From contig CAZNEE010000001.1 in assembly GCA_964572255.1 (NCBI GenBank), positions 395,587 to 459,586 on the forward strand: 64,000 nt of DNA, given 5' to 3'. The stretch comes from an uncultured Planctomycetia bacterium. GTDB taxonomy: Bacteria > Omnitrophota > Gorgyraeia > Tantalellales > Tantalellaceae. The first letter of the stretch is position 1, and each line of letters opens with the position of its first letter. A program made the position numbers and the translations under genes. Shown in pieces: positions 1 through 64,000 of the stretch. The notes below the pieces were generated by a model. The model had not been told where the DNA came from, ran no database searches, and saw only the letters and a program-made list of their open reading frames with translations.

Positions 1-658
1 AGATTCACCTCCCAGTTTCGGGTTCTTGACGCTGAATTCCATGTACGCCGCCAATATGATAATTGTCCCGGTGGACCTGAGCTATTTTTCCTTTAACGGA
101 GTTGACAGCGTTTACAGGGTGGCCAATCTTTTAGAGACAGAAACCGGCAGAAAACCTTCGGTGCATTTCGTTCTGAATGTATATGATCAACGTTCCAACT
201 TTGCAAAGAGCTTCGAACAGGATGCAAAACGCAAACTTGGGTCATCGCTTTTCTCTACAAAAATACGTTCAAGCGTAAGGGTAAGGGAAGCGGCCAAGAC
301 CGGTAAAACGATTTTTGAACATGATTCGAAATGTTCGGCAGCGCTTGATTTTTACAATCTTATCAGCGAGATCCTTACAGTGGAAGAAAAAATCTCTGAG
401 ACTATCGTGAGGGAATTCGCGCTGAACGCTCCAAAAGCGGGATCCGTATATGTTCTTGGCGATTTCAACGGCTGGAAAAAAGCGGAAGCAAACCGTCTTG
501 CTAAGGTCGAAGACGGAAAATGGTCGGCTCATTTCAACATCAAAAGAGGGACATATAAATATAAGTTTTTAGTGGATGACAAGTGGATACACGATCCGGG
601 CAATCCAGATACCGAGAAGAACAATTTCGGCACGGTGGATTCTGTTCTTAAGATATAA
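1..658 (+). CDS. ParA/MinD-like P-loop ATPase, C-terminal part, fused to a C-terminal CBM48 / AMPK-beta glycogen-binding domain (5' partial; no stop upstream in frame to position 2)
   Basis: The N-terminal part of the fragment has the ParA/Soj C-terminal pattern (IVPVDLSYFSF..VYDQRSNF..VRVREAAKTGKTIFEHD). The last ~80 aa (VYVLGDFNGWKK...KYKFLVDDKWIHDPGNPDTE..FGTVDSVLKI) match the AMPK1_CBM/CBM48 signature (GsFnnW..YKFxVDGxWxhDP..G..NNvi). The frame is open to the window edge. Confidence 0.6.
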   Translation, partial: DSPPSFGFLTLNSMYAANMIIVPVDLSYFSFNGVDSVYRVANLLETETGRKPSVHFVLNVYDQRSNFAKSFEQDAKRKLGSSLFSTKIRSSVRVREAAKTGKTIFEHDSKCSAALDFYNLISEILTVEEKISETIVREFALNAPKAGSVYVLGDFNGWKKAEANRLAKVEDGKWSAHFNIKRGTYKYKFLVDDKWIHDPGNPDTEKNNFGTVDSVLKI

Positions 659-686
659 GAGAACCGGTATGTGCGGATAGAAATAA

Positions 687-718
687 GGGGGCGTTTCTTA
701 AAAAAGGAAACGCCCTTT
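687..718 (+). terminator. Intrinsic terminator-like hairpin after the ParA-CBM48 gene
   Basis: GGGCGTTTC (689-697) and GAAACGCCC (707-715) form a 9-bp GC-rich stem, followed by TTT. Confidence 0.45.
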
Positions 719-722
719 AGTT

Positions 723-1139
723 ATGACAGCGTTTAATGTGACCCCCAGGAAAGAAAAAACCCTTCGCGAAAAGATGCGGCGTTTCGACGTTAAAGAAAGC
801 GATCTTATTGAGAGATTTGTAAGGTCATCGGGGCGCGGCGGGCAAAATGTCAATAAAGTTGCTACCTGTGTATATCTGAAACATAAGCCTACAGGGATAG
901 AAGTAAAGTGTTCCAGAGAACGTTCACAATCCTTAAATCGTTTTCTTGCCCGCAGGATACTTGTCCAAAAGATAGAGAATACGTTGCTCGGCAAGCTTTC
1001 CGAAGAAAGGAAGAGGATAGAGAAAATACGCAGGCAAAAACGCAAACGGTCCAAACGGGCTAAAGAAAAGATGCTTGAAGAGAAAAAAAAGCGGTCCGAG
1101 AAGAAGACATTGCGGAGAAAAGTGAAATTGGAAGAGTGA
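723..1139 (+). CDS. arfB: Peptidyl-tRNA hydrolase ArfB (ribosome rescue factor, RF-1 domain with GGQ)
   Basis: 138 aa. Contains SSGRGGQNVNKV with the GGQ motif, and a lysine/arginine-rich C-terminal tail typical of ArfB/YaeJ. Confidence 0.7.
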   Translation: MTAFNVTPRKEKTLREKMRRFDVKESDLIERFVRSSGRGGQNVNKVATCVYLKHKPTGIEVKCSRERSQSLNRFLARRILVQKIENTLLGKLSEERKRIEKIRRQKRKRSKRAKEKMLEEKKKRSEKKTLRRKVKLEE

Positions 1140-1152
1140 CACGGGAGGGATA

Positions 1153-2715
1153 ATGGCGAGGAAAATAAGAGACTCATGGGGTTCGCGTCTCGGCGTTATA
1201 ATGGCTGTTGCCGGTTCTGCTGTCGGTCTCGGTAATTTCTTAAGGTTTCCCGTTCAAGCTGCGAAAAACGGAGGAGGCGCTTTCATGATACCGTATTTTG
1301 TTGCGCTTCTTCTTGTCGGTATCCCGATCATGTGGGTTGAGTGGGCTATAGGCAGATACGGCGGCGGTTTTGAACATTCGACCGCGCCGGGAGTTTTTCA
1401 CAGTCTTTGGGAGAAGAACAGGTTCATAAAATATTTCGGCATCATCGGCATCTTCGGTCCGATGGTCATCCTTATTTACTATACTTACATCGAATCGTGG
1501 ACGCTTGCTTACAGTTTTTTCGCCCTTGTTCAGAAATATTCGGGCATAACCAGCCAATCGTCTATGCAGTCCTTTTTAATGGGGTTTCAGGGGCTTGAGA
1601 AAAATCAATATTTCACCAGTATCGCCCCCGCGTATATCTTTTTTGTCATAACTTTCATCATAAACATGGTGGTCCTGAATTACGGCATACGGGGAGGGAT
1701 AGAACGTTTTTGCAAATTTGCCATGCCGACACTTTTTATCTTCGGGATCATATTGGCAATAAGGGTTTTAACTTTAGGGACTCCGGATCCTTCTAAACCC
1801 GGATGGAATATTTTCAACGGATTGGGGTATTTGTGGAATCCCGATTTTTCCCAGCTAAAAAGCGCTAAGATATGGCTGGCAGCGACAGGCCAGATCTTCT
1901 TCACGCTGAGTGTTGGAATAGGCGTGATCCTGACTTATGCGAGTTATTTAAAAAAAGGGGACGATGTTGCGCTTTCAGGGCTCACCGCGGTAAGTACAAA
2001 TGAAATGGCGGAAGTAATACTCGGGGGCAGTATAATCATTCCGGCGGCTTTCGTGTTTTTCGGTCCCATGATGATAGGTAATATCGCAAATTCCGGGGCG
2101 TTTAACCTGGGCTTTGTGACCATGCCGCTTATTTTCGGACATATGCCGTTTTCGGAAGTGTTCGGCTTTTTATGGTTCGGGCTGTTATTTCTCGCGGGCG
2201 TCACTTCATCCGTATCTTTAGCCCAGCCGGCCATAGCTTTTATTGAGGATGAATTTAACCTCACGCGCAAAAAAGCGGTCGCGCTTTTTGGCGCTGTAAC
2301 ATTTTTACTTTGTAACGGAGCGATATTTTTTCTTGGAAAAGGCGTTGTGGATGAACTTGATTTCTGGGGAGGGACATTTTGTCTGGTCCTTTTCGCCACA
2401 ATAGAAGTCATACTTTTCGGCTGGATATTCGGCATTGAAAAAGCCTGGGAAGAAGTGCATCACGGAGCTGATATGCGCATACCGCGTGTTTATAAGTACA
2501 TTATTAAATATATTACCCCTGTTTTCCTCCTGGTAATTTTAGCCGCATGGTTTCTGCAGGAATGGCTGCCGATAATAGGAATGAGCAATGTTTCCGATGC
2601 GAACAGGCCTTACATCATGGCGACCCGAATAGGTTTAATTTTGCTTTTCCTTGTACTTGCCGTTCTCGTGAAGGTCGCCTGGAAGAAAAGGGAAGTGAAG
2701 AGGGGGAAAAAATGA
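1153..2715 (+). CDS. Sodium-dependent transporter, NSS/SNF family (LeuT-like)
   Basis: 520 aa, polytopic. N-terminal GSRLGVIMAVAGSAVGLGNFLRFPVQAAKNGGGAFMIPYF is the NSS family signature. An RBS (GGGAGGGATA) precedes the ATG. Confidence 0.85.
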   Translation: MARKIRDSWGSRLGVIMAVAGSAVGLGNFLRFPVQAAKNGGGAFMIPYFVALLLVGIPIMWVEWAIGRYGGGFEHSTAPGVFHSLWEKNRFIKYFGIIGIFGPMVILIYYTYIESWTLAYSFFALVQKYSGITSQSSMQSFLMGFQGLEKNQYFTSIAPAYIFFVITFIINMVVLNYGIRGGIERFCKFAMPTLFIFGIILAIRVLTLGTPDPSKPGWNIFNGLGYLWNPDFSQLKSAKIWLAATGQIFFTLSVGIGVILTYASYLKKGDDVALSGLTAVSTNEMAEVILGGSIIIPAAFVFFGPMMIGNIANSGAFNLGFVTMPLIFGHMPFSEVFGFLWFGLLFLAGVTSSVSLAQPAIAFIEDEFNLTRKKAVALFGAVTFLLCNGAIFFLGKGVVDELDFWGGTFCLVLFATIEVILFGWIFGIEKAWEEVHHGADMRIPRVYKYIIKYITPVFLLVILAAWFLQEWLPIIGMSNVSDANRPYIMATRIGLILLFLVLAVLVKVAWKKREVKRGKK

Positions 2716-2816
2716 CGGTTTTTGGCTGGATTTTCATTTTTATGTCATGGACGGCGATATTGATCCTTTCTTTTTTCTGTTTTTCAAAGATTTTCAGGAA
2801 AAAGAAGCTGGATTAA
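2712..2816 (+). CDS. Small hydrophobic peptide (34 aa, single TM) translationally coupled to the NSS transporter
   Basis: Its ATG overlaps the transporter stop (ATGA at 2712-2715). A strong RBS, AGGGGGAA, sits just upstream. The product is MTVFGWIFIFMSWTAILILSFFCFSKIFRKKKLD. Confidence 0.35.
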   Translation: MTVFGWIFIFMSWTAILILSFFCFSKIFRKKKLD

Positions 2817-2824
2817 AAATATTT

Positions 2825-2851
2825 TTGCATTTTGGAGAGAATTGTTATAAT
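2825..2851 (+). promoter_or_regulatory. Sigma70-type promoter with extended -10 (TTGCAT ... TGtTATAAT)
   Basis: -35 TTGCAT at 2825-2830 and an extended -10 TGTTATAAT at 2843-2851, with a 15-nt spacer. It lies about 55 bp upstream of the PC4-like gene. Confidence 0.45.
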
Positions 2852-2908
2852 ATATAAACATATAAATATTACGCATTAAAATAATACTCTAGAAAAAAGG
2901 GGGCATAA

Positions 2909-3142
2909 ATGGAAAAAGATGTCGCTTCTTTTGAAAAAAACAAGTACCAGGATATCAAAGTCCGCATATCTGAATTCCAGGGCAATGATGTTATTGACAT
3001 CCGCATCTGGACACAACCTCCGCAGGGCGAGGAGAAAGTGCCGACAGGTAAGGGGATCAATATCAATGTAAAGCTTTTTCCTAAGCTTAAAGAGGCTATC
3101 GAAAAGCTGGAGAAAGAGCTTAAAGACAGTAGCATGATTTAA
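2909..3142 (+). CDS. PC4/YdbC-like small ssDNA-binding protein (transcriptional coactivator p15 fold)
   Basis: 77 aa. The pattern ...KVRISEFQGNDVIDIRIW....KVPTGKGININVKLFPKL.. resembles bacterial PC4-like (PF02229) proteins. RBS AAAAGGGGG. Confidence 0.45.
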   Translation: MEKDVASFEKNKYQDIKVRISEFQGNDVIDIRIWTQPPQGEEKVPTGKGININVKLFPKLKEAIEKLEKELKDSSMI

Positions 3143-3164
3143 AACAGAATGAAAAGGAAAATGT

Positions 3165-3602
3165 ATGGTAGAAGGTAAAGAAAAAAGACGTTTTATCAGA
3201 CATCTTTTGGTCAATCCTCTCGAGTTCCAAGTTGCCGAAGAAGAGCCGGAAAGAACAGAGACGGTCAATGTTTCCGAAGGCGGGCTTATGTTCATGTCGA
3301 AAAAGGATGTTCCCGCGGAAACCCCGATCAAGATACAGATGCCTCTTTACGATAAAGTTTTTCAAATAAAGGCAATCGTTGTGCACAGCACCAAGGACGA
3401 AACTGCCGGGCTGTACAAGATAGGAGTTAAGTTCGAAAGTTTCGCTGACGCGTTCAAGGTTAAACTTATCGAGCAGATATACTTGATCGAAGAATACAGG
3501 ATACTCAGGTCGCTTCAGCTTGGCAAAGAGCTCAGTTTACAGGAAGCGTCAAAAGAATGGATCAAGAGATACTCCAAACGGTTCGAAAAGCTGTACTGGT
3601 AA
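3165..3602 (+). CDS. PilZ-domain c-di-GMP binding protein
   Basis: RRFIRH (RxxxR) is followed by NVSEGGLMF (D/NxSxGG), the two-part PilZ c-di-GMP binding signature. 145 aa. Confidence 0.65.
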   Translation: MVEGKEKRRFIRHLLVNPLEFQVAEEEPERTETVNVSEGGLMFMSKKDVPAETPIKIQMPLYDKVFQIKAIVVHSTKDETAGLYKIGVKFESFADAFKVKLIEQIYLIEEYRILRSLQLGKELSLQEASKEWIKRYSKRFEKLYW

Positions 3603-3626
3603 TTAATTAAGGTTTGTTAAGTTTTA

Positions 3627-3667
3627 AAAAGCCGGTTTCATTATTTATAGTGGAACCGGCTTTTTTA
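3627..3667 (+). terminator. Rho-independent terminator
   Basis: AAAAGCCGGTT (N17) AACCGGCTTTT forms an 11-bp stem (3627-3637 / 3654-3664); the T-run of the 3' arm continues into TTTTTTATTA. Confidence 0.7.
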
Positions 3668-3718
3668 TTATCCCGCCAATAATATTTTTTCAGAAAAAAA
3701 TCAGCCTTGAGATAATAT

Positions 3719-3747
3719 TTGACAAAATATACTTGTATATGTATACT
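3719..3747 (+). promoter_or_regulatory. Near-consensus sigma70 promoter (Pmra) for the dcw cluster
   Basis: TTGACA at 3719-3724, a 17-nt spacer, and TATACT at 3742-3747. Located about 25 bp upstream of mraZ. Confidence 0.65.
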
Positions 3748-3769
3748 TTTTAGTAGATAGTGGAGTAAA

Positions 3770-4225
3770 GTGGAGGAGAGTAGAGTGTTCTACGGAGAGT
3801 ATTCACATACGCTTGATAAGAAAGGACGTTTGATAATTCCGTCCAGATTCCGCGATGTTATCAAGGACAGCGGCATAGAAAAATTGTATGTGACGCGCGG
3901 GTTGGACGAGTGTCTTTTCATATTTTCAGAAGATGAGTGGAGAGTTCAGGAAAATAAATTCAAGTCGATGTCTTTCACAAAAAGAGAAGTAAGAAAGTTC
4001 AGAAGGCTTTTCTTTTCAGGCGCGATCGAAACGGCTCCGGATAAACAATGGCGGATATTGATCCCTGATTATCTTAAAGAGTATGCACATCTTTCCAGGA
4101 GTATTGTTATTATCGGCGTGTCAAACCGTATCGAAGTATGGGACAAAAAGAAATGGAAAGATTTCTATACCACCACCAAAGAAAATTACGAAGATATAGC
4201 TGAGGGGATAATTGAGCCCGAATAA
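3770..4225 (+). CDS. mraZ: Transcriptional regulator MraZ
   Basis: The tandem MraZ/DUF131 motif is present (YGEYSHTLDKKGRLIIPSRFR and a second half). It sits at the head of the dcw cluster. The start is GTG 3770, or alternatively GTG 3785. Confidence 0.85.
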   Translation: MEESRVFYGEYSHTLDKKGRLIIPSRFRDVIKDSGIEKLYVTRGLDECLFIFSEDEWRVQENKFKSMSFTKREVRKFRRLFFSGAIETAPDKQWRILIPDYLKEYAHLSRSIVIIGVSNRIEVWDKKKWKDFYTTTKENYEDIAEGIIEPE

Positions 4226-4251
4226 AAGATGAGTTGCCAAGGGGGAAGGGC

Positions 4252-4443
4252 ATGTACAGAAGATACGCGGTCAAATTTCACAACAAGAAAGCTGAATTCA
4301 TCAATTGCGTGAATATGGTCGAAAGAGAAAAAAAGGCAAGAGCGCTCCATTCGGGAATGTCACATCTTGGCGTTAGAAGATACGTCCTTTCCTCAAGCGG
4401 TATCGGGAAAAAAGGGTTTATCAGGATCAAAGATTGTAAATAA
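4252..4443 (+). CDS. Hypothetical small basic protein (63 aa)
   Basis: ATG preceded by AAGGGGGAAGGG. No recognisable domain. It lies in the normally tight mraZ-rsmH junction. Confidence 0.3.
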   Translation: MYRRYAVKFHNKKAEFINCVNMVEREKKARALHSGMSHLGVRRYVLSSSGIGKKGFIRIKDCK

Positions 4444-4463
4444 ATATATAAAAAGGGGCAAGC

Positions 4464-4646
4464 ATGAAAAAGTATCTTCAAGCATGCGAGGTCGGAGGAT
4501 CGATTTACGGGAAGAAGCGGCAGACAAAAATGCATACTGACCAGGGCAAGAACAAAGTCTTAAAACAGGATGTCATGACTGTCTATAACAAGTTTTACAA
4601 GGATCAGGTTGCCGCTTTATATAAAGCGATCCACAACAGCAAATAA
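4464..4646 (+). CDS. Hypothetical small basic protein (60 aa)
   Basis: ATG preceded by AAAAGGGG. No recognisable domain. Confidence 0.3.
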   Translation: MKKYLQACEVGGSIYGKKRQTKMHTDQGKNKVLKQDVMTVYNKFYKDQVAALYKAIHNSK

Positions 4647-4653
4647 ACATTAA

Positions 4654-5535
4654 ATGCATTTTCCGGTACTTTTAGAAGAAGTTATCTTTAATCTTAAACC
4701 GGAAGTCGGAGATATTATCCTGGATGCTACAGCGGGCGGCGGGGGCCACGCCAGAGCGATACTCGAGAAAATAGCGCCGGGAGGGAAACTTATCACCCTT
4801 GATAGGGATCAAGAAGCCGTCCGGAGGGTCCGAGAGGAACTAAAAGATTTCCAGGAGAACCTTGTAGCTTTAAACGAAAATTTTAAGAATGTAGACAAAG
4901 TTCTTGATTCTTGTAATATAGACCGCATTGACGGAGCGCTTTTTGATCTTGGCATGTCTTCATTTCAGCTTGATGAGCCCGAAAGAGGGTTCAGTTTTTC
5001 CAAAGACGGTTCTCTTGATATGAGGTTCAATACCTCGGAAGGCATGACGGCCTGCGATGTCGTGAATAAATTCAGCATGGCGGATCTGGCCCAGATCATA
5101 AAAAAATACGGGGAAGAACGGCATTCAAAGTTAGTCGCGAAAGCGATCGTTGAATACAGGAGATCCGGGCGGATTCAGACGACAGGTGAATTGGCTGAGA
5201 TCATAAATAAAGCAATAGGCCGGAAATATTCAAGGCTTAAGCTGCATCCGGCGGCAAGAACGTTTCAGGCTTTACGGATATACGTGAATGATGAACTCGG
5301 CGCTCTGGAAGAGGGGGTAAAGAAAGCTTTATCCTTTTTGAGCCCCACAGCAAGGATTTGCGTTATCTCGTTTCATTCTCTTGAAGATAGAATAGTCAAA
5401 AACATCTTCAGGACGATGGCGAGAGTGGGCGATCTGGAGCTCGTGGTAAAAAAGCCTGTAAGGCCGAGCGAGGGGGAAATTGATGAAAATCCCCGGTCAA
5501 GAAGCGCTAAGTTAAGAGTAGCGGAAAAATTATAA
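4654..5535 (+). CDS. rsmH: 16S rRNA (cytosine1402-N4)-methyltransferase RsmH (MraW)
   Basis: LDATAGGGGHARAILEK is the SAM-binding region of MraW. Position within the dcw cluster fits. Confidence 0.9.
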   Translation: MHFPVLLEEVIFNLKPEVGDIILDATAGGGGHARAILEKIAPGGKLITLDRDQEAVRRVREELKDFQENLVALNENFKNVDKVLDSCNIDRIDGALFDLGMSSFQLDEPERGFSFSKDGSLDMRFNTSEGMTACDVVNKFSMADLAQIIKKYGEERHSKLVAKAIVEYRRSGRIQTTGELAEIINKAIGRKYSRLKLHPAARTFQALRIYVNDELGALEEGVKKALSFLSPTARICVISFHSLEDRIVKNIFRTMARVGDLELVVKKPVRPSEGEIDENPRSRSAKLRVAEKL

Positions 5536-5897
5536 TGAAAATATCAAAATTTATTACTATAGGGACCATAATTACAATAATATCTATCGGATATGTTCAC
5601 CAAAGAACAGAAATGATAAAATTGGGATATGCCCTCCAGGACAACAGGATCAAGCTGGCCACTCTCGTTGACCAGAATTCCAAATTAATGTATAATCTTT
5701 CCAAACTGGAATCTCCAAGGACTTTACTCGCTTCATTAGATTGTGAGCAGATAAAATTTGCAAATCACCGGCAGCGGCAAGAGGAAAGTTACCAGCTTAC
5801 CGGCTCAGAGGCCCAGAAAATAAGTTCGACAGAGGCTATCTTTGGACGTTTTTTGGACCTCTTTACTTTAAATGCTGAAGCGAGACCTCGCAAGTAA
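5535..5897 (+). CDS. ftsL: Cell division protein FtsL
   Basis: 120 aa, bitopic (N-terminal TM followed by a coiled coil). Its start overlaps the rsmH stop (TAATG). It lies between rsmH and ftsI. Confidence 0.7.
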   Translation: MKISKFITIGTIITIISIGYVHQRTEMIKLGYALQDNRIKLATLVDQNSKLMYNLSKLESPRTLLASLDCEQIKFANHRQRQEESYQLTGSEAQKISSTEAIFGRFLDLFTLNAEARPRK

Positions 5898-5951
5898 TTC
5901 TTTCACAAGAGGTAAAAAGCTCTATTCCTAAATACTTATTTGCGGAGCGGA

Positions 5952-7640
5952 ATGTTCAAGACACGCCAATATTTTATATTTTTCATCTTAATATTAATTT
6001 TATTCTTCTTATTTGCAAGATTGGCCTATCTGCAGGTTATAAATCGCAAGAAATTCTCAGAGTTAGCCTCCGACCAGCACAACAGTATAATAAAAGTCGA
6101 GCCGAGAAGGGGGACGATATATGACAGGTTCATGGAACCCTTGGCGATCAATCTTGATGTCCCGAGTATTTATGCTGATCCCCGCAGCATCCATGACAAG
6201 AAGTATGTCTCAGATAAGCTTTCCGGTATATTGAACATGAACAGCTCCGTTTTACTCGAAAGATTACAGAAGGATAAGGCTTTTGTCTGGGTAAAACGCA
6301 AAGTCAGCGCCCAAGAGGCGGAGAAGGTGAGGGTGCTCAAACTTGAAGGCGTGAATTTTGTAACGGAGAGTAAACGGCACTATCCGAATGATTCCATGGC
6401 CTGCCATGTTATAGGATTTGCCGGCATCGACAACGAGGGGCTTGAGGGGCTGGAGTTATCATTGAATGATGAGCTTAAGGGGCAGCATGGCTGGAGGTCA
6501 CTTGTCAGGGACGCGAAACGAAGAACAGTTCTTTTTAATGAAAGGGAATCTGTGCCGCCGCAAGACGGTTATAATGTGATCCTTACAATAGATAGTGTGA
6601 TACAATACATTGTAGAGGAAGAAATAAAGGCCATGGCCGAAAAGTATAATGCTTCCTCTGCTTCGTGTGTTGTGATGGAACCTTCAACCGGCAGGATACT
6701 TGCATTGTGCAACTATCCGGGTTTTGATCTTAACTCATTCGGACAGGTGCCTAAAGAAGGGGTCAAAAATGATCCCGTATCCAGCGTTTTTGAACCGGGA
6801 AGCGTTTTCAAGGTCGTTACTGCCGGCGCGTCATTAAACGAGATCGCGGTTGACCCTGAAGAGGAATTTGATTGTGAGAACGGTACCTACAACGTCGGCG
6901 GAAGGATATTGCATGATTACCACCCGTATGGGATATTATCCTTTAAAGAGGTTATTTCAAAATCAAGTAATATAGGCACGGTAAAAGCCGCGTACAAACT
7001 CGGCGATAAGAAATTATATGAATATATAAGAAAATTCGGTTTTGGCGAAAAGACCGGGATCGATCTGCCGGGAGAAGTAGAGGGCATTGTGAGGCCCCCG
7101 TCAACATGGTCAAGAAGCGACATGACAACGATACCTATCGGTCAGGGTATAGCCGTTACTACCATCCAGCTGGCCTGTACGGCAAGTACAATAGCTAATG
7201 GCGGGCTTCTCATGAAGCCGTATATTATCGATAAGATAACTACATGGGAGAACGAGACATTCAGAAAGAACGGTTCCGAACTTAAACGCCGTGTTTTAGA
7301 CGAAGTCACTTGTAACAGGATGAAAAATATAATGCATGAGGTGGTGTTAAACGGGACAGGAAGAAGGGCCGCTTCAAAGATCTACGAGTTTTGCGGAAAA
7401 ACCGGGACAGCGCAGGCAGTTGATCCAAATGGCGGATATTATCCGAATAAATACAACGCTACCTTTATAGGATTTGCTCCCAAAGAAAGACCTTTGGTCA
7501 GTATAGTTGTCACGGCCTATGATCCCCATCCTGTTCATTTCGGCGGGAGTGTGGCGGGGCCGGCTTTCAAGAGAATAGCGGAGCGCACGCTGCAGTATTT
7601 AAAAACAAATGTTCCTATAGCGGAACATGCTGATAATTAA
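5952..7640 (+). CDS. ftsI: Penicillin-binding protein 3 / FtsI transpeptidase
   Basis: SxxK (GSVFKVVTA), SxN (SKSSNIG) and KTG (GKTGTAQ) motifs are all present, plus an N-terminal TM. The ORF track starts at TTG 5940; the ATG at 5952 with a GGAG RBS is the preferred start. Confidence 0.85.
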   Translation: MFKTRQYFIFFILILILFFLFARLAYLQVINRKKFSELASDQHNSIIKVEPRRGTIYDRFMEPLAINLDVPSIYADPRSIHDKKYVSDKLSGILNMNSSVLLERLQKDKAFVWVKRKVSAQEAEKVRVLKLEGVNFVTESKRHYPNDSMACHVIGFAGIDNEGLEGLELSLNDELKGQHGWRSLVRDAKRRTVLFNERESVPPQDGYNVILTIDSVIQYIVEEEIKAMAEKYNASSASCVVMEPSTGRILALCNYPGFDLNSFGQVPKEGVKNDPVSSVFEPGSVFKVVTAGASLNEIAVDPEEEFDCENGTYNVGGRILHDYHPYGILSFKEVISKSSNIGTVKAAYKLGDKKLYEYIRKFGFGEKTGIDLPGEVEGIVRPPSTWSRSDMTTIPIGQGIAVTTIQLACTASTIANGGLLMKPYIIDKITTWENETFRKNGSELKRRVLDEVTCNRMKNIMHEVVLNGTGRRAASKIYEFCGKTGTAQAVDPNGGYYPNKYNATFIGFAPKERPLVSIVVTAYDPHPVHFGGSVAGPAFKRIAERTLQYLKTNVPIAEHADN

Positions 7641-9102
7641 TAAAAAAATGTATAACACGATCGAAAAAATATTAAAACAAACCCCGTTCAATAAGGATAA
7701 CGTAAAGACTGACTCAAGGAAAGTTGCCCCCGGCGATATTTTTGTTGCGATAAAAGGCACGAGATATGATGGCCATGATTATATTCTTGGAGCGTTGAAA
7801 AAAGGCGCAAAACTTGTATTGTGCGAGGAAGAAATTGCCGGCCTGTCAGACGATGACAGAAAAAAAGTCATCAGAGTCGAAGACACTAAAAAAACTCTGG
7901 CGCTTATTGCCAAACATGTTTTTAACGACCCGTCCAATTCACTCAAGGTATATGGGATAACAGGAACTAACGGTAAAACCACGACAGCGTTTCTGATAGA
8001 TAAGATCCTTAATACAGCGGGCACGGACTCCGGGTTCATAACAACAGTTTTCACCAAGACAGCGGGTGAGGAAGTGACGCGTTCATCGATGACAACGCCT
8101 GATTCCGTGACGCTCAACAGTTTGTTAAGAGATATGGCCGCAAACGGCAAGAAAGCCGCTGTGATGGAAGTTTCAAGCCATGCGCTTGATCAGGAGAGGG
8201 TATGCGGGATCGAATTTGCGAGCGCGGTATTTACGAACATTACCCCGGAGCACCTGGATTATCACGGCAGTATGGAGAAATATCTTAAGGATAAGTCCAG
8301 GATATTTGAAAACTTGAAGGCAAACAGCATAGCGGTGCTTAATCAGGATGACCAGTCCGTCAGGAGCATCAAAAGTGCGATAACCGGCAGGGTAGTCACT
8401 TTCGGCATAAAGGAAAGAGCCGATATAATCGCCAGGAACATAAAATTATCATCCGACGGTACTTCTTTTGATCTTATTATTGATAATGCAGGTTCATTAC
8501 ATGTTGAGACAAAACTGATCGGCGAGCATAATGTTTATAATATTCTGGCGTCTGTAGCAGCGCTCGTTGATAGCGGTATCGATCTAAGTGTTTTCGAAAA
8601 GGCGCTGAATGAAGCTGTATCGGTCCCCGGCAGGCTGGAACTGGTTACGGATAAAACCCCTTTTCGGATTTTCGTGGATTATGCGCATACACCTGACGCT
8701 TTGGAGAATGTTTTAAAGTGTCTTAAAGATCTGAGTGAAAACCGGCTTATGTGTGTTTTTGGTTGCGGCGGAGACCGGGATAAGACCAAAAGGCCTGTTA
8801 TGGGGGAAATAGCCAGCAGGATATGCGACAAGGTTATAATAACAAGTGATAATCCGAGAACAGAGGATCCGCGCCAGATCATAAACCAGATCGAAAAAGG
8901 CGTGCTCAAGGGTGCGGACTATAGTATAATATTAGATAGAAAAAAAGCTATCTTTGAGGCAATTGATAAGGCAAAAGAAAAGGATATTATCGTTATCGCG
9001 GGCAAGGGGCACGAGGACTATCAGATCATAGGCGATAAGGTGTTAGAGTTCGACGATAAAAAAGTCGCCCTTGAAATACTAAAAGAATTAAAGTATATAT
9101 AG
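7627..9102 (+). CDS. murE: UDP-N-acetylmuramoyl-L-alanyl-D-glutamate--2,6-diaminopimelate ligase MurE
   Basis: Mur ligase P-loop GITGTNGKTTT. The DNPR motif (SDNPRTEDP) indicates meso-DAP specificity. Confidence 0.9.
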   Translation: MLIINKKMYNTIEKILKQTPFNKDNVKTDSRKVAPGDIFVAIKGTRYDGHDYILGALKKGAKLVLCEEEIAGLSDDDRKKVIRVEDTKKTLALIAKHVFNDPSNSLKVYGITGTNGKTTTAFLIDKILNTAGTDSGFITTVFTKTAGEEVTRSSMTTPDSVTLNSLLRDMAANGKKAAVMEVSSHALDQERVCGIEFASAVFTNITPEHLDYHGSMEKYLKDKSRIFENLKANSIAVLNQDDQSVRSIKSAITGRVVTFGIKERADIIARNIKLSSDGTSFDLIIDNAGSLHVETKLIGEHNVYNILASVAALVDSGIDLSVFEKALNEAVSVPGRLELVTDKTPFRIFVDYAHTPDALENVLKCLKDLSENRLMCVFGCGGDRDKTKRPVMGEIASRICDKVIITSDNPRTEDPRQIINQIEKGVLKGADYSIILDRKKAIFEAIDKAKEKDIIVIAGKGHEDYQIIGDKVLEFDDKKVALEILKELKYI

Positions 9103-9112
9103 CAAGTGTTCG

Positions 9113-9160
9113 GACTATTCCTCGCAGGGACGTCAAAATTCCCCAGCGAGGAATTTTGAC
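9113..9160. repeat. Palindromic repeat family A, copy 1 (core CTCGCAGGGACGTCAAAATTCCCCAGCGAG)
   Basis: A second copy is at 32517-32575. Its flanking stem bases co-vary: TTCCTCGC/GCGAGGAA here versus TTTCTCGC/GCGAGAAA in copy 2. It sits in an unusual ~160 bp gap between murE and murF. Confidence 0.6.
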
Positions 9161-9263
9161 TCAAAAGTTCCCTCGCTCGTCGAGCCAATTTAACGCAGGA
9201 CACCGTGCTCGCTCGGTCACTTATGCCCTGCTCGGAACAGTCCAAACACTTGCAATAAATATT

Positions 9264-10631
9264 ATGTTTAATTTCACTATTACCGACATACTCAAGATCA
9301 CCGGCGGGGAATTGTTTGCCGGAGCCGAAGAGACTCCCGTCAAAGGGTTCTCGATCGATTCAAGGACCATCAAGCCCGGGGATATATTCATTGCCGTAAA
9401 AGGTGAGCATTTTGACGGACATGATTTCATGGACCAGGCAATAAGCAGGGGCGCTTCAGGAATAATCGCAGAAAGACCGCCTTCCGGTTTAATTTCCTCG
9501 AACATGATCAAAGTTGAGAATACGATAGAAGCAATGGTGAGGATCGCCCGTTACTTAAGAGGATTATCGGATATCCCGGTAATATGCATAACCGGAACTA
9601 ACGGGAAAACAACTGTTAAAGATATTCTATCTCACATATTATCGACGAAATACAAAGTTCTTAAAAGCGAAAAGTCTTACAATAATACCATCGGGGTTTG
9701 CCTTACATTGTTTGGATTGGATGCTTCACACCAGATCGCCGTTCTTGAATTGGGGACAAATCATTTTGGCGAGATAAGGAAGCTTGCGGAGATAGCATTG
9801 CCTGATATTGCCGTTATTAATAATATAGGAAGAGGCCACATCGAATTTTTCGGGGACATTGAAGGAGTATTCAAAGAAAAGACGAGTTTACTGGATGTAT
9901 TGCCTGAAAAAGGAACGGTTTTCTTGAACAAGGACGATGCGATGCTTAGTTCCGTAAAGAAGTGTGCGTGCGGGAAAAAATTTTTTGGAAGATCGTCCGG
10001 AAGCGATCTATTGATCTCCGATATTCAAAGGCAAGAAGAAGGGTACAGCTTTCTTGTGAACGGAGAGAAATTCAATATTCCTCTTGAAGGAGAACATAAT
10101 GTTTATAATGCCGCAGCGGCTATTGCGGTGGCGAAAGAGTTCGGGATAGAGAATAGCAAAATAAAAGAAAAGCTGGCAGGTATTTCCCCGCCTGAGATGC
10201 GGCTTCAAAAAATGAAACTTGGCGATGTATTTTTTATCAACGATTCTTATAATGCCAATCCGGATTCTTTTAAAAGTGCGCTCGATGTTCTTTCCGCGGT
10301 ATCTTCAGGCGGCAGAAAAGGGATCATTGCGGGATGCATGATGGAATTGGGCGGCGAAAGCGACCGGATGCATAGAGATCTGGGAGAAGATATCGCGTTG
10401 AAAGGTTTTGATTTCCTGATAACTGTAGGCGGCAACGCAAGGCATATTGCGGAAGGGGCAAAGCATAAAGGGATGGATCCTTCCAATATCTTTGAAGCTG
10501 ACAGCAATAGGACAGCGGCCGATCATATGAAAAACATCACTAAAACGGGCGATGTGGTTCTTTTAAAAGGTTCCAGAAAAGCGAAATTGGAGGAAGTGCT
10601 TACATGTTTTACCACTTGCTGTACCCGTTAA
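9264..10631 (+). CDS. murF: UDP-N-acetylmuramoyl-tripeptide--D-alanyl-D-alanine ligase MurF
   Basis: Mur ligase P-loop ITGTNGKTT, and position after murE. The start is placed at ATG 9264 (MFNFTITDIL...). The upstream extension to 9156 only reads through repeat A. Confidence 0.85.
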   Translation: MFNFTITDILKITGGELFAGAEETPVKGFSIDSRTIKPGDIFIAVKGEHFDGHDFMDQAISRGASGIIAERPPSGLISSNMIKVENTIEAMVRIARYLRGLSDIPVICITGTNGKTTVKDILSHILSTKYKVLKSEKSYNNTIGVCLTLFGLDASHQIAVLELGTNHFGEIRKLAEIALPDIAVINNIGRGHIEFFGDIEGVFKEKTSLLDVLPEKGTVFLNKDDAMLSSVKKCACGKKFFGRSSGSDLLISDIQRQEEGYSFLVNGEKFNIPLEGEHNVYNAAAAIAVAKEFGIENSKIKEKLAGISPPEMRLQKMKLGDVFFINDSYNANPDSFKSALDVLSAVSSGGRKGIIAGCMMELGGESDRMHRDLGEDIALKGFDFLITVGGNARHIAEGAKHKGMDPSNIFEADSNRTAADHMKNITKTGDVVLLKGSRKAKLEEVLTCFTTCCTR

Positions 10632-11692
10632 AAGAATTCTGGTTCGGGTTCAATATTTTCAGATACATAACTTTTCGGGCGAGCATGGCCGTTTTCACAT
10701 CTTTCGCCATTTGCGTGATATTCGGCCCTTTGGTAATAAAATGGCTTAAGGCTTTGCAGGTATGGCAGTATGTCCGCCGTGAACACGTTCATTCGCTGTA
10801 TGATCTGCACAAGCATAAAGAGGGAACCCCGACGATGGGGGGCATAATCATTATTCTTTCCGTCGTTGCTTCGTCATTATTATGGTGCCGCCTGGATAAT
10901 GATCTGGTGCTTCTTACTGTGGGAGGGATGATCTGGCTCGGGCTTGTAGGTTTTGCGGATGACATAATAAAGCTTAACAATAAAAGCGCTAAAGGCATAG
11001 CGGCGGCCACTAAACTTTTCGGCCAAATAACCCTGGCGCTTATCGTGGGCATTTTTGTTGTCAAAGGGAACCTGATAGGTACCGGGCTGTATTTGCCGTT
11101 CGTTAAAAATGCGGTAATGAACTTAGGTCTGTTTTACATGCTTTTAGTGCTTGTTGTAATAGTCGGTTCTTCCAATGCCGTGAACCTTACGGATGGCCTC
11201 GATGGTCTTGCCATAGGTTGCGTGATCTTCGTGGCCTGCACTTATGGCGTGATGAGTTATGTCACGGGCAACTCTGTTATAAGCGGCTATTTGAATGTTT
11301 TTTACCTTCCGGGTTCCGGCGAACTTTCCGTTTTTTGTGCCGCCCTGATAGGCGCGGGATTGGGTTTTTTGTGGTTCAACAGCCACCCGGCAACTGTTTT
11401 TATGGGGGATACAGGGGCGCTTTCTCTCGGCGGGGCAATAGGCATAGTGAGCATATTGATAAAAAAAGAGATACTGCTTTTTTTCGCGGGCGGAATATTT
11501 GTTATCGAAGCTTTATCGGTGATTTTACAGATATTGTCAGTTAAGACCAGAAAAAAAAGAATTTTTCTGATGTCTCCCATTCATCACCATTTTCAGTTAA
11601 AAGGATGGCATGAATCCAAGATCACCATTCGTTTCTGGATAATCGCTGCCATACTGGCTCTCTTGAGCATGGCTACGTTAAAGGTTAGATAA
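10604..11692 (+). CDS. mraY: Phospho-N-acetylmuramoyl-pentapeptide transferase MraY
   Basis: 10-TM protein with the conserved MraY N-terminus (LLYPLKEFWFGFNIFRYITFRA) and the DGLDGLA motif. Confidence 0.9.
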   Translation: MFYHLLYPLKEFWFGFNIFRYITFRASMAVFTSFAICVIFGPLVIKWLKALQVWQYVRREHVHSLYDLHKHKEGTPTMGGIIIILSVVASSLLWCRLDNDLVLLTVGGMIWLGLVGFADDIIKLNNKSAKGIAAATKLFGQITLALIVGIFVVKGNLIGTGLYLPFVKNAVMNLGLFYMLLVLVVIVGSSNAVNLTDGLDGLAIGCVIFVACTYGVMSYVTGNSVISGYLNVFYLPGSGELSVFCAALIGAGLGFLWFNSHPATVFMGDTGALSLGGAIGIVSILIKKEILLFFAGGIFVIEALSVILQILSVKTRKKRIFLMSPIHHHFQLKGWHESKITIRFWIIAAILALLSMATLKVR

Positions 11693-11700
11693 TTTTTCAT

Positions 11701-12987
11701 ATGTTGGATCTTAAAGGCAAAAAAATACTGGTAGTAGGACTCGGCATAAGCGGGTTTTCCGCCGCCAGACTTCTTTCGGGCAAAGGCGCCCTGGTAAAAG
11801 TCACGGAAAACGATGATAACGACACAATAAGGGATTATGCTGAAAAGTTATCTGAGTTTGCTGTTGAAATTGAGATCGGCGGACACACCGAAGATTTTTT
11901 TAAATTTCCGGATATGGTCGTTACAAGCCCCGGGGTGGATAACGGCGCTTTACCTCTTGCATTCGCCCGGAAGAATGATATCCCGGTGATAGGGGAACTT
12001 GAACTGGGCTGGATGTTTTGCGCCTCTCCGATCATTGCGGTAACCGGTACGAACGGTAAAACCACGACAACAGAGCTTATAGGAAAGATCCTGTTAAATT
12101 CCGGAAAAGGAGCGGTCGTTTGCGGTAATATCGGAAATCCCCTGACCGGGGAAATAGAAGATCTTGCGCGGGATAAGATCGCGGTAGTTGAAGTGAGTTC
12201 CTTTCAGCTTGATACGATAAAGAAGTTCAAACCGTACATAGCAGTCCTTCTGAATGTGACCGATGATCATTACGAAAGGCACGAAAATTACGAAAATTAC
12301 AAGAATTCAAAGTTCAGGATATTTCTTAATCAGGACGAAAACGATTGGGCGGTTTTAAATAGTTCGTTCCGCAATGATCAGGCGTTAAGGAATATAAGAA
12401 GCCGTAAGAGTTTTTTTAAAAAAGAGGATTGCGCTGACCTAGAGAGCGTTCCGTTGAAAGGTGACCATAATCTGGAAAATATAGCATGCGCGGTAGCGGT
12501 AGCTGGAATAATGGGTATCAGTAAAGCCGATGCTTACCGGACTATCGCTGCGTTTAAGGGGCTCGGGCACAGATTTGAGATCATAGGTACTTTTGGCGGC
12601 ATTGAATTTATTGACGATTCGAAAGCGACCAATATTGATGCGACCAAGAGGGCTTTGGAATCGGTTGATAAGAAAGTTGTTCTTATAGCCGGCGGCAGAG
12701 ATAAAGGGGGAGATTATCGTTCGGTCTCCTCTGTTATTAAGGAAAAAGTTTCGGCTATGGTGCTTATCGGCGAAGCCGCGGGAAGGATAAAGAACGCTTT
12801 TTCGGATGATGTGAACATTGTTGTCGCTCATACCATGCAGGATGCGGTTCGAAAGGCTTCCTCGATCGCAAAAAAAGGCGAAATAGTCATGCTTTCGCCC
12901 ATGTGTTCGAGTTTTGACATGTTTTCAAGCTACAAACAACGGGGCGAAATATTCAAAAGTTCTGTTTTATCTTTAAAAAGAGATTGA
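11701..12987 (+). CDS. murD: UDP-N-acetylmuramoylalanine--D-glutamate ligase MurD
   Basis: N-terminal Rossmann region KKILVVGLGISG and P-loop VTGTNGKTTTT. Confidence 0.9.
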   Translation: MLDLKGKKILVVGLGISGFSAARLLSGKGALVKVTENDDNDTIRDYAEKLSEFAVEIEIGGHTEDFFKFPDMVVTSPGVDNGALPLAFARKNDIPVIGELELGWMFCASPIIAVTGTNGKTTTTELIGKILLNSGKGAVVCGNIGNPLTGEIEDLARDKIAVVEVSSFQLDTIKKFKPYIAVLLNVTDDHYERHENYENYKNSKFRIFLNQDENDWAVLNSSFRNDQALRNIRSRKSFFKKEDCADLESVPLKGDHNLENIACAVAVAGIMGISKADAYRTIAAFKGLGHRFEIIGTFGGIEFIDDSKATNIDATKRALESVDKKVVLIAGGRDKGGDYRSVSSVIKEKVSAMVLIGEAAGRIKNAFSDDVNIVVAHTMQDAVRKASSIAKKGEIVMLSPMCSSFDMFSSYKQRGEIFKSSVLSLKRD

Positions 12988-13023
12988 GCTGCCTTAAATA
13001 CCGCGTTAAGGATATTCCTTAAG

Positions 13024-14109
13024 ATGAAAAGTGACGCTAAAATAGTTCTATTAATGACATCACTTCTGGTCATGATCGGGATCGTGATGATATATTCATC
13101 CAGTTCCGTTTATGCTTATGGCAATTACGGTGATAGTTTATATTTTGTTAAAAAACATCTCGTTTATTTAATGATAGGCCTTATTGCCGGTATTTTCTGT
13201 ATGAGCGTTTCCGCAAAAGCATTGGAAGAAAATGCAAGAATAGTGATGCTGGCATCAGTGATGCTTCTTTTGATCGTGCTTGTTCCGGGGATAGGAAGCC
13301 AGGCGGGCGGAGCCAGAAGATGGATACGGTTTGCCGGGTTGGGATTTCAGCCTTCGGAATTGACAAAATTAGTGCTTATCATCTATCTCGCGGACCTGAC
13401 TTCCCGGAAAAGATTTCTCATGCAGAATTTCAGGTACGGACTGGTGCCTTCTCTGTTTATCATAGGCCTTACCGGCGGGCTCATTTTATTGGAGCCGGAC
13501 CTGGGAACATCGGTTTCTGTTTTATTTGTCGGCCTTGTTATGTTATTTGCCTCGGGTGTCAGGATAAAGCATCTTGCTTCGATTACAGCTGCGGTACTTC
13601 CTTTCATGATTTTTGTCGTTGTAAGCGCGCCGTACCGTTTAAAGCGTGTAATGACGTTTTTTAACCCGTGGGCTGATGCCAGGGGGGCAGGGTTCCAGCT
13701 TATTCAGTCTTTCATCGCCTTAGGTTCGGGCGGATTTTTCGGTGTAGGGCTCGGAGCGTCGAAACAGAAGCTGTTCTATCTCCCGGAATCTCATACGGAT
13801 TTTATATTTTCTATTATCGGGGAAGAACTCGGTTTTTTCGGCACGGCATTTGTTCTGATGATATTTTCATCCCTTATATGGTTTTTGTTGAGGATAGCTT
13901 TCAGGATCAGAAGAGTTTTCGCGTCACGTGTGGTTTTGGGCGTCACGCTCATGATAGCGTTTGAGGTAATAGTGAACATCGGCGTTTCTACCGGAACGCT
14001 TCCCACTAAGGGGCTGCCGCTTCCTTTTATCAGTTACGGCGGAAGTTCTTTAGTATGCCATCTTGCCGCGATAGGCATTGTTCTTAACATGGCAAGGGAG
14101 GAGGAATAA
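13024..14109 (+). CDS. ftsW: SEDS-family peptidoglycan polymerase FtsW
   Basis: Polytopic FtsW/RodA family protein positioned between murD and murG. Confidence 0.85.
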   Translation: MKSDAKIVLLMTSLLVMIGIVMIYSSSSVYAYGNYGDSLYFVKKHLVYLMIGLIAGIFCMSVSAKALEENARIVMLASVMLLLIVLVPGIGSQAGGARRWIRFAGLGFQPSELTKLVLIIYLADLTSRKRFLMQNFRYGLVPSLFIIGLTGGLILLEPDLGTSVSVLFVGLVMLFASGVRIKHLASITAAVLPFMIFVVVSAPYRLKRVMTFFNPWADARGAGFQLIQSFIALGSGGFFGVGLGASKQKLFYLPESHTDFIFSIIGEELGFFGTAFVLMIFSSLIWFLLRIAFRIRRVFASRVVLGVTLMIAFEVIVNIGVSTGTLPTKGLPLPFISYGGSSLVCHLAAIGIVLNMAREEE

Positions 14110-15212
14110 TGAAAGTTATCCTGGCGGCCGGAGGGAGCGGGGGACATATATTCCCGTCGGTTGCGCTTGCCCGAGAATTGACCGGAAGAGGCGTGAAAGA
14201 TATATATTTTGTCGCGAGTAAAAGAAGATTGGATAAAAGCATCCTGCGAGACGCGGGAAATAAATGTTTTTTTCTCTCGGAAAACCCCATGCCTTATGAA
14301 TTGAATCTTTTCAATGCGGCAGTGTTCGCGTTTAAGCTCTTTGCCGATGCGGTGGTCTCTTTTTTCATAATTGCGGCGATCCGTCCCGATGTTGTTGTGG
14401 GGTTCGGCGGTTATTCGTCCGGTGCTGTTGTAAGATGCGCTAAGATTTTTAACCTCCCCGTTATTATACATGAGCAAAATCTTGTTCCCGGCCGGGCCAA
14501 CAAGCTGCTTTCAAAAGTTGTCGATAAAATAGCGGTGAGCTTTCCGGAATCTTCTGATCATTTTCCGATCAGTCCGGAAAGGATCGTTCATACCGGAAAT
14601 CCCATAAGAGTAGAACTATTGGCTAAAGATAAAATAGAGGCGCTTAAATATTTGGATCTATCGCCTGAGAGGAAAACAGTTCTTGTAATGGGAGGAAGCC
14701 AGGGGTCAACTTTCTTAAATACGACTGTTTCGCAGGCAGCGGGGTTGATAAAAGAAAAAAAAGGTGATAAAGTACAGTTTGTGCATCTTACCGGGAAAAA
14801 AGATTTTGAAAAGATAAAGCAATATTACGAAGAAAAAAAGATCCCGGCAAAAGTTTACTCATTTTTAGACAGAATTGATAAAGCTTATTCGGTATGCGAT
14901 ATTGCGATAAGCAGGTCCGGAGCGGCAGCTATATTTGAGTTGGCGTATTACGCTAAACCGATGTTCTTAGTGCCGTATCCCGGCAAGAAAAATAACCAGA
15001 GATATAATGCTATTTATTTTTCCCGGAAGGGCGCTGCTGTATATAAAGAAGAAGGCGACCTGGCCTCGGGGAGTATTGCGGAAGAAGTTCTTGATATCCT
15101 GGATGATCCGGCAAGTTTAGACAAGATGTGTAAACGCTCCGGACTTTTAAGCAACCCGCAGGCGGGTGAAAAACTTGCCGACGAGGTTATCAAATTAAGC
15201 GGAAAAAAATGA
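14109..15212 (+). CDS. murG: UDP-GlcNAc:undecaprenyl-PP-MurNAc-pentapeptide GlcNAc transferase MurG
   Basis: N-terminal GGSGGHIFP motif. Its start overlaps the ftsW stop (TAATG). Confidence 0.9.
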   Translation: MKVILAAGGSGGHIFPSVALARELTGRGVKDIYFVASKRRLDKSILRDAGNKCFFLSENPMPYELNLFNAAVFAFKLFADAVVSFFIIAAIRPDVVVGFGGYSSGAVVRCAKIFNLPVIIHEQNLVPGRANKLLSKVVDKIAVSFPESSDHFPISPERIVHTGNPIRVELLAKDKIEALKYLDLSPERKTVLVMGGSQGSTFLNTTVSQAAGLIKEKKGDKVQFVHLTGKKDFEKIKQYYEEKKIPAKVYSFLDRIDKAYSVCDIAISRSGAAAIFELAYYAKPMFLVPYPGKKNNQRYNAIYFSRKGAAVYKEEGDLASGSIAEEVLDILDDPASLDKMCKRSGLLSNPQAGEKLADEVIKLSGKK

Positions 15213-16585
15213 AAAAAGTGCATTTCATAGGAATAGGCGGGATCGGCATGAGCGGTCTTGCCTCGATACTTCTTGAAAGAGGCGTTACTGTTTCCGGTTC
15301 CGATCTGAGACCGAATAACCTGACAGATGATCTTGCAAGGAGGGGCGCAAAGATCTATGAAGGGCATGATGCCGCGAATATAGACAGTGATGTGGATGTC
15401 ATTGTCGAGACCACCTGCATAAAAGACGATAATCCGGAAATATTGAGGAGCAAAGACCTGGGCAAGGAGATTATCTCAAGAAGCGCTTTATTGAAGATGA
15501 TGGTGGAATCGTCCCCGGTATCGATAGGGGTTACGGGAACGCATGGAAAAACAACTACAAGTGCCCTCATATCATTCATCATGGATTATTGCGGGAAGAA
15601 TCCCACAGTTGTTGTAGGCGGTGAAATAGACCGGTTCAAAGGCAATGCAAGGGAAGGAAAAGGCGGGATCCTGATCGCTGAAGTGGATGAGAGCGACGGT
15701 TATTTCCGCAACATTTCCACGACTTATGCGGTAGTTACCAACATTGAGCGGGAACACATGGAACACTTCGGTACGTTAGAGAACCTGGTCGGAGCTTATG
15801 AGGAGTTTATCGGCCGCGTATCTCCGGAAGGGTTACTTGTTTACAATGGCGAAGATCCTGTTTTATGTAAAATTGCCGGATCGGTCAATGCGGGGAAAAT
15901 AGATTTCGGGATAGACGGCGATTTTACCGCAACATGCCGGGACCATAAATGCGCGAGATCCATCGAGTTTGATTTTATCGTTTCCGGAAAAAAATACGGC
16001 AGGGTAAAGAGTCCGCTTGTAGGCAGACATAATCTGATGAATATACTTGCAGCGATAACGGTATGCCTTGAAATGGGTCTTGATTTTGAAAGATGCGTAA
16101 AAGCCGTGAACGATTTCCGCGGGGTTAAACGAAGATTCGACGCTGTGGGCAAAGTGGGATCGATCCGAGTTATAGAGGATTACGCGCATCATCCGACAGA
16201 ACTCAAAGCCGTTATAAAAGCGGCCAGGGATTATAACGCCGGAAGGGTGGTCGCTGTTTTTCAGCCGCATCGTTACAGCAGGACAAAGGATCTGGCGGAA
16301 GAATTCGCGAACTGTTTTTATGATGCGGATGTGCTTGTTTTAACCGAGATCTATTCGGCGGATGAAGACCCGTCGGCAGGTGGTGATGTCAGGGATATTT
16401 TCGAATTGGTTGATAAAGATCGTTTCCAGGAAATAGATTTTGTGAAAAAGGATGAGGTGCCCGGACTTGTTTCGGGTTTAGTTAAGGAAAATGATCTTGT
16501 TCTTGTTCTCGGTGCCGGGGACATAAGAGATATAGCGCATTTATTGCTTGATGAAATAAGAAAAAGACAGCCCGATGTTGAGTGA
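15209..16585 (+). CDS. murC: UDP-N-acetylmuramate--L-alanine ligase MurC
   Basis: HFIGIGGIGMSGLA N-terminus and GTHGKTTT P-loop. Confidence 0.9.
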   Translation: MKKVHFIGIGGIGMSGLASILLERGVTVSGSDLRPNNLTDDLARRGAKIYEGHDAANIDSDVDVIVETTCIKDDNPEILRSKDLGKEIISRSALLKMMVESSPVSIGVTGTHGKTTTSALISFIMDYCGKNPTVVVGGEIDRFKGNAREGKGGILIAEVDESDGYFRNISTTYAVVTNIEREHMEHFGTLENLVGAYEEFIGRVSPEGLLVYNGEDPVLCKIAGSVNAGKIDFGIDGDFTATCRDHKCARSIEFDFIVSGKKYGRVKSPLVGRHNLMNILAAITVCLEMGLDFERCVKAVNDFRGVKRRFDAVGKVGSIRVIEDYAHHPTELKAVIKAARDYNAGRVVAVFQPHRYSRTKDLAEEFANCFYDADVLVLTEIYSADEDPSAGGDVRDIFELVDKDRFQEIDFVKKDEVPGLVSGLVKENDLVLVLGAGDIRDIAHLLLDEIRKRQPDVE

Positions 16586-17489
16586 AAACACAATGGAAAA
16601 CTTGAGGAGCATTTCTAAACGTAGTAGCAGCTGTGTTCTGTTTGATGAACCGTTGGCTAAGCATACGACAATATCTATAGGAGGTCCTGCGGAAGCCTTA
16701 TATATGCCTTCTGATCCGGAAGAGCTTTCGGAGCTTTTGGAATTTTTAAGACGCGAAAGTATTGATTTTTTTGTTCTTGGCAACGGAAGCAATGTTCTTG
16801 TTCCCGATGATGGGTTAGATAAAGTAGTGATCAAATTGCAGGGTACGTATTTTGAGAAGAAAGTTTTTACTGATAATTACGTTACAGCCGGGGCGGGGAC
16901 AAAATTAAGCAGTCTGATCAAAGAATGCCGGAAGCGCGGACTTTCCGGTTTAGAGGGCTTGATCGGGATACCCGGAACGGTCGGAGGCGCTCTTTTCAGG
17001 AACGCTTCATACAAGTCATCTATCAGTGATCCATTAGTTAAAGTTCTCGTTATTGACCGGGATTCTGAATTAAGATGGATCGATAAGGAAGAGATCTCTT
17101 TCACGTACAGGGCATCCTCGTTCGGCAAGGCCGAGATAATCCTTGAGGCGATATTTTGTCTTGACAGCCAGCCGAGAGATTCCATCGATCAAAGGATGAA
17201 GGAGTATTTTAAGGAAAAGCTGGAAAGTCAGCCGTTAGGGGCCAGGACCCTGGGGTCTGTTTTTAAAAACCCCGGCGAAGACGATCGTAAAAGCTGGGAA
17301 CTCATTGATAAGTGCGGGTTAAGAGGGCGCTTGCGCGGGGGCGCAAAAGTATCCCAGAAGCATGCGAATTTCATAGTTAATACCGGAGGCGCGACCTCTC
17401 AGGATTTTAAGACTTTACTTGATGAGGTCAGCTCGGCGGTGAAGGAAAAGTTTTCGATAGAGCTCACACCCGAAGTGGAGATACTGTAG
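16575..17489 (+). CDS. murB: UDP-N-acetylenolpyruvoylglucosamine reductase MurB
   Basis: FAD-binding MurB fold, about 300 aa, in the dcw position after murC. Confidence 0.85.
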   Translation: MLSENTMENLRSISKRSSSCVLFDEPLAKHTTISIGGPAEALYMPSDPEELSELLEFLRRESIDFFVLGNGSNVLVPDDGLDKVVIKLQGTYFEKKVFTDNYVTAGAGTKLSSLIKECRKRGLSGLEGLIGIPGTVGGALFRNASYKSSISDPLVKVLVIDRDSELRWIDKEEISFTYRASSFGKAEIILEAIFCLDSQPRDSIDQRMKEYFKEKLESQPLGARTLGSVFKNPGEDDRKSWELIDKCGLRGRLRGGAKVSQKHANFIVNTGGATSQDFKTLLDEVSSAVKEKFSIELTPEVEIL

Positions 17490-18434
17490 ATGTCAAAAGA
17501 ATTGGAAATATTAGGAAAACACAGAATAGGCGTTTTGGCCGGCGGAACTTCCAGCGAGCGGGAGATAAGCATTAAAAGCGGCAGGGCCGTATTTGAATCC
17601 CTGAAAGAAAACGGCCTTAATGTCGATTTTATCGATATCAAAGAAGATAATCCCGAGTGGCTGGATAGAACAGATATAGACACCGCTTTTATCGCCCTGC
17701 ATGGGCGGTTCGGAGAAGATGGCACTGTGCAGAGGATGCTTGATGAAAAAAATATTATTTATACAGGGTCGGATCCGGAAGCGTCATATCTTGCTTTGGA
17801 CAAGATAGCCTCAAAAAAGATCTTTTTAAAAGAAGGCCTCCGCATACCGGAATATAAAGTTATACCGGAAGCGAGCGGCCCCGGGTCTATTGAGGACATT
17901 TGGATCCCGTGTGTTGTAAAGCCCCAGCATGAAGGTTCAAGTATAGGCCTTTCTATCGTGGATTCAAAAGATCAGCTTGCCGAAGCAATAAAGAACGCTT
18001 CGGCATATAGAGGAGATGTTATTGTCGAGAGATTTATCCCGGGGCGTGAGATAACGGTCGGATTGATAGAAGGAGAAGCGCTTCCGGTAATAGAGATCAT
18101 AGCGGCGAATAATTGTTATGACTACAATGCCAAATATCTCGCGAAAGATACAAAATATATCGTGCCGGCGGAATTAGACAACGGTATCGCCGAAAAAGCT
18201 CAGGAGATCGCCCTTAGAGCGCATAACGCTCTTGGATGCGAAGGATTTTCGCGTGTTGATATGCGGCTGGCTGATTCGGGCGATATATATGTTCTTGAGG
18301 TCAATACCATACCCGGCCTTACCGAAAGAAGCCTTCTGCCCATGGCAGCCCGGGCAGCCGGTATAGATTTTTTTGATCTGTGTGTTAAAGTATTGTATGA
18401 AGCAGTGAACAGAAATAGGATAAAGGGGGAATGA
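17490..18434 (+). CDS. ddl: D-alanine--D-alanine ligase Ddl
   Basis: ATP-grasp enzyme with a Ddl-type N-terminus (GVLAGGTSSEREISIKSG). Confidence 0.9.
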   Translation: MSKELEILGKHRIGVLAGGTSSEREISIKSGRAVFESLKENGLNVDFIDIKEDNPEWLDRTDIDTAFIALHGRFGEDGTVQRMLDEKNIIYTGSDPEASYLALDKIASKKIFLKEGLRIPEYKVIPEASGPGSIEDIWIPCVVKPQHEGSSIGLSIVDSKDQLAEAIKNASAYRGDVIVERFIPGREITVGLIEGEALPVIEIIAANNCYDYNAKYLAKDTKYIVPAELDNGIAEKAQEIALRAHNALGCEGFSRVDMRLADSGDIYVLEVNTIPGLTERSLLPMAARAAGIDFFDLCVKVLYEAVNRNRIKGE

Positions 18435-18435
18435 C

Positions 18436-19227
18436 GTGGCAAGGAAGAAAAGATCTTCATCAAGAAAGAAAAAGAAAAGAATAAGCATGCCGTTCAAAAA
18501 CGTGTTTGCGAATAAAGGAGTTCTCATTTTCGCAGTATGTGCGGTACTGCTTGCCGGTATTATTTACGGACTGGGATATTTTTTCCTTAACAGTTCTTTT
18601 TTTAATATTAAAGAGATATCCGTGAATAAAGAACGCGGATATTCTTTTACTGAGGGCAAGGCAAAGCTGAATGATCTTTACCTCGGACATAATATTTTCA
18701 GGGTTGACCTTAAACAGGTAGAGCGTTTCGTGAAAGACAGATATCCCCATCTTAAAAAAGTTGAGGTACGGAGGATGTTCCCTGACCAGATCGAGGTGGA
18801 TATTGTCCCGAGGCAATCGGTGGCGTACATAAGCGCGGGATACAATGTGGTGATCGATAAGGAAGGAATAATATTGGGAAAGAGCGATGACGTAAAAAAC
18901 CTTGTGGAAATAAAAGGGATAAATTTCTTTTTTACCCCGAAAAGGGGGGAGAAGATAAAAGATAAACGTGTGGCGTCAGCTCTTGACCTTTTGGACGGAT
19001 TGAATAAGAATTTATCGAGGGTTTACAGGAATTTTGAATTTATTGATATTTCAGACAAAAGAAACCTCATACTCGGGATAGACGGAATGACTGTTAAGAT
19101 GGGAAGCAGCGATTTTACGGGAAAAGTAAGAAAACTCAGGCAGATATTAAGCGACCCGGATATTGATCTAAAGGATATAAACTATATTGATCTCAGATTT
19201 GATGATGCTGTGATCTCGCCAAAATAG
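18436..19227 (+). CDS. ftsQ: Cell division protein FtsQ (POTRA domain) with lysine-rich N-terminal tail
   Basis: A lysine/arginine-rich cytoplasmic tail (MARKKRSSSRKKKKR), one TM, then POTRA-like and FtsQ domains. Lies between ddl and ftsA. Confidence 0.75.
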   Translation: MARKKRSSSRKKKKRISMPFKNVFANKGVLIFAVCAVLLAGIIYGLGYFFLNSSFFNIKEISVNKERGYSFTEGKAKLNDLYLGHNIFRVDLKQVERFVKDRYPHLKKVEVRRMFPDQIEVDIVPRQSVAYISAGYNVVIDKEGIILGKSDDVKNLVEIKGINFFFTPKRGEKIKDKRVASALDLLDGLNKNLSRVYRNFEFIDISDKRNLILGIDGMTVKMGSSDFTGKVRKLRQILSDPDIDLKDINYIDLRFDDAVISPK

Positions 19228-19238
19228 GATGAATTTAT

Positions 19239-20291
19239 ATGGATAAACAGATCGTATCGATGCATATTGGCTCGGGAGAGATAACGGTAGTTTCCGCTCA
19301 TTGGGCAAGGGGCGGCGAGTATGTATTGGACGGTTTTTACAGGACCGGCGCAAAAGGCTTGCGGGAAGGAGTTGTTACCGATACGAACGAGGCCATAGAT
19401 TCCATTGCCAGGTCATTAAATGGAATAAGGGGGAGAACCGGCATCAAGTTCAGGGAGGTCTATACCGGGATAACATCCCCGTCAGTGGATATGATGCCTG
19501 CCATGGGAGATGTTCTGCTGTCAAAGTACGGAAGGGAGATAAATCCCGGCGATATGAAAAAATGCGTGGAAATGGGGTCGGTGATCAAACTTCCTTTAGA
19601 GAGGGAATCTTTGCATAAGCTGGTCAGCGAATTTTATGTAGACGGAGAAAAAGGCATTAAAAATCCCGTAAATCTTGAAGCGGTAAAGCTCGGAGTGAAG
19701 ATCAATATTATAACGATAAGATCCAATATTCTGAATAATCTTATAAAATGCATAAATATGGCAGGATATCTTTCTTCAGGATTTGTTCTTTCCGGGCTTG
19801 CTTCTTCGTACAGGACGCTTACTCAGGAAGACAAAAATGAAGGGGCGGCGCTCATACGCATTTCTAAAGAGATCACGGAGATCCTCTTTTTCAATAAAGG
19901 GGTCATGACGAACTGCAAGGTCCTTGCTAAAGGCGCGGATAACATCATGGCAAGCGACAATACGATCAATGAAGATGTGCTGGGTGAACTTACATCAAGG
20001 ATCAGGCAATATCCTGAGTGGAAACAGACCAAAAGAATAGTTTTGACAGGGGAAGGATCCATGTATGAAGGCATGTTAGAGTCATGGGAAAGTTCATTGA
20101 ACTCGCCGGTGAAAATCGGGAATTGCCTTGCAAGGCCGTTCGAAAACCTGCCTGAAGACAGAATGGGTTATATCGTAAGCCTCGGCATTTTAGACCATCT
20201 TTATCGGGAAAAACAGCAAAACCGGCTCGCCAACAATCTCATCAACGGGGCATTTTACAGAGTAACGGGATTTATCGATAAGTACTTTTAA
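19239..20291 (+). CDS. ftsA: Actin-like cell division protein FtsA (short form, 350 aa)
   Basis: FtsA-type N-terminus (IVSMHIGSGEITVV...GLREGVVTDTNEAIDSIARS) and position after ftsQ. It is shorter than typical FtsA (~420 aa). Confidence 0.65.
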   Translation: MDKQIVSMHIGSGEITVVSAHWARGGEYVLDGFYRTGAKGLREGVVTDTNEAIDSIARSLNGIRGRTGIKFREVYTGITSPSVDMMPAMGDVLLSKYGREINPGDMKKCVEMGSVIKLPLERESLHKLVSEFYVDGEKGIKNPVNLEAVKLGVKINIITIRSNILNNLIKCINMAGYLSSGFVLSGLASSYRTLTQEDKNEGAALIRISKEITEILFFNKGVMTNCKVLAKGADNIMASDNTINEDVLGELTSRIRQYPEWKQTKRIVLTGEGSMYEGMLESWESSLNSPVKIGNCLARPFENLPEDRMGYIVSLGILDHLYREKQQNRLANNLINGAFYRVTGFIDKYF

Positions 20292-20310
20292 TATTGACTT
20301 TGTTTTAGAA

Positions 20311-20382
20311 GTACAGTGCATTTCCTACCAGGGCCCCTCCGCCCGGTGTGGATCCTCCCTGTACGGAAATACACTGTACTTT
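20311..20382 (+). repeat. Structured repeat family B, copy 1 (core GGGCCCCTCCGCCCGGTGTGGATCCTCCC inside a 16-bp outer stem; core-sense on plus strand)
   Basis: The 27-nt core is identical to the copies at 31412-31481 and, in reverse complement, 32625-32695. A 43-nt stretch is identical to copy 3. Outer stems co-vary between copies. The hairpin is followed by TTTT, so it may also serve as the ftsA terminator. Confidence 0.7.
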
Positions 20383-20499
20383 TGAATAAAAGTAAAGCAG
20401 AAAAGTACTTGGCGCTAGATTCCCTTTGCTATTGACATGTATATAAAATTATGCTACTTTTAACCATTAAAATTATTAATATTATAGGGAAAATATGCC

Positions 20500-21300
20500 A
20501 TGAAGAATCTTAAGTTGGGCGTTATAGGCTGCGGTAACATGGGAAGCGCAATAGTGAGGGGCGTGACCAAAAAGGGCATTATCGAAAGCGAGAACATCCT
20601 TATAAATGATGAGGATACAGATAAAGCCGCTTCTCTCGCAAGCGAAACAGGCTGCCGTTCGGCAGAGCTTCCGGATCTGGCAGGCAAGGCCGACTATTTA
20701 CTTTTTGCTGTCAAACCCCAGGATTTTGATGCTCTGGCTGACCGGATAAAGGATCAAATCTCCGGCCAGACTATAGTATCCATTATGGCGGGCGTTACTA
20801 TCGAAGCCATTACCGAAAAAATTGGGAAGGAAACACCTGTAATAAGGGCAATGCCTAACATGGCGGCATTTGCTTCTTCCGGGGTTACTTGCATCTCCTG
20901 CAATAAGCTGGTTGACGATCTTCAGGATGTGAAAGATATTTTCAGGGCCGTAGGCGAGGTGATGGAAGTTGAAGAGGATGATCTGGATGCCGTCACCGCT
21001 ATTTCCGGTTCGGGGCCTGCGTATCTGTTCTTTCTCGCGGATGCCATGATATCTGCCGGCGAAAAGTCAGGGCTAAGCAGGGAAAAGGCGGAAGAGCTTG
21101 TAAAACAAACCTTATACGGTTCGTCCGTTCTTTTAAAGGATTCGAAGGATCTGCCTTCAGAGCTTATTGGTAAGGTTGCTTCTAAAGGCGGTACTACAGA
21201 AGCGGCGCTGTCGGTTCTTAAGGACAGAGACGTGAAAGGTGCGATAATAGAGGCTGTCATAAAAGCAAAGAAAAGGTCCGAAGAATTATCCGGGAGATAA
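20500..21300 (+). CDS. proC: Pyrroline-5-carboxylate reductase ProC
   Basis: NADP-binding LKLGVIGCGNMGSAIVRG and a P5CR C-terminal dimerisation region. Confidence 0.85.
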   Translation: MKNLKLGVIGCGNMGSAIVRGVTKKGIIESENILINDEDTDKAASLASETGCRSAELPDLAGKADYLLFAVKPQDFDALADRIKDQISGQTIVSIMAGVTIEAITEKIGKETPVIRAMPNMAAFASSGVTCISCNKLVDDLQDVKDIFRAVGEVMEVEEDDLDAVTAISGSGPAYLFFLADAMISAGEKSGLSREKAEELVKQTLYGSSVLLKDSKDLPSELIGKVASKGGTTEAALSVLKDRDVKGAIIEAVIKAKKRSEELSGR

Positions 21301-21304
21301 ATTT

Positions 21305-21601
21305 ATGTTTATTCTAAGCGAATTATTCAGGTCTTTAGCGCTCTTGGTCTCACTTGTTTTCAATATACTCTATTTTTTGCTGGTGATCAGGATAATCATC
21401 TCATGGGTCGGGGCAGATCCGTATAACGAGATCGTAAGGATCATCTACACCATAACCGAACCCATACTTGCTCCTTTCAGAAGATTGCCTCTTCAGGTGG
21501 GAGGGATAGACTTTTCACCTATATTGGCTTTTATAGTTTTGAGTGTATTGAGAAATTTTATTGTCAACATACTTTACCAGATAGCATATCGCTTAGGGTA
21601 G
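21305..21601 (+). CDS. YggT family membrane protein (YlmG/Ycf19)
   Basis: 98 aa with two TMs and a YggT-like core (IISWVG...ITEPILAPFRRL). Conserved linkage with proC. Confidence 0.7.
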   Translation: MFILSELFRSLALLVSLVFNILYFLLVIRIIISWVGADPYNEIVRIIYTITEPILAPFRRLPLQVGGIDFSPILAFIVLSVLRNFIVNILYQIAYRLG

Positions 21602-21603
21602 AA

Positions 21604-21828
21604 GTGATGAGGATAGAACTTAAAGTGTTCCCCAAGTCGTCGCAGGAGAAGCTTGTGACAGACGGAGACCTGATCAAAGCATACGTAAAAGCTCCTCCGG
21701 ACAAAGGCAAGGCAAATAAGGCGCTGATAGAACTCTTGGCCAGGGAATATAAGGTTTCAAAGAGCAGTATAAAGATAATTAAAGGGCAAACCGGCAGGAA
21801 CAAGGTAGTGGAGGTAAATAAAACGTGA
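21604..21828 (+). CDS. DUF167 (YggU) family protein
   Basis: 74 aa. MRIELKVFPKSS...VKAPPDKGKANKALIELLAREYKVSKSSIKIIKGQTGRNKVVEV matches the UPF0235/YggU pattern. Confidence 0.7.
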   Translation: MMRIELKVFPKSSQEKLVTDGDLIKAYVKAPPDKGKANKALIELLAREYKVSKSSIKIIKGQTGRNKVVEVNKT

Positions 21829-22691
21829 GCAAAATAGGAATAATAGGCGGAAGCGGACTTTACCAAATGGAGGGGCTTGATATAACCGAGAGAAAAACTG
21901 TTGATACGCCTTTCGGAAAACCTTCTGATGAGTTTGCAATAGGAAAATTTAACGGAAAAGAAATAGTATTCCTGCCGCGTCATGGCCGCAACCACGAAAT
22001 ATCCCCGACGGAAATAAATAACAGGGCGAATATATATGCTTTGAAAGTCCTCGGTGTTGATAGGATCATATCCGTAGCCGCGGTAGGCAGTCTTAAAGAA
22101 GATATACATCCTTTGGACATGGTCCTTGTTGACCAGTTTATCGACAGGACGAACCAGGCAAGACCCGCCACTTTTTTCAGTGACGGCATAGTTGTCCACA
22201 TACAATTTGCCGAACCCGTGTGCAGCGAATTGCAGCAGCTGATATACAAGAGCAATAAACATCTTGATGCGACAATACATAACGGCGGGACATATGTTAA
22301 CATGGAAGGCCCCGCGTTCTCCACAAAAGCGGAATCTTTCTTATATAAAAGCTGGGGCGCGGATGTGATCGGCATGACGAATATGCCTGAAGCGCGTCTG
22401 GCGCGCGAGGCGGGGATCTGTTACGCGTTGATAGCCATGATAACCGATTATGACTGCTGGCATCTCGGCACGGAGATCGAAGCTGTTTCGGTGGAAATGA
22501 TCCTTGAGAACCTTAAAAAAAGCGTAGAAACTGCCAAAACAATGCTTAAAAATGTTCTCGAAAACATGCCGGATGGACCCGCTTGCGGATGCAAAGATAC
22601 ACTCCGTAATGCTATAGTGACTCCAAAGGATGCCATGCCGAAAGAGACAGTCGAAAAATTGAGACCGATAATTGAAGGGTTTATCAAATAG
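21825..22691 (+). CDS. mtnP: S-methyl-5'-thioadenosine phosphorylase (MTAP/PNP family)
   Basis: MTAP-type N-terminus KIGIIGGSGLY...FGKPSDEF..G...G.EIVFLPRHG. Confidence 0.8.
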   Translation: MSKIGIIGGSGLYQMEGLDITERKTVDTPFGKPSDEFAIGKFNGKEIVFLPRHGRNHEISPTEINNRANIYALKVLGVDRIISVAAVGSLKEDIHPLDMVLVDQFIDRTNQARPATFFSDGIVVHIQFAEPVCSELQQLIYKSNKHLDATIHNGGTYVNMEGPAFSTKAESFLYKSWGADVIGMTNMPEARLAREAGICYALIAMITDYDCWHLGTEIEAVSVEMILENLKKSVETAKTMLKNVLENMPDGPACGCKDTLRNAIVTPKDAMPKETVEKLRPIIEGFIK

Positions 22692-22706
22692 CTTAAGATC
22701 AGAAGA

Positions 22707-25520
22707 ATGAAAAAAGAAACTCAAAAGACAGGATACAAAGAAACGCTGAACCTTCCGAAAACTTCATTCCCCATGAAAGCCGATCTTCCAAAAAGGGAGC
22801 CGGAAATACTTAAAAAATGGGAAGAGGGCGATATTTACAGATCGATAATCGATGAACGCAAAGATTCGGGAAGGACTTTCATCCTGCATGACGGCCCGCC
22901 TTATGCTAACGGCCATATTCATATGGGGCATGTGCTTAATAAGATCCTCAAGGATATGTGCGTGAAGTACTTTTCCATGAAGGGGAACCTTTCTCCGTTC
23001 GTGCCGGGATGGGATTGTCACGGCCTTCCGGTCGAGCACCAGCTGCTGAAGGAATTGAATATAGATAAAAAAGATATCGGCAAGATCGAATTCCGCAAAA
23101 AAGCGTATGATTATGCCATGAAATTCGTAAAGATCCAGTCGGAAGAATTCAAAAGGCTGGGAGTGTTCGGCGACTGGGAGAAACCTTATCTTACCCTGAC
23201 GAAAGAGTATGAAGCGGATATCCTTCTGGCGCTTGCTGAACTTTGCGAAAAAGGATATATATATAAAGGGAAAAAACCTGTCAACTGGTGCAAGTCATGC
23301 GGTACCGCGCTGGCGGAAGCTGAAGTGGAATATGAGGATAAAACATCGCCTTCGATATACGTGAAATTCCCCGCAGGTGACGGCAAAGACAAAAAAACTT
23401 CTTTTTTGATCTGGACCACCACGCCATGGACGCTTATCGCTAACGTCGCCATAGCACTTCATCCGGAGTTTGTATATTCCTTTGTGGCTGTCGGGGATGA
23501 AGAGTGGATCATGGCTTCGGACCTGGTGGGTCCTATCATGGAGAAATTCGCCATCAAGGATTACAGCGTTGCAAAAACGCTGACCGGAGACGAGGTCGCT
23601 AAAGAAATAAAAAAAGCCGAACATCCTTTCATCGAACGGGATTCGTTTGTAGTCACTGCCGATTATGTCACAAAAATGGAAGGCACGGGTTGTGTCCACA
23701 CTGCTCCGGGACACGGGCAGGAAGATTATATTACAGGCATGAAATACAAGCTCCCGATGATCATGCCGGTCGATAGCGAAGGCAAGTTCACAAAAGAAGC
23801 GGGCCAGTTCAGCGGGCAGGATGTCCTGGAGGCAAATCCAAAAATCATGGAAAAAATGCGCTCGAACGGCACGCTCATTTTATCGGAAGATGTAGTGCAT
23901 TCATACCCGCATTGCTGGCGTTGTAAATTGCCGATAATATTCAGGGCTACGGAACAGTGGTTCATGAGCGTTGATCATGATGATCTCAGGACGAAGATGA
24001 TAGATACGATCAATAAAGAAGTTGAATGGATACCTCAAGCAGGGATGGAACGCATAAGTTCAATGGTGGAGGGAAGGCCGGACTGGTGTCTTTCCAGGCA
24101 GCGTTACTGGGGCGTGCCTATACCCGCCTTTAAGTGCGAATCCTGCGGGGAAGCGTTTACGAACGCTGATATCGTAAAGAGGGTGGCGGAACTTACCAGG
24201 AAGCATGGCGCGGATGTCTGGTTCGAGAAGAAAACGGAAGAATTATTTCCTCAAGGCCTTAAATGCGAGAGCTGCGGGAGCAACAAACTGTCCAAAGAAG
24301 ACAATATCCTTGATGTCTGGTTTGATTCGGGCGTAAGCCATAAAGCGGTTCTTGACGCAAGGAGCGATCTTGCCTTTCCTGCGGATCTTTATCTTGAAGG
24401 TTCCGACCAGCATAGGGGATGGTTCCAGGCGGCTTTAATAACTTCCATGGCCGCTAAAGGTGAGGCGCCGTACAAAAAGGTGCTTACTCACGGTTTTGTC
24501 GTGGACGGTGAAGGAAAGAAAATGTCGAAATCCATAGGCAATGTTATCAGCCCTCAGGATGTCATGAAAAAATACGGGGCGGACATTTTAAGGCTGTGGG
24601 TGGCTTCCAGCGATTATGAAGGGGATATCAAGCTTTCCGAGGAGATACTTGCAAGGCTTGCTGACGGGTACAGGAAGATAAGAAATACTTTCAGGTATCT
24701 TTTGAGCAATCTTTATGATTTCGATCCTTCAGAGGACAGTATAGATTTTAAGGATCTCTCCGAACTTGATAAATGGATGCTTTCCCGTCTCAGCAAACTT
24801 GTTATCAGCGCTACTGAATATTACGACAAGTGGGAATTCTACAAGGTTTACAGAGCCGTATATGATTTTTGCGTTTACGAAGTAAGCGCTTTTTATCTTG
24901 ACGTGCTTAAGGATATATTGTATATATTGGCACCGGGCTCGCGCGAGAGGCGTTCCGGCCAAACGGTTATTTTCAATGTGCTCAACGCGTTAAGTGTTAT
25001 CATGGCGCCCGTTCTTTCATTTACAACAGAGGAGGTCTGGAGCTTCATGGATTTTGCCGGCAGGGGCAAAAGCGTTCATATGGCAAACTGGCCCGATGTC
25101 GAAGATATGAAAAAATGGAGGAACGGGGAACTGGATGAAAAATGGGACAAAATCCTTGATATACGCGACAATGTGATGAAATTCCTTGAAATAAAACGTG
25201 AAAAGGATATCATAGGTAGTTCACTGGAAGCGAAAATAATTTTATACACGGAGGATGACGGGCTTGAGAGTTTCATCCGCGAGAATATCGATCTTTTTCC
25301 GCCTCTTTTTAAAGTATCACAGGCAGAGGTAGCAGATTCCCGCGGTGAAGAGATGGAGAAGTCGCAGGATCTTCCTCTTGAAGTCTCGATCAAAAAAGCT
25401 GACGGTCAGAAATGTCCGAGGTGCTGGAACTTTAGCGAAAAGGTAGGAAGCAGTAAGGAGTTTCCCGAACTTTGTGAAAGATGCAGCAGCGTAATGTCAG
25501 AAAGGAGTGATAATGGTTAG
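22707..25520 (+). CDS. ileS: Isoleucine--tRNA ligase IleS
   Basis: HIGH variant (HIHMGHVLN), KMSKS (KKMSKSIGN), an editing domain, and a C-terminal zinc knuckle (CPRCW...CERC). 937 aa. Confidence 0.95.
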   Translation: MKKETQKTGYKETLNLPKTSFPMKADLPKREPEILKKWEEGDIYRSIIDERKDSGRTFILHDGPPYANGHIHMGHVLNKILKDMCVKYFSMKGNLSPFVPGWDCHGLPVEHQLLKELNIDKKDIGKIEFRKKAYDYAMKFVKIQSEEFKRLGVFGDWEKPYLTLTKEYEADILLALAELCEKGYIYKGKKPVNWCKSCGTALAEAEVEYEDKTSPSIYVKFPAGDGKDKKTSFLIWTTTPWTLIANVAIALHPEFVYSFVAVGDEEWIMASDLVGPIMEKFAIKDYSVAKTLTGDEVAKEIKKAEHPFIERDSFVVTADYVTKMEGTGCVHTAPGHGQEDYITGMKYKLPMIMPVDSEGKFTKEAGQFSGQDVLEANPKIMEKMRSNGTLILSEDVVHSYPHCWRCKLPIIFRATEQWFMSVDHDDLRTKMIDTINKEVEWIPQAGMERISSMVEGRPDWCLSRQRYWGVPIPAFKCESCGEAFTNADIVKRVAELTRKHGADVWFEKKTEELFPQGLKCESCGSNKLSKEDNILDVWFDSGVSHKAVLDARSDLAFPADLYLEGSDQHRGWFQAALITSMAAKGEAPYKKVLTHGFVVDGEGKKMSKSIGNVISPQDVMKKYGADILRLWVASSDYEGDIKLSEEILARLADGYRKIRNTFRYLLSNLYDFDPSEDSIDFKDLSELDKWMLSRLSKLVISATEYYDKWEFYKVYRAVYDFCVYEVSAFYLDVLKDILYILAPGSRERRSGQTVIFNVLNALSVIMAPVLSFTTEEVWSFMDFAGRGKSVHMANWPDVEDMKKWRNGELDEKWDKILDIRDNVMKFLEIKREKDIIGSSLEAKIILYTEDDGLESFIRENIDLFPPLFKVSQAEVADSRGEEMEKSQDLPLEVSIKKADGQKCPRCWNFSEKVGSSKEFPELCERCSSVMSERSDNG

Positions 25521-26013
25521 AAAAAGAGCAAAAGCCAAGGCAGCCAAGAAAAAAACTGCTTCTAAAAAAGCGACCCGTAAAGGCGCAAAAAAGAAAACAG
25601 TCTTAAAAAAGAAGGTTGTTATAAAAGGGCCTTTTAAAAAGAACGAACTTGCCAAGGTCAGACAGGACCTTCTTAAGAAGAAAGCGAAGATCCTTGAGGA
25701 ACTGATGATACTTAAAGGGCAGTCGCTCAATACTTCATTCAAAGATGCCTCAGGGGACCTTTCCGGATATACATTTCATATGGCGGATATGGCTACCGAT
25801 CTTTATGATCGTGAATTTTCCCTGGAGTTGGCCGAAGGCGAAAGAGAACAGCTTTACGCTTTAGATGATGCCATAAAACGCATCGATGAGGGCATTTACG
25901 GCGTATGTGAAAGCTGCGGATGCAATATTAAGAAGCAGCGCTTAAAAGTTATGCCGGAGGCAAAATGCTGTATAAAATGCCAGGAAGAGGAAGAACAATC
26001 CGCGGGTAGATAA
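25513..26013 (+). CDS. DksA/TraR-family C4 zinc-finger protein with histone-H1-like lysine-rich N-terminal tail
   Basis: C-terminal CESCGCNI...CCIKC matches the TraR/DksA zinc finger. The N-terminal 45 aa are about 50% Lys/Ala. Placement between ileS and lspA is conserved. The ATG at 25513 has an AAAGGAG RBS. Confidence 0.65.
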   Translation: MVRKRAKAKAAKKKTASKKATRKGAKKKTVLKKKVVIKGPFKKNELAKVRQDLLKKKAKILEELMILKGQSLNTSFKDASGDLSGYTFHMADMATDLYDREFSLELAEGEREQLYALDDAIKRIDEGIYGVCESCGCNIKKQRLKVMPEAKCCIKCQEEEEQSAGR

Positions 26014-26015
26014 AG

Positions 26016-26459
26016 TTGGCTTTTATCATAATTCTCGCTATATTCATTCTTGATCAGGCTTCCAAATTATACGCTGTAAGGATGCTTTCCGCATCAGAAA
26101 GCATCCCGGTCATAAAAAACGTCTTTCACCTGACCCTCGTGTACAATACCGGAGCGGCTTTCGGCATATTCAGGTCCCAATCACATCTTTTTATCGTTGT
26201 AGCCGTGCTTTCGGTATTTTTCATCCTTTTTCTTGTAACCAGAAAAGCGCACGCGTTTAATTCCTTTGAGAAAACGGCATTATATTTCATTTTAGGCGGT
26301 ACGTTGGGAAATCTGACCGATCGTTTAAGATTGGGTCATGTTACAGACTTTATTGATCTCAGAGTGTGGCCGGTCTTTAATATTGCGGACAGTTTTATCA
26401 CTGTCGGCGCTATAATGCTGGCGTTATCGATCATATTAAGAGGAAGAAAGAGACAATAA
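26016..26459 (+). CDS. lspA: Lipoprotein signal peptidase II LspA
   Basis: NTGAAFG and FNIAD motifs, four TMs. Confidence 0.85.
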   Translation: MAFIIILAIFILDQASKLYAVRMLSASESIPVIKNVFHLTLVYNTGAAFGIFRSQSHLFIVVAVLSVFFILFLVTRKAHAFNSFEKTALYFILGGTLGNLTDRLRLGHVTDFIDLRVWPVFNIADSFITVGAIMLALSIILRGRKRQ

Positions 26460-27196
26460 TGTACCCCGTATTATTCAAGATAGGATCCGTTTCAATATAT
26501 TCTTATGGTTTATTTGTTGCCGCAGGCTTTTTGATCGCGTCTTTTCTCATGTTAAGAGATTCCGCGAAAGAGGGGCTTCCCAGGGAAAGCGTATTGGACT
26601 CGCTTATTGCGATTCTTGCGGGCGGCGTGATAGGCGGAAGACTGTTATATGTTGTCATTAATTGGGGATATTTTTCATCTGATCCCATCAAGATGATCAT
26701 GCTTAATGAAGGGGGCATGGCTATCCATGGAGCGATCGTCCTGGGGTTTATAGCCGGGGTCGTGACAGCGAGAATAAAAGGACTTCCTGTCTGGAAGACA
26801 GCTGATATCATAGCGCCGTATATAGCATTGGGGCAGGCGATCGGGAGGATCGGCTGCTTTTTTAACGGATGTTGTTACGGCAGGGAATACGACGGTCTTT
26901 TCAGTGTTACATTTCCTCAGGATACGGTATCCAGAGTGCCGACACAGATCTGTCTAAGCGCAGGGTTGCTTGCGATCTATATAATGCTGAGAGTTGCCGG
27001 CAGAGGCGGAAAGTATAACGGCCGGATCTTTGCTTTGTATCTGATCCTCTATTCCATTTTCAGGTTTTTCGTGGATTTTCTAAGAGGCGATAATCCGCTC
27101 GTATTTTCCGGATTGACCCTCGCGCAAGTTATAAGCATTATCATCTTTGCATGCGGATTATTTTTATTCGCGATAAGAAAACATGGAAGAACTTAA
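26459..27196 (+). CDS. lgt: Prolipoprotein diacylglyceryl transferase Lgt
   Basis: Polytopic membrane protein with an Lgt-type N-terminus and a G-rich signature (GGRLLYV). It follows lspA. Confidence 0.8.
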   Translation: MYPVLFKIGSVSIYSYGLFVAAGFLIASFLMLRDSAKEGLPRESVLDSLIAILAGGVIGGRLLYVVINWGYFSSDPIKMIMLNEGGMAIHGAIVLGFIAGVVTARIKGLPVWKTADIIAPYIALGQAIGRIGCFFNGCCYGREYDGLFSVTFPQDTVSRVPTQICLSAGLLAIYIMLRVAGRGGKYNGRIFALYLILYSIFRFFVDFLRGDNPLVFSGLTLAQVISIIIFACGLFLFAIRKHGRT

Positions 27197-28088
27197 ATTT
27201 AAAGTAACACAGGAAGAGGCCGGGATGCGCGTCGATAAATGCATCGCGCTCAGGCTCGGCGAAGGATATTCCCGTACATTCGTCAAGGACCTGATCGATA
27301 AAAAGCTTGTAAAAGTTAACGGCAAAAGTATCAAGCCCAGCTATGAGGCAAATGAAGGCGATCGGATCCTGGCAGCCATACCTCCCCCTGAAAAAAGCGA
27401 TCTCGAGCCGGAAGATATTCCTCTGAATGTAATTTACGAAGACGAGTGGATCATTGTTATTGATAAGCCCGCGGGAATGGTCGTTCACCCCGGAGCGGGC
27501 AACAGGAAGGGAACGCTGGTTAACGCACTTCTGCATTATTCGGAAAAGCTCGCGGATACGGGGGATGAATCGAGGCCCGGCATTGTCCACAGGCTTGATA
27601 AGGACACTTCAGGCATTATAGTTGTCGCGAAAAATGACCGCGCATTGAGATCTCTTTCAAAGCAGTTCCAGAAACGCGCGGTAAAAAAAAGATATGCAGC
27701 GATTGTAAAAGGGCGCCTTGAGCTGGATAACGGCGTTGTAGAGCTTCCCCTTGCGAGGCATTCTACCGACAGAAAAAAAATGGCTGTCGAGCATGCAAGA
27801 GGAAAAAAAGCTAAGACAGTTTATCATGTCCGAAAACGTTTTAAGGATTTTACTTTACTGGATATCGAGCTTCATACAGGCAGGACCCATCAGATAAGGG
27901 TCCACATGAAACATATAGGTCATCCTGTTCTCGGCGATATTACTTACGGAAGGTCCGACGGGGTAAAAAGACAGGCGCTTCACGCCCAAATGCTGGGGTT
28001 CACTCACCCTGATACGGGTGAATATATCGAATTCCATTCACCGATCCCGAAAGACATGAAAGAGATCATTGAGAAAGGTGAAATTTAG
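27183..28088 (+). CDS. rluD: 23S rRNA pseudouridine synthase, RluD/RluA family (S4 domain N-terminal)
   Basis: Catalytic HRLDKDTSGIIVVAKN motif and an N-terminal S4 domain. Confidence 0.85.
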   Translation: MEELKFKVTQEEAGMRVDKCIALRLGEGYSRTFVKDLIDKKLVKVNGKSIKPSYEANEGDRILAAIPPPEKSDLEPEDIPLNVIYEDEWIIVIDKPAGMVVHPGAGNRKGTLVNALLHYSEKLADTGDESRPGIVHRLDKDTSGIIVVAKNDRALRSLSKQFQKRAVKKRYAAIVKGRLELDNGVVELPLARHSTDRKKMAVEHARGKKAKTVYHVRKRFKDFTLLDIELHTGRTHQIRVHMKHIGHPVLGDITYGRSDGVKRQALHAQMLGFTHPDTGEYIEFHSPIPKDMKEIIEKGEI

Positions 28089-28105
28089 TGGTATAGTAGC
28101 TGATT

Positions 28106-29398
28106 ATGGACTGGAAAATAAAAAAAGCTAAGAGGTTGAATGGAGAGCTGACAGTACCTGCGGATAAAAGTATCTCGCATCGCGCTGTCATGTTCGGCTC
28201 CATAGGAAAAGGGAAATGCCGCATTGATAATTTTCTTTCAGGAGAGGACTGCATGCGTACATTCGATGCTTTTCGTGCTATGGGGGTTGATATCGAAAGA
28301 GACGGGGATACCGTCATTGTTAAGGGTAATGGTTTAAAAGGGTTAAAAGCTCCGGAAAAAGATCTTTATTTGGGCAATTCCGGCACGACTATGCGTATAA
28401 TCTCCGGCATTCTTGCGGGACAAGGTTTCGCTACAACTCTTACGGGAGATGAATCGTTATCAAAGCGTCCGATGAAGAGAATAATGGAACCGTTAACTCT
28501 TATGGGGGGAAAAATAGAAGCTTTAGAAGGAGGGGATCATGCGCCTTTAAGAATAGAAGGTACCGGCAGGCCCCTTGCTCCGATCGATCATAAAACTCCT
28601 GTGGCCAGCGCGCAGGTAAAATCCTGCATCCTCGCTGCGGGACTTTACGCTGATGGGGTTACTTCCGTGACAGAACCTTTTCAGTCCAGGGACCATACTG
28701 AAAGGATGCTTGAATATTTTTCAGCTGATATTAAAAGAGAAGGGCTTAAGACAGAGATAAAAGGATTAAAAGAACTTTCGCCTAAAGACGTGAAGATCCC
28801 GGGAGACATTTCCGGCGCGGCGTTCTTTATCGTAGCGTCTCTCATTTTGGGAGGATCAAGTATCATAATACGGAATGTAGGATTAAATTCAACGCGAAGA
28901 GGATTGTTGGATGTTCTGGAGCGCATGGGCGCCGGCATAGAGATCCTTGATGTACATGACGGGCTTGAACCGGCAGGGGACCTGGAAGTAAAAAGTTCTG
29001 CGTTAAAAGGCACAACGGTGGAAGAGGCGGAGGTCCCTCTTCTTATAGATGAGATACCGATACTTGTTATTGCCGCAGCTTTTGCCGGGGGACAAACTGT
29101 CATAAAAGGGATAAAAGAGCTGAAGGTGAAAGAGTCGGACAGGATAAGGGCCATGACAGAGAACCTGAGAGGCATGGGCGTCACTCTGGAAGAAAAAGAA
29201 AATTCCCTTATTATACACGGAGGCGCGGAGGCGCTTGAGGCTTCCGAACTTGATAGTTTTGCGGATCATCGTATCGCGATGAGCATGGCGATCGCGGCGC
29301 TTACCTCAGATGGCGAATGTGTTATCAGGAACACTGCCTGTGTTGATACTTCGTATCCCGCCTTTTTAAGCGATCTGGAAAAGCTTATTGTCCGCTAG
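28106..29398 (+). CDS. aroA: 3-phosphoshikimate 1-carboxyvinyltransferase (EPSP synthase) AroA
   Basis: LGNSGTTMR motif. 430 aa. Confidence 0.9.
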   Translation: MDWKIKKAKRLNGELTVPADKSISHRAVMFGSIGKGKCRIDNFLSGEDCMRTFDAFRAMGVDIERDGDTVIVKGNGLKGLKAPEKDLYLGNSGTTMRIISGILAGQGFATTLTGDESLSKRPMKRIMEPLTLMGGKIEALEGGDHAPLRIEGTGRPLAPIDHKTPVASAQVKSCILAAGLYADGVTSVTEPFQSRDHTERMLEYFSADIKREGLKTEIKGLKELSPKDVKIPGDISGAAFFIVASLILGGSSIIIRNVGLNSTRRGLLDVLERMGAGIEILDVHDGLEPAGDLEVKSSALKGTTVEEAEVPLLIDEIPILVIAAAFAGGQTVIKGIKELKVKESDRIRAMTENLRGMGVTLEEKENSLIIHGGAEALEASELDSFADHRIAMSMAIAALTSDGECVIRNTACVDTSYPAFLSDLEKLIVR

Positions 29399-31325
29399 AA
29401 GAAGGTTCCTCTAAAGGGAGTTCTTCTTCAGGGAGCTCCTCTACAGAAATTTCTTCTGCAGGAATAACGGGAACTTCTCCTACAGGGACAACGGGTTTGC
29501 CTTCCAATTCATTAAGCCGGGTTTGAAGATATCCCGATTTTGGATCGAGAGATATGGCCTTTTCCAAGAGGGTGATCGCTTTTTCCTTATCTCCCATTTT
29601 TAAGTGCACTTCAGCAAGAGTGTCGATAAAAGTAGGAAAGTTGTTTGACAGTTCAACTGCCCGCTCGGCGTATTTTAAAGCAGCATCTAAATTTGTCCCT
29701 TTCTGCGCGTAATCCCAGGCCAGGTTGTTCAGGGAAGCCGGCATATCCGGATTGATGGCGATAGCTTTTTCATAACAGACGATCGCATTATCCCGATCAT
29801 CTTGCTTGCCGTAAACCATTCCCAGGGATTCCCAGGCCCTGTTAAAATCGGGATATGTTGCAGTAAGTTCCACAAGCTCTTTTTTCGCCAGGTCGAGCCG
29901 GGCATTGCGAAAGTAGAGCTGCGCCAGGGTGAGCTTTACCACCTTGTTATTTGGATCTTTATCCAGGAGGTCCTTAAAAAAAGTTATCATCGAGTTTATA
30001 TCTCCGCCCTTAAACCTGACGGGCCCGAAAAGAAAATTCTTAAAATACTGTATTTTTTCTTTGGGATCCGCGCCTTTATCCAGTATTTTTATAAGTTCGG
30101 GTCTTTTTTTCTCAAGATATTCCATCAATCCGCTTTTTAATTCCGAAGCTTTTTCCGGGTTCTCGCCGGCGATATTTTTAAGTTCGTGAGGGTCATTTTC
30201 AAGATCATATAGTTCAGCTTCGGGGAGTTCGATATATTTAAAACCGTCAAGAATCAAGCCCACCACAGGCGCCCAGCCGAAGTTATAATAACCTTCCAGA
30301 GATTCAAGGTAAATAGATCTGGACCGGACTTTTTCTTCCTTTTCTTTCATGAGTTCCAGAAGACTTCCGCCGTCGAATTCTTCATCCGCATAGCTGATAT
30401 TGATAATATCCAGGATCGTGGGGGCAATATCCGGATTTGAAGCAGGGGTCTTGATCTTTTTGGCTTTAAGATCTTCCGGGAACTTTATGATGAGAGGGAC
30501 TCTTACAGTCGCATCATACAGAAATATACCGTGAGTCGGTTCCCCGTGTTCATTTAGACTTTCACCGCTTGTCGCGGTGAATATTATGATAGTGTTGTCG
30601 CTCAGGCCTAATTTCTCTATTCCGTCCAGAAGTTTCGAAACTTCGTCATCTAACAGCAAAATTTGCCTGTCATAAGGAAAATCGTCTTTCGCCTTTTCAA
30701 AAGTTTCAGGCACCTTGTAGGGGAATTGGGGGATAGGGTAGCTTACCCATATAAATGCGGGATCTCCTTTTTCGTTAGATTCCTTAAGTATTTCCAGCAC
30801 GCCATCTGTCAATTTATTCCAGCGTTCGGGAAGTTCTTCCTGGGGGAGATCTTCCATGACACCTTCAAATAGGTCAAATTCCTTATCATATCCAAATCTT
30901 TTCATGAAAGTAGTGTTAAGCATAACCGCGGCTCTGGTATATTCTTTTGTTTTTAAATATTTTCCCAAAGTGTTATAAGAATCATCAAGATCAAAAGCAT
31001 CTCCGCGTTTGGAAATGACCGAACCGCCGTTTTTCCCGCTAAAGATCGTCGCATAACTATAAAAAGGAACGGGGGCGTTGCAGTATACATTTTCAAATAA
31101 AACACCGTTCTCTGCAAGTTTGTCTATGGATCCTGTTTTTACATGCTCATAACCGTAAGAGCTCAAGTGGTCCGGTCGTAAGGAGCCTGCGGTTATCAGG
31201 AGGATGTTCGGTTTATCATATGAGACTCTAACTTTAGAAGGTATCTTTGAGTAGAGGAATACGGCGGCAGAGATGACCGCCACGATCAGAATTATAATAA
31301 AGATAGTTTTTAAAAGTTTGCCCAT
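29385..31325 (-). CDS. Sulfatase-like (alkaline-phosphatase superfamily) membrane-anchored protein with C-terminal TPR repeats
   Basis: N-terminal TM (MGKLLKTIFIIILIVAVISAAVF), then PNILLITAGSLRPDHLSSYGY and LAENGVLFENVY, which resemble the sulfatase N-terminal region. The canonical C/S-x-P-x-R motif is not obvious. The C-terminal ~200 aa are TPR repeats ending in a Pro/Glu-rich tail. The start is placed at ATG 31325 with an AAGGGGGGAG RBS; the ORF-track start at 31478 reads through repeat B. Confidence 0.7.
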   Translation of the reverse strand: MGKLLKTIFIIILIVAVISAAVFLYSKIPSKVRVSYDKPNILLITAGSLRPDHLSSYGYEHVKTGSIDKLAENGVLFENVYCNAPVPFYSYATIFSGKNGGSVISKRGDAFDLDDSYNTLGKYLKTKEYTRAAVMLNTTFMKRFGYDKEFDLFEGVMEDLPQEELPERWNKLTDGVLEILKESNEKGDPAFIWVSYPIPQFPYKVPETFEKAKDDFPYDRQILLLDDEVSKLLDGIEKLGLSDNTIIIFTATSGESLNEHGEPTHGIFLYDATVRVPLIIKFPEDLKAKKIKTPASNPDIAPTILDIINISYADEEFDGGSLLELMKEKEEKVRSRSIYLESLEGYYNFGWAPVVGLILDGFKYIELPEAELYDLENDPHELKNIAGENPEKASELKSGLMEYLEKKRPELIKILDKGADPKEKIQYFKNFLFGPVRFKGGDINSMITFFKDLLDKDPNNKVVKLTLAQLYFRNARLDLAKKELVELTATYPDFNRAWESLGMVYGKQDDRDNAIVCYEKAIAINPDMPASLNNLAWDYAQKGTNLDAALKYAERAVELSNNFPTFIDTLAEVHLKMGDKEKAITLLEKAISLDPKSGYLQTRLNELEGKPVVPVGEVPVIPAEEISVEELPEEELPLEEPSSSGQ

Positions 31326-31411
31326 TTCTCCCCCCTTAATTGTTGATACATTGTGTATACCATAAAAGGCGATGCGAGTCAAATAGTTGATGAGAATCTC
31401 AATATTAAAGT

Positions 31412-31481
31412 GAGTGGTAGGTACCTTTCGTGGGCCCCTCCGCCCGGTGTGGATCCTCCCACTCAAGGCACCTACCACTCG
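31412..31481 (+). repeat. Structured repeat family B, copy 2 (core-sense on plus strand)
   Basis: The identical 27-nt core GGGCCCCTCCGCCCGGTGTGGATCCTCCC. The outer stem is different but still self-complementary: GAGTGGTAGGTACC / GGCACCTACCACTC. Confidence 0.7.
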
Positions 31482-31542
31482 CTTTAATTAAGAAGATCCA
31501 CTGCTCGCTTCGATGGCGGGTGAAAAAGATCATGAAAAAATT

Positions 31543-31572
31543 TGACAATGGAAAATTATATGGCATACTTTA
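31543..31572 (+). promoter_or_regulatory. Candidate sigma70 promoter driving the riboswitch leader
   Basis: TTGACA, a 16-17 nt spacer, then CATACT/ATACTT. Located about 40 bp upstream of the aptamer. Confidence 0.35.
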
Positions 31573-31599
31573 AGAGATAGCAAAGTAAGATTAGAAATG

Positions 31600-31700
31600 T
31601 GTTTTTATTACGAATCGTAAACCATTCGAAAGAGTGGGGCACAAAGCCAGGGGGCGTAAGGCCGGCCGGCTACCGTTTTAACACTGTCGTAAAGTGTTGA
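31600..31700 (+). ncRNA. c-di-GMP-I (GEMM) riboswitch aptamer
   Basis: AAACCATTCGAAAGAGTGGG at 31619-31638 is identical over 20 nt to the P2 hairpin of the Vibrio cholerae Vc2 GEMM-I aptamer. GCACAAAGCC at 31639-31648 is the Vc2 ACGCAAAGCC motif with its first two bases swapped. A GGCGTAAGG tetraloop-receptor-like P3 follows. It sits in a ~200-nt leader. Confidence 0.65.
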
Positions 31701-31728
31701 TTGGGAAAACCCATTCTTTTGGATTTAT

Positions 31729-31760
31729 GTCCCAACCTTACGATAGGTTGGGTTTTTGTT
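31729..31760 (+). terminator. Intrinsic terminator acting as riboswitch expression platform
   Basis: CCCAACC (31731-37), loop TTACGATA, GGTTGGG (31746-52), then TTTTTGTTTATT. It lies immediately 5' of the AGGAGA RBS and ATG of the downstream gene. Confidence 0.6.
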
Positions 31761-31776
31761 TATTAGGAGACTGAAG

Positions 31777-32397
31777 ATGAAAGAAACATGCGATCTTATC
31801 ATTATATTGCTGATGACTATACTGCTCGGGGGTGTTGCGTTCGCGTCCGAAAGTAAACCGGATCTGTACGAGATCACCGGTTACGAAGGAACGCAAGGGA
31901 TCGTTTCATCAGATTATGAAAAGTTAAATACTACAAAAGCGGAAACTGTTTTTCAGATACTGTTGGAAGACGCGGGCTATTGCGACGAAAATATTTTTGG
32001 TATTTACAGTTTTACTGATATTGATGGGATGATAACTGTGGATGTTATGCATCAAATATTCAAAGGGACAGATGCCCCGGGTAGTGAGAAAAACATCTAC
32101 CCCGGGATAAATTCTGAGATAGGGTTTTATCTCACAACACCGCAAGGCTATACGTATTATAGCCATACGTCTTTGAATCCCGATCGAGAGCAGCACATGC
32201 TGCTGTTCTCTTATTCTGATGTCAGCGATTCTGAGAGTTTTGTTGTTGCATGTGAGGACCTGTATGGTTTGGGTGACTGCGATTATAATGATCTTGTTGT
32301 TAAAGCAAGCGACGTACAAGGCAATCCCGAACCGGCTACAATATTATCGTTCTTCCTAGCCGGACTTGGTCTGGCATTTAGAAAAATGAGAAAATAA
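31777..32397 (+). CDS. Secreted PEP-CTERM protein (exosortase substrate), riboswitch-controlled
   Basis: Signal peptide MKETCDLIIILLMTILLGGVAFA. The C-terminal NPEPATILSFFLAGLGLAFRKMRK has PEP followed by a TM helix and a basic cluster. An internal EDLYGLGDCDYNDLVV motif is DUF4114-like. Confidence 0.6.
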   Translation: MKETCDLIIILLMTILLGGVAFASESKPDLYEITGYEGTQGIVSSDYEKLNTTKAETVFQILLEDAGYCDENIFGIYSFTDIDGMITVDVMHQIFKGTDAPGSEKNIYPGINSEIGFYLTTPQGYTYYSHTSLNPDREQHMLLFSYSDVSDSESFVVACEDLYGLGDCDYNDLVVKASDVQGNPEPATILSFFLAGLGLAFRKMRK

Positions 32398-32417
32398 TCA
32401 TTTTTCTCATCACCACT

Positions 32418-32456
32418 AAAAGCCCGCTATGCAAAAGCATAGCGGGCTTTATTATT
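32418..32456 (+). terminator. Rho-independent terminator
   Basis: AAAGCCCGCTATGC-AAAA-GCATAGCGGGCTTT forms a perfect 14-bp stem, followed by ATTATT. Confidence 0.65.
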
Positions 32457-32516
32457 CAGTTGGTTCACAAAAGAAAAAGAAGATTCTTTTCCCCTGAGAA
32501 TTATTAATTATAAACA

Positions 32517-32575
32517 GCCGTTTAAACTATTTCTCGCAGGGACGTCAAAATTTCCCAGCGAGAAACAGTTCAAAC
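32517..32575. repeat. Palindromic repeat family A, copy 2 (extended stem CCGTTTAAACTATTTCTCGC...GCGAGAAACAGTTCAAACGG)
   Basis: It shares the core CTCGCAGGGACGTCAAAAT(T)TCCCAGCGAG with 9113-9160. The stem bases are co-varying. Confidence 0.6.
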
Positions 32576-32624
32576 GGCCGTAATAATGGATAATGTCAAA
32601 TATCTCGCTGATTTTGCTTTTTAA

Positions 32625-32695
32625 AGTGCAGTATGTTTCCGTACAGGGAGGATCCACACCGGGCGGAGGGGCCCTGGTAGGAAATATACTGCACT
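32625..32695 (-). repeat. Structured repeat family B, copy 3 (core on minus strand)
   Basis: Its reverse complement is identical to copy 1 over a 43-nt stretch. The outer stem differs at two base pairs, both with compensatory changes (A-T to G-C, and G-C to A-T). Confidence 0.7.
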
Positions 32696-32750
32696 TCTGA
32701 ATAAACATAAAGTCAGAATTTTTTTTGACATTATGCCTCAACGAATGTTA

Positions 32751-32779
32751 TTGACAAAAAAAACAATATTTGTTACCAT
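32751..32779 (+). promoter_or_regulatory. Candidate sigma70 promoter for the mreB operon (TTGACA, 17-nt spacer, TGtTACCAT)
   Basis: TTGACA at 32751-56 and an extended -10 TGTTACCAT at 32771-79. Confidence 0.4.
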
Positions 32780-32853
32780 TTTTATCGGCTTAATGGCTGT
32801 CTATATAAAAATAATTTTTAAGATAAGTTATTATAGTAAGGGATTGGGGCGTT

Positions 32854-33915
32854 ATGATTCTTAAAAAAGTTTCAAATTGGCTTGAAAATCTTGTAGGCGT
32901 TTTTTCCTCGGATATGGGCATAGATCTCGGCACCGCGTCGACACTTGTCTATATCAAGAACGAAGGCATAGTCCTCTGCGAACCTTCCGTTGTAGCGGTT
33001 GAAGCCGGGACATCCACAGTGCTTGCGGTGGGCGAGGAAGCTAAGCGCATGCTTGGCAGGACCCCGGGAACTATTGTCGCGATAAGACCGATGAGAGACG
33101 GCGTTATCACGGATTTTGAAGTCACCGAAAGCATGCTCAGATATTTCATCAAGAAAGTTCATCACTCCCGCAGTTTTGTCCGCCCCCGGATCGTGGTTGC
33201 GATACCTTCCGGCATCACAGAAGTTGAAAAACGCGCCGTGAAAGATTCAGCTCTTCATGCGGGCGCCAGAGAAGTTTTCATGATCGAGGAACCCGTGGCA
33301 GCTTCCATCGGAGTAGGCCTTCCGATACAGGAACCTTCAGGCAACATGATAATAGATATAGGCGGCGGCACGACAGAAATGGCCGTTATATCACTTGCCG
33401 GCGTGGTATTCTCCAAATCTATCCGCATAGGCGGCGATGAAATGGATGAAGCTATCATGAACTATTTGAAGAGAACTTATAATCTCATGGTGGGAGAGAG
33501 GACGGCCGAGGAAATAAAGATCAGGATCGGTTCCGGTTATCCTATGGAAGAAGAGCTTACCATGGAAGTAAGAGGCCGGGATCTTGTTGCCGGATTGCCG
33601 AAGATGATAACGATAACAAGCGAAGAGGTCCGTGAAGCTCTTGCGGAACCTATTGCGCAGATAATAGAAGCTGTAAGGATAACTCTGGAGAGGACTCCCC
33701 CGGAACTTTCAGCTGATCTGATCGAAAAAGGTTTGATCCTCGCGGGGGGCGGTTCGCTCCTGAGAGGGTTGGATAAACTTATATCAGAAGAGACAGGCCT
33801 TCCGGTCCATCTTGCGGATGACCCTTTAACAGCGGTTGTTTTAGGTACAGGCAAGGTTTTAAGTGAGCTTAAGTACCTGAAGAGGATAACGGTCGGGCCT
33901 AAACTTCACAAATAG
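32854..33915 (+). CDS. mreB: Rod shape-determining actin homolog MreB
   Basis: MreB N-terminus ([17 protein letters not shown]) and actin-fold phosphate motifs. 353 aa. Confidence 0.95.
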
Positions 33916-33931
33916 TTTATAGACATTCGAT

Positions 33932-34711
33932 GTGCCTAAAGGAAAATTCCGAAAAAATAAAAGACAAGCACTCATCGTTTTCGCGGCAGCGATCGTTCTA
34001 TTGCTGTTCCTGACCACACCGCTTTTTTCCCATTTTAAAAGATTTTCTCTCAAAGTTTTTTTGTTTCCCGTCAAGGTAATGTCTCAAGTGGGAAAGTATT
34101 TTTCCAGCAAAGATCTTCTGATGGAGGAGAACCAGGCTCTCAGAAAGAGAGTCGCGGACCTTTCGATCGAAATAGTTCGTTCACAGGATCTTAAAAGAGA
34201 GAATGAACGGCTCAGGGGACTTTTAAATTTTCAAAATAAATTCGATTTCGAGACCGTTTCAGCTGAAATAATAGCAAGAAATCCCAACGATTGGTTAGGA
34301 TCGATAGTTATCAACAAAGGGTCAAATGATGGTGTCAGGATAAATTCCGCGGTATGTTCCGCGAACGGCCTTATAGGAAAGATCGTTGATGTTAACAGGG
34401 ACACGAGTTCAGTAATGCTCATGACACATCCCGGTTTTAAAGCGGGGGGGATGATAAAAGATACAAGGGTGAATGCTATCGTGGTAGGCGGCGGCAAGGA
34501 TGCCTTGGAGATGATGTACATACCCCTTGAGGCGGATGTTTATAAAGGTTCGATCGTTGTAACTTCAGGTTACAGCCGTATATTTCCCAAAGGCATAAAG
34601 ATCGGCACGATAGCTTCTGTCGAGAAAAGCAAGACAGGTCTTTATAAGCATGCCGTTATAAAACCCTCCGCGAGTTCTGTTGGCCTGGAAGAAGTTCTTT
34701 GCGTTAAATAA
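33932..34711 (+). CDS. mreC: Rod shape-determining protein MreC
   Basis: Bitopic protein with a coiled coil (LENQALRKRVADL) and a beta-rich C-terminal domain. It follows mreB. Confidence 0.8.
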   Translation: MPKGKFRKNKRQALIVFAAAIVLLLFLTTPLFSHFKRFSLKVFLFPVKVMSQVGKYFSSKDLLMEENQALRKRVADLSIEIVRSQDLKRENERLRGLLNFQNKFDFETVSAEIIARNPNDWLGSIVINKGSNDGVRINSAVCSANGLIGKIVDVNRDTSSVMLMTHPGFKAGGMIKDTRVNAIVVGGGKDALEMMYIPLEADVYKGSIVVTSGYSRIFPKGIKIGTIASVEKSKTGLYKHAVIKPSASSVGLEEVLCVK

Positions 34712-34732
34712 TTTGCTTCGCAATCACTGGAC

Positions 34733-35209
34733 ATGGACACACGAAAATATTTATATTCACTATTGGTCTCTTCCGTTCTTATTCAAGTAACGGCGACGAA
34801 ATATTTCGCCTGCTTTCCGGATCTTATTATTGCCGCTGTAGTGTTCACGGGTATCTTTTACGGCTTGGGCAGGGGATTTGAGCTTGGGCTTGCAGCGGGC
34901 ATTCTTAGAGGCATTTTTTCAGCAGAGACAATATCAGTAGATGTACTTATCCTTCCCGCGGTGGGCATGATCTCAGCGTTGCTTGCGCGCATGGTCTACC
35001 GTCACAATCCCTTTGTGCAGCTGGTAATAACTTTCGTTGCGGTCTTCATGACCGTTCTGTTCCATACAGTTTATCTGAATTTGATATACGGAAATGATCT
35101 TAATTATTTGTCGGTTTTTGCTAAAAGTTGGCGCCCCATTGCGGCAACTGTCTTTTTTTCGCCGTTTCTTTTCGCCTTTCTGAAAAGATCATTAAAAGTA
35201 GAATCGTAG
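34733..35209 (+). CDS. mreD: Rod shape-determining protein MreD
   Basis: 158 aa polytopic membrane protein in the mreD position. Confidence 0.65.
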   Translation: MDTRKYLYSLLVSSVLIQVTATKYFACFPDLIIAAVVFTGIFYGLGRGFELGLAAGILRGIFSAETISVDVLILPAVGMISALLARMVYRHNPFVQLVITFVAVFMTVLFHTVYLNLIYGNDLNYLSVFAKSWRPIAATVFFSPFLFAFLKRSLKVES

Positions 35210-35210
35210 T

Positions 35211-36929
35211 ATGCGGATCAGGATATTCACTCTTATATTGGTTTTTTGCCTGGCATTTTTGCTGGTGGGATTATTCTCTTTTCAAGTGTTACGGCATGAT
35301 AATTACCGTGTTATGTCCGAGGAGAACAGGCTCAAAGTCACGCCTCTTATGGCTCCAAGGGGGAACATCTACGACAGGAACGGCAAGTATCTGGTAAAGA
35401 ACAAGTTAAGTTTTAATCTATGCGCGGTTTACAATCAGATAAAAGACATAGATGCGTTATCCGGTGTTCTGTCTTTGGTGCTTGATACGGATCAGGATAA
35501 GATAAAAGAAAATATAACCAGGGGAAAGAGGAATCCGTACACTCCTTTTTGCATAGCTTCGGATATAGGGGTTGAAAAAGCGATCTATCTGGAAGAGATA
35601 AGCAATGACTATCCCGGTCTTTTCGTTGACGTTTCCGCTAAGCGGGAATATGTAAATGGGGGGAGCGCTTCGGCCGTCATAGGATATCTGGGGCTCATAA
35701 ACCAGCCTGAATTTGAAAGGCTGAAACATTACGGATACAGGATAGATGATCTTGTGGGAAGGGACGGAGTTGAAAAATATTATGATAATTACTTAAGAGG
35801 CGTACACGGAGGTAAACAGGTAGAGGTCGATCATCTCAGCCGGGAATTGAGGGTTTTGGGATACAAGGAACCAATACCCGGCAAGGATATTTACCTGACT
35901 TTGGATGCGGAACTTCAGGAGTATTGCGATCAATTACTGGAAGGAAAAAAAGGCGCTATTATTGTCATGGACTCTAATACGGGCGCGATACTCGCGCTGG
36001 CGAGCGCTCCCGTATATGATCCCGGGGTTTTTATCGATAGAAAACGTTCCGAGGAACTGAAACATATACTCGGGGATGAGGATTATCCGCTTATCAACCG
36101 CGCCATTTCAGGTGCTTATCCGCCCGGTTCCGTGTTCAAGGTTGTTATTGCGTCTGCCGGTCTTGAGCTTAAAAAAATAGATCTCGAAAGTTCGTTCAAT
36201 TGTGACGGTACTTTAGTCCTGGGAAGAAAGGTATTCAGGTGCTGGTATGAAAAAGGGCACGGCGTTCAGACGATAAAAGAAGCCTTAAAAAATTCCTGTA
36301 ATGTGTTTTTTTACCGGCTCGGGCTTCTTCTCGGGGTTGATAACATAGCGGGGTTTTCATCAAAATTCAATTTGGGCGATCCCACGGGGATCGATCTGCC
36401 CGGAGAAAAGGGAGGCGTTCTGCCTTCGCGCAAGTGGAAAAGAAAAAATCTTAACGATAAATGGTATAAGGGAGAGACCGTCAATTATGCCATAGGCCAG
36501 GGATACCTTCTTTGCACGCCGCTTCAGATAGCAAGAGTGATGGCGGTTTTTGCGAATGAAGGCATTCTTTTAAAACCATATGTGGTATCAAAAGTGGGGA
36601 ATATTGACGTGAGGCCGGACGGCGAGACGAATATTGAGATCTCCCGGGAAACTATCGAGATCGTAAGGGACGGCCTTAAGAAAGTCGTGAATGATCCCAG
36701 GGGCACGGGGATGAAAGCAAAGTTGGAAGATGTTGTAGTCGCGGGCAAAACCGGTACGGCGCAGACATCACGGGGTAAAAGCCATGGGTGGTTTGCGGGT
36801 TTCGCGCCTTTTGAGGATTCGAAAATAACGGTTGTAATTTTTGACGAGTATGGAGGAAAGGGAGGATATTACGCCGCGCAGACTGCGGGAAAAGTATTCA
36901 AGAAAGCCAAATCGTTGGAGTTGATATAA
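35211..36929 (+). CDS. mrdA: Penicillin-binding protein 2 (elongasome transpeptidase) MrdA
   Basis: SxxK (GSVFKVVIA), SxN (KNSCNVF) and KTG (GKTGTAQ) motifs. It lies between mreD and rodA. Confidence 0.85.
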   Translation: MRIRIFTLILVFCLAFLLVGLFSFQVLRHDNYRVMSEENRLKVTPLMAPRGNIYDRNGKYLVKNKLSFNLCAVYNQIKDIDALSGVLSLVLDTDQDKIKENITRGKRNPYTPFCIASDIGVEKAIYLEEISNDYPGLFVDVSAKREYVNGGSASAVIGYLGLINQPEFERLKHYGYRIDDLVGRDGVEKYYDNYLRGVHGGKQVEVDHLSRELRVLGYKEPIPGKDIYLTLDAELQEYCDQLLEGKKGAIIVMDSNTGAILALASAPVYDPGVFIDRKRSEELKHILGDEDYPLINRAISGAYPPGSVFKVVIASAGLELKKIDLESSFNCDGTLVLGRKVFRCWYEKGHGVQTIKEALKNSCNVFFYRLGLLLGVDNIAGFSSKFNLGDPTGIDLPGEKGGVLPSRKWKRKNLNDKWYKGETVNYAIGQGYLLCTPLQIARVMAVFANEGILLKPYVVSKVGNIDVRPDGETNIEISRETIEIVRDGLKKVVNDPRGTGMKAKLEDVVVAGKTGTAQTSRGKSHGWFAGFAPFEDSKITVVIFDEYGGKGGYYAAQTAGKVFKKAKSLELI

Positions 36930-36931
36930 AT

Positions 36932-38008
36932 ATGGGAAGAGTTGACAAATTAATGCTTTTGGTGGTTTTTCTGATCACGATCCTTGGAGTTGTGTTCATT
37001 TACAGCGCGACCTGGGACAGGGATAATAGCGGTATAACTCTTAATAAATTCGTGATGAAGCAGTGTTTGTTCGTTGTGATCGGGTTCATTCTTCTTTTTA
37101 TCATAATGAACGCGGATTACATGAAAATGCTGGATTTCGCGTATCTTGCATACGCGATAAACCTGGCCGCGCTTCTTTTTCTTTTGATCTTCGGCGGTGA
37201 GCGTTTCGGCGCAAAGAGATGGATAAGTTTAGGTCCTTTCTCCCTCCAGCCTTCGGAATTCGTAAAGATAACCGTTATATTCGCGCTCGCCATATTTTTG
37301 GGAGATAGGAGAGAAAAAATAGGGACGGTTAAAAATTACTTTTACTCCATCGGCATTGTTTTGCCTGCTTTTATCCTGATCTTCCTCCAGCCGGATCTCG
37401 GGACGGCCTTTGTTCTTATCCCTATTCTTCTTGCTGTTCTTTTTATTTGCGGCGAAAGAGTGAAGTATATGGCTTTTACTGTTTTAGCGGGGCTTGCAAG
37501 CATGCCGATCTTCTGGAGTTTCCTTAAGAGTTATCAGAAGAACCGTCTCTTGGTATTTTTGAACCCGAATATAGATCCTTTGGGAGCGGGGTATACCATC
37601 ATACAGTCCAAAATAGCGATCGGGTCGGGAGGCATTCTCGGAAAAGGCTGGCTTGCCGGAACCCAGAGCCATCTTAAATTTTTGCCTGAACGGCATACAG
37701 ATTTTATTTTTTCGGTTATAGGGGAAGAATGGGGGTTCGTCGGCGGAGTGATACTGATCCTTCTTTATACGTTCGTGATAATGCGCGGGATAAGGATCAT
37801 AAACAACACCGATGATATCTACGGAAGGGCCATTGCAACGGGCATAGTCACTTTATTGGCTTTTCAGGTCCTTGTTAATATAGCGATGACCATAGGGCTC
37901 ATGCCGGTCGTGGGTCTGCCTTTACCGGCGATAAGCTACGGCGGTTCAAATACCGTGACATTTCTCATAGCCATGGGATTTCTTTTAAATGTGGGGCGAA
38001 GAGCGTAA
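36932..38008 (+). CDS. rodA: SEDS-family peptidoglycan polymerase RodA (MrdB)
   Basis: FtsW/RodA family protein, paralogous to the ORF at 13024. It follows mrdA. Confidence 0.85.
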   Translation: MGRVDKLMLLVVFLITILGVVFIYSATWDRDNSGITLNKFVMKQCLFVVIGFILLFIIMNADYMKMLDFAYLAYAINLAALLFLLIFGGERFGAKRWISLGPFSLQPSEFVKITVIFALAIFLGDRREKIGTVKNYFYSIGIVLPAFILIFLQPDLGTAFVLIPILLAVLFICGERVKYMAFTVLAGLASMPIFWSFLKSYQKNRLLVFLNPNIDPLGAGYTIIQSKIAIGSGGILGKGWLAGTQSHLKFLPERHTDFIFSVIGEEWGFVGGVILILLYTFVIMRGIRIINNTDDIYGRAIATGIVTLLAFQVLVNIAMTIGLMPVVGLPLPAISYGGSNTVTFLIAMGFLLNVGRRA

Positions 38009-38013
38009 AGATA

Positions 38014-39756
38014 ATGAATAAATTGCATGACATCCTGAGCAGGGTCCAAAAGCCCGCGAGATATATCGGCGGAGAAATAAACTCATCCGGCAAGACTTTT
38101 TCTGAAGAGAAAGTCACGTTTGCGCTGGCATATCCGGATCTCTATGAGATAGGCATGAGCTATCTGGGCCTGAAGATCATATATCATCTTCTTAATGAGA
38201 TGGATGATTGCGTTTGTGAACGTGTTTTTGCCCTATGGGAAGATATGGAAAATGAGCTCCTCTCATCAAGAATGAAACTTTTTTCCCTTGGATCAAAGAC
38301 TGAAATAAACAAATTCGATATTTTGGGTTTTTCTCTTTCTTACGAACTTACCTTTACCGGGGCATTGAACATGCTGCATCTTTCGGGGATAACTTTAAGA
38401 GCGGAAGACCGGAAGGAAGACGAACCGTTTGTTATTGCCGGAGGCGCGTGCTGTTACAATCCCGAACCGATGGCCGAATTTATCGATCTCTTTATCGTCG
38501 GTGACGCGGAAGAGATCATGCCCCGATTTATCCGGGAGTACAAGGTGCTGAAGAAGAAAAAAATGGCGAGAAAAAAGAAATTAAAAATTCTTTCGCGCCT
38601 TCCGGGAGTATATGTGCCTTCGCTGTATGAGGCGGAATATCTTGATGATGATTTCCTCAGACTTGCTCCGAAAGATGAAGATGCGCCTTTGAAAGTAAAA
38701 AAAGTTTATGTGGAGGATCTTGATAAAACATATTATCCCGAGAGGCAGATAGTACCGTTCATCAATATTGTCCACGATAGGATCGCCGTCGAGATAATGA
38801 GGGGCTGCCCCAACAGTTGCCGCTTCTGCCAGGCAAGCGCTGTTAACCGGCCTGTAAGGCTGAGGAGCCGGGAAACAATAAAAAATATTTGCGAGAATAC
38901 TTACCGTCACACAGGATATGAGCAGATATCGCTTCTGTCCCTCTCCAGCGTTAATTATCCTCATCTTGAAGGCCTTGTAAGGGATCTTACGGAGATCTTC
39001 AAGGAAAAAGGCGTGGGGCTTTCCATCCCGTCGCTCAGGGTCGATGAGTCTTTTTACAGACTGCCGGAGATGATCTCGACGATCCGTAAAGCCGGGCTTA
39101 CTTTTGCTCCGGAAAGCGCTGATGAGGTGATCAGAAATTCAATAGGAAAAAATATCGACAATGAGATCTTGTGCAAGTCTGCCAGGCTGGCTTTTGAGCA
39201 TGGGTGGAGGAAACTTAAACTTTATTTCATGGTGGGTTTTCCGCTTGATGAGAAAGATGAAGCCGAAAAAATACTTATATTAGCCAAGAAACTTTCGAAC
39301 ATGAAGAGAGATGTGTCGAAAGGTTCAGCCGAAATAAATTTAAGCGTTAACCCCTTTGTCCCGAAGCCGCATACGCCTTTCCAGTGGCTGGGGATGCAGC
39401 CGAGAGAAGTCCTCAAGAGAAAAAAAAGAATGTTGCTGGAAGGCGCGGGAAAGAAGATAAAAATGGCTTTTCATGATATAGACAGGTCGATATTGGAAGG
39501 CTGTCTTTCACGGGGTGACAGGAGATTATCAAAAGTGATATACGCTGCGTGGAAGAAGGGAGCAAGATTGGAAGGCTGGAATGAGTTCTTTAAATTTTCT
39601 GTTTGGGAAGAGTCTTTCAAAGAGAACGATCTTAACATTGACGAGATTTCCACACGCTCATTTTCTCCTAATGATCCATTGCCTTGGGGACATATAGATA
39701 CCGGATCAAATGGAAGATATCTTGAAAAAGAGTTTGAAAAAAGCGGACTTCAATAG
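38014..39756 (+). CDS. Radical SAM protein, TIGR03960-like (B12-binding-like N-domain); usual partner of DUF2344 and RNase G/E
   Basis: CPNSCRFCQA is the CxxxCxxC iron-sulfur cluster motif. The N-terminal LAYPDLYEIGMSYLGLKIIYHLLNE is characteristic of this family. 580 aa. Confidence 0.7.
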   Translation: MNKLHDILSRVQKPARYIGGEINSSGKTFSEEKVTFALAYPDLYEIGMSYLGLKIIYHLLNEMDDCVCERVFALWEDMENELLSSRMKLFSLGSKTEINKFDILGFSLSYELTFTGALNMLHLSGITLRAEDRKEDEPFVIAGGACCYNPEPMAEFIDLFIVGDAEEIMPRFIREYKVLKKKKMARKKKLKILSRLPGVYVPSLYEAEYLDDDFLRLAPKDEDAPLKVKKVYVEDLDKTYYPERQIVPFINIVHDRIAVEIMRGCPNSCRFCQASAVNRPVRLRSRETIKNICENTYRHTGYEQISLLSLSSVNYPHLEGLVRDLTEIFKEKGVGLSIPSLRVDESFYRLPEMISTIRKAGLTFAPESADEVIRNSIGKNIDNEILCKSARLAFEHGWRKLKLYFMVGFPLDEKDEAEKILILAKKLSNMKRDVSKGSAEINLSVNPFVPKPHTPFQWLGMQPREVLKRKKRMLLEGAGKKIKMAFHDIDRSILEGCLSRGDRRLSKVIYAAWKKGARLEGWNEFFKFSVWEESFKENDLNIDEISTRSFSPNDPLPWGHIDTGSNGRYLEKEFEKSGLQ

Positions 39757-39807
39757 GGGAGAAAAGATATTTTCTTAAGCATATCTAACTTTACTTTAAA
39801 CTTTATG

Positions 39808-39836
39808 TTGACTTCAGGCCGGTTATTGTGTATTAT
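39808..39836 (+). promoter_or_regulatory. Strong sigma70 promoter upstream of pilT (TTGACT, 17-nt spacer, TATTAT)
   Basis: TTGACT at 39808-13 and TATTAT at 39831-36, about 55 bp upstream of the pilT ATG. Confidence 0.55.
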
Positions 39837-39890
39837 ATCCATAAGGGTAGTTATCCATAATAAGCACCTATTGACTTAATGGAGGGGGTC

Positions 39891-40958
39891 ATGACAGACA
39901 ATGTCCAAAAACTTTTCGTGGAGATGAAGGATAAGAACGCTTCAGATATCCACATAACCGCAAATTCACCCATACATTTCAGGATTGATGAAGAGCTTGT
40001 AAAGGTGAATGACAATATCTTAACACCCGATGAAACCAAGACCATTGCTTACAGTCTTATGAGCGATTTCCAGAAGAAAAAATTTGAAGAAGAGAAGGAG
40101 CTGGACTTTTCATTTTCACTGGAAGATATGGGACGTTTCAGGGTAAATATTTTTATGCAGAGATTTTGCGTAGGTTGTGCTATACGAAGAATACCGCCTG
40201 AGATAATGAGTATCGAGGAATGTGGTTTGCCGATCGACGTGGTTAAAGGTTTTTGTCATACCCCTAAAGGTCTGGTCCTCGTAACGGGCGCAACAGGAAG
40301 CGGCAAATCGACCACTCTCGCGGCCATGGTCGATGAGATAAACAAGACCCGCAAGTGTCACATCGTAACGGTGGAAGATCCGATAGAATTCGTCCACCAG
40401 AACAAGCAGGCCGTAGTTGACCAGAGAGAAGTGTTTTCCGACACGTTTTCGTTTAACAACGCTCTCAGGAATGTTCTAAGACAAGACCCTGATGTTATTC
40501 TGATAGGCGAACTTCGCGACCTGGAAACGATCCAGCAGGCAATGATCATTGCCGATACCGGACACCTCGTTCTAGGTACATTACACACATCAGACAGCGT
40601 GCAGACCATAAACCGTATAATTGACGTTTTTCCGTCACACCAGCAAAGGCAGATCAGGGTCCAGCTTTCTTTCGTTCTGACGGGGCTGATTTCCCAGCAG
40701 CTCATACAGTATAAAGACGGGTCGGGCATGGAGCTTGCGACAGAGATACTTGTCGCGACACCGGCGATAAGAAGCATGATCCGGGAAGATAAGGTGCACC
40801 AGATATATTCCATCATGCAGACTTCTCAGAATCTCGGAATGAGAACGATGAACCAGGCTCTCTTTGAGTTATACTCAGCCGGCAAAATATCCTACGATAG
40901 CGCGATATCGAAATCAGGAGATGTGGAAGAATTGCTTAAAATGATAGAAAAAATATAA
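39891..40958 (+). CDS. pilT: Type IV pilus retraction ATPase PilT
   Basis: Walker A LVTGATGSGKSTT, PilT-type Asp/His boxes. About 355 aa with no long N-terminal domain. GGAGGGGG RBS. Confidence 0.85.
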   Translation: MTDNVQKLFVEMKDKNASDIHITANSPIHFRIDEELVKVNDNILTPDETKTIAYSLMSDFQKKKFEEEKELDFSFSLEDMGRFRVNIFMQRFCVGCAIRRIPPEIMSIEECGLPIDVVKGFCHTPKGLVLVTGATGSGKSTTLAAMVDEINKTRKCHIVTVEDPIEFVHQNKQAVVDQREVFSDTFSFNNALRNVLRQDPDVILIGELRDLETIQQAMIIADTGHLVLGTLHTSDSVQTINRIIDVFPSHQQRQIRVQLSFVLTGLISQQLIQYKDGSGMELATEILVATPAIRSMIREDKVHQIYSIMQTSQNLGMRTMNQALFELYSAGKISYDSAISKSGDVEELLKMIEKI

Positions 40959-40971
40959 AAAGGAGATAAAC

Positions 40972-41421
40972 GTGATACTGAAAAGACAATTGGATGAAAG
41001 GCTCGGGGAAATACTTATCCGCAACGGCAATATTTCTGATGAGCAGCTGGGCAAGGCGCTGGATCTCCAGAAACGCGAAGGCGGGCTTCTGGGCGAAGTC
41101 CTTTCGAAGCTTGGTTATGTAAAGGAACTGGAGATCGTTCAGGCGCTTACCGCGCAATACGGGTTTCCGTACATTCCGCTGGAAAATTATGAATTGAACA
41201 AAAAGTGCGCGGAAATAGTTTCCGAAGATCTTGCCAGGCAGCATAATCTTGTTCCGCTTGATGTGATCGGGGGCCTGTTGACGGTCGCGATGTCTAATCC
41301 GCTGAACAAAAAGTCGATCGAGGAGACAGAGTCGCTTACGGGAAAAAAGATCCAGATCTTCATATCCACTGCTTCATCGATAAATGATTCTATCAATGAA
41401 CTCTATAGGAAAGAAGAATAA
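40972..41421 (+). CDS. Standalone MshEN (c-di-GMP-binding) plus GspE-N1 domain protein, with no ATPase domain
   Basis: Two canonical 24-aa MshEN motifs are separated by a 5-aa spacer: RLGEILIRNGNISDEQLGKALDLQ, then KREGG, then LLGEVLSKLGYVKELEIVQALTAQ. A T2SSE_N-like fold follows. GTG start with an AAAAGGAG RBS. Confidence 0.65.
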   Translation: MILKRQLDERLGEILIRNGNISDEQLGKALDLQKREGGLLGEVLSKLGYVKELEIVQALTAQYGFPYIPLENYELNKKCAEIVSEDLARQHNLVPLDVIGGLLTVAMSNPLNKKSIEETESLTGKKIQIFISTASSINDSINELYRKEE

Positions 41422-43139
41422 TGACAGACTCATTGCCGGGCAAAATATGTGATTTTCTTATAAAGAACAACCTTGTCACGGAAGAGGACCTTAACAAGTC
41501 CCGCGAGATATGCAAGGAGCAGGGCGGGAGTCTGGGCGATGTCCTGGTGAAGATGAACGCTCTTTCAAGGGAAGATCTTCTGACCGCGATGAGCGAAGGT
41601 CTGGGTTTTGCCCCGCTTGATCTGTCACGTTTCAATATTGACGAGGGAGTCATCAAACTTATCCCGCAAAAGATCTGTCAACGCCATCAGGTGCTTCCCG
41701 TCTCCAGGATCGGGAATATCCTTACTGTCGCTATGGTCGATCCGATGAATATATCGGCTCTTGATGACATAAAAGCTATCACCAAGATGGAAGTGGTGCA
41801 GGTGGTAGTCGATCAGGACAACATGCGGGAAGCTATCAGCAAATATTTCGAAAGATCCGCGAATGAAGAGATAAGCGAGATCATGGGCGATATAAGGACC
41901 TCGCAGATGGAGATGGTTACCGAATCGGATGAGGATGTCAGCTCCAGCGAACTTTTGCGCAGCGCTGAAGAAGCTCCGGTCGTAAAACTTACCAATCTCA
42001 TATTAAGCCGTGCGGTAAAAGACGGAGCCAGCGATATACTTATTGAGCCGATGGATAAGACCGCAAGAGTAAGGTATCGCATAGACGGCGTGCTCAGGGA
42101 AAATATGGAACCCCCAAAAAAACTTCACAGAGCCATAGTATCCCGCCTTAAGGTCATGTCGAATCTCAATATTGCGGAAAGAAGGCTGCCTCAGGACGGA
42201 CGCTTTAAAATACGGATAGAGAACAGGCGCGTGGATTTCAGGGTTTCCGTGATACCGTCCAGCATGGGGGAGAAGATCGCTTTACGTATTCTTGATAAAG
42301 CTCAGGCGACGCTGGATGTTGACAAGCTTGGGTTCAGCGAAGACGGAAAAAAGAAGCTCATCAGAGCTTCCTCAAAGCCACACGGAATGATCTTGGTGTG
42401 CGGTCCCACAGGCTGCGGTAAAACGACCACACTTTATTCGATAATGAATTACATAGATTCTCCCGAGCTGAATCTGGTTACGGTAGAAGATCCCGTAGAA
42501 TATGAACTGAAAGGCGTGAACCAGGTTTCCGTAAAGGAGGATATGGGCCTGACCTTCGCCGCCTGTTTGCGTTCTATTCTTAGGCAGGACCCGGATATTA
42601 TTTTGGTAGGAGAGATAAGAGATCTGGAGACCGTTGACACAGCTATCAAATCCGCGTTAACGGGGCACCTTGTACTCAGCACTTTACACACGAATACCGC
42701 CAGCGGTTCTATTGTAAGGCTTGTTAATATGGGAGTGGAGCCGTTTTTGATATCTTCATCGGTCGAGCTTGTCGCGGCACAGGCGCTTTTAAGAAGATTA
42801 TGTCCGGATTGCAAGGAAGCATATACGCCCGCAAAGGAGATCGCCGACAGGTATAAACTTTTTGATGAGAGCGGGGGAATTGCGAAAATTTATAAGCCGA
42901 AAGGCTGTAAGAACTGCGGTGATACCGGATATCAGGGCCGCGAAGGCATAATTGAATGCTTGGAGTTGACGCCCACTATCAAAGAACTTATTTTCCGGAG
43001 AGCCGAGGAACTCGAAATTGAAAGAACCGCGAAAAAAGAGGGCATGTCCACGTTAAGGCAGAACGGCATCGCAAAAGTACTTAAAGGCATTACATCGCTC
43101 GAAGAAGTATTAAGGGTCACGATGGAAGACAGAGGGTAA
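41421..43139 (+). CDS. pilB: Type IV pilus assembly ATPase PilB/GspE paralog 1
   Basis: Walker A LVCGPTGCGKTTT and a C-terminal tetracysteine (CPDC...CKNCGDTG). The N-terminal MshEN-like motifs are degenerate. Confidence 0.85.
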   Translation: MTDSLPGKICDFLIKNNLVTEEDLNKSREICKEQGGSLGDVLVKMNALSREDLLTAMSEGLGFAPLDLSRFNIDEGVIKLIPQKICQRHQVLPVSRIGNILTVAMVDPMNISALDDIKAITKMEVVQVVVDQDNMREAISKYFERSANEEISEIMGDIRTSQMEMVTESDEDVSSSELLRSAEEAPVVKLTNLILSRAVKDGASDILIEPMDKTARVRYRIDGVLRENMEPPKKLHRAIVSRLKVMSNLNIAERRLPQDGRFKIRIENRRVDFRVSVIPSSMGEKIALRILDKAQATLDVDKLGFSEDGKKKLIRASSKPHGMILVCGPTGCGKTTTLYSIMNYIDSPELNLVTVEDPVEYELKGVNQVSVKEDMGLTFAACLRSILRQDPDIILVGEIRDLETVDTAIKSALTGHLVLSTLHTNTASGSIVRLVNMGVEPFLISSSVELVAAQALLRRLCPDCKEAYTPAKEIADRYKLFDESGGIAKIYKPKGCKNCGDTGYQGREGIIECLELTPTIKELIFRRAEELEIERTAKKEGMSTLRQNGIAKVLKGITSLEEVLRVTMEDRG

Positions 43140-43162
43140 TTTAAAAAATAAAGGCAAAAAAG

Positions 43163-44872
43163 ATGAGTACATCTATAAGAAGCAGGATATTGAAGGCGAT
43201 CGAAAAGAGCGAATTTGTAGACAAGAATCGCTATCAGAATTTCCTGAACAAGAGCAAGGGAGGGAAGGAAGAGGATATCCTTAGGAGCCTTGTTGAGGAG
43301 GATGTTATTTCCGCGCAGAACCTGCTTACGGTATTGAGCGAAGAATTGGGCCTTCCCGCGATAGATGTATCTAAGATAGAACTTGATGATTCTGCGATGA
43401 GGACGATACCGGAACGCCTCGTGAGAAAATACAAAATTATACCCCTTTCACGCATCGGAAATTCACTCACTCTTGTCGTGTCAGATCCGACCGATGTCAT
43501 GGCTATCGACGATGTGCGCACCATAACAGGGTGCGAGATCAGTTTAGTTATTGCCGATCAGGCTGATCTGGAGAAAAAATTACTTTCGTATTACGAAGGC
43601 GAAGAGGATGATATTACCGACATCATTGACGAGGAAGCCGAAAGCGATGATATCGAGGTTTTGGGAAGATCGGAAAATCTTGATGTAGCGGATATTACCA
43701 AGAAAAGCAAGCAGGCGCCGATAGTCAAGATGGTGAACCTTATAATAAGCGAGGCCTTGAAGAACAGGGCAAGTGATATACACGTCGAGCCTCAGGAAAA
43801 ATCGGTAAGGATAAGGAACAGGATAGACGGCGCGCTTCAGGAAGCTTTTGATCTTCCGAAGAAGAACCAGAACGCGGTCATAGCGAGACTTAAGATCATG
43901 TCAAATCTTGACATAACGGAGAACCGGGTGCCTCAGGACGGCAGGTTCAGGATAAACATGGACGGAAGGGATATAGATTTTCGTGTATCGATCCTTCCCT
44001 GCAGGTTCGGCAATAAGATCGTTTTAAGAGCGTTGGATAAGAGCGGCCTTTCTTTCGGGCTGGAAACTTTGGGATTCCTTCCTGATACAATGAATGATTT
44101 CAAGCAGGCTCTTTCCAAACCGTTCGGGATCATACTTGTGACAGGGCCTACCGGAAGCGGGAAATCAACGACTCTTTATTCTGTCCTTAACGAAATGAAT
44201 GTGCCGGAGAGAAATATTGTTACCATTGAAGATCCCGTCGAGTATCAGGTGCAGGGCATAACCCAGATACCGGCTCGCCCGGACATAGGGCTCAATTTCG
44301 CGAGCGGCTTAAGATCGGTTTTGCGCCAGAGCCCCGATGTCATAATGGTCGGAGAGATCAGGGATTATGAGACGGCGGATATAGCGATCAAAGCTTCGCT
44401 TACGGGTCACATGGTCCTCAGCACTTTACATACCAACGACGCTGTGGGAGCGATCACGCGTTTGGTCAACATGGGAGTGGAGCCTTTTCTCATCGCTTCA
44501 AGTCTTGTTATGGCATGCGCCCAGAGGCTTCTCCGCAAGATCTGTCCGCATTGCAAAGTTAAAGCGGATCTTCCAAAAGAAGTATTAAGTGGTCTGAGAG
44601 AGAAGTATCCTGATATAATGGAACAGACAGATACGTTTTACAAAGGCAAGGGGTGCCAGAAATGCAACGATACCGGTTATCTGGGGCGTTTCGCGACTTT
44701 AGAAACAGTGCTGGTCGATGAGAAGATAAATGGAATGATCAACCGGAAAAAGTCTGAAGAAGAGATCAAAAAATACCTCAGATCAAAAGGTGTCAGGACG
44801 CTTCGTGAAAACGCGCTGATAAAATTCTGTAAAGGCTGGACGACTTACGAAGAGGTTTTAAGGGTAACTTAA
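43163..44872 (+). CDS. pilB: Type IV pilus assembly ATPase PilB/GspE paralog 2
   Basis: Walker A LVTGPTGSGKSTT and a tetracysteine (CPHC...CQKCNDTG). The N-terminal GspE_N domain lacks the RLG motif. Confidence 0.85.
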   Translation: MSTSIRSRILKAIEKSEFVDKNRYQNFLNKSKGGKEEDILRSLVEEDVISAQNLLTVLSEELGLPAIDVSKIELDDSAMRTIPERLVRKYKIIPLSRIGNSLTLVVSDPTDVMAIDDVRTITGCEISLVIADQADLEKKLLSYYEGEEDDITDIIDEEAESDDIEVLGRSENLDVADITKKSKQAPIVKMVNLIISEALKNRASDIHVEPQEKSVRIRNRIDGALQEAFDLPKKNQNAVIARLKIMSNLDITENRVPQDGRFRINMDGRDIDFRVSILPCRFGNKIVLRALDKSGLSFGLETLGFLPDTMNDFKQALSKPFGIILVTGPTGSGKSTTLYSVLNEMNVPERNIVTIEDPVEYQVQGITQIPARPDIGLNFASGLRSVLRQSPDVIMVGEIRDYETADIAIKASLTGHMVLSTLHTNDAVGAITRLVNMGVEPFLIASSLVMACAQRLLRKICPHCKVKADLPKEVLSGLREKYPDIMEQTDTFYKGKGCQKCNDTGYLGRFATLETVLVDEKINGMINRKKSEEEIKKYLRSKGVRTLRENALIKFCKGWTTYEEVLRVT

Positions 44873-44923
44873 TTCGTTTTCTTTAGATTTAACCAATCAT
44901 ACATATATAACGGGGGTCGGGGA

Positions 44924-46144
44924 ATGGCGAAATTCACATATATCGCAAAGAACAAAGAGGGCGCTACGGTAAAGGGCGAACTTGACGCGCCGGAGAAAGG
45001 TCAGGCGCTTGATATTCTGCGGGGCAAAGGGTTTTTGATCCTCAAACTTGAGCAGCTGCGGGAACTCTCCAATATTTTTTCCTCTTTTAAATTCAGAAAA
45101 GGCAAAAAAGTCTCCCTTGATGATCTTGTGGTTTTTTCAAGGCAATTGGCGACATTGATCGAATCAGGCATACCTGTTGTAAGTTCGCTGGATATACTTT
45201 CCGAACAGGCGGATAATGAGACCTTGAAGAGCGTTTTAATAGATGTAAGAGATTCGGTTAATACGGGATCCAGCCTTTCGGATGCGCTGCTTAAACATTC
45301 GGCTCTCTTTTCGTCCCTGTTCGTGAACATGGTAAGGGCCGGCGAATCCAGCGGTTCGCTGGACGTGGTTCTTGACAGGATCGCGACTTATCAGGAAAAA
45401 AAGAGCGCTTTGCAGAAAAAGATCAAGTCAGCTCTTATTTATCCTATGGTTGTTTCCGGCATGGCCGTTGCGATCACGCTCATTATGCTCTTGAAGGTAA
45501 TACCTGTTTTTAAGGATATTTTTTCAGGTTTCGGCGCTAAACTTCCCACGCCTACACAGCTTTTGATCAACCTCAGCGATTTTCTGATAAACAATTTTGT
45601 ACTGCTGATAATATTTTTTATCGTTCTTGGCATAGCTGTCAAAAAGTATGTAGATACGCCAAAAGGAAGGGCATTGATCGACAGGTACAAACTGCGGCTT
45701 CCTATCGTCGGTTCCTTAGCGACAAAAGTCGCCATAAGTAAATTCACCCGCACATTAAGCACTTTACTGAATAGCGGTGTGCCGATATTGACGGCTCTTG
45801 AGATCGTGGCCAAGACTTCGGGCAACGTTATTGTAGAACGGTCCGTTGACAATGTCAAAGAAAGCGTAAGAGAAGGAGAGAGCGTGGCAACCCCCATGGA
45901 AAGAAGCGGGATTTTTCCCCGCATGGTAACAAGAATGGTATCAGTCGGCGAAAAGACAGGGGAACTGGAGAAGATGCTCGCGAAAATATCGGATTTTTAT
46001 GATGAACAGGTTGACACGTCGGTGGAAGGCCTGACAAGTTTGATAGAACCTCTTGTTATCGCGTTTCTTGGTATTGTTATCGGAGGCATAGTTATCTGTA
46101 TGTTCCTCCCGATATTCAAGATATCGACCATAATCAATTTTTAG
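44924..46144 (+). CDS. pilC: Type IV pilus inner-membrane platform protein PilC (GspF family)
   Basis: 406 aa with two GspF repeats and three TMs. It follows the pilB genes. Confidence 0.85.
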   Translation: MAKFTYIAKNKEGATVKGELDAPEKGQALDILRGKGFLILKLEQLRELSNIFSSFKFRKGKKVSLDDLVVFSRQLATLIESGIPVVSSLDILSEQADNETLKSVLIDVRDSVNTGSSLSDALLKHSALFSSLFVNMVRAGESSGSLDVVLDRIATYQEKKSALQKKIKSALIYPMVVSGMAVAITLIMLLKVIPVFKDIFSGFGAKLPTPTQLLINLSDFLINNFVLLIIFFIVLGIAVKKYVDTPKGRALIDRYKLRLPIVGSLATKVAISKFTRTLSTLLNSGVPILTALEIVAKTSGNVIVERSVDNVKESVREGESVATPMERSGIFPRMVTRMVSVGEKTGELEKMLAKISDFYDEQVDTSVEGLTSLIEPLVIAFLGIVIGGIVICMFLPIFKISTIINF

Positions 46145-46293
46145 GGCTTAACTTTTGTACGGCTAACCGGTAAAAATTTCTTCCTATCGGTTTGCTTTTC
46201 TCAGTTTCAAAATGTAAACTAAAATCGAGGGTAGGTATATCTGGAAACAAATAAAACTTTTAAAAAGAGTCATAGAAAGGAGGTGAGGATAAA

Positions 46294-46641
46294 ATGATCA
46301 GAATGCGCAAATTACTAGGAAAGGGTGGTTTTACGCTTGTTGAAATTATGATTGTTGTCGCAATTATAGGTTTATTAGCCGCAGTGGCCATCCCGAACTT
46401 CATGCGTGCAAGACAAAGAGCGCAGACAAACGCTTGTATCGCGAATCTGAAACAGATGGACGGCGCGAAGACATTGTGGGCGCTGGATACAGGTGCTGCC
46501 AGCGGTGCTGCAGTGACCATGGCAAACCTTGTTACTGCGTACATAAAATCAACACCGTCTTGTCCCGCAAACGGTACTTACACGATCGGTGCAATAGGGA
46601 CTACTCCTACATGCACTGTTTCAGGCCACGCGCTGCCGTAA
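46294..46641 (+). CDS. pilA: Type IV pilin (prepilin-type N-terminal cleavage/methylation domain), tandem copy 1
   Basis: GKGG then FTLVEIMIVVAIIGLLAAVAIPNF is the class III signal. A C-terminal Cys pair (disulfide-loop region) is present. 115 aa. It has its own strong terminator. Confidence 0.8.
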   Translation: MIRMRKLLGKGGFTLVEIMIVVAIIGLLAAVAIPNFMRARQRAQTNACIANLKQMDGAKTLWALDTGAASGAAVTMANLVTAYIKSTPSCPANGTYTIGAIGTTPTCTVSGHALP

Positions 46642-46677
46642 TTACGGTAACGGTTTCAGCGGGCGCAAAATGTTTAT

Positions 46678-46714
46678 AAAAGGAGGCGATTCTTATCGCC
46701 TCCTTTTATATTTT
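46678..46714 (+). terminator. Rho-independent terminator after pilin 1
   Basis: GGAGGCGAT-TCTT-ATCGCCTCC forms a 9-bp stem, followed by TTTTATATTTT. Confidence 0.7.
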
Positions 46715-46781
46715 ATAACTTATGAAACTTTAGTAGGATTTGCCTTTTGCGCATATGATGGTATACTTAAGGCAAAAATTT

Positions 46782-47120
46782 ATGCTTACGATCAGAAAAA
46801 AACAGGGTTTTACGCTTGTTGAAATAATGATAGTTGTTGCCATTATCGGCTTATTGGCAGCGGTGGCTATACCGAATTTTATGCGCTCGAGGGAAAGAGC
46901 GCAGACCAATGCCTGCATTTCGAACTTGAAGCAGATAGCGGGAGCGAAGACATTATGGGCGATCGATTACGGCGCTATTACAGGAGATCCCGTTATGATG
47001 TCTGATCTGTGCACGGCATATTTTAAGACCGCACCTCAATGCCCCGCGGGGGGAACATACACACTGGGAGCGGTAGGGACCGAACCGACATGCAGTGTTT
47101 CCGGACATGAATTGCCTTAG
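46782..47120 (+). CDS. pilA: Type IV pilin, tandem copy 2
   Basis: KKQG then FTLVEIMIVVAIIGLLAAVAIPNF. A paralog of copy 1, identical over the N-terminal helix. Confidence 0.75.
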   Translation: MLTIRKKQGFTLVEIMIVVAIIGLLAAVAIPNFMRSRERAQTNACISNLKQIAGAKTLWAIDYGAITGDPVMMSDLCTAYFKTAPQCPAGGTYTLGAVGTEPTCSVSGHELP

Positions 47121-47138
47121 ATTTACAAGTCTTATCAC

Positions 47139-47486
47139 ATGAAAGTGATCTATCAAAAAAAAGGTTTCACTCTCATCGAAATAGTGCTTGTCGCCACTGT
47201 TATTGCCTTTTTGGTGGCTCTGGTCGTTCCGAATGCCATGCGCGCCAGGCAAAGATCACAGACGAATACATGCATTACGAATTTAAAACAGATAGCGGGC
47301 GCAAAAACCTTATGGGCTATTGAGGGGGGCCTGGTGAGCGGGGATACGATAGATCTTGCCGACATTATTTCGGCGTATTTCAAGGAAACGCCTGTCTGCC
47401 CCGCGGGAGGTACTTATACCATAGGAATGGTCGGTGTTGATCCCGCTTGCAATGTTCCGGGCCATGTTCTTCCGGAAAATGAATAG
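47139..47486 (+). CDS. pilA: Type IV pilin, tandem copy 3
   Basis: QKKG then FTLIEIVLVATVIAFLVALVVPN. More diverged paralog. Confidence 0.75.
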   Translation: MKVIYQKKGFTLIEIVLVATVIAFLVALVVPNAMRARQRSQTNTCITNLKQIAGAKTLWAIEGGLVSGDTIDLADIISAYFKETPVCPAGGTYTIGMVGVDPACNVPGHVLPENE

Positions 47487-47515
47487 ATCAAGATGAGCCG
47501 CGTCCCGTCATATTT

Positions 47516-49372
47516 ATGCATACACGTCGCGAAAATATATTAATCATTCTCATTCTTTTTACCGCTTGCGTTGTAACGTATCTGGCATCGGTCAATTTCG
47601 GGTTTATCTGGGATGACGAGTATTTAGTCGTCAATAACGCTCTTATCAGAGCTCCTTTATGGTCGTTCCAGCCGTTCAAGCAGGACATAATAAATTCGAA
47701 TTTTGTCTACACGATATACTATCGGCCCCTCCAGATATTAAGTTACGCTGTTGATTACCGCATTTGGGGGCTATCGCCGTTCGGGTTTCATCTTTCGAAT
47801 ATTTTATTTCATTTTTTGAACGGGCTGCTCGTTTTTGCGCTCACCTTTAAACTCACGGATAAAAAAGACATAGCGGCCCTTACGGCGATCTTTTTCCTGG
47901 TGTATCCGCTGCACGCGGGAGCCGTATCATACGTTTCGGGGAGAGCGGACCTGGTGTCATTCTTTTTCGGGTTTTTATTTTTTATTTTCTTTTTGCTTTT
48001 TAAAGAGAAGGGGAAGATCGGTCTATTCGCGGGCAGTGTGATCTTTCTCTTGGCCGCCGTTCTGAGCAAGGAAATAGCTCTTATATTTCCGGTACTGCTT
48101 CTTCTGGCGGATTATATCATGCTTAAGGGGAAGTACAGGTTCAGGATCATCCATCACGTGCCGAATTTTATTTTAGCCGCTTCTTATATTTTCCTTCATC
48201 ACGCCCTTTTCAGCGGAAGATATTCACCGCTGTTAAAAGGCGGCTTTTTAAAAAAGGCCCTTGATTACTTCACCATGACAGGAGAATTTTTTCTTCTTAG
48301 CTTTGCTCCCGTAAATCTCTACATGCGGCGGGAGATCCACATGACCTCTTTCGAGCTGGCAGGACTGATGATCCTTTTAGGCATCATCTTTTTTCTCATG
48401 TTCCGTTTTAAAGACATCAGGAGGATATCCTTTTTCGGTATCATGTTTTTCGCAGCGGCGCTTATTCCTCTTGTATTTGTCATGGATCATTTCGGCGTTT
48501 TCGCGGAACACTGGATGTATGTTGCCAGTTACGGCGTATTTCTTCTTATCTCCGCGGTCTTGATAAGGCTTTTCCGGCAAAAAAATGTTTTCCAAAAAGT
48601 ATTAGCGGTCGCTTTAATTTTGTTTTTAATATTTTTTCACGCTTCCGGAACGGTCGGCCAGGTTGCTCACTGGAGGGATGATGTCGCCTTGAGCGACCTG
48701 ATTCTCGCCTCTTCCGGAAAGGATTCGGCCGCCGTGTTCTACAAGGCAGCTTCTTTTATGAGAAATAGATCGCCTTTGCGGTCGATAGAGTTGATGGATG
48801 AATATGTCGGACAAAGCCCCTCGGATCTCAGAACGCTTTATATAAGAGGAAGGCTTAATTTGGCGGCGGGGAACACGGAAAAAGCGGTTAAGGATTTTAA
48901 AAGAGCGATCGAGATAAATCCTCTTTACGATAATGGGCATTTGGGCATGGCATACGCGTCTTTTATTTATGGCGATGATGAAAAGGGGATAAGTTATCTG
49001 GAACGCGTAATTGAAATAAACCCGAAGCACAGAGAGGCGCTTTTGGTCTTGAGCACGGCATACTCTTCGGCGGGCGAGAATGAAAAGGCCCTGGAGGCGG
49101 CTGAAAAAGCTAAAAAAATGAATCCTTATGATTACAACGCCATTGTGAATTTGGGCACCGCGTATTCACGCATGGGGGGCCTGCAGGAAGCGGCGACACT
49201 TTATTTAAAAGCTATTGATCTTTATCCGGAAAGGCCCGTTCCATATTATAACCTGGGCTATGTTTTTTATCTGGGAGGGGAGAAAGAAGAAGCTGAGATA
49301 TATCTTCGGAAGGCTTTGGAAATAGACCCCAATTTCCGGCAGGCGATCGAGCTGTTAAACAAACTAAAATGA
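47516..49372 (+). CDS. TMTC-like GT-C membrane glycosyltransferase (DUF1736/PMT-like) with C-terminal TPR repeats; candidate pilin O-glycosyltransferase
   Basis: N-terminal FIWDDEYLVVNN...YYRPLQILSYAVDYRIWGLSPFGFHLSNILFH matches the TMTC family signature (DD(E) loop and YRPL motif). About 10 TMs, then TPR repeats. It lies directly 3' of the three pilin genes. Confidence 0.55.
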   Translation: MHTRRENILIILILFTACVVTYLASVNFGFIWDDEYLVVNNALIRAPLWSFQPFKQDIINSNFVYTIYYRPLQILSYAVDYRIWGLSPFGFHLSNILFHFLNGLLVFALTFKLTDKKDIAALTAIFFLVYPLHAGAVSYVSGRADLVSFFFGFLFFIFFLLFKEKGKIGLFAGSVIFLLAAVLSKEIALIFPVLLLLADYIMLKGKYRFRIIHHVPNFILAASYIFLHHALFSGRYSPLLKGGFLKKALDYFTMTGEFFLLSFAPVNLYMRREIHMTSFELAGLMILLGIIFFLMFRFKDIRRISFFGIMFFAAALIPLVFVMDHFGVFAEHWMYVASYGVFLLISAVLIRLFRQKNVFQKVLAVALILFLIFFHASGTVGQVAHWRDDVALSDLILASSGKDSAAVFYKAASFMRNRSPLRSIELMDEYVGQSPSDLRTLYIRGRLNLAAGNTEKAVKDFKRAIEINPLYDNGHLGMAYASFIYGDDEKGISYLERVIEINPKHREALLVLSTAYSSAGENEKALEAAEKAKKMNPYDYNAIVNLGTAYSRMGGLQEAATLYLKAIDLYPERPVPYYNLGYVFYLGGEKEEAEIYLRKALEIDPNFRQAIELLNKLK

Positions 49373-49497
49373 GCATGTCAAGTTAGCACTCTTTCTTGAC
49401 ATTATATTAGCCATATGATACTCTTAATTGAAATATATACTATTATTTTTAATTATTTTATGAGTTTTCGCATTAGACACATATACCCTGATTGAAT

Positions 49498-50523
49498 ATG
49501 ATCGTTAAATTTGGCCAAAAAACCCAGGAATCTGTAGGGCTCGATATAGGGGACTATTCTATCAAGGTAAGTTCCATCAAAAAAGAAGCCGACAGGAACA
49601 TTCTTACCTCATATAATTTAAAAAAGATCCCCCCGGAAGGAAACAAGGCGGAGAAACTTTCTCAGCTGATCAAAGAGACGCTGGATGAAGTGGGGGTTGC
49701 CCCGGAAGACGTGAATTTCTCTGTGTCGGGCTCTGATGTTATAGTGAGATTCATCGATCTTCCCAAGATGACCAAAGAACAGCTGGACAATTCAATGGCT
49801 TATGAGGCCGAAAAATATATACCGTTTAACGTGAATGAAGTGGTAATGGATTCGGTGATACTCGGACGGGCTTCAGAAGCGGGGCAGATGAGGGTCCTTC
49901 TTGCGGCGGTGAAGAAAGATTATCTCGAATCAAGGATCAAAGTGGTGGATAAGCTCGGCTTCGGGGTCAATGTAGTGGATATAGATCCTTTTGCCGAGTT
50001 CAATGCTTTTTTAGCCGCGAAGAACAATCTCCCCAAGGATAAAGGGACCGCCTTTTTTGATTTCGGGCATACGCATACCAATATGCTGATATCCATAGGC
50101 GAAGCCCCGTGTTTCATGAGGCAGATACAGATAGGCGGCGCGGACATAACAAATACGATAGCGGAGGACCTGGGGATCTCCGCTAAAGAAGCCGAAGAAT
50201 TGAAGACCAAAAGCGATGAAGAGACGAAAAATAAAGTCTCCCGGTCAACTTTTTCGGTTCTCGATGAACTTATCAAGGAGATGCAGCTTTCATTCGGCTA
50301 TTTTGAGAACAGGTTCAATGAGCCCATCGGCAACTTTTATTGTTCCGGGGGGCAGACATACCAGCAGGGAGTTATTGAATATATACAGGAAAAGGTCGGT
50401 GCTAAAGTGGACAGATGGGACCCGACTGCCGGAATGGTCTTGGCCGAAGACCTTTCAAAAGAAGCGGTCAGTTCCATCGGCTCTCAGCTTGCGGTAAGTA
50501 TCGGATTAGCATTAAGAGGTTGA
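49498..50523 (+). CDS. pilM: Type IV pilus assembly protein PilM (actin-like ATPase fold)
   Basis: VGLDIGDYSIKVS N-terminus, about 340 aa. It is followed by pilNOPQ. Confidence 0.8.
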   Translation: MIVKFGQKTQESVGLDIGDYSIKVSSIKKEADRNILTSYNLKKIPPEGNKAEKLSQLIKETLDEVGVAPEDVNFSVSGSDVIVRFIDLPKMTKEQLDNSMAYEAEKYIPFNVNEVVMDSVILGRASEAGQMRVLLAAVKKDYLESRIKVVDKLGFGVNVVDIDPFAEFNAFLAAKNNLPKDKGTAFFDFGHTHTNMLISIGEAPCFMRQIQIGGADITNTIAEDLGISAKEAEELKTKSDEETKNKVSRSTFSVLDELIKEMQLSFGYFENRFNEPIGNFYCSGGQTYQQGVIEYIQEKVGAKVDRWDPTAGMVLAEDLSKEAVSSIGSQLAVSIGLALRG

Positions 50524-50591
50524 TAGTAGTAAGCGGATTACGCGAAAGGTATCCACTATTCGCGTAGCCCACTCACAACATATAACGAATT

Positions 50592-51263
50592 ATGATAGAG
50601 ATAAATTTACTGCCGAAAGAACTCAGGAAAAAGAAGAAGAAAGCGAAAGAGGTTTCGGTTTCCTCTATTTCTCTGCCGGTTTTTGAGGCGCAGATCCTGC
50701 CGATATGCGCGGGCGTGATAGGCCTTTTTATCTCGCTCAATATCATCGTGTCGTTCTTGACCGGCGTCAACAATTTCAGGGCCGCGAGGATGGGGTCCAC
50801 GTGGACCGAACTCCAGCCTCAAAAAGAAATAATGGATAGAATGAAAAAAGAGAGAGGCGAGCTTGAAATAAAATTGGGGCTGGCCAACAAGGTCAGCAAT
50901 CCTTATGTCCAATGGACGCGATTGCTCAGCGGGCTTAATCAGTCGGTGATCCCCGGAATTTGGCTAGAGTCTTTCAAACCGGTTTTTCCCGCGGCAGGCA
51001 GGAAGGGCAGCGCGGAGAGCGCTAAATTCCCCACAATGCTTAAACTTAACGGGTATGCTTTAGGGGAGAGCGAGGTGGCGACCGCGACCGTCGCGAGATT
51101 CATAAACAGCCTCAAGAGCAATGAAGATTTTTCCACGTTTTTTGATGATATCGAGATGCAGGATATACGGAGCAAAGTGATGGACGGCAAGGAAGCCATG
51201 CAGTTCGATATTTTGTGTAGATTTAAACCAAGGGGAACGGCCCCCGCGGCCGGGAAAAGGTAA
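50592..51263 (+). CDS. pilN: Type IV pilus assembly protein PilN
   Basis: MIEINLLPKE N-terminus (INLLP motif) and a single TM. Confidence 0.75.
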   Translation: MIEINLLPKELRKKKKKAKEVSVSSISLPVFEAQILPICAGVIGLFISLNIIVSFLTGVNNFRAARMGSTWTELQPQKEIMDRMKKERGELEIKLGLANKVSNPYVQWTRLLSGLNQSVIPGIWLESFKPVFPAAGRKGSAESAKFPTMLKLNGYALGESEVATATVARFINSLKSNEDFSTFFDDIEMQDIRSKVMDGKEAMQFDILCRFKPRGTAPAAGKR

Positions 51264-51265
51264 AA

Positions 51266-51880
51266 ATGGCGAATATAAATCCGGGCCTGGATGAGCTTAC
51301 GGAAAAAATTCAGGTGTTTCTCAGCGATGAGAAACACAGGACCTATACGATTATCGGCGGAACTGTCCTCATAGCGGTATTTTACACCATGTTCGCCGTT
51401 ATCCCCGGCATAGGCAGGCTGTCGGAAGCTTCCGGAAAAGCCGGTGTTCTAAAGAAAAAGATCAATATCGTCAGAAAACATGCCGCGCAAATGAATAATT
51501 TCCAGGCTCAGCTTGAAACGCTCAAAACGCGCGACAAAAGCTATGCCAAGCAGTTCTCCGATAAAAAAGAAACAACGGTTCTCCTGGAAGAGTTCGCCCA
51601 GATGGCGCGGAAATATGATGTTGATATAGTGAGCATCACCCCTTTAGAACCGGCGAAACCGGCCCAACAGGCGGATAAAACAAAACAATATTTTGAGGAG
51701 ATGCCGCTTCTTATAACGGCTAAAAGCGGGTATCACCAGCTCGCGCATTTCGTGAACGATCTTGAAAGCGGGAGCCGCCTCATAACTGTCGAGGATCTTG
51801 AGATAACCGATGATAAGAAGAATGCCTGGCGGCATAACGTAAGAATCGTTTTAAAAACATATATTGCGGCGAGCCTATAA
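51266..51880 (+). CDS. pilO: Type IV pilus assembly protein PilO
   Basis: Bitopic protein with a coiled coil and a C-terminal GYHQLAHFVNDLE...RLITVEDLEI pattern. Confidence 0.7.
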   Translation: MANINPGLDELTEKIQVFLSDEKHRTYTIIGGTVLIAVFYTMFAVIPGIGRLSEASGKAGVLKKKINIVRKHAAQMNNFQAQLETLKTRDKSYAKQFSDKKETTVLLEEFAQMARKYDVDIVSITPLEPAKPAQQADKTKQYFEEMPLLITAKSGYHQLAHFVNDLESGSRLITVEDLEITDDKKNAWRHNVRIVLKTYIAASL

Positions 51881-51881
51881 T

Positions 51882-52244
51882 ATGAAAGCAGCAAGTACAA
51901 TATTGATCATTTTATTTTTATGCCCGGCGGTTGTTCTTGCCGGCAAAGAAGTCCCCGCGGAGAAATTCAAGTATAATTCGTACGGACGGAGGGATCCCTT
52001 TGTTCCTCTTGTCGGCATAAAAGAGCGCAGAGGGACAGGAGGGGTCGCGAGCATCCTTACGGTGGAGGATATTTCGCTTCAAGGGATCCTGACAAATCCT
52101 GACGGGACAAAAAGCGTTGTTATAAACGGCGATATAATGAAAGAAGGAGATCAGATAGAACGCCTGAAAGTCGTGCAGATAGGCGAAAATTCCGTGAAAG
52201 TAGAACTTAATGACACAAATTACGATCTAAAACTGTATAAATAG
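51882..52244 (+). CDS. pilP: Type IV pilus assembly lipoprotein PilP
   Basis: Signal peptide with LFLC lipobox, an RRDPF motif, and a beta-domain (VVINGDIMKEGDQI...VVQIGENSVKVEL). Confidence 0.65.
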   Translation: MKAASTILIILFLCPAVVLAGKEVPAEKFKYNSYGRRDPFVPLVGIKERRGTGGVASILTVEDISLQGILTNPDGTKSVVINGDIMKEGDQIERLKVVQIGENSVKVELNDTNYDLKLYK

Positions 52245-52263
52245 ATCACAAAAGGGGGAGGGT

Positions 52264-53883
52264 ATGGTTACCACTAGAACAAATGCGGCAATAAAGATCC
52301 TGAGCGTTATTCTTGTTTTCGTTTTCGCGACTTTCAATATCGAAAGCTGCGCGTTTGCCCAGAGCGAGGGTTCCGCGGGGCAGATGCAGCCGGACATGCC
52401 GAAACCGGGCAATGTCACCGTGAACTTCAAGGACGTCGATATTTTATCCGTCCTCAACTATCTTTCGGAAGTAAGCGGTGTGGATATTGTCCCGTCACCC
52501 GGCGTCGATGCCGTGGTCACGATGAAATTGAGGGATAAACCCTGGGAAGTCGCGCTGGATATCGTGACAAGGAATTATGGTTACGTTTATTCTCGCGAGG
52601 GGAATATAATCCGCGTTGTTCCGAAAAGCAAACTGCAGATGGAAGAAGCTATTACGGAGGTTATTCCTCTGAACTATGTTGTTGAGGATACCGAGGGCAA
52701 GGAAAAGAATATAACGAAACTAATGGAAGCGGTTACATATATCATTGACGAGAGGGCAGGCGAAAAGGCGACTTTTCTTCCGAGTGCGAACGCTATGGTA
52801 GTGACAACTATTCCCACGAGAATGACCGCTATAAAAGAGATGGTGAATAAGGTCGATAAGAAAACGCCGCAGATCATGCTGGAAGCGAAGGTCATAGAGA
52901 TCACACTGGACAGGAACGATCAGTTCGGCGTGGATTGGAATGCCGTTGTTACTGCTGCGGGCGCTCAAAGGCCAACTACTTTTCCTTTCACGAATACTGG
53001 TATTTTAAATTTTTTACCTGGAGAACAAAGAAGATATTTTCCAACTGATACAACGGGTATCGACAGTGCCGTTTTTCCTCTTACGGATACCACCCCGATA
53101 AGTGCAGTTACGGTTGCAGAATATTTTCAATATGGCACTCTTGATTTCAGCACTTTTACTGCAACACTCAGACTCATTGATGAATGGGATAATACGAACA
53201 TCATATCAAGCCCCAGAATTACAACATTGAACAACCAAACTGCCGTAATAAAAGTCATAACCAATTTATACCTACAGAAGCAGCAGAAAACTACAGATAC
53301 AGCAACGACGGTTACCGTTGAATTCGAAAAAGATCCAAGAGAAATTGGTGTTATTCTTGAAGTTACCCCTCACGTTAATGATAGAGGTGAGATAGCAGTA
53401 AATCTTAAACCGGAAGTTTCCAGTGACATCACCTTTCAGACATTAGAAGTGCAAGGCGGCAATCAAACCCAAGCTTTAAGGTATAACACCAGATCCGCAG
53501 ATACTCAGATAATGGTTAAAGACGGAGAGACTATTTTTATTGGTGGCCTTATAAGCGAGACGATCACAAAAGAGGACCATAAGCTTCCTATTTTGGGCGA
53601 TCTTTTCGGGGGGATACCGGTTATTGGCAGTGCCTTCAAGTACGAACAGGATAATAAAGATAAAACTGAAGTTGTTTTCTTTGTTACTGTCCATTTGTTA
53701 AAAGACGGTGTACATTCAATAAAAGCATCAGATACAGTTGATGAGTATAATAAGCATTTTCCGAAGAAAGAGCCCATTATACTGCAGGGGCAAGTAAAGT
53801 CTGTAGAGCATCAGGAAGAGATAGCAGTAGCCGCGGCGGAAGAAAAAAAATATAAACCGTTTTTGGATTTCAGGAAAAAATAA
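52264..53883 (+). CDS. pilQ: Type IV pilus secretin PilQ
   Basis: C-terminal secretin domain (TPQIMLEAKVIEITLDRNDQFGVDW ... GETIFIGGL...LPILGDLFGGIPVIGSAFK...TEVVFFVTVHLL). 539 aa. Confidence 0.85.
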   Translation: MVTTRTNAAIKILSVILVFVFATFNIESCAFAQSEGSAGQMQPDMPKPGNVTVNFKDVDILSVLNYLSEVSGVDIVPSPGVDAVVTMKLRDKPWEVALDIVTRNYGYVYSREGNIIRVVPKSKLQMEEAITEVIPLNYVVEDTEGKEKNITKLMEAVTYIIDERAGEKATFLPSANAMVVTTIPTRMTAIKEMVNKVDKKTPQIMLEAKVIEITLDRNDQFGVDWNAVVTAAGAQRPTTFPFTNTGILNFLPGEQRRYFPTDTTGIDSAVFPLTDTTPISAVTVAEYFQYGTLDFSTFTATLRLIDEWDNTNIISSPRITTLNNQTAVIKVITNLYLQKQQKTTDTATTVTVEFEKDPREIGVILEVTPHVNDRGEIAVNLKPEVSSDITFQTLEVQGGNQTQALRYNTRSADTQIMVKDGETIFIGGLISETITKEDHKLPILGDLFGGIPVIGSAFKYEQDNKDKTEVVFFVTVHLLKDGVHSIKASDTVDEYNKHFPKKEPIILQGQVKSVEHQEEIAVAAAEEKKYKPFLDFRKK

Positions 53884-53898
53884 ATTCAAACTCCTCCT

Positions 53899-54234
53899 AT
53901 GAATATCCGCTATGAAGCAGTCTTCCATAAGAAGGGAGATATGAAATATATCTCCCATCTGGATCTCATGAAACTTTTTCGCAGGGCGATGAGAAGAACG
54001 GATCTCCCCGTTGTCCTCACGAAAGGGTTCACTCCGAGAGTCAAGATCAGCATACCTAAAGCGCTTAAGCTGGGCGCTGAAAGCGATAATGAGAACATGT
54101 CCTTGTGGATGACCGAAAAGATAGAACCTGAGCGGGTACAAAAAACCATAAACGCCGAACTGCCCAACGGCATAAAAATACTGATACTGGGGACGTCCTA
54201 TTCAGGGACACCCCTAAGCACAGAAAAAGAATAA
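53899..54234 (+). CDS. DUF2344 (TIGR03936-like) protein, short form; usual partner of the TIGR03960 radical SAM and RNase G/E
   Basis: MNIRYEAVFHKKGDMKYISHLDLMKLFRRAMRRTDLPVVLTKGFTPRVKISIPKALKLGAES matches the DUF2344 N-terminus. Only 111 aa. Confidence 0.55.
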   Translation: MNIRYEAVFHKKGDMKYISHLDLMKLFRRAMRRTDLPVVLTKGFTPRVKISIPKALKLGAESDNENMSLWMTEKIEPERVQKTINAELPNGIKILILGTSYSGTPLSTEKE

Positions 54235-54269
54235 TTTTGCGGGTTTTTATATATTTTAGAAAGGCATAA

Positions 54270-55817
54270 ATGCATACGAGAAGATCAGGAGCAAAAGAAC
54301 ATAAAAAGACGGGCAAAGAAGTCATTGTAAATGTAGGCCCCGTTGAGAAACGGATCGCGCTTTTAGCTGACGGAAAATTGGCGGATTTTTTCATGGAACG
54401 GGAAGGGATCGAGCAGCACGCCGGAAGCATTTATAAGGGGAAAGTGAGCTCGATCATACCCGGCATCGAAGCCGCTTTTGTCGATATAGGGCATAAGAAG
54501 AACGCGTTTCTTCATGTAAGCGATGTCGTGGATAAAAGTTCAGTGCTTAAGGAGATACTTCCGGATGAAGATGAGCCGGTCATACAGGTACAAAAAAAAG
54601 GGAAACAGCCCAGGATACAGGATATCCTGAAAACCGGCCAGGAGATCATGGTGCAGATCGTAAAGGAATCCATCGGCACAAAAGGGGCGAGGGTGACATC
54701 ATACATAAGTATTCCGGGCAGGTATCTGGTCCTCACGCCTTTTGACGGAGGATTCGGAGTCTCGCGGCGCATAGGAAACAGAGAAGAACGGAAACGGATC
54801 AGGGAAATATTGACCAAGATAAAAGCCCCCTCCGATGTGGGATGTATAGTCAGGACGGTCGCGGAGAACAGGTCCGAAAAAGAGCTTAAAGACGAGTTCA
54901 GATATCTTCTGAATCTGTGGGAAAGGGTCAGGAACAGAGAGAAACGCCAGCCGGCGCCTGCCATGATCTATGAAGAATACGGTATTATACTCAGGATGAT
55001 ACGCGACCGTTTTACCGAAGACATAAGCCAGTTCATAGTTGATTCAAAAGACGAGTATAACCGCATCATCAAATTTCTCAAAGCTTTCATGCCGTCGCTC
55101 AGGCAGAAAGTGAAGTTATATAACGGTAAAGTCCCCCTTTTTCAGAAATATGATATAGAAAAAGAAGTGGACATGATATTCGAGAGGAAGATCCCTCTTA
55201 AGAGCGGGGGGTATCTCGTTATTGAACAAACGGAAGGCCTTGTTGCTATCGATGTAAACACCGGAAGCTATACCGGGAAAAAGGGCTTGGAATACACCGC
55301 TTTCAGGACCAACATTGAAGCGGCGGAAGAGATACCGAGACAATTGCTTTTAAGGGATGTCGGCGGGATAATCATCATTGATTTCATTGATATGGAAGAG
55401 AAACATCACCGTGATAAAGTTTTCGAAAAACTCCAGGAAAACCTGCGCGGCGATAAAGCAAGGATAAATGTAAGAGGCATATCCCAGTTCGGCATAGTCG
55501 AGATGACGCGCCAGAGGCAGAGAAAAAGCATAGAAAGCACTTCCCACATCGAATGCCCTTATTGCGGGGGAAAGGGTTCGGTAAAGAGCTCAGAGACAAT
55601 AGCCATTGAAACGGCGAGAGAGGTCGATAAAGTGCTTTCAAAAAGCGCCAAGAAACATAAACATATAACTGTTACGATGCATCCGCATATTCACGCGGTA
55701 CTGGTGTCGGATCAGGCAAGGGTATTGCGTGACATACAGAGAAAATACCGCTGCAAGATAGATCTTAGGGAAGACAGATTATTGCATGTCGAGGATGTTA
55801 TAATAGAAGAAGCATAA
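54270..55817 (+). CDS. rng: Ribonuclease G (RNase E/G family)
   Basis: S1 domain (GSIYKGKVSSIIPGIEAAFVDIGHKKNAFLHVSDV), a DNase-I-like catalytic region, and a Zn-link CPYCGGKG. 515 aa. Confidence 0.85.
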   Translation: MHTRRSGAKEHKKTGKEVIVNVGPVEKRIALLADGKLADFFMEREGIEQHAGSIYKGKVSSIIPGIEAAFVDIGHKKNAFLHVSDVVDKSSVLKEILPDEDEPVIQVQKKGKQPRIQDILKTGQEIMVQIVKESIGTKGARVTSYISIPGRYLVLTPFDGGFGVSRRIGNREERKRIREILTKIKAPSDVGCIVRTVAENRSEKELKDEFRYLLNLWERVRNREKRQPAPAMIYEEYGIILRMIRDRFTEDISQFIVDSKDEYNRIIKFLKAFMPSLRQKVKLYNGKVPLFQKYDIEKEVDMIFERKIPLKSGGYLVIEQTEGLVAIDVNTGSYTGKKGLEYTAFRTNIEAAEEIPRQLLLRDVGGIIIIDFIDMEEKHHRDKVFEKLQENLRGDKARINVRGISQFGIVEMTRQRQRKSIESTSHIECPYCGGKGSVKSSETIAIETAREVDKVLSKSAKKHKHITVTMHPHIHAVLVSDQARVLRDIQRKYRCKIDLREDRLLHVEDVIIEEA

Positions 55818-55818
55818 T

Positions 55819-56220
55819 ATGCAGAATAATAAAGGTATAACGCTTATTGAAGTTGTAGTATCAATAGCTCTGGCAGCTGTGGTGATAGTTTCTGTCCTTG
55901 TCGTTGTCGCCCAGAACGCTACTTTTTCCGTTAGGATAGATTTGGTTTATGATTGCGCTAACCTTGCCAGAAAACAGATAGATGATCTTAAGCGTTACAA
56001 TTTTAGAGATCTCGACAGAGCGGCTGAAGTGAATACACGTGTTGATGAAGAGGGGCAACCTGACATCAGCGGTAATTATTATAGAACAACAGCGATCACA
56101 GAGGACTACGGCGGAAATGATTATCTTACAAAGGTGAAGGTGAGTGTGGATAAGATAATAGACGAGAAGGCTTCCGGCCATCCGGTTATTATAGAGACAT
56201 TATTTGCGGATGTAGACTGA
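55819..56220 (+). CDS. Minor pilin / pseudopilin (prepilin-type N-terminal methylation domain)
   Basis: NNKG then ITLIEVVVSIALAAVVIV is the class III signal. 133 aa. Confidence 0.65.
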   Translation: MQNNKGITLIEVVVSIALAAVVIVSVLVVVAQNATFSVRIDLVYDCANLARKQIDDLKRYNFRDLDRAAEVNTRVDEEGQPDISGNYYRTTAITEDYGGNDYLTKVKVSVDKIIDEKASGHPVIIETLFADVD

Positions 56221-58481
56221 TGAATAGAATGCTAAAGAACCAAAAAGGATTTACGTTTACTGAAGTCATGGTGGTGGCTGTGATATTCCTTTTTGTAATA
56301 AGCACGATCCTTTCGGCGTGGCTTTTTACTTACAGAAGCTGGTCTGTTGAAGGTAAGCGCACGAATCTTCGTATTGATCTCATGAAAGCACTTGAGACTG
56401 TGCAAAGTGATATACGCCTCTCAAGTGCGACATATATGTCATTTTATCCCGCAACGGGAGGTGTCTACACTGCTGTAAGCATGCCTTTGGCTGAAGTCGA
56501 TGCAAGCGGTTTTCTTACGCTTGATGCTAACGGGGATATACAGTGGGATAAGACAGTCGTATATCATATTTTTACGGAATTAGATGGCAGTAAAACTTTA
56601 AGAAGGACGGTTTTTGATCCGAGAGATAATACATTGGATCATGACGAGCGTTTTGCCCAATTGTCTAATGTTATTACTAACGGAGAAGGCAGTGGAAGCT
56701 ATACTACTGATAAGGAGTTTCTTGAGGATCTTGAGACATTCGATATCACACCTCTTCCTATAGTAGTGGATTTTTACGAGAATGACTCGGATCCGGTAAG
56801 GGTCGGCAAGGTCACGTTTGGCTGGATAAGGCTGGATAGCGGGGATCATACGATACGTTTTGAAGTCTCAGGGCAGAATGCTTCTTCATCCGGCTACGGC
56901 TTTGGTTTAGATTATATACGTCTTGAACCTTGCGGAAGCAGAAGGGAAGTTGAGTATTACGATTCATCATTTGCCCCATCTGGTGCTCTTGACTCAAGCG
57001 GAGATACTATAACAAGGGTCCATGATAATACCTGGAGCAATGAAAACTTTCTTGAATATGATGCATCAGCTGTCGGTGATTACCTGGAGATCACTGATTA
57101 TTATGATCTTTGGCGCGAGTCTGCGTTCGATAACGTTAACATGAATAATGCCATGGAGTATGGCGAGGAAGTGCGCGTGAAACTGGAACTGCCCCAAGAC
57201 AGAGAGACAGGCAAGGAAAACATCAGCTGGTATGCATATGCGGAAGCCGGGTATACTGTGCAGGAAGGCACCGACGCCAACCTTCCCACATATCCCATAA
57301 CGATACGCACGATAGTTACGAATAGTTTTATTGATTCTGAAGCGGACCTTGTTAGGGTGAAGTTTAAATCATCTTCAGAGAATCCCCTTAAAATAACCGC
57401 TGCTTATATAACCCGCAGGAATTCCGATGAAGACGGCCTGGCAAACCAGTCAACAGGAGGCCTTGATATAGAGGAATATCACAGACACCAGCAGCTTTTC
57501 TTCCAGGATGTACATGATGGTGATAATGACAGCGATACAGATGAGATATTAGCTGCAGGGTGGGTGCCGGTAGATTCGGAACTCTGGAGCGAATGGATAG
57601 CATTTCCCCTTGTTAAAAATGTTGGAGGAACAGATTACGATTATTTTATTACAATTTGCATACCAAATTTAGATACAGCAGTTTTTCCTTCGGCATGGGA
57701 CAGCTATGATCCTTTTGATACTAATTGCAAATATTGGATAGGAGCGTCAACTCATTCTTATTATGTAACAGGAGATTATACTACAGTTGTTCTTCCTGCA
57801 GCTGGAACAACTGATTGGAGCGGATACACGGTCAATGCTTCTAACAATATATATGTAACTGCCGAAATAGATACGTGGAGGAAACAAGGTTCGGTCGAGT
57901 CGGATATATTGGACACAGGGATTGATGATCCATCGTATAACGAAGTTAAGTGGTCCGAGGATAATCCTTCGGGGACTGAAGTTCTTATGAAGGCGCGTTC
58001 AGCTGATGACCAATTTATGGATACAGCTACTGATTGGAGCGCTATTGCAGGCTCTACAGGCAATCCTGCCGGACTTGCGATCGGGAGCGGTCGGTACGTA
58101 CAGTTTTATGCAGAGCTTTCAACCGAGCCGTTTTGGACAGCATCCGGATCAAACTTGAGTTACGCGGACTATGTGGACACGCAGGTAGGTTTAGGCGCTG
58201 ACCGGCTTTTTCCGGCAAGCGGAGGAGAATATTATGTTACGGGACTGTATTCAACATGGATAGATGATGTGGAGATCGACTGGCCCGGAGATGACCGTAT
58301 GTGTGTTTTAAGCGGATATATCGCAAGAAAAGACGATTACGGCCAGACTAAAATTACGGTTGACGGAAGAGACCTCATAAAAGTTTTAAATATTGATATG
58401 AGCGTTACAGTGGAATATGAAGATAAGACAATACGGCAGGAAAATAATATGGAAGTCGAACCCAGGAATACGGGAAGATAA
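56220..58481 (+). CDS. Large pilin-like protein (PilW-like N-terminus with ~700-aa extension), putative pilus tip/adhesin subunit
   Basis: KNQKG then FTFTEVMVVAVIFLFVIS prepilin signal, then a 753-aa Asp/Thr/Ser-rich extracellular region. Confidence 0.55.
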   Translation: MNRMLKNQKGFTFTEVMVVAVIFLFVISTILSAWLFTYRSWSVEGKRTNLRIDLMKALETVQSDIRLSSATYMSFYPATGGVYTAVSMPLAEVDASGFLTLDANGDIQWDKTVVYHIFTELDGSKTLRRTVFDPRDNTLDHDERFAQLSNVITNGEGSGSYTTDKEFLEDLETFDITPLPIVVDFYENDSDPVRVGKVTFGWIRLDSGDHTIRFEVSGQNASSSGYGFGLDYIRLEPCGSRREVEYYDSSFAPSGALDSSGDTITRVHDNTWSNENFLEYDASAVGDYLEITDYYDLWRESAFDNVNMNNAMEYGEEVRVKLELPQDRETGKENISWYAYAEAGYTVQEGTDANLPTYPITIRTIVTNSFIDSEADLVRVKFKSSSENPLKITAAYITRRNSDEDGLANQSTGGLDIEEYHRHQQLFFQDVHDGDNDSDTDEILAAGWVPVDSELWSEWIAFPLVKNVGGTDYDYFITICIPNLDTAVFPSAWDSYDPFDTNCKYWIGASTHSYYVTGDYTTVVLPAAGTTDWSGYTVNASNNIYVTAEIDTWRKQGSVESDILDTGIDDPSYNEVKWSEDNPSGTEVLMKARSADDQFMDTATDWSAIAGSTGNPAGLAIGSGRYVQFYAELSTEPFWTASGSNLSYADYVDTQVGLGADRLFPASGGEYYVTGLYSTWIDDVEIDWPGDDRMCVLSGYIARKDDYGQTKITVDGRDLIKVLNIDMSVTVEYEDKTIRQENNMEVEPRNTGR

Positions 58482-59639
58482 ATGCTGAAGAAAAAAATGA
58501 AAGTAACAAGCCTTAAGCTGATAAAAAATCAAGAGGGAGCTGTACTTGTTATCGTTATGACATTTATGGCTCTTATGCTTCTTAGCGCAATATACCTTGC
58601 CAACATGATAAAGGGAGACGCTGAACTCATCGGCAGGGTCAAGACCGTTGAGCAAGCTAAATACATGGCGGAAGCCGGGATAAATCATGCCCTTGGAAGG
58701 ATAAAGAATACCAATTTTGGGAACAGGACCGATTTTAGTAATGCGTTGGATACAGGTTCATACAGCGTTACTTTTTCTGAATCGGGAGGAAGATATCTTA
58801 TAACTTCCGTAGGAACGGCCGGAAGCGTTTCAAGAACGGCTTCACTTGAGATAGAGGACCTTACCCCAACGGCACTTAAATATGTGACTGGGGCGGGGAA
58901 TGATTTCAGGACAAACTCATTTATTGCCGGAGCTGAAATGAACGGGGATATACATGCCAATAACGATGTTTACCTGAAATCGGGGTTCCTTATTTCATGG
59001 CTGAGGATCACGGGGGATGTTTCCGCAACGGGTATTGTCATTGAAGGCACTGTACATAATGATGGCTCTTGGGATTGGTGGGACGACCATGTCGTTATAA
59101 ACGGTAATGCGGATGACACAGCGACAGTTTTTGAGGGAGAGAGAAGAATTGTATTCCCGACATTTAATTATGACAAGTACAGGCAAGAGGCCATAGATTC
59201 GGGGGACTATTACGATACGGACCAAGTCTTTAATGGCGCGACACTCAGCCCGGCTAACGGAATAGTTTTTGTTGACGGAGATGTAGATTTTCAGGGAAAT
59301 AATACCATAAATGGCGGGATAATCGCCGACGACATAACGATATGGGGAACTTTGAGCCAGAACAAGTCAGGCAACAGGAACGTTGTTATTGCAAGAGACG
59401 GCGATATAGGAATACTCGGAAGACTTTACACGGAAGAAGCACTTGTATATGCCGATAGGGACATAAGGTCTCTGCAGGTTTTAGCTGATATAGAAATAAA
59501 CGGGATCATCCTTGCCAGAAGAGATATATATATGTGGAATTTTCTTACTCTTATAGATTACGATTATGTTGAGACTTATCCCGCCGATATAGGCAGCGAA
59601 GAAGACCAGTCCTTCGGTATAATCAGCTGGAACAGATAA
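58482..59639 (+). CDS. PilX-like minor pilin (PilX N-terminal domain)
   Basis: KNQEGAVLVIVMTFMALMLLSAIYLANMIKGDAELIGRVKTVEQAKYMAEAGINHAL is the PilX_N pattern. 385 aa. Confidence 0.55.
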   Translation: MLKKKMKVTSLKLIKNQEGAVLVIVMTFMALMLLSAIYLANMIKGDAELIGRVKTVEQAKYMAEAGINHALGRIKNTNFGNRTDFSNALDTGSYSVTFSESGGRYLITSVGTAGSVSRTASLEIEDLTPTALKYVTGAGNDFRTNSFIAGAEMNGDIHANNDVYLKSGFLISWLRITGDVSATGIVIEGTVHNDGSWDWWDDHVVINGNADDTATVFEGERRIVFPTFNYDKYRQEAIDSGDYYDTDQVFNGATLSPANGIVFVDGDVDFQGNNTINGGIIADDITIWGTLSQNKSGNRNVVIARDGDIGILGRLYTEEALVYADRDIRSLQVLADIEINGIILARRDIYMWNFLTLIDYDYVETYPADIGSEEDQSFGIISWNR

Positions 59640-59670
59640 TCGGCTCTTAATTTCCAAAATTCAAATATCC

Positions 59671-59699
59671 TTGACAATAAAACCTCTATCTGTTAATAT
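59671..59699 (+). promoter_or_regulatory. Near-consensus sigma70 promoter for rplU-rpmA-obg (TTGACA, 17-nt spacer, TAATAT)
   Basis: TTGACA at 59671-76 and TAATAT at 59694-99. Confidence 0.6.
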
Positions 59700-59783
59700 T
59701 ATTCTACTTATTTTTAATAATATACTACTAGTGCGGGCATAAGCACTTGTAAAATAATAACTTAGACAAACAGGAGACGATAA

Positions 59784-60104
59784 ATGTACGCTGTAATAGA
59801 AGTTAAAGGTGCTCAGATACTTGTTGAGAAAAACGATAAGATAGTAGTGAACCGTCTTAAGCCGGAAGAGAGAAAATCAAAAGAGATAAAAATAGATAAA
59901 GTTCTTCTTGCGAAAAAAGGCAACTCGATCCATATCGGCGAGCCTTATATTAAAGGCGCGTATGTAAAGTGCGAAGTGATCGGCGATAAGAGAGCAAAAA
60001 AAGTTATCGCTTTTAAATACAGGGACAGAAAAAGTTCCCAGTCCAAAAGAGGGCACAGGCAGGATCAGACGGAACTTAAAGTGACGGATATACATTTTGA
60101 ATAG
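59784..60104 (+). CDS. rplU: 50S ribosomal protein L21
   Basis: MYAVIEVKGAQILVEKNDKI N-terminus. 106 aa. Confidence 0.9.
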   Translation: MYAVIEVKGAQILVEKNDKIVVNRLKPEERKSKEIKIDKVLLAKKGNSIHIGEPYIKGAYVKCEVIGDKRAKKVIAFKYRDRKSSQSKRGHRQDQTELKVTDIHFE

Positions 60105-60122
60105 AAAAATCAGGAGATACTA

Positions 60123-60365
60123 ATGGCGCATAAAAAAGGACAAGGAGCTTCACGTAACGGACGAGATTCCGCGGGTCAAAGGCTTGGCGTAAAAAGGTTC
60201 GGCGGTGAAACAGTTACCCCGGGATGCATTCTTGTCAGGCAAAGAGGCACACAATATAGACCGGGCGTTAATGTGAAAAAAGGAAAAGACGATACGTTAT
60301 TTGCCAAGTGCGATGGCGTAGTTTCTTTTTCGGGGAAACGCGTGGTAAACGTCATCCCAAAATGA
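60123..60365 (+). CDS. rpmA: 50S ribosomal protein L27
   Basis: [29 protein letters not shown]. 80 aa. Confidence 0.95.
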
Positions 60366-60366
60366 G

Positions 60367-61356
60367 ATGCTTATAGATCAGGCTAAAATCTATGTAAGCG
60401 GCGGACGCGGCGGTAACGGATGCAGCAGCCTTTACAAAGATATCTTCCACCGAAAGGGCATCCCTGATGGGGGTGACGGCGGCGATGGTGGGGATGTGAT
60501 CATCAAAAGCGATCCTAATCTTCAAACCCTTCTTGATTTTAAATACAATCAGCACTATCGTGCCGGAAGCGGCAAGCACGGCGGTTCAAACAAAAAATTC
60601 GGTAAAAGAGGAGAGGACCTGCTTGTAAAGGTGCCTGCGGGTACTATTATCAGGGACGCTGAGGAGGATCTTGTCCTTAAGGACCTTGCGGCAATTGATG
60701 AGGCGGTCACTGTTGCCAGAGGCGGTTCCGGCGGGTTAGGGAACGCCAAAAAACGTGAAGCGACTCAAGGCGAACCGGGCGAAGAACGCACGCTTTTATT
60801 GGAGCTTAAACTTGTAGCGGATGTGGGGATAATAGGTTTTCCCAATGCGGGCAAATCGACTATAGTATCGCGCATATCAAAGGTGCATACAAAGATCGCC
60901 CCGTATCCTTTTACGACAAAAAGTCCTAAACTTGGGGTTGTCAGCTTCGATGACGATTCGTTCGTTGCGGCCGATATGCCCGGGCTGATCGAAGGCGCTC
61001 ATGCAGGAAAGGGCCTTGGCGACAGGTTTTTGCGTCATATAGAAAGAACGCTCGTACTTGTTCATGTGGTGGATATAGCCCCGCTTGACGGGACCGATCC
61101 GGCGGATAACTATTTTAAGCTTGAAAAAGAGCTCGAATTATACGGGCATAATGTTTCCGGCAAGGAACGGGTAATTGTAATTAACAAAATGGACATGCCG
61201 GGCTCGGAAGAGAAACTCAAGGAGTTCAAAGATAAAATAAATAAAGAGGTTATTTCCATCTCAGCCATAAAAGGCGAAGGATTGAAGGATCTCGTATCTT
61301 TTGTATATAAGAAGGTGAAAGATGTCAAAAAAGAAAAGCAAGAGAATAACGGTTAA
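60367..61356 (+). CDS. obg: GTPase Obg/CgtA
   Basis: Gly-rich Obg fold (GGRGGNG...GGDGGDGGD) and G-domain GFPNAGKST. 329 aa. Confidence 0.9.
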   Translation: MLIDQAKIYVSGGRGGNGCSSLYKDIFHRKGIPDGGDGGDGGDVIIKSDPNLQTLLDFKYNQHYRAGSGKHGGSNKKFGKRGEDLLVKVPAGTIIRDAEEDLVLKDLAAIDEAVTVARGGSGGLGNAKKREATQGEPGEERTLLLELKLVADVGIIGFPNAGKSTIVSRISKVHTKIAPYPFTTKSPKLGVVSFDDDSFVAADMPGLIEGAHAGKGLGDRFLRHIERTLVLVHVVDIAPLDGTDPADNYFKLEKELELYGHNVSGKERVIVINKMDMPGSEEKLKEFKDKINKEVISISAIKGEGLKDLVSFVYKKVKDVKKEKQENNG

Positions 61357-62428
61357 GATCGGGACGCGAGTCCTCACGGATCAAAGGAACAGGCTTGACC
61401 GGAAAATAATAAAAAGTCTGGCGGATCAGATATCGTCCCTGATGGATAAAGGGACAGAAGTTATAGTTGTCTCATCCGGCGCGATAGGGGCGGGACTCGG
61501 CATACTTAAAGTCGACAAAAAACACAAGAGTCTTTCCGAACTTCAGGCGATAGCCAGCGTGGGGCAGAACCATCTGATGGATATCTATAACGAGTATTTC
61601 AATAAAAAAGGGTATAAAGCCGGCCAGATATTGCTCACGCAGGAGGATTTTAACGATCGCAGGAGGTTTCTTAATATACGCTATACCCTGAACACGCTTT
61701 TAAAATATAAAGCCATTCCTGTTATCAACGAGAACGATTCAGTGTCCACCGAGGAGATAAAATGCGGGGATAATGACAGGCTTTCGTCTTTGGTGGCGGA
61801 TCTGGCCAATTCGGACACTTTTATCATACTTACTGATGTGGACGGGCTTTACGATAACGAAGGCAATCTTATCGAAAGCGTTGAAAAAATAACCAAAGAC
61901 ATAAAAGCTTTCTGTAAAGGCAAAGGCTGCGATGAAAGCACCGGAGGGATGATCACGAAACTCGAGGCGGTGCAGAACGCCGCGGGATCAGGAATTGAAA
62001 GCGTTATCGCCCGGGGGAGACGCAAGGATGTGGTGGTTGATATAGCAGAAGGTAAAAAGGTCGGCACCAGATTCCTCGCTTCGAAGAAAACCATCAAAGC
62101 GAGAAAGCGCTGGATAGCTTTCAGCAAAAAAGCGAAAGGCGCGCTTATTATTGATGAAGGCGCCGAGAAAGCGCTCACAGAGAGCAATAAAAGCCTTCTT
62201 CCGAGCGGCGTAATGAAGGTAAGCGGAGAATTTAACGAAGGGGACGTTGTTGATGTCGTGTCGCAGGAGAAAAAAATAGTAGCCAGAGGTCTTATAAACT
62301 ATTCATCGGATGAGATGAATAGAATCAAGGGGTTAAGGACGGACAGGATAGAGGGCGTGCTGGGTTATAAAGATTATGATGAAGTGATACACAGGGACAA
62401 TCTGGCGGTCATTGAAAAGGGAGATTAG
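61322..62428 (+). CDS. proB: Glutamate 5-kinase ProB (with PUA domain)
   Basis: Amino-acid kinase fold (VVVSSGAIGAG) and a C-terminal PUA domain. It is followed by proA. Confidence 0.85.
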   Translation: MSKKKSKRITVKIGTRVLTDQRNRLDRKIIKSLADQISSLMDKGTEVIVVSSGAIGAGLGILKVDKKHKSLSELQAIASVGQNHLMDIYNEYFNKKGYKAGQILLTQEDFNDRRRFLNIRYTLNTLLKYKAIPVINENDSVSTEEIKCGDNDRLSSLVADLANSDTFIILTDVDGLYDNEGNLIESVEKITKDIKAFCKGKGCDESTGGMITKLEAVQNAAGSGIESVIARGRRKDVVVDIAEGKKVGTRFLASKKTIKARKRWIAFSKKAKGALIIDEGAEKALTESNKSLLPSGVMKVSGEFNEGDVVDVVSQEKKIVARGLINYSSDEMNRIKGLRTDRIEGVLGYKDYDEVIHRDNLAVIEKGD

Positions 62429-62433
62429 GAACA

Positions 62434-63696
62434 ATGGATGCTAAGGGAAAAATGAAAGATATAACGGACAGGGCGAAAAAAGCGGCCCGTGTTTTGAGCA
62501 TAATGTCCGCGGATGAGAAGAACAGGATATTGCTTGCCATGGCGGAAGCGATCAAAAAAGAAAAAGATGCCATAAAGCAAGCTAACGTTCAGGACGCGGA
62601 AGCCGCAAGAAAGAACGGAAAGAACGAGGCGTTTATCGATCGCCTGACTTTAACTGATAAACGTATCGACGGAATGTATTCGATGATCAGGGATGTCGCG
62701 TCATTAGAAGATCCGGTAGGCAAAACAATAGAAAAGACCAAAAGGCCGAACGGTCTTGTTATAGAGAAAATCCGCGTGCCGATAGGCGTGATAGGAATCA
62801 TATATGAATCCCGTCCGAATGTGACAGCGGATTGCGCGGCGCTTTGCTTTAAATCAGGCAATTCCGTGATCCTGCGCGGCGGCAGCGATTCCGTGCGGTC
62901 AAATACGGCCATATATAAGGCATTGAAAAAAGCCGCTGAAAGCGAAGGGCTTAAAGAAGACGCCTTTATTTTGATTGAAGATACTTCGCGTGATATGGTT
63001 GACGCTATGCTTGAAGCTGCCGGCGATATAGATCTTATCATGCCCAGAGGCGGAGAATCGCTTATCAGGCAGGTTGCCGAAAAAAGCAGAGTGCCTGTAA
63101 TAAAACATTACAAGGGAATATGCCATGTTTATGTGGATAAAGATGCGGACCTTAAAATGGCTGAGGGGATCTGCATGAATGCCAAGATCCAAAGGCCCGG
63201 GGTCTGCAATGCGATGGAGACCATGCTTGTTCACGAGGGTGTAGCCGGCCAGTTCCTGCCGATGATCGCCAAGAAAATGACGGAAGCCGGGGTGAAGCTC
63301 AAGGGATGCTCGAGAACGAGGGAGATACTCGAGGGTACAGACGTGGAAGAAGCGACAGATGAAGACTACATGACGGAATATCTGGACCTTATTCTTAATA
63401 TTCGTGTAGTGGGATCGCTGGATGAGGCCATTAAACACATCGCAAAATATGGCTCAAACCATTCCGATGCGATCGTGACGCAGAATCGCGGAAACGGCCT
63501 TGAATTTACAAAAAGAGTTGATTCGTCTGCGGTTTACATCAATGCTTCGACACGCTTTACTGACGGCGGCGAGTTCGGTAAAGGCGCCGAGATCGGTATT
63601 TCCACCGATAAGCTGCATGCGCGCGGTCCCATGGGGCTGGAAGAGCTTACCAGCTATAAGTATGTAGTGCATGGTAAAGGACACGTCAGGCAATAA
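62434..63696 (+). CDS. proA: Gamma-glutamyl phosphate reductase ProA
   Basis: Aldehyde dehydrogenase fold with the catalytic Cys region (GICHVYVD...VCNAMETMLVH). 420 aa. Confidence 0.9.
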   Translation: MDAKGKMKDITDRAKKAARVLSIMSADEKNRILLAMAEAIKKEKDAIKQANVQDAEAARKNGKNEAFIDRLTLTDKRIDGMYSMIRDVASLEDPVGKTIEKTKRPNGLVIEKIRVPIGVIGIIYESRPNVTADCAALCFKSGNSVILRGGSDSVRSNTAIYKALKKAAESEGLKEDAFILIEDTSRDMVDAMLEAAGDIDLIMPRGGESLIRQVAEKSRVPVIKHYKGICHVYVDKDADLKMAEGICMNAKIQRPGVCNAMETMLVHEGVAGQFLPMIAKKMTEAGVKLKGCSRTREILEGTDVEEATDEDYMTEYLDLILNIRVVGSLDEAIKHIAKYGSNHSDAIVTQNRGNGLEFTKRVDSSAVYINASTRFTDGGEFGKGAEIGISTDKLHARGPMGLEELTSYKYVVHGKGHVRQ

Positions 63697-63733
63697 TGAA
63701 GATCAAATCGCGAAGAAGGAAGGACGATAGTCT

Positions 63734-64000
63734 ATGAAAATAGGGCTTCTGGGAGGGACATTTAATCCGATCCATACAGGGCACCTTATCCTGGCCCAGG
63801 AATGCTGGCACAGGCTTGGTCTAGATAAGGTAATATTTATTCCGGCGTTCATACCTCCTTTAAAGGACGCAAAGCCGGAAGTTGGTCCCGCGGACAGACT
63901 GAACATGGTACGCCTGGCTCTCGAAGGTGACGATCGGTTTGAGATATCGACATATGAACTGGATAAAAAGGGGACGTCTTATTCAATAGACACGATCAAG
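63734..64000 (+). CDS. nadD: Nicotinate-nucleotide adenylyltransferase NadD (3' partial, runs off window)
   Basis: IGLLGGTFNPIHTGHL contains the (H/T)xGH nucleotidyltransferase motif. Confidence 0.8.
   Translation, partial: MKIGLLGGTFNPIHTGHLILAQECWHRLGLDKVIFIPAFIPPLKDAKPEVGPADRLNMVRLALEGDDRFEISTYELDKKGTSYSIDTIK

Follow-up and report, generated by a model that had tools for sequence, protein, structure and literature searches.

What is the role of a polytopic membrane protein encoded between the pilin genes and pilM of a type IV pilus cluster? The question is raised by a 618-aa ORF (47516–49372, + strand) in the window, the whole 64-kb stretch of Omnitrophota DNA that was analysed, which starts 29 bp past the last of three tandem pilin genes. 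The pilus genes around it, all on the + strand, begin with a PilT-like retraction ATPase (39879–40958; Pfam T2SSE, E 2e-49), whose orthologue occupies the corresponding place in about 20 loci. It is followed by a small stand-alone MshEN-domain protein at a conserved position (40972–41421; Pfam MshEN, E 5e-19), two copies of a PilB-type assembly ATPase (41421–43139 and 43163–44872; Pfam T2SSE, E 1e-141 and 2e-135, each with MshEN) and the PilC platform protein (44924–46144; Pfam T2SSF, E 3.5e-64). Downstream of the 618-aa ORF are PilM (49492–50523; Pfam PilM_2, E 2e-47), PilN (50592–51263; conserved position and a weak Pfam PilN match, E 1.3e-3), PilO (51266–51880; Pfam PilO, E 2e-17), a PilP-like protein in the conserved position between pilO and the secretin (51864–52244; weak T2SSB and CdsD_C matches) and the PilQ secretin (52264–53883; Pfam Secretin, E 7e-41, plus STN). 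Three minor-pilin-like genes follow (55819–59639; 133 aa, 753 aa and a PilX-like 385 aa; N_methyl and PilX_N matches), in an order kept in related loci and with an RNase G gene (54270–55817) embedded ahead of them. The 119-bp gap before pilM contained only weak consensus matches to a sigma-70 promoter. No genes for lipid-linked-sugar synthesis were found in the scanned parts of the window, and no D-Araf synthesis genes were seen in it.

The three tandem, same-strand pilin paralogues that had been proposed from the sequence are real. All three small genes fit the type IV pilin pattern of a class III signal peptide or N-methylation motif (G|FTLxE) plus a hydrophobic helix, and each had a Pfam N_methyl match above the gathering score (E 3e-6, 3e-9 and 3e-5 for pilins 1, 2 and 3, respectively). 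They are not all of the same length, as first thought, with pilin 1 (46294–46641) and pilin 3 (47139–47486) of 115 aa and pilin 2 (46782–47120) of 112 aa when counted from its ATG; the mechanical ORF of the latter begins upstream, at TTG 46740. Pilin 1 was 72% identical to pilin 2 and 55% identical to the more diverged pilin 3 at the protein level, while DNA identity among the three genes was 62–67%. The 26-residue N-terminal helix, expected to be identical in all copies, was the same in pilins 1 and 2 and differed at many positions in pilin 3, and the motif string quoted for all three was exact in pilin 1 only. Recent gene conversion was rejected as the explanation for the helix shared by pilins 1 and 2, because 14 of its 26 codons differ between the two genes. 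Nor is it the C-terminal segments that have diverged: the segment CPAGGTYTxG..P.C.V.GH.LP was among the best conserved parts, and divergence was concentrated in the loop after the long helix, at about residues 52–66 of the mature protein. Ser/Thr positions were only moderately conserved.

Pilin 1 is probably the major pilin. Its gene has a strong Shine-Dalgarno sequence, and its product was 62–84% identical to the first pilin in every related cluster. As anticipated, it is the only one of the three copies with its own terminator, an intrinsic-terminator-like hairpin with a 16-bp stem including six G-C pairs and a T run next to it (46675–46710, + strand); a comparable hairpin and T run was located 3' of the first pilin in all 19 loci tested. 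The closest solved relative of pilin 1 was PilA4 of Thermus (6xxd), with a full-length match at E 8.5e-12. PilA4 is O-glycosylated at Ser59, Ser66 and Ser71; in the HMMER alignment with pilin 1, Ser66 lay opposite T81, and Ser71, within KSTP, lay opposite S86, also within KSTP.

The protein encoded directly downstream of the pilins is indeed polytopic and fused to TPR repeats. AlphaFold modelled the full length with a pLDDT of 93.4. Read from DSSP helices and charge distribution, the predicted topology has a cytoplasmic N-terminus and 11 membrane helices (residues 1–395; 47516–48700), with the TPR domain on the active-site side. The latter (residues about 396–617; 48701–49372) comprises about 6.5 repeats, matched a wide range of TPR families in Pfam (best E 6e-25) and forms helical hairpins in the model. 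A full-length Foldseek search was dominated by TPR structures, and the membrane domain was therefore modelled alone (pLDDT 90.8). Its top 19 matches and most of the top 50 were GT-C enzymes (STT3, AglB, ArnT, PglB, Pmt4, EmbB and DPY19), led by 8age_A (E 2.9e-5, TM-score 0.61) and including ArnT (5f15, E 1.5e-4), PglB (6gxc) and Pmt4 (9i5k), with a probability of 1.00 for the leading matches. The membrane domain thus has, in the model, the fold of the GT-C superfamily, and the predicted structure supports describing the protein as an enzyme of GT-C fold joined to a periplasmic TPR domain (hereafter GT-C/TPR).

The arrangement of residues in the model is consistent with this assignment. The three motifs originally singled out, FIWDDE (47603–47620), YYRPL (47717–47731) and HLSNILFH (47789–47812), all lie in the 618-aa ORF. 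The acidic pair D33-D34 (47612–47617), within FIWDDE after helix 1, was invariant in sets of 46 and of 32 family members and is the predicted catalytic or acceptor site. It occupies the place of the acidic D-D/E motif in the first extracytoplasmic loop of the GT-C superfamily, and is the counterpart of motif M1 of the TMTC proteins, D55/E56 of ArnT and the DDX motif of TfpW. Y69-R70-P71, also in periplasmic loop 1 (47720–47728), was invariant. R143-A-D145 (47942–47950), at the periplasmic end of helix 4, consists of an invariant R143 and a D145 at least 90% conserved among relatives, and K185-E186 (48068–48073), in periplasmic loop 3, contains an invariant E186. In periplasmic loop 5, E331-H-W-M-Y335 (48506–48520) has an invariant Y335, with E331, H332 and W333 at least 90% conserved. 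The invariant residues across the 46 relatives sit on periplasmic loops in the model and match published ligand-binding motifs of TMTC and ArnT.

In motif order the protein parallels animal TMTC1–4, cadherin O-mannosyltransferases of the GT-C/PMT clan, which likewise have 11 membrane helices followed by TPR on the active-site side (PMC7801869). Set against the published motifs, DD, YRP(L), RxD, KE and E-x-x-x-Y are collinear in the two proteins and almost equally spaced, at positions 26/65/139/186 in TMTC2 and 33/69/143/185 in the 618-aa protein. D33D34, R143xD145 and K185E186 correspond to M1 (DD), M3 (RxD) and M4 (KE), the last being part of KE(T/Q)xxT, for which a role in phosphate and metal binding has been proposed (PMC7801869). 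M2, SHKSYRP, is represented by its YRP core only, and M7, ERxxY, reads EHWMY, with H for R, while some relatives have ER. The DW motif of TMTC loop 4 is missing, loop 4 here reading PVNLYMRR; the membrane domain is shorter than in TMTC, and the host is bacterial rather than animal. TMTC enzymes move mannose from dolichyl-phosphate-mannose onto cadherin-type domains, and nothing here implies an acceptor resembling cadherin. At the level of profiles, the proposed TMTC/PMT-type membership was not borne out for the 618-aa protein. The HMM check suggested for it was run, and with the threshold as loose as E ≤ 10 there was no match to DUF1736 (PF08409), PMT_2 (PF13231) or PMT (PF02366). Scanned against Pfam and NCBIfam, both whole and as an isolated membrane domain, the protein gave TPR matches only and no GT-C model, and a family profile found nothing among PDB sequences at E ≤ 10. 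PMT_2 matched 10 of 32 relatives (best E 3.9e-9) and PMT matched seven of the 32, so the Pfam link of the 618-aa protein is transitive only. DUF1736 was absent from all 32 at E ≤ 1, and Pfam-level membership of TMTC therefore fails.

A protein of the same design is already known from pili. [quoted passage not shown] This GT-C enzyme of 646 aa has 11 membrane helices and carries a TPR domain at its C-terminus, in the periplasm; its gene comes directly after pilA (bioRxiv 10.1101/2020.04.19.049825). The original prediction had named TfpO/PilO-type enzymes at this position in Pseudomonas and overlooked TfpW, so the design of the 618-aa protein is not new in kind. By its published description, TfpW shares with the 618-aa protein a length of about 620–650 aa, a cytoplasmic N-terminus, 11 membrane helices, an ArnT-like fold, a large periplasmic C-terminal TPR domain, an acidic DDx in the first periplasmic loop (essential in TfpW) and a gene just downstream of a pilin gene. 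The two differ in that the proline-rich motif YX6PFX7P of TfpW (periplasmic loop 4) was absent from the 618-aa protein and from all 46 relatives in a regular-expression search, and in that the gene in the window also precedes pilMNOPQ, which tfpW does not. Among the best 120 sequence relatives of the 618-aa protein there were no Proteobacteria except two Deltaproteobacteria MAGs, and no recognisable TfpW. ArnT (GT83), PMT (GT39) and STT3/PglB/AglB share the GT-C fold (Foldseek probability 1.00, TM-score 0.45–0.61 on the query), but with about 12–16% identity and no sequence-level match, and have neither a TPR domain nor a pilus linkage. TfpO is encoded downstream of pilA and modifies pilin, as is proposed here; TfpO/PilO and PglL, however, belong to another fold family (Wzy_C, O-antigen-ligase-like), for which the 618-aa protein gave no Pfam match, and what they transfer is an oligosaccharide already assembled on a diphosphate carrier.

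The gene neighbourhood ties the protein to the pilus. Orthologues from about 25 Omnitrophota species were always in a type IV pilus cluster, usually in the slot between the pilin(s) and pilM, and the order pilC–pilin(1–3)–GT-C/TPR–pilM was found in 16 species-level loci. A pilin was upstream of the GT-C/TPR gene in more than 20 loci. Exceptions were L001/L006 and L005, where fatty-acid genes precede it, no pilin is close by and it stands at the head of pilMNOPQ; a component of the machinery could therefore be its target or partner. In L014 and L024 it lies tail-to-tail with a pilin and pilMNOPQ is elsewhere; upstream of it, these two loci have no sugar-donor genes and only housekeeping genes on the other strand. 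The linkage is thus to the pilus cluster as a whole, with pilMNOPQ without a pilin in some genomes and a pilin without pilM in others. A PilM-seeded metagenome scan for clusters returned eight loci. In L086, pilM comes straight after the pilin, with no GT-C/TPR gene between. In a neighbour-joining tree without support values, the pilus-linked Omnitrophota copies formed one clade, apart from paralogues not linked to pili. Verrucomicrobiota also have a pilin-linked clade of the protein, with a homologue directly after four pilins in L073 and two pilins in L075. The slot of the pilus-linked copies is preserved in both phyla, at identities ranging from 28% to 52%. In two loci (L012 and L032), three extra polytopic genes were located exactly between the pilins and the GT-C/TPR gene, and two of the three matched PMT_2 (in L012 with 29.5 bits against a cut-off of 26.1). 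Omnitrophota also show a very large expansion of the family, in which as many as nine copies stand in tandem at sites apart from pilus genes (L034, L033).

Taken together, fold, motifs, neighbourhood and the precedents of TfpW and PilA4 somewhat favour the view that the 618-aa protein is an inner-membrane GT-C glycosyltransferase dedicated to the type IV pilus, and glycosylation of pilin is the most economical reading, because the place of the gene is fixed in type IV pilus clusters. Counting against it are the failure of the protein itself to match any GT-C model, the loci in which no pilin adjoins the gene, the arrangement in L086, the absence of lipid-linked-sugar genes from the scanned parts of the window and the only moderate conservation of Ser/Thr in the pilins. 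In this scheme, the pilins would be anchored in the inner membrane through the N-terminal helix, leaving the small globular domain in the periplasm. The active site, predicted from D33/D34, Y69-R70-P71, R143/D145, K185/E186 and E331..Y335, would face the same compartment, and sugar would pass from a polyprenyl-phosphate carrier to Ser/Thr of the globular domain while the acceptor, a folded pilin, is kept in place by the periplasmic TPR domain. Such a donor, an acceptor among the major pilin, its paralogues and/or the minor pilins, and an O-linkage are plausible; mannose as the sugar is pure assumption. The GT-C/TPR gene is probably expressed at a low level, together with the secondary pilins or with pilMNOPQ, because the terminator lies between it and the first pilin, which is highly expressed.

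That conserved terminator between the first pilin and the GT-C/TPR gene may also be read as a sign that the enzyme acts elsewhere in the pilus apparatus, on minor pilins, PilN/O/P or the PilQ secretin, and not on the major pilin. The gene is directly upstream of pilMNOPQ in nearly all loci, it heads these genes without an adjoining pilin in L001/L006, L005 and probably L007/L041, and minor pilins are located downstream. L014 and L024, which keep the gene beside a pilin without pilM, and the Verrucomicrobiota loci L073 and L075, with pilin arrays only upstream, speak against it, as do the precedents of TfpW, TfpO and PglL, which act on the major pilin, and we consider this alternative unlikely. 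The constant proximity to pilMNOPQ also suits a mainly structural assembly factor, in which the TPR domain would serve the secretin or alignment complex as a PilF/PilW/Tgl pilotin does, with the membrane domain chiefly an anchor. Pilotins are indeed TPR proteins associated with type IV pilus genes, no other TPR protein was found in the cluster, and the NCBIfam models type_IV_pilW (67.5 bits against a cut-off of 154) and Tgl (36 against 225) gave sub-threshold matches. However, TPR matches of such strength are generic, and pilotins are small outer-membrane lipoproteins, whereas the TPR domain here is fused to an enzyme predicted to be held in the inner membrane by 11 helices, and the protein begins with a membrane helix belonging to the enzyme domain. 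With residues of catalytic type invariant in 46 relatives, and the same family forming large arrays without pilus linkage, a structural role is quite unlikely.

Those arrays, and the presence of ArnT among the best fold matches, would rather fit a general envelope glycosyltransferase acting on a lipid or glycan, like ArnT, or on many proteins, whose place in the pilus cluster is a historical accident. Yet the pilus-linked copies are a clade of their own that has retained its slot over wide divergence in two phyla, and the TPR domain points to a protein partner, which makes this reading very unlikely.

If pilins are the acceptor of the 618-aa enzyme, this would be the second case of a GT-C plus TPR protein for type IV pili after TfpW, independently evolved or very distant from it, and the first such enzyme serving these pili in PVC-related phyla. 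Bacterial TMTC-like proteins would also gain a defined, small and folded acceptor, and possibly a tractable model of acceptor selection by the TPR domains of such enzymes, a class that in humans is linked to brain malformation and hearing loss. Omnitrophota are thought to live attached to other cells, and sugar-coated pili could affect their adhesion and phage resistance. A broader and rather doubtful extension would make the pilus-linked enzyme an ancestral and integral component of type IV pili in Omnitrophota and some Verrucomicrobiota, one that coats pilins with sugar as they leave the membrane and that belongs to a sister group, in bacteria, of the TMTC O-mannosyltransferases of animals; the tandem arrays, with as many as nine paralogues in tiny genomes, might then represent a large, domain-specific protein O-glycosylation system, each TPR domain picking its own acceptor.

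The studied interval is enclosed by a long type IV pilus supercluster with all genes on one strand (+), with the cell-division/murein cluster and mreB-rodA in the remainder of the window. The supercluster comprises, in order, genes for a PilT-like ATPase (39879–40958), a small stand-alone MshEN-domain protein of 149 aa (40972–41421), two full-length PilB ATPases each with its own MshEN domain (41421–43139 and 43163–44872), PilC (44924–46144), three small pilins (copies 1 to 3; 46294–46641, 46782–47120, and 47139–47486), a polytopic protein of 618 aa that ends in TPR repeats (47516–49372), PilM, PilN, PilO, a PilP-like protein and the PilQ secretin (49492–53883), RNase G of the RNase E/G family (54270–55817), and three minor-pilin-like genes (55819–59639). 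The order of the MshEN protein and the two PilB-type ATPases was conserved across the clade, and the embedding of the RNase E/G gene between pilQ and the minor pilins was kept in nearly all related loci. A 753-aa protein encoded at 56220–58481, conserved in related clusters at 50–64% identity, carried an N-terminal pilin-type N-methylation motif and no further Pfam match; it would be an unusually large minor pilin.

The N-methylation motif scored above the Pfam threshold in all three pilins, and copies 2 and 3 were 72 and 55% identical to copy 1, respectively. A 26-residue helix (FTLVEIMIVVAIIGLLAAVAIPNFMR) was the same in copies 1 and 2, not in copy 3. Because 14 of its 26 codons differed between the two genes, the shared helix is kept by selection, and recent gene conversion was rejected as its cause. 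The C-terminal part (CPAGGTYTxG...P.C.V.GH.LP), described as diverged in the original prediction, was in fact well conserved, and variation was concentrated in the loop that follows the helix (mature residues ~52–66). The terminator proposed after copy 1 was borne out as a hairpin with a 16-bp stem at 46675–46710. A comparable strong hairpin with a T run followed the first pilin in all 19 related loci tested, single-pilin loci included, and looks like a terminator or attenuator separating the major pilin from the next gene. Its sequence differed between loci, and it lay 0–110 nt past the first-pilin stop codon (e.g., L003:7906+, L013:9455+, L028:9912+; L numbers denote gene neighborhoods in other genomes or metagenome contigs, with positions numbered within each). 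Copy 1 was the orthologue of the first pilin in related clusters (62–84% identity), so its earlier naming as the major pilin is reasonable. The number of pilins in this slot differed between species, from one to three.

The best-matching relatives of the 618-aa protein were all from Candidatus Omnitrophota, and an identical copy was present on a short ENA contig (P0001). Profile searches for DUF1736 and PMT_2, suggested with the original assignment to a TMTC-like family, matched neither, even when the membrane domain was searched by itself at E ≤ 10. The NCBIfam scan gave no match outside the TPR part, and the family profile had no match among PDB sequences. Of 32 relatives, 10 matched PMT_2 (best E 3.9e-9), 7 matched PMT, and none matched DUF1736. 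The full-length AlphaFold model had a pLDDT of 93.4 and a pTM of 0.92 (pLDDT 90.8 for the membrane domain modeled separately), and when only the membrane domain was submitted to Foldseek, GT-C enzymes made up all of the top 19 matches and most of the top 50, including yeast and human STT3, archaeal AglB, ArnT, PglB, Pmt4, EmbB, and DPY19. From the model helices and the positive-inside rule, the protein is predicted to cross the membrane 11 times, with its N-terminus in the cytoplasm and its TPR domain in the periplasm.

Residues D33 D34, R70 P71, H92, P131, R143, E186, P318, Y335, and W386 were invariant in 46 relatives, as was Y69 in the set of 32 sequences; D145, E331, H332, and W333 were nearly invariant. 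Model and topology place D33/D34, Y69-R70-P71, R143/D145, K185/E186, and E331-Y335 on periplasmic loops. Five of the seven motifs reported for human TMTC1-4 align with the 618-aa protein (DD, the YRP core of SHKSYRP, RxD, KE, and E-x-x-x-Y), with nearly the same spacing as in TMTC2 (PMC7801869). Taken together, the PMT_2/PMT matches of the relatives, the fold and the motifs mark the protein as a GT-C enzyme of ArnT/PMT/TMTC type, laid out much like a TMTC protein. It falls outside the Pfam definition of TMTC, and the DW/DUF1736 segment of loop 4 was absent.

The original prediction contrasted the protein with TfpO/PilO and missed TfpW of Pseudomonas, a like enzyme encoded next to pilA. TfpW is 646 aa long and spans the membrane with 11 helices; its N-terminus is cytoplasmic, its C-terminal TPR domain is periplasmic, periplasmic loop 1 carries an essential DDx motif, and ArnT was the best template for modeling it. 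The gene tfpW lies immediately downstream of pilA and is needed for D-arabinofuranose on group IV pilins (bioRxiv 10.1101/2020.04.19.049825). Compared by published description, the two proteins share the same design. The TfpW motif YX6PFX7P was missing from the 618-aa protein and all 46 relatives, the window showed no arabinose-pathway genes, and no TfpW-like Proteobacteria occurred among the best 120 relatives; membership in the TfpW family is not established. The system is TfpW-like in kind and draws on a bacterial protein family that resembles TMTC. A literature search turned up no work on GT-C/TPR enzymes linked to pili in Omnitrophota, and none on TMTC-like proteins of bacteria.

Gene neighborhoods were compared for orthologues from assemblies and for 77 loci from species-representative genomes, with neighbors labeled by BLASTP against the pilus proteins of the window. 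The order pilT-MshEN-pilB-pilB-pilC-pilin(1–3)-GT-C/TPR-pilMNOPQ-RNase G-minor pilins was found in 16 loci (orthologues 41–52% identical), and five additional loci had a pilin upstream of the GT-C/TPR gene before the contig ended. More distant Omnitrophota (L028, L047, and L052; 28–30% identity) carried the gene in the same slot, and two more loci with it before pilM came from a small metagenome sample seeded with PilM. In L001/L006 and L005, it was first in pilMNOPQ, with plsX-fabH-fabD upstream and without a pilin. In L014 and L024, the pilT...pilin block was inverted so that its pilin end met the gene tail-to-tail; housekeeping genes lay on the gene's other side, and no pilM was nearby. One counter-example from the same metagenome sample (L086:165–1628; PilM 47% identical) had pilM immediately after the pilin gene and no GT-C/TPR gene in the slot; this contig begins just upstream, so the gene may be elsewhere. 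In the Chthoniobacterales (Verrucomicrobiota), the homologue directly followed four (L073) or two (L075) pilins, or was embedded in a pilus cluster (L072). A neighbor-joining tree of membrane domains, without support values, grouped the pilus-linked Omnitrophota copies in one clade and the Verrucomicrobiota copies in another, both apart from a large radiation of tandem-array paralogues without pilus genes.

Two further parallels are suggestive of pilin glycosylation, short of proof. In two species, represented by L012 (3998–8769) and L032 (4601–9926), three additional polytopic membrane genes (about 500, 525–587, and 483–492 aa) were inserted exactly between the pilins and the GT-C/TPR gene. 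Two of the three matched PMT_2, one above the gathering score, so that the slot behaves like a glycosylation island. The first of the three proteins had no Pfam match and contained a DPDLWGHLKFG motif. The closest solved pilin to copy 1 was Thermus thermophilus PilA4 (6xxd; full-length match, E 8.5e-12), which carries O-linked glycans on Ser59, Ser66, and Ser71 of the loop following the helix (PMC7203116). The HMMER alignment paired Ser66 with T81 of copy 1, and Ser71 with S86, both of the latter in K-S-T-P; the T of this motif was Ser/Thr in 87% of first-copy pilins.

The observation was confirmed in part, and the interpretation was supported in part. We lean toward a periplasm-facing pilin O-glycosyltransferase, which would use a sugar carried on polyprenyl-phosphate at the periplasmic face and act on pilins anchored in the inner membrane, the TPR domain picking the folded pilin; mannose as the transferred sugar is only an analogy. 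That the acceptor is another pilus component seems unlikely. Slightly less probable is a primary role as a TPR assembly factor that replaces a PilF/Tgl pilotin, against which stand the invariant catalytic-type residues and the inner-membrane location. A general envelope glycosyltransferase is the least probable reading, as the linkage to pilus genes is clade-specific and spans phyla. The system would serve mainly as a model in which to test how GT-C enzymes with TPR domains choose their acceptors, and for the biology of Omnitrophota pili.

Tandem GT-C/TPR paralogue arrays away from pilus genes were present in Omnitrophota loci L031, L033, L034, L042, L043, L048, L056, L062, and L076, an expansion striking for small genomes. 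L034 (4456–20898) had nine consecutive genes, and L033 (1–11833 and 16082–18067), on a complete 1.8-Mb chromosome (CP070807.1), had seven within 21 kb. The window itself encodes a second enzyme-plus-TPR fusion, a 697-aa protein (29385–31478, -) with a Sulfatase-family domain (E 3e-32) and a C-terminal TPR domain. Finally, L088 (1–2420; metagenome contig Ga0180438_10104380) matched the 3′ end of the window pilM at 100% protein identity and its pilN-pilQ at 87–93%, which suggests that the same population, or one very close to it, was present in that sample.
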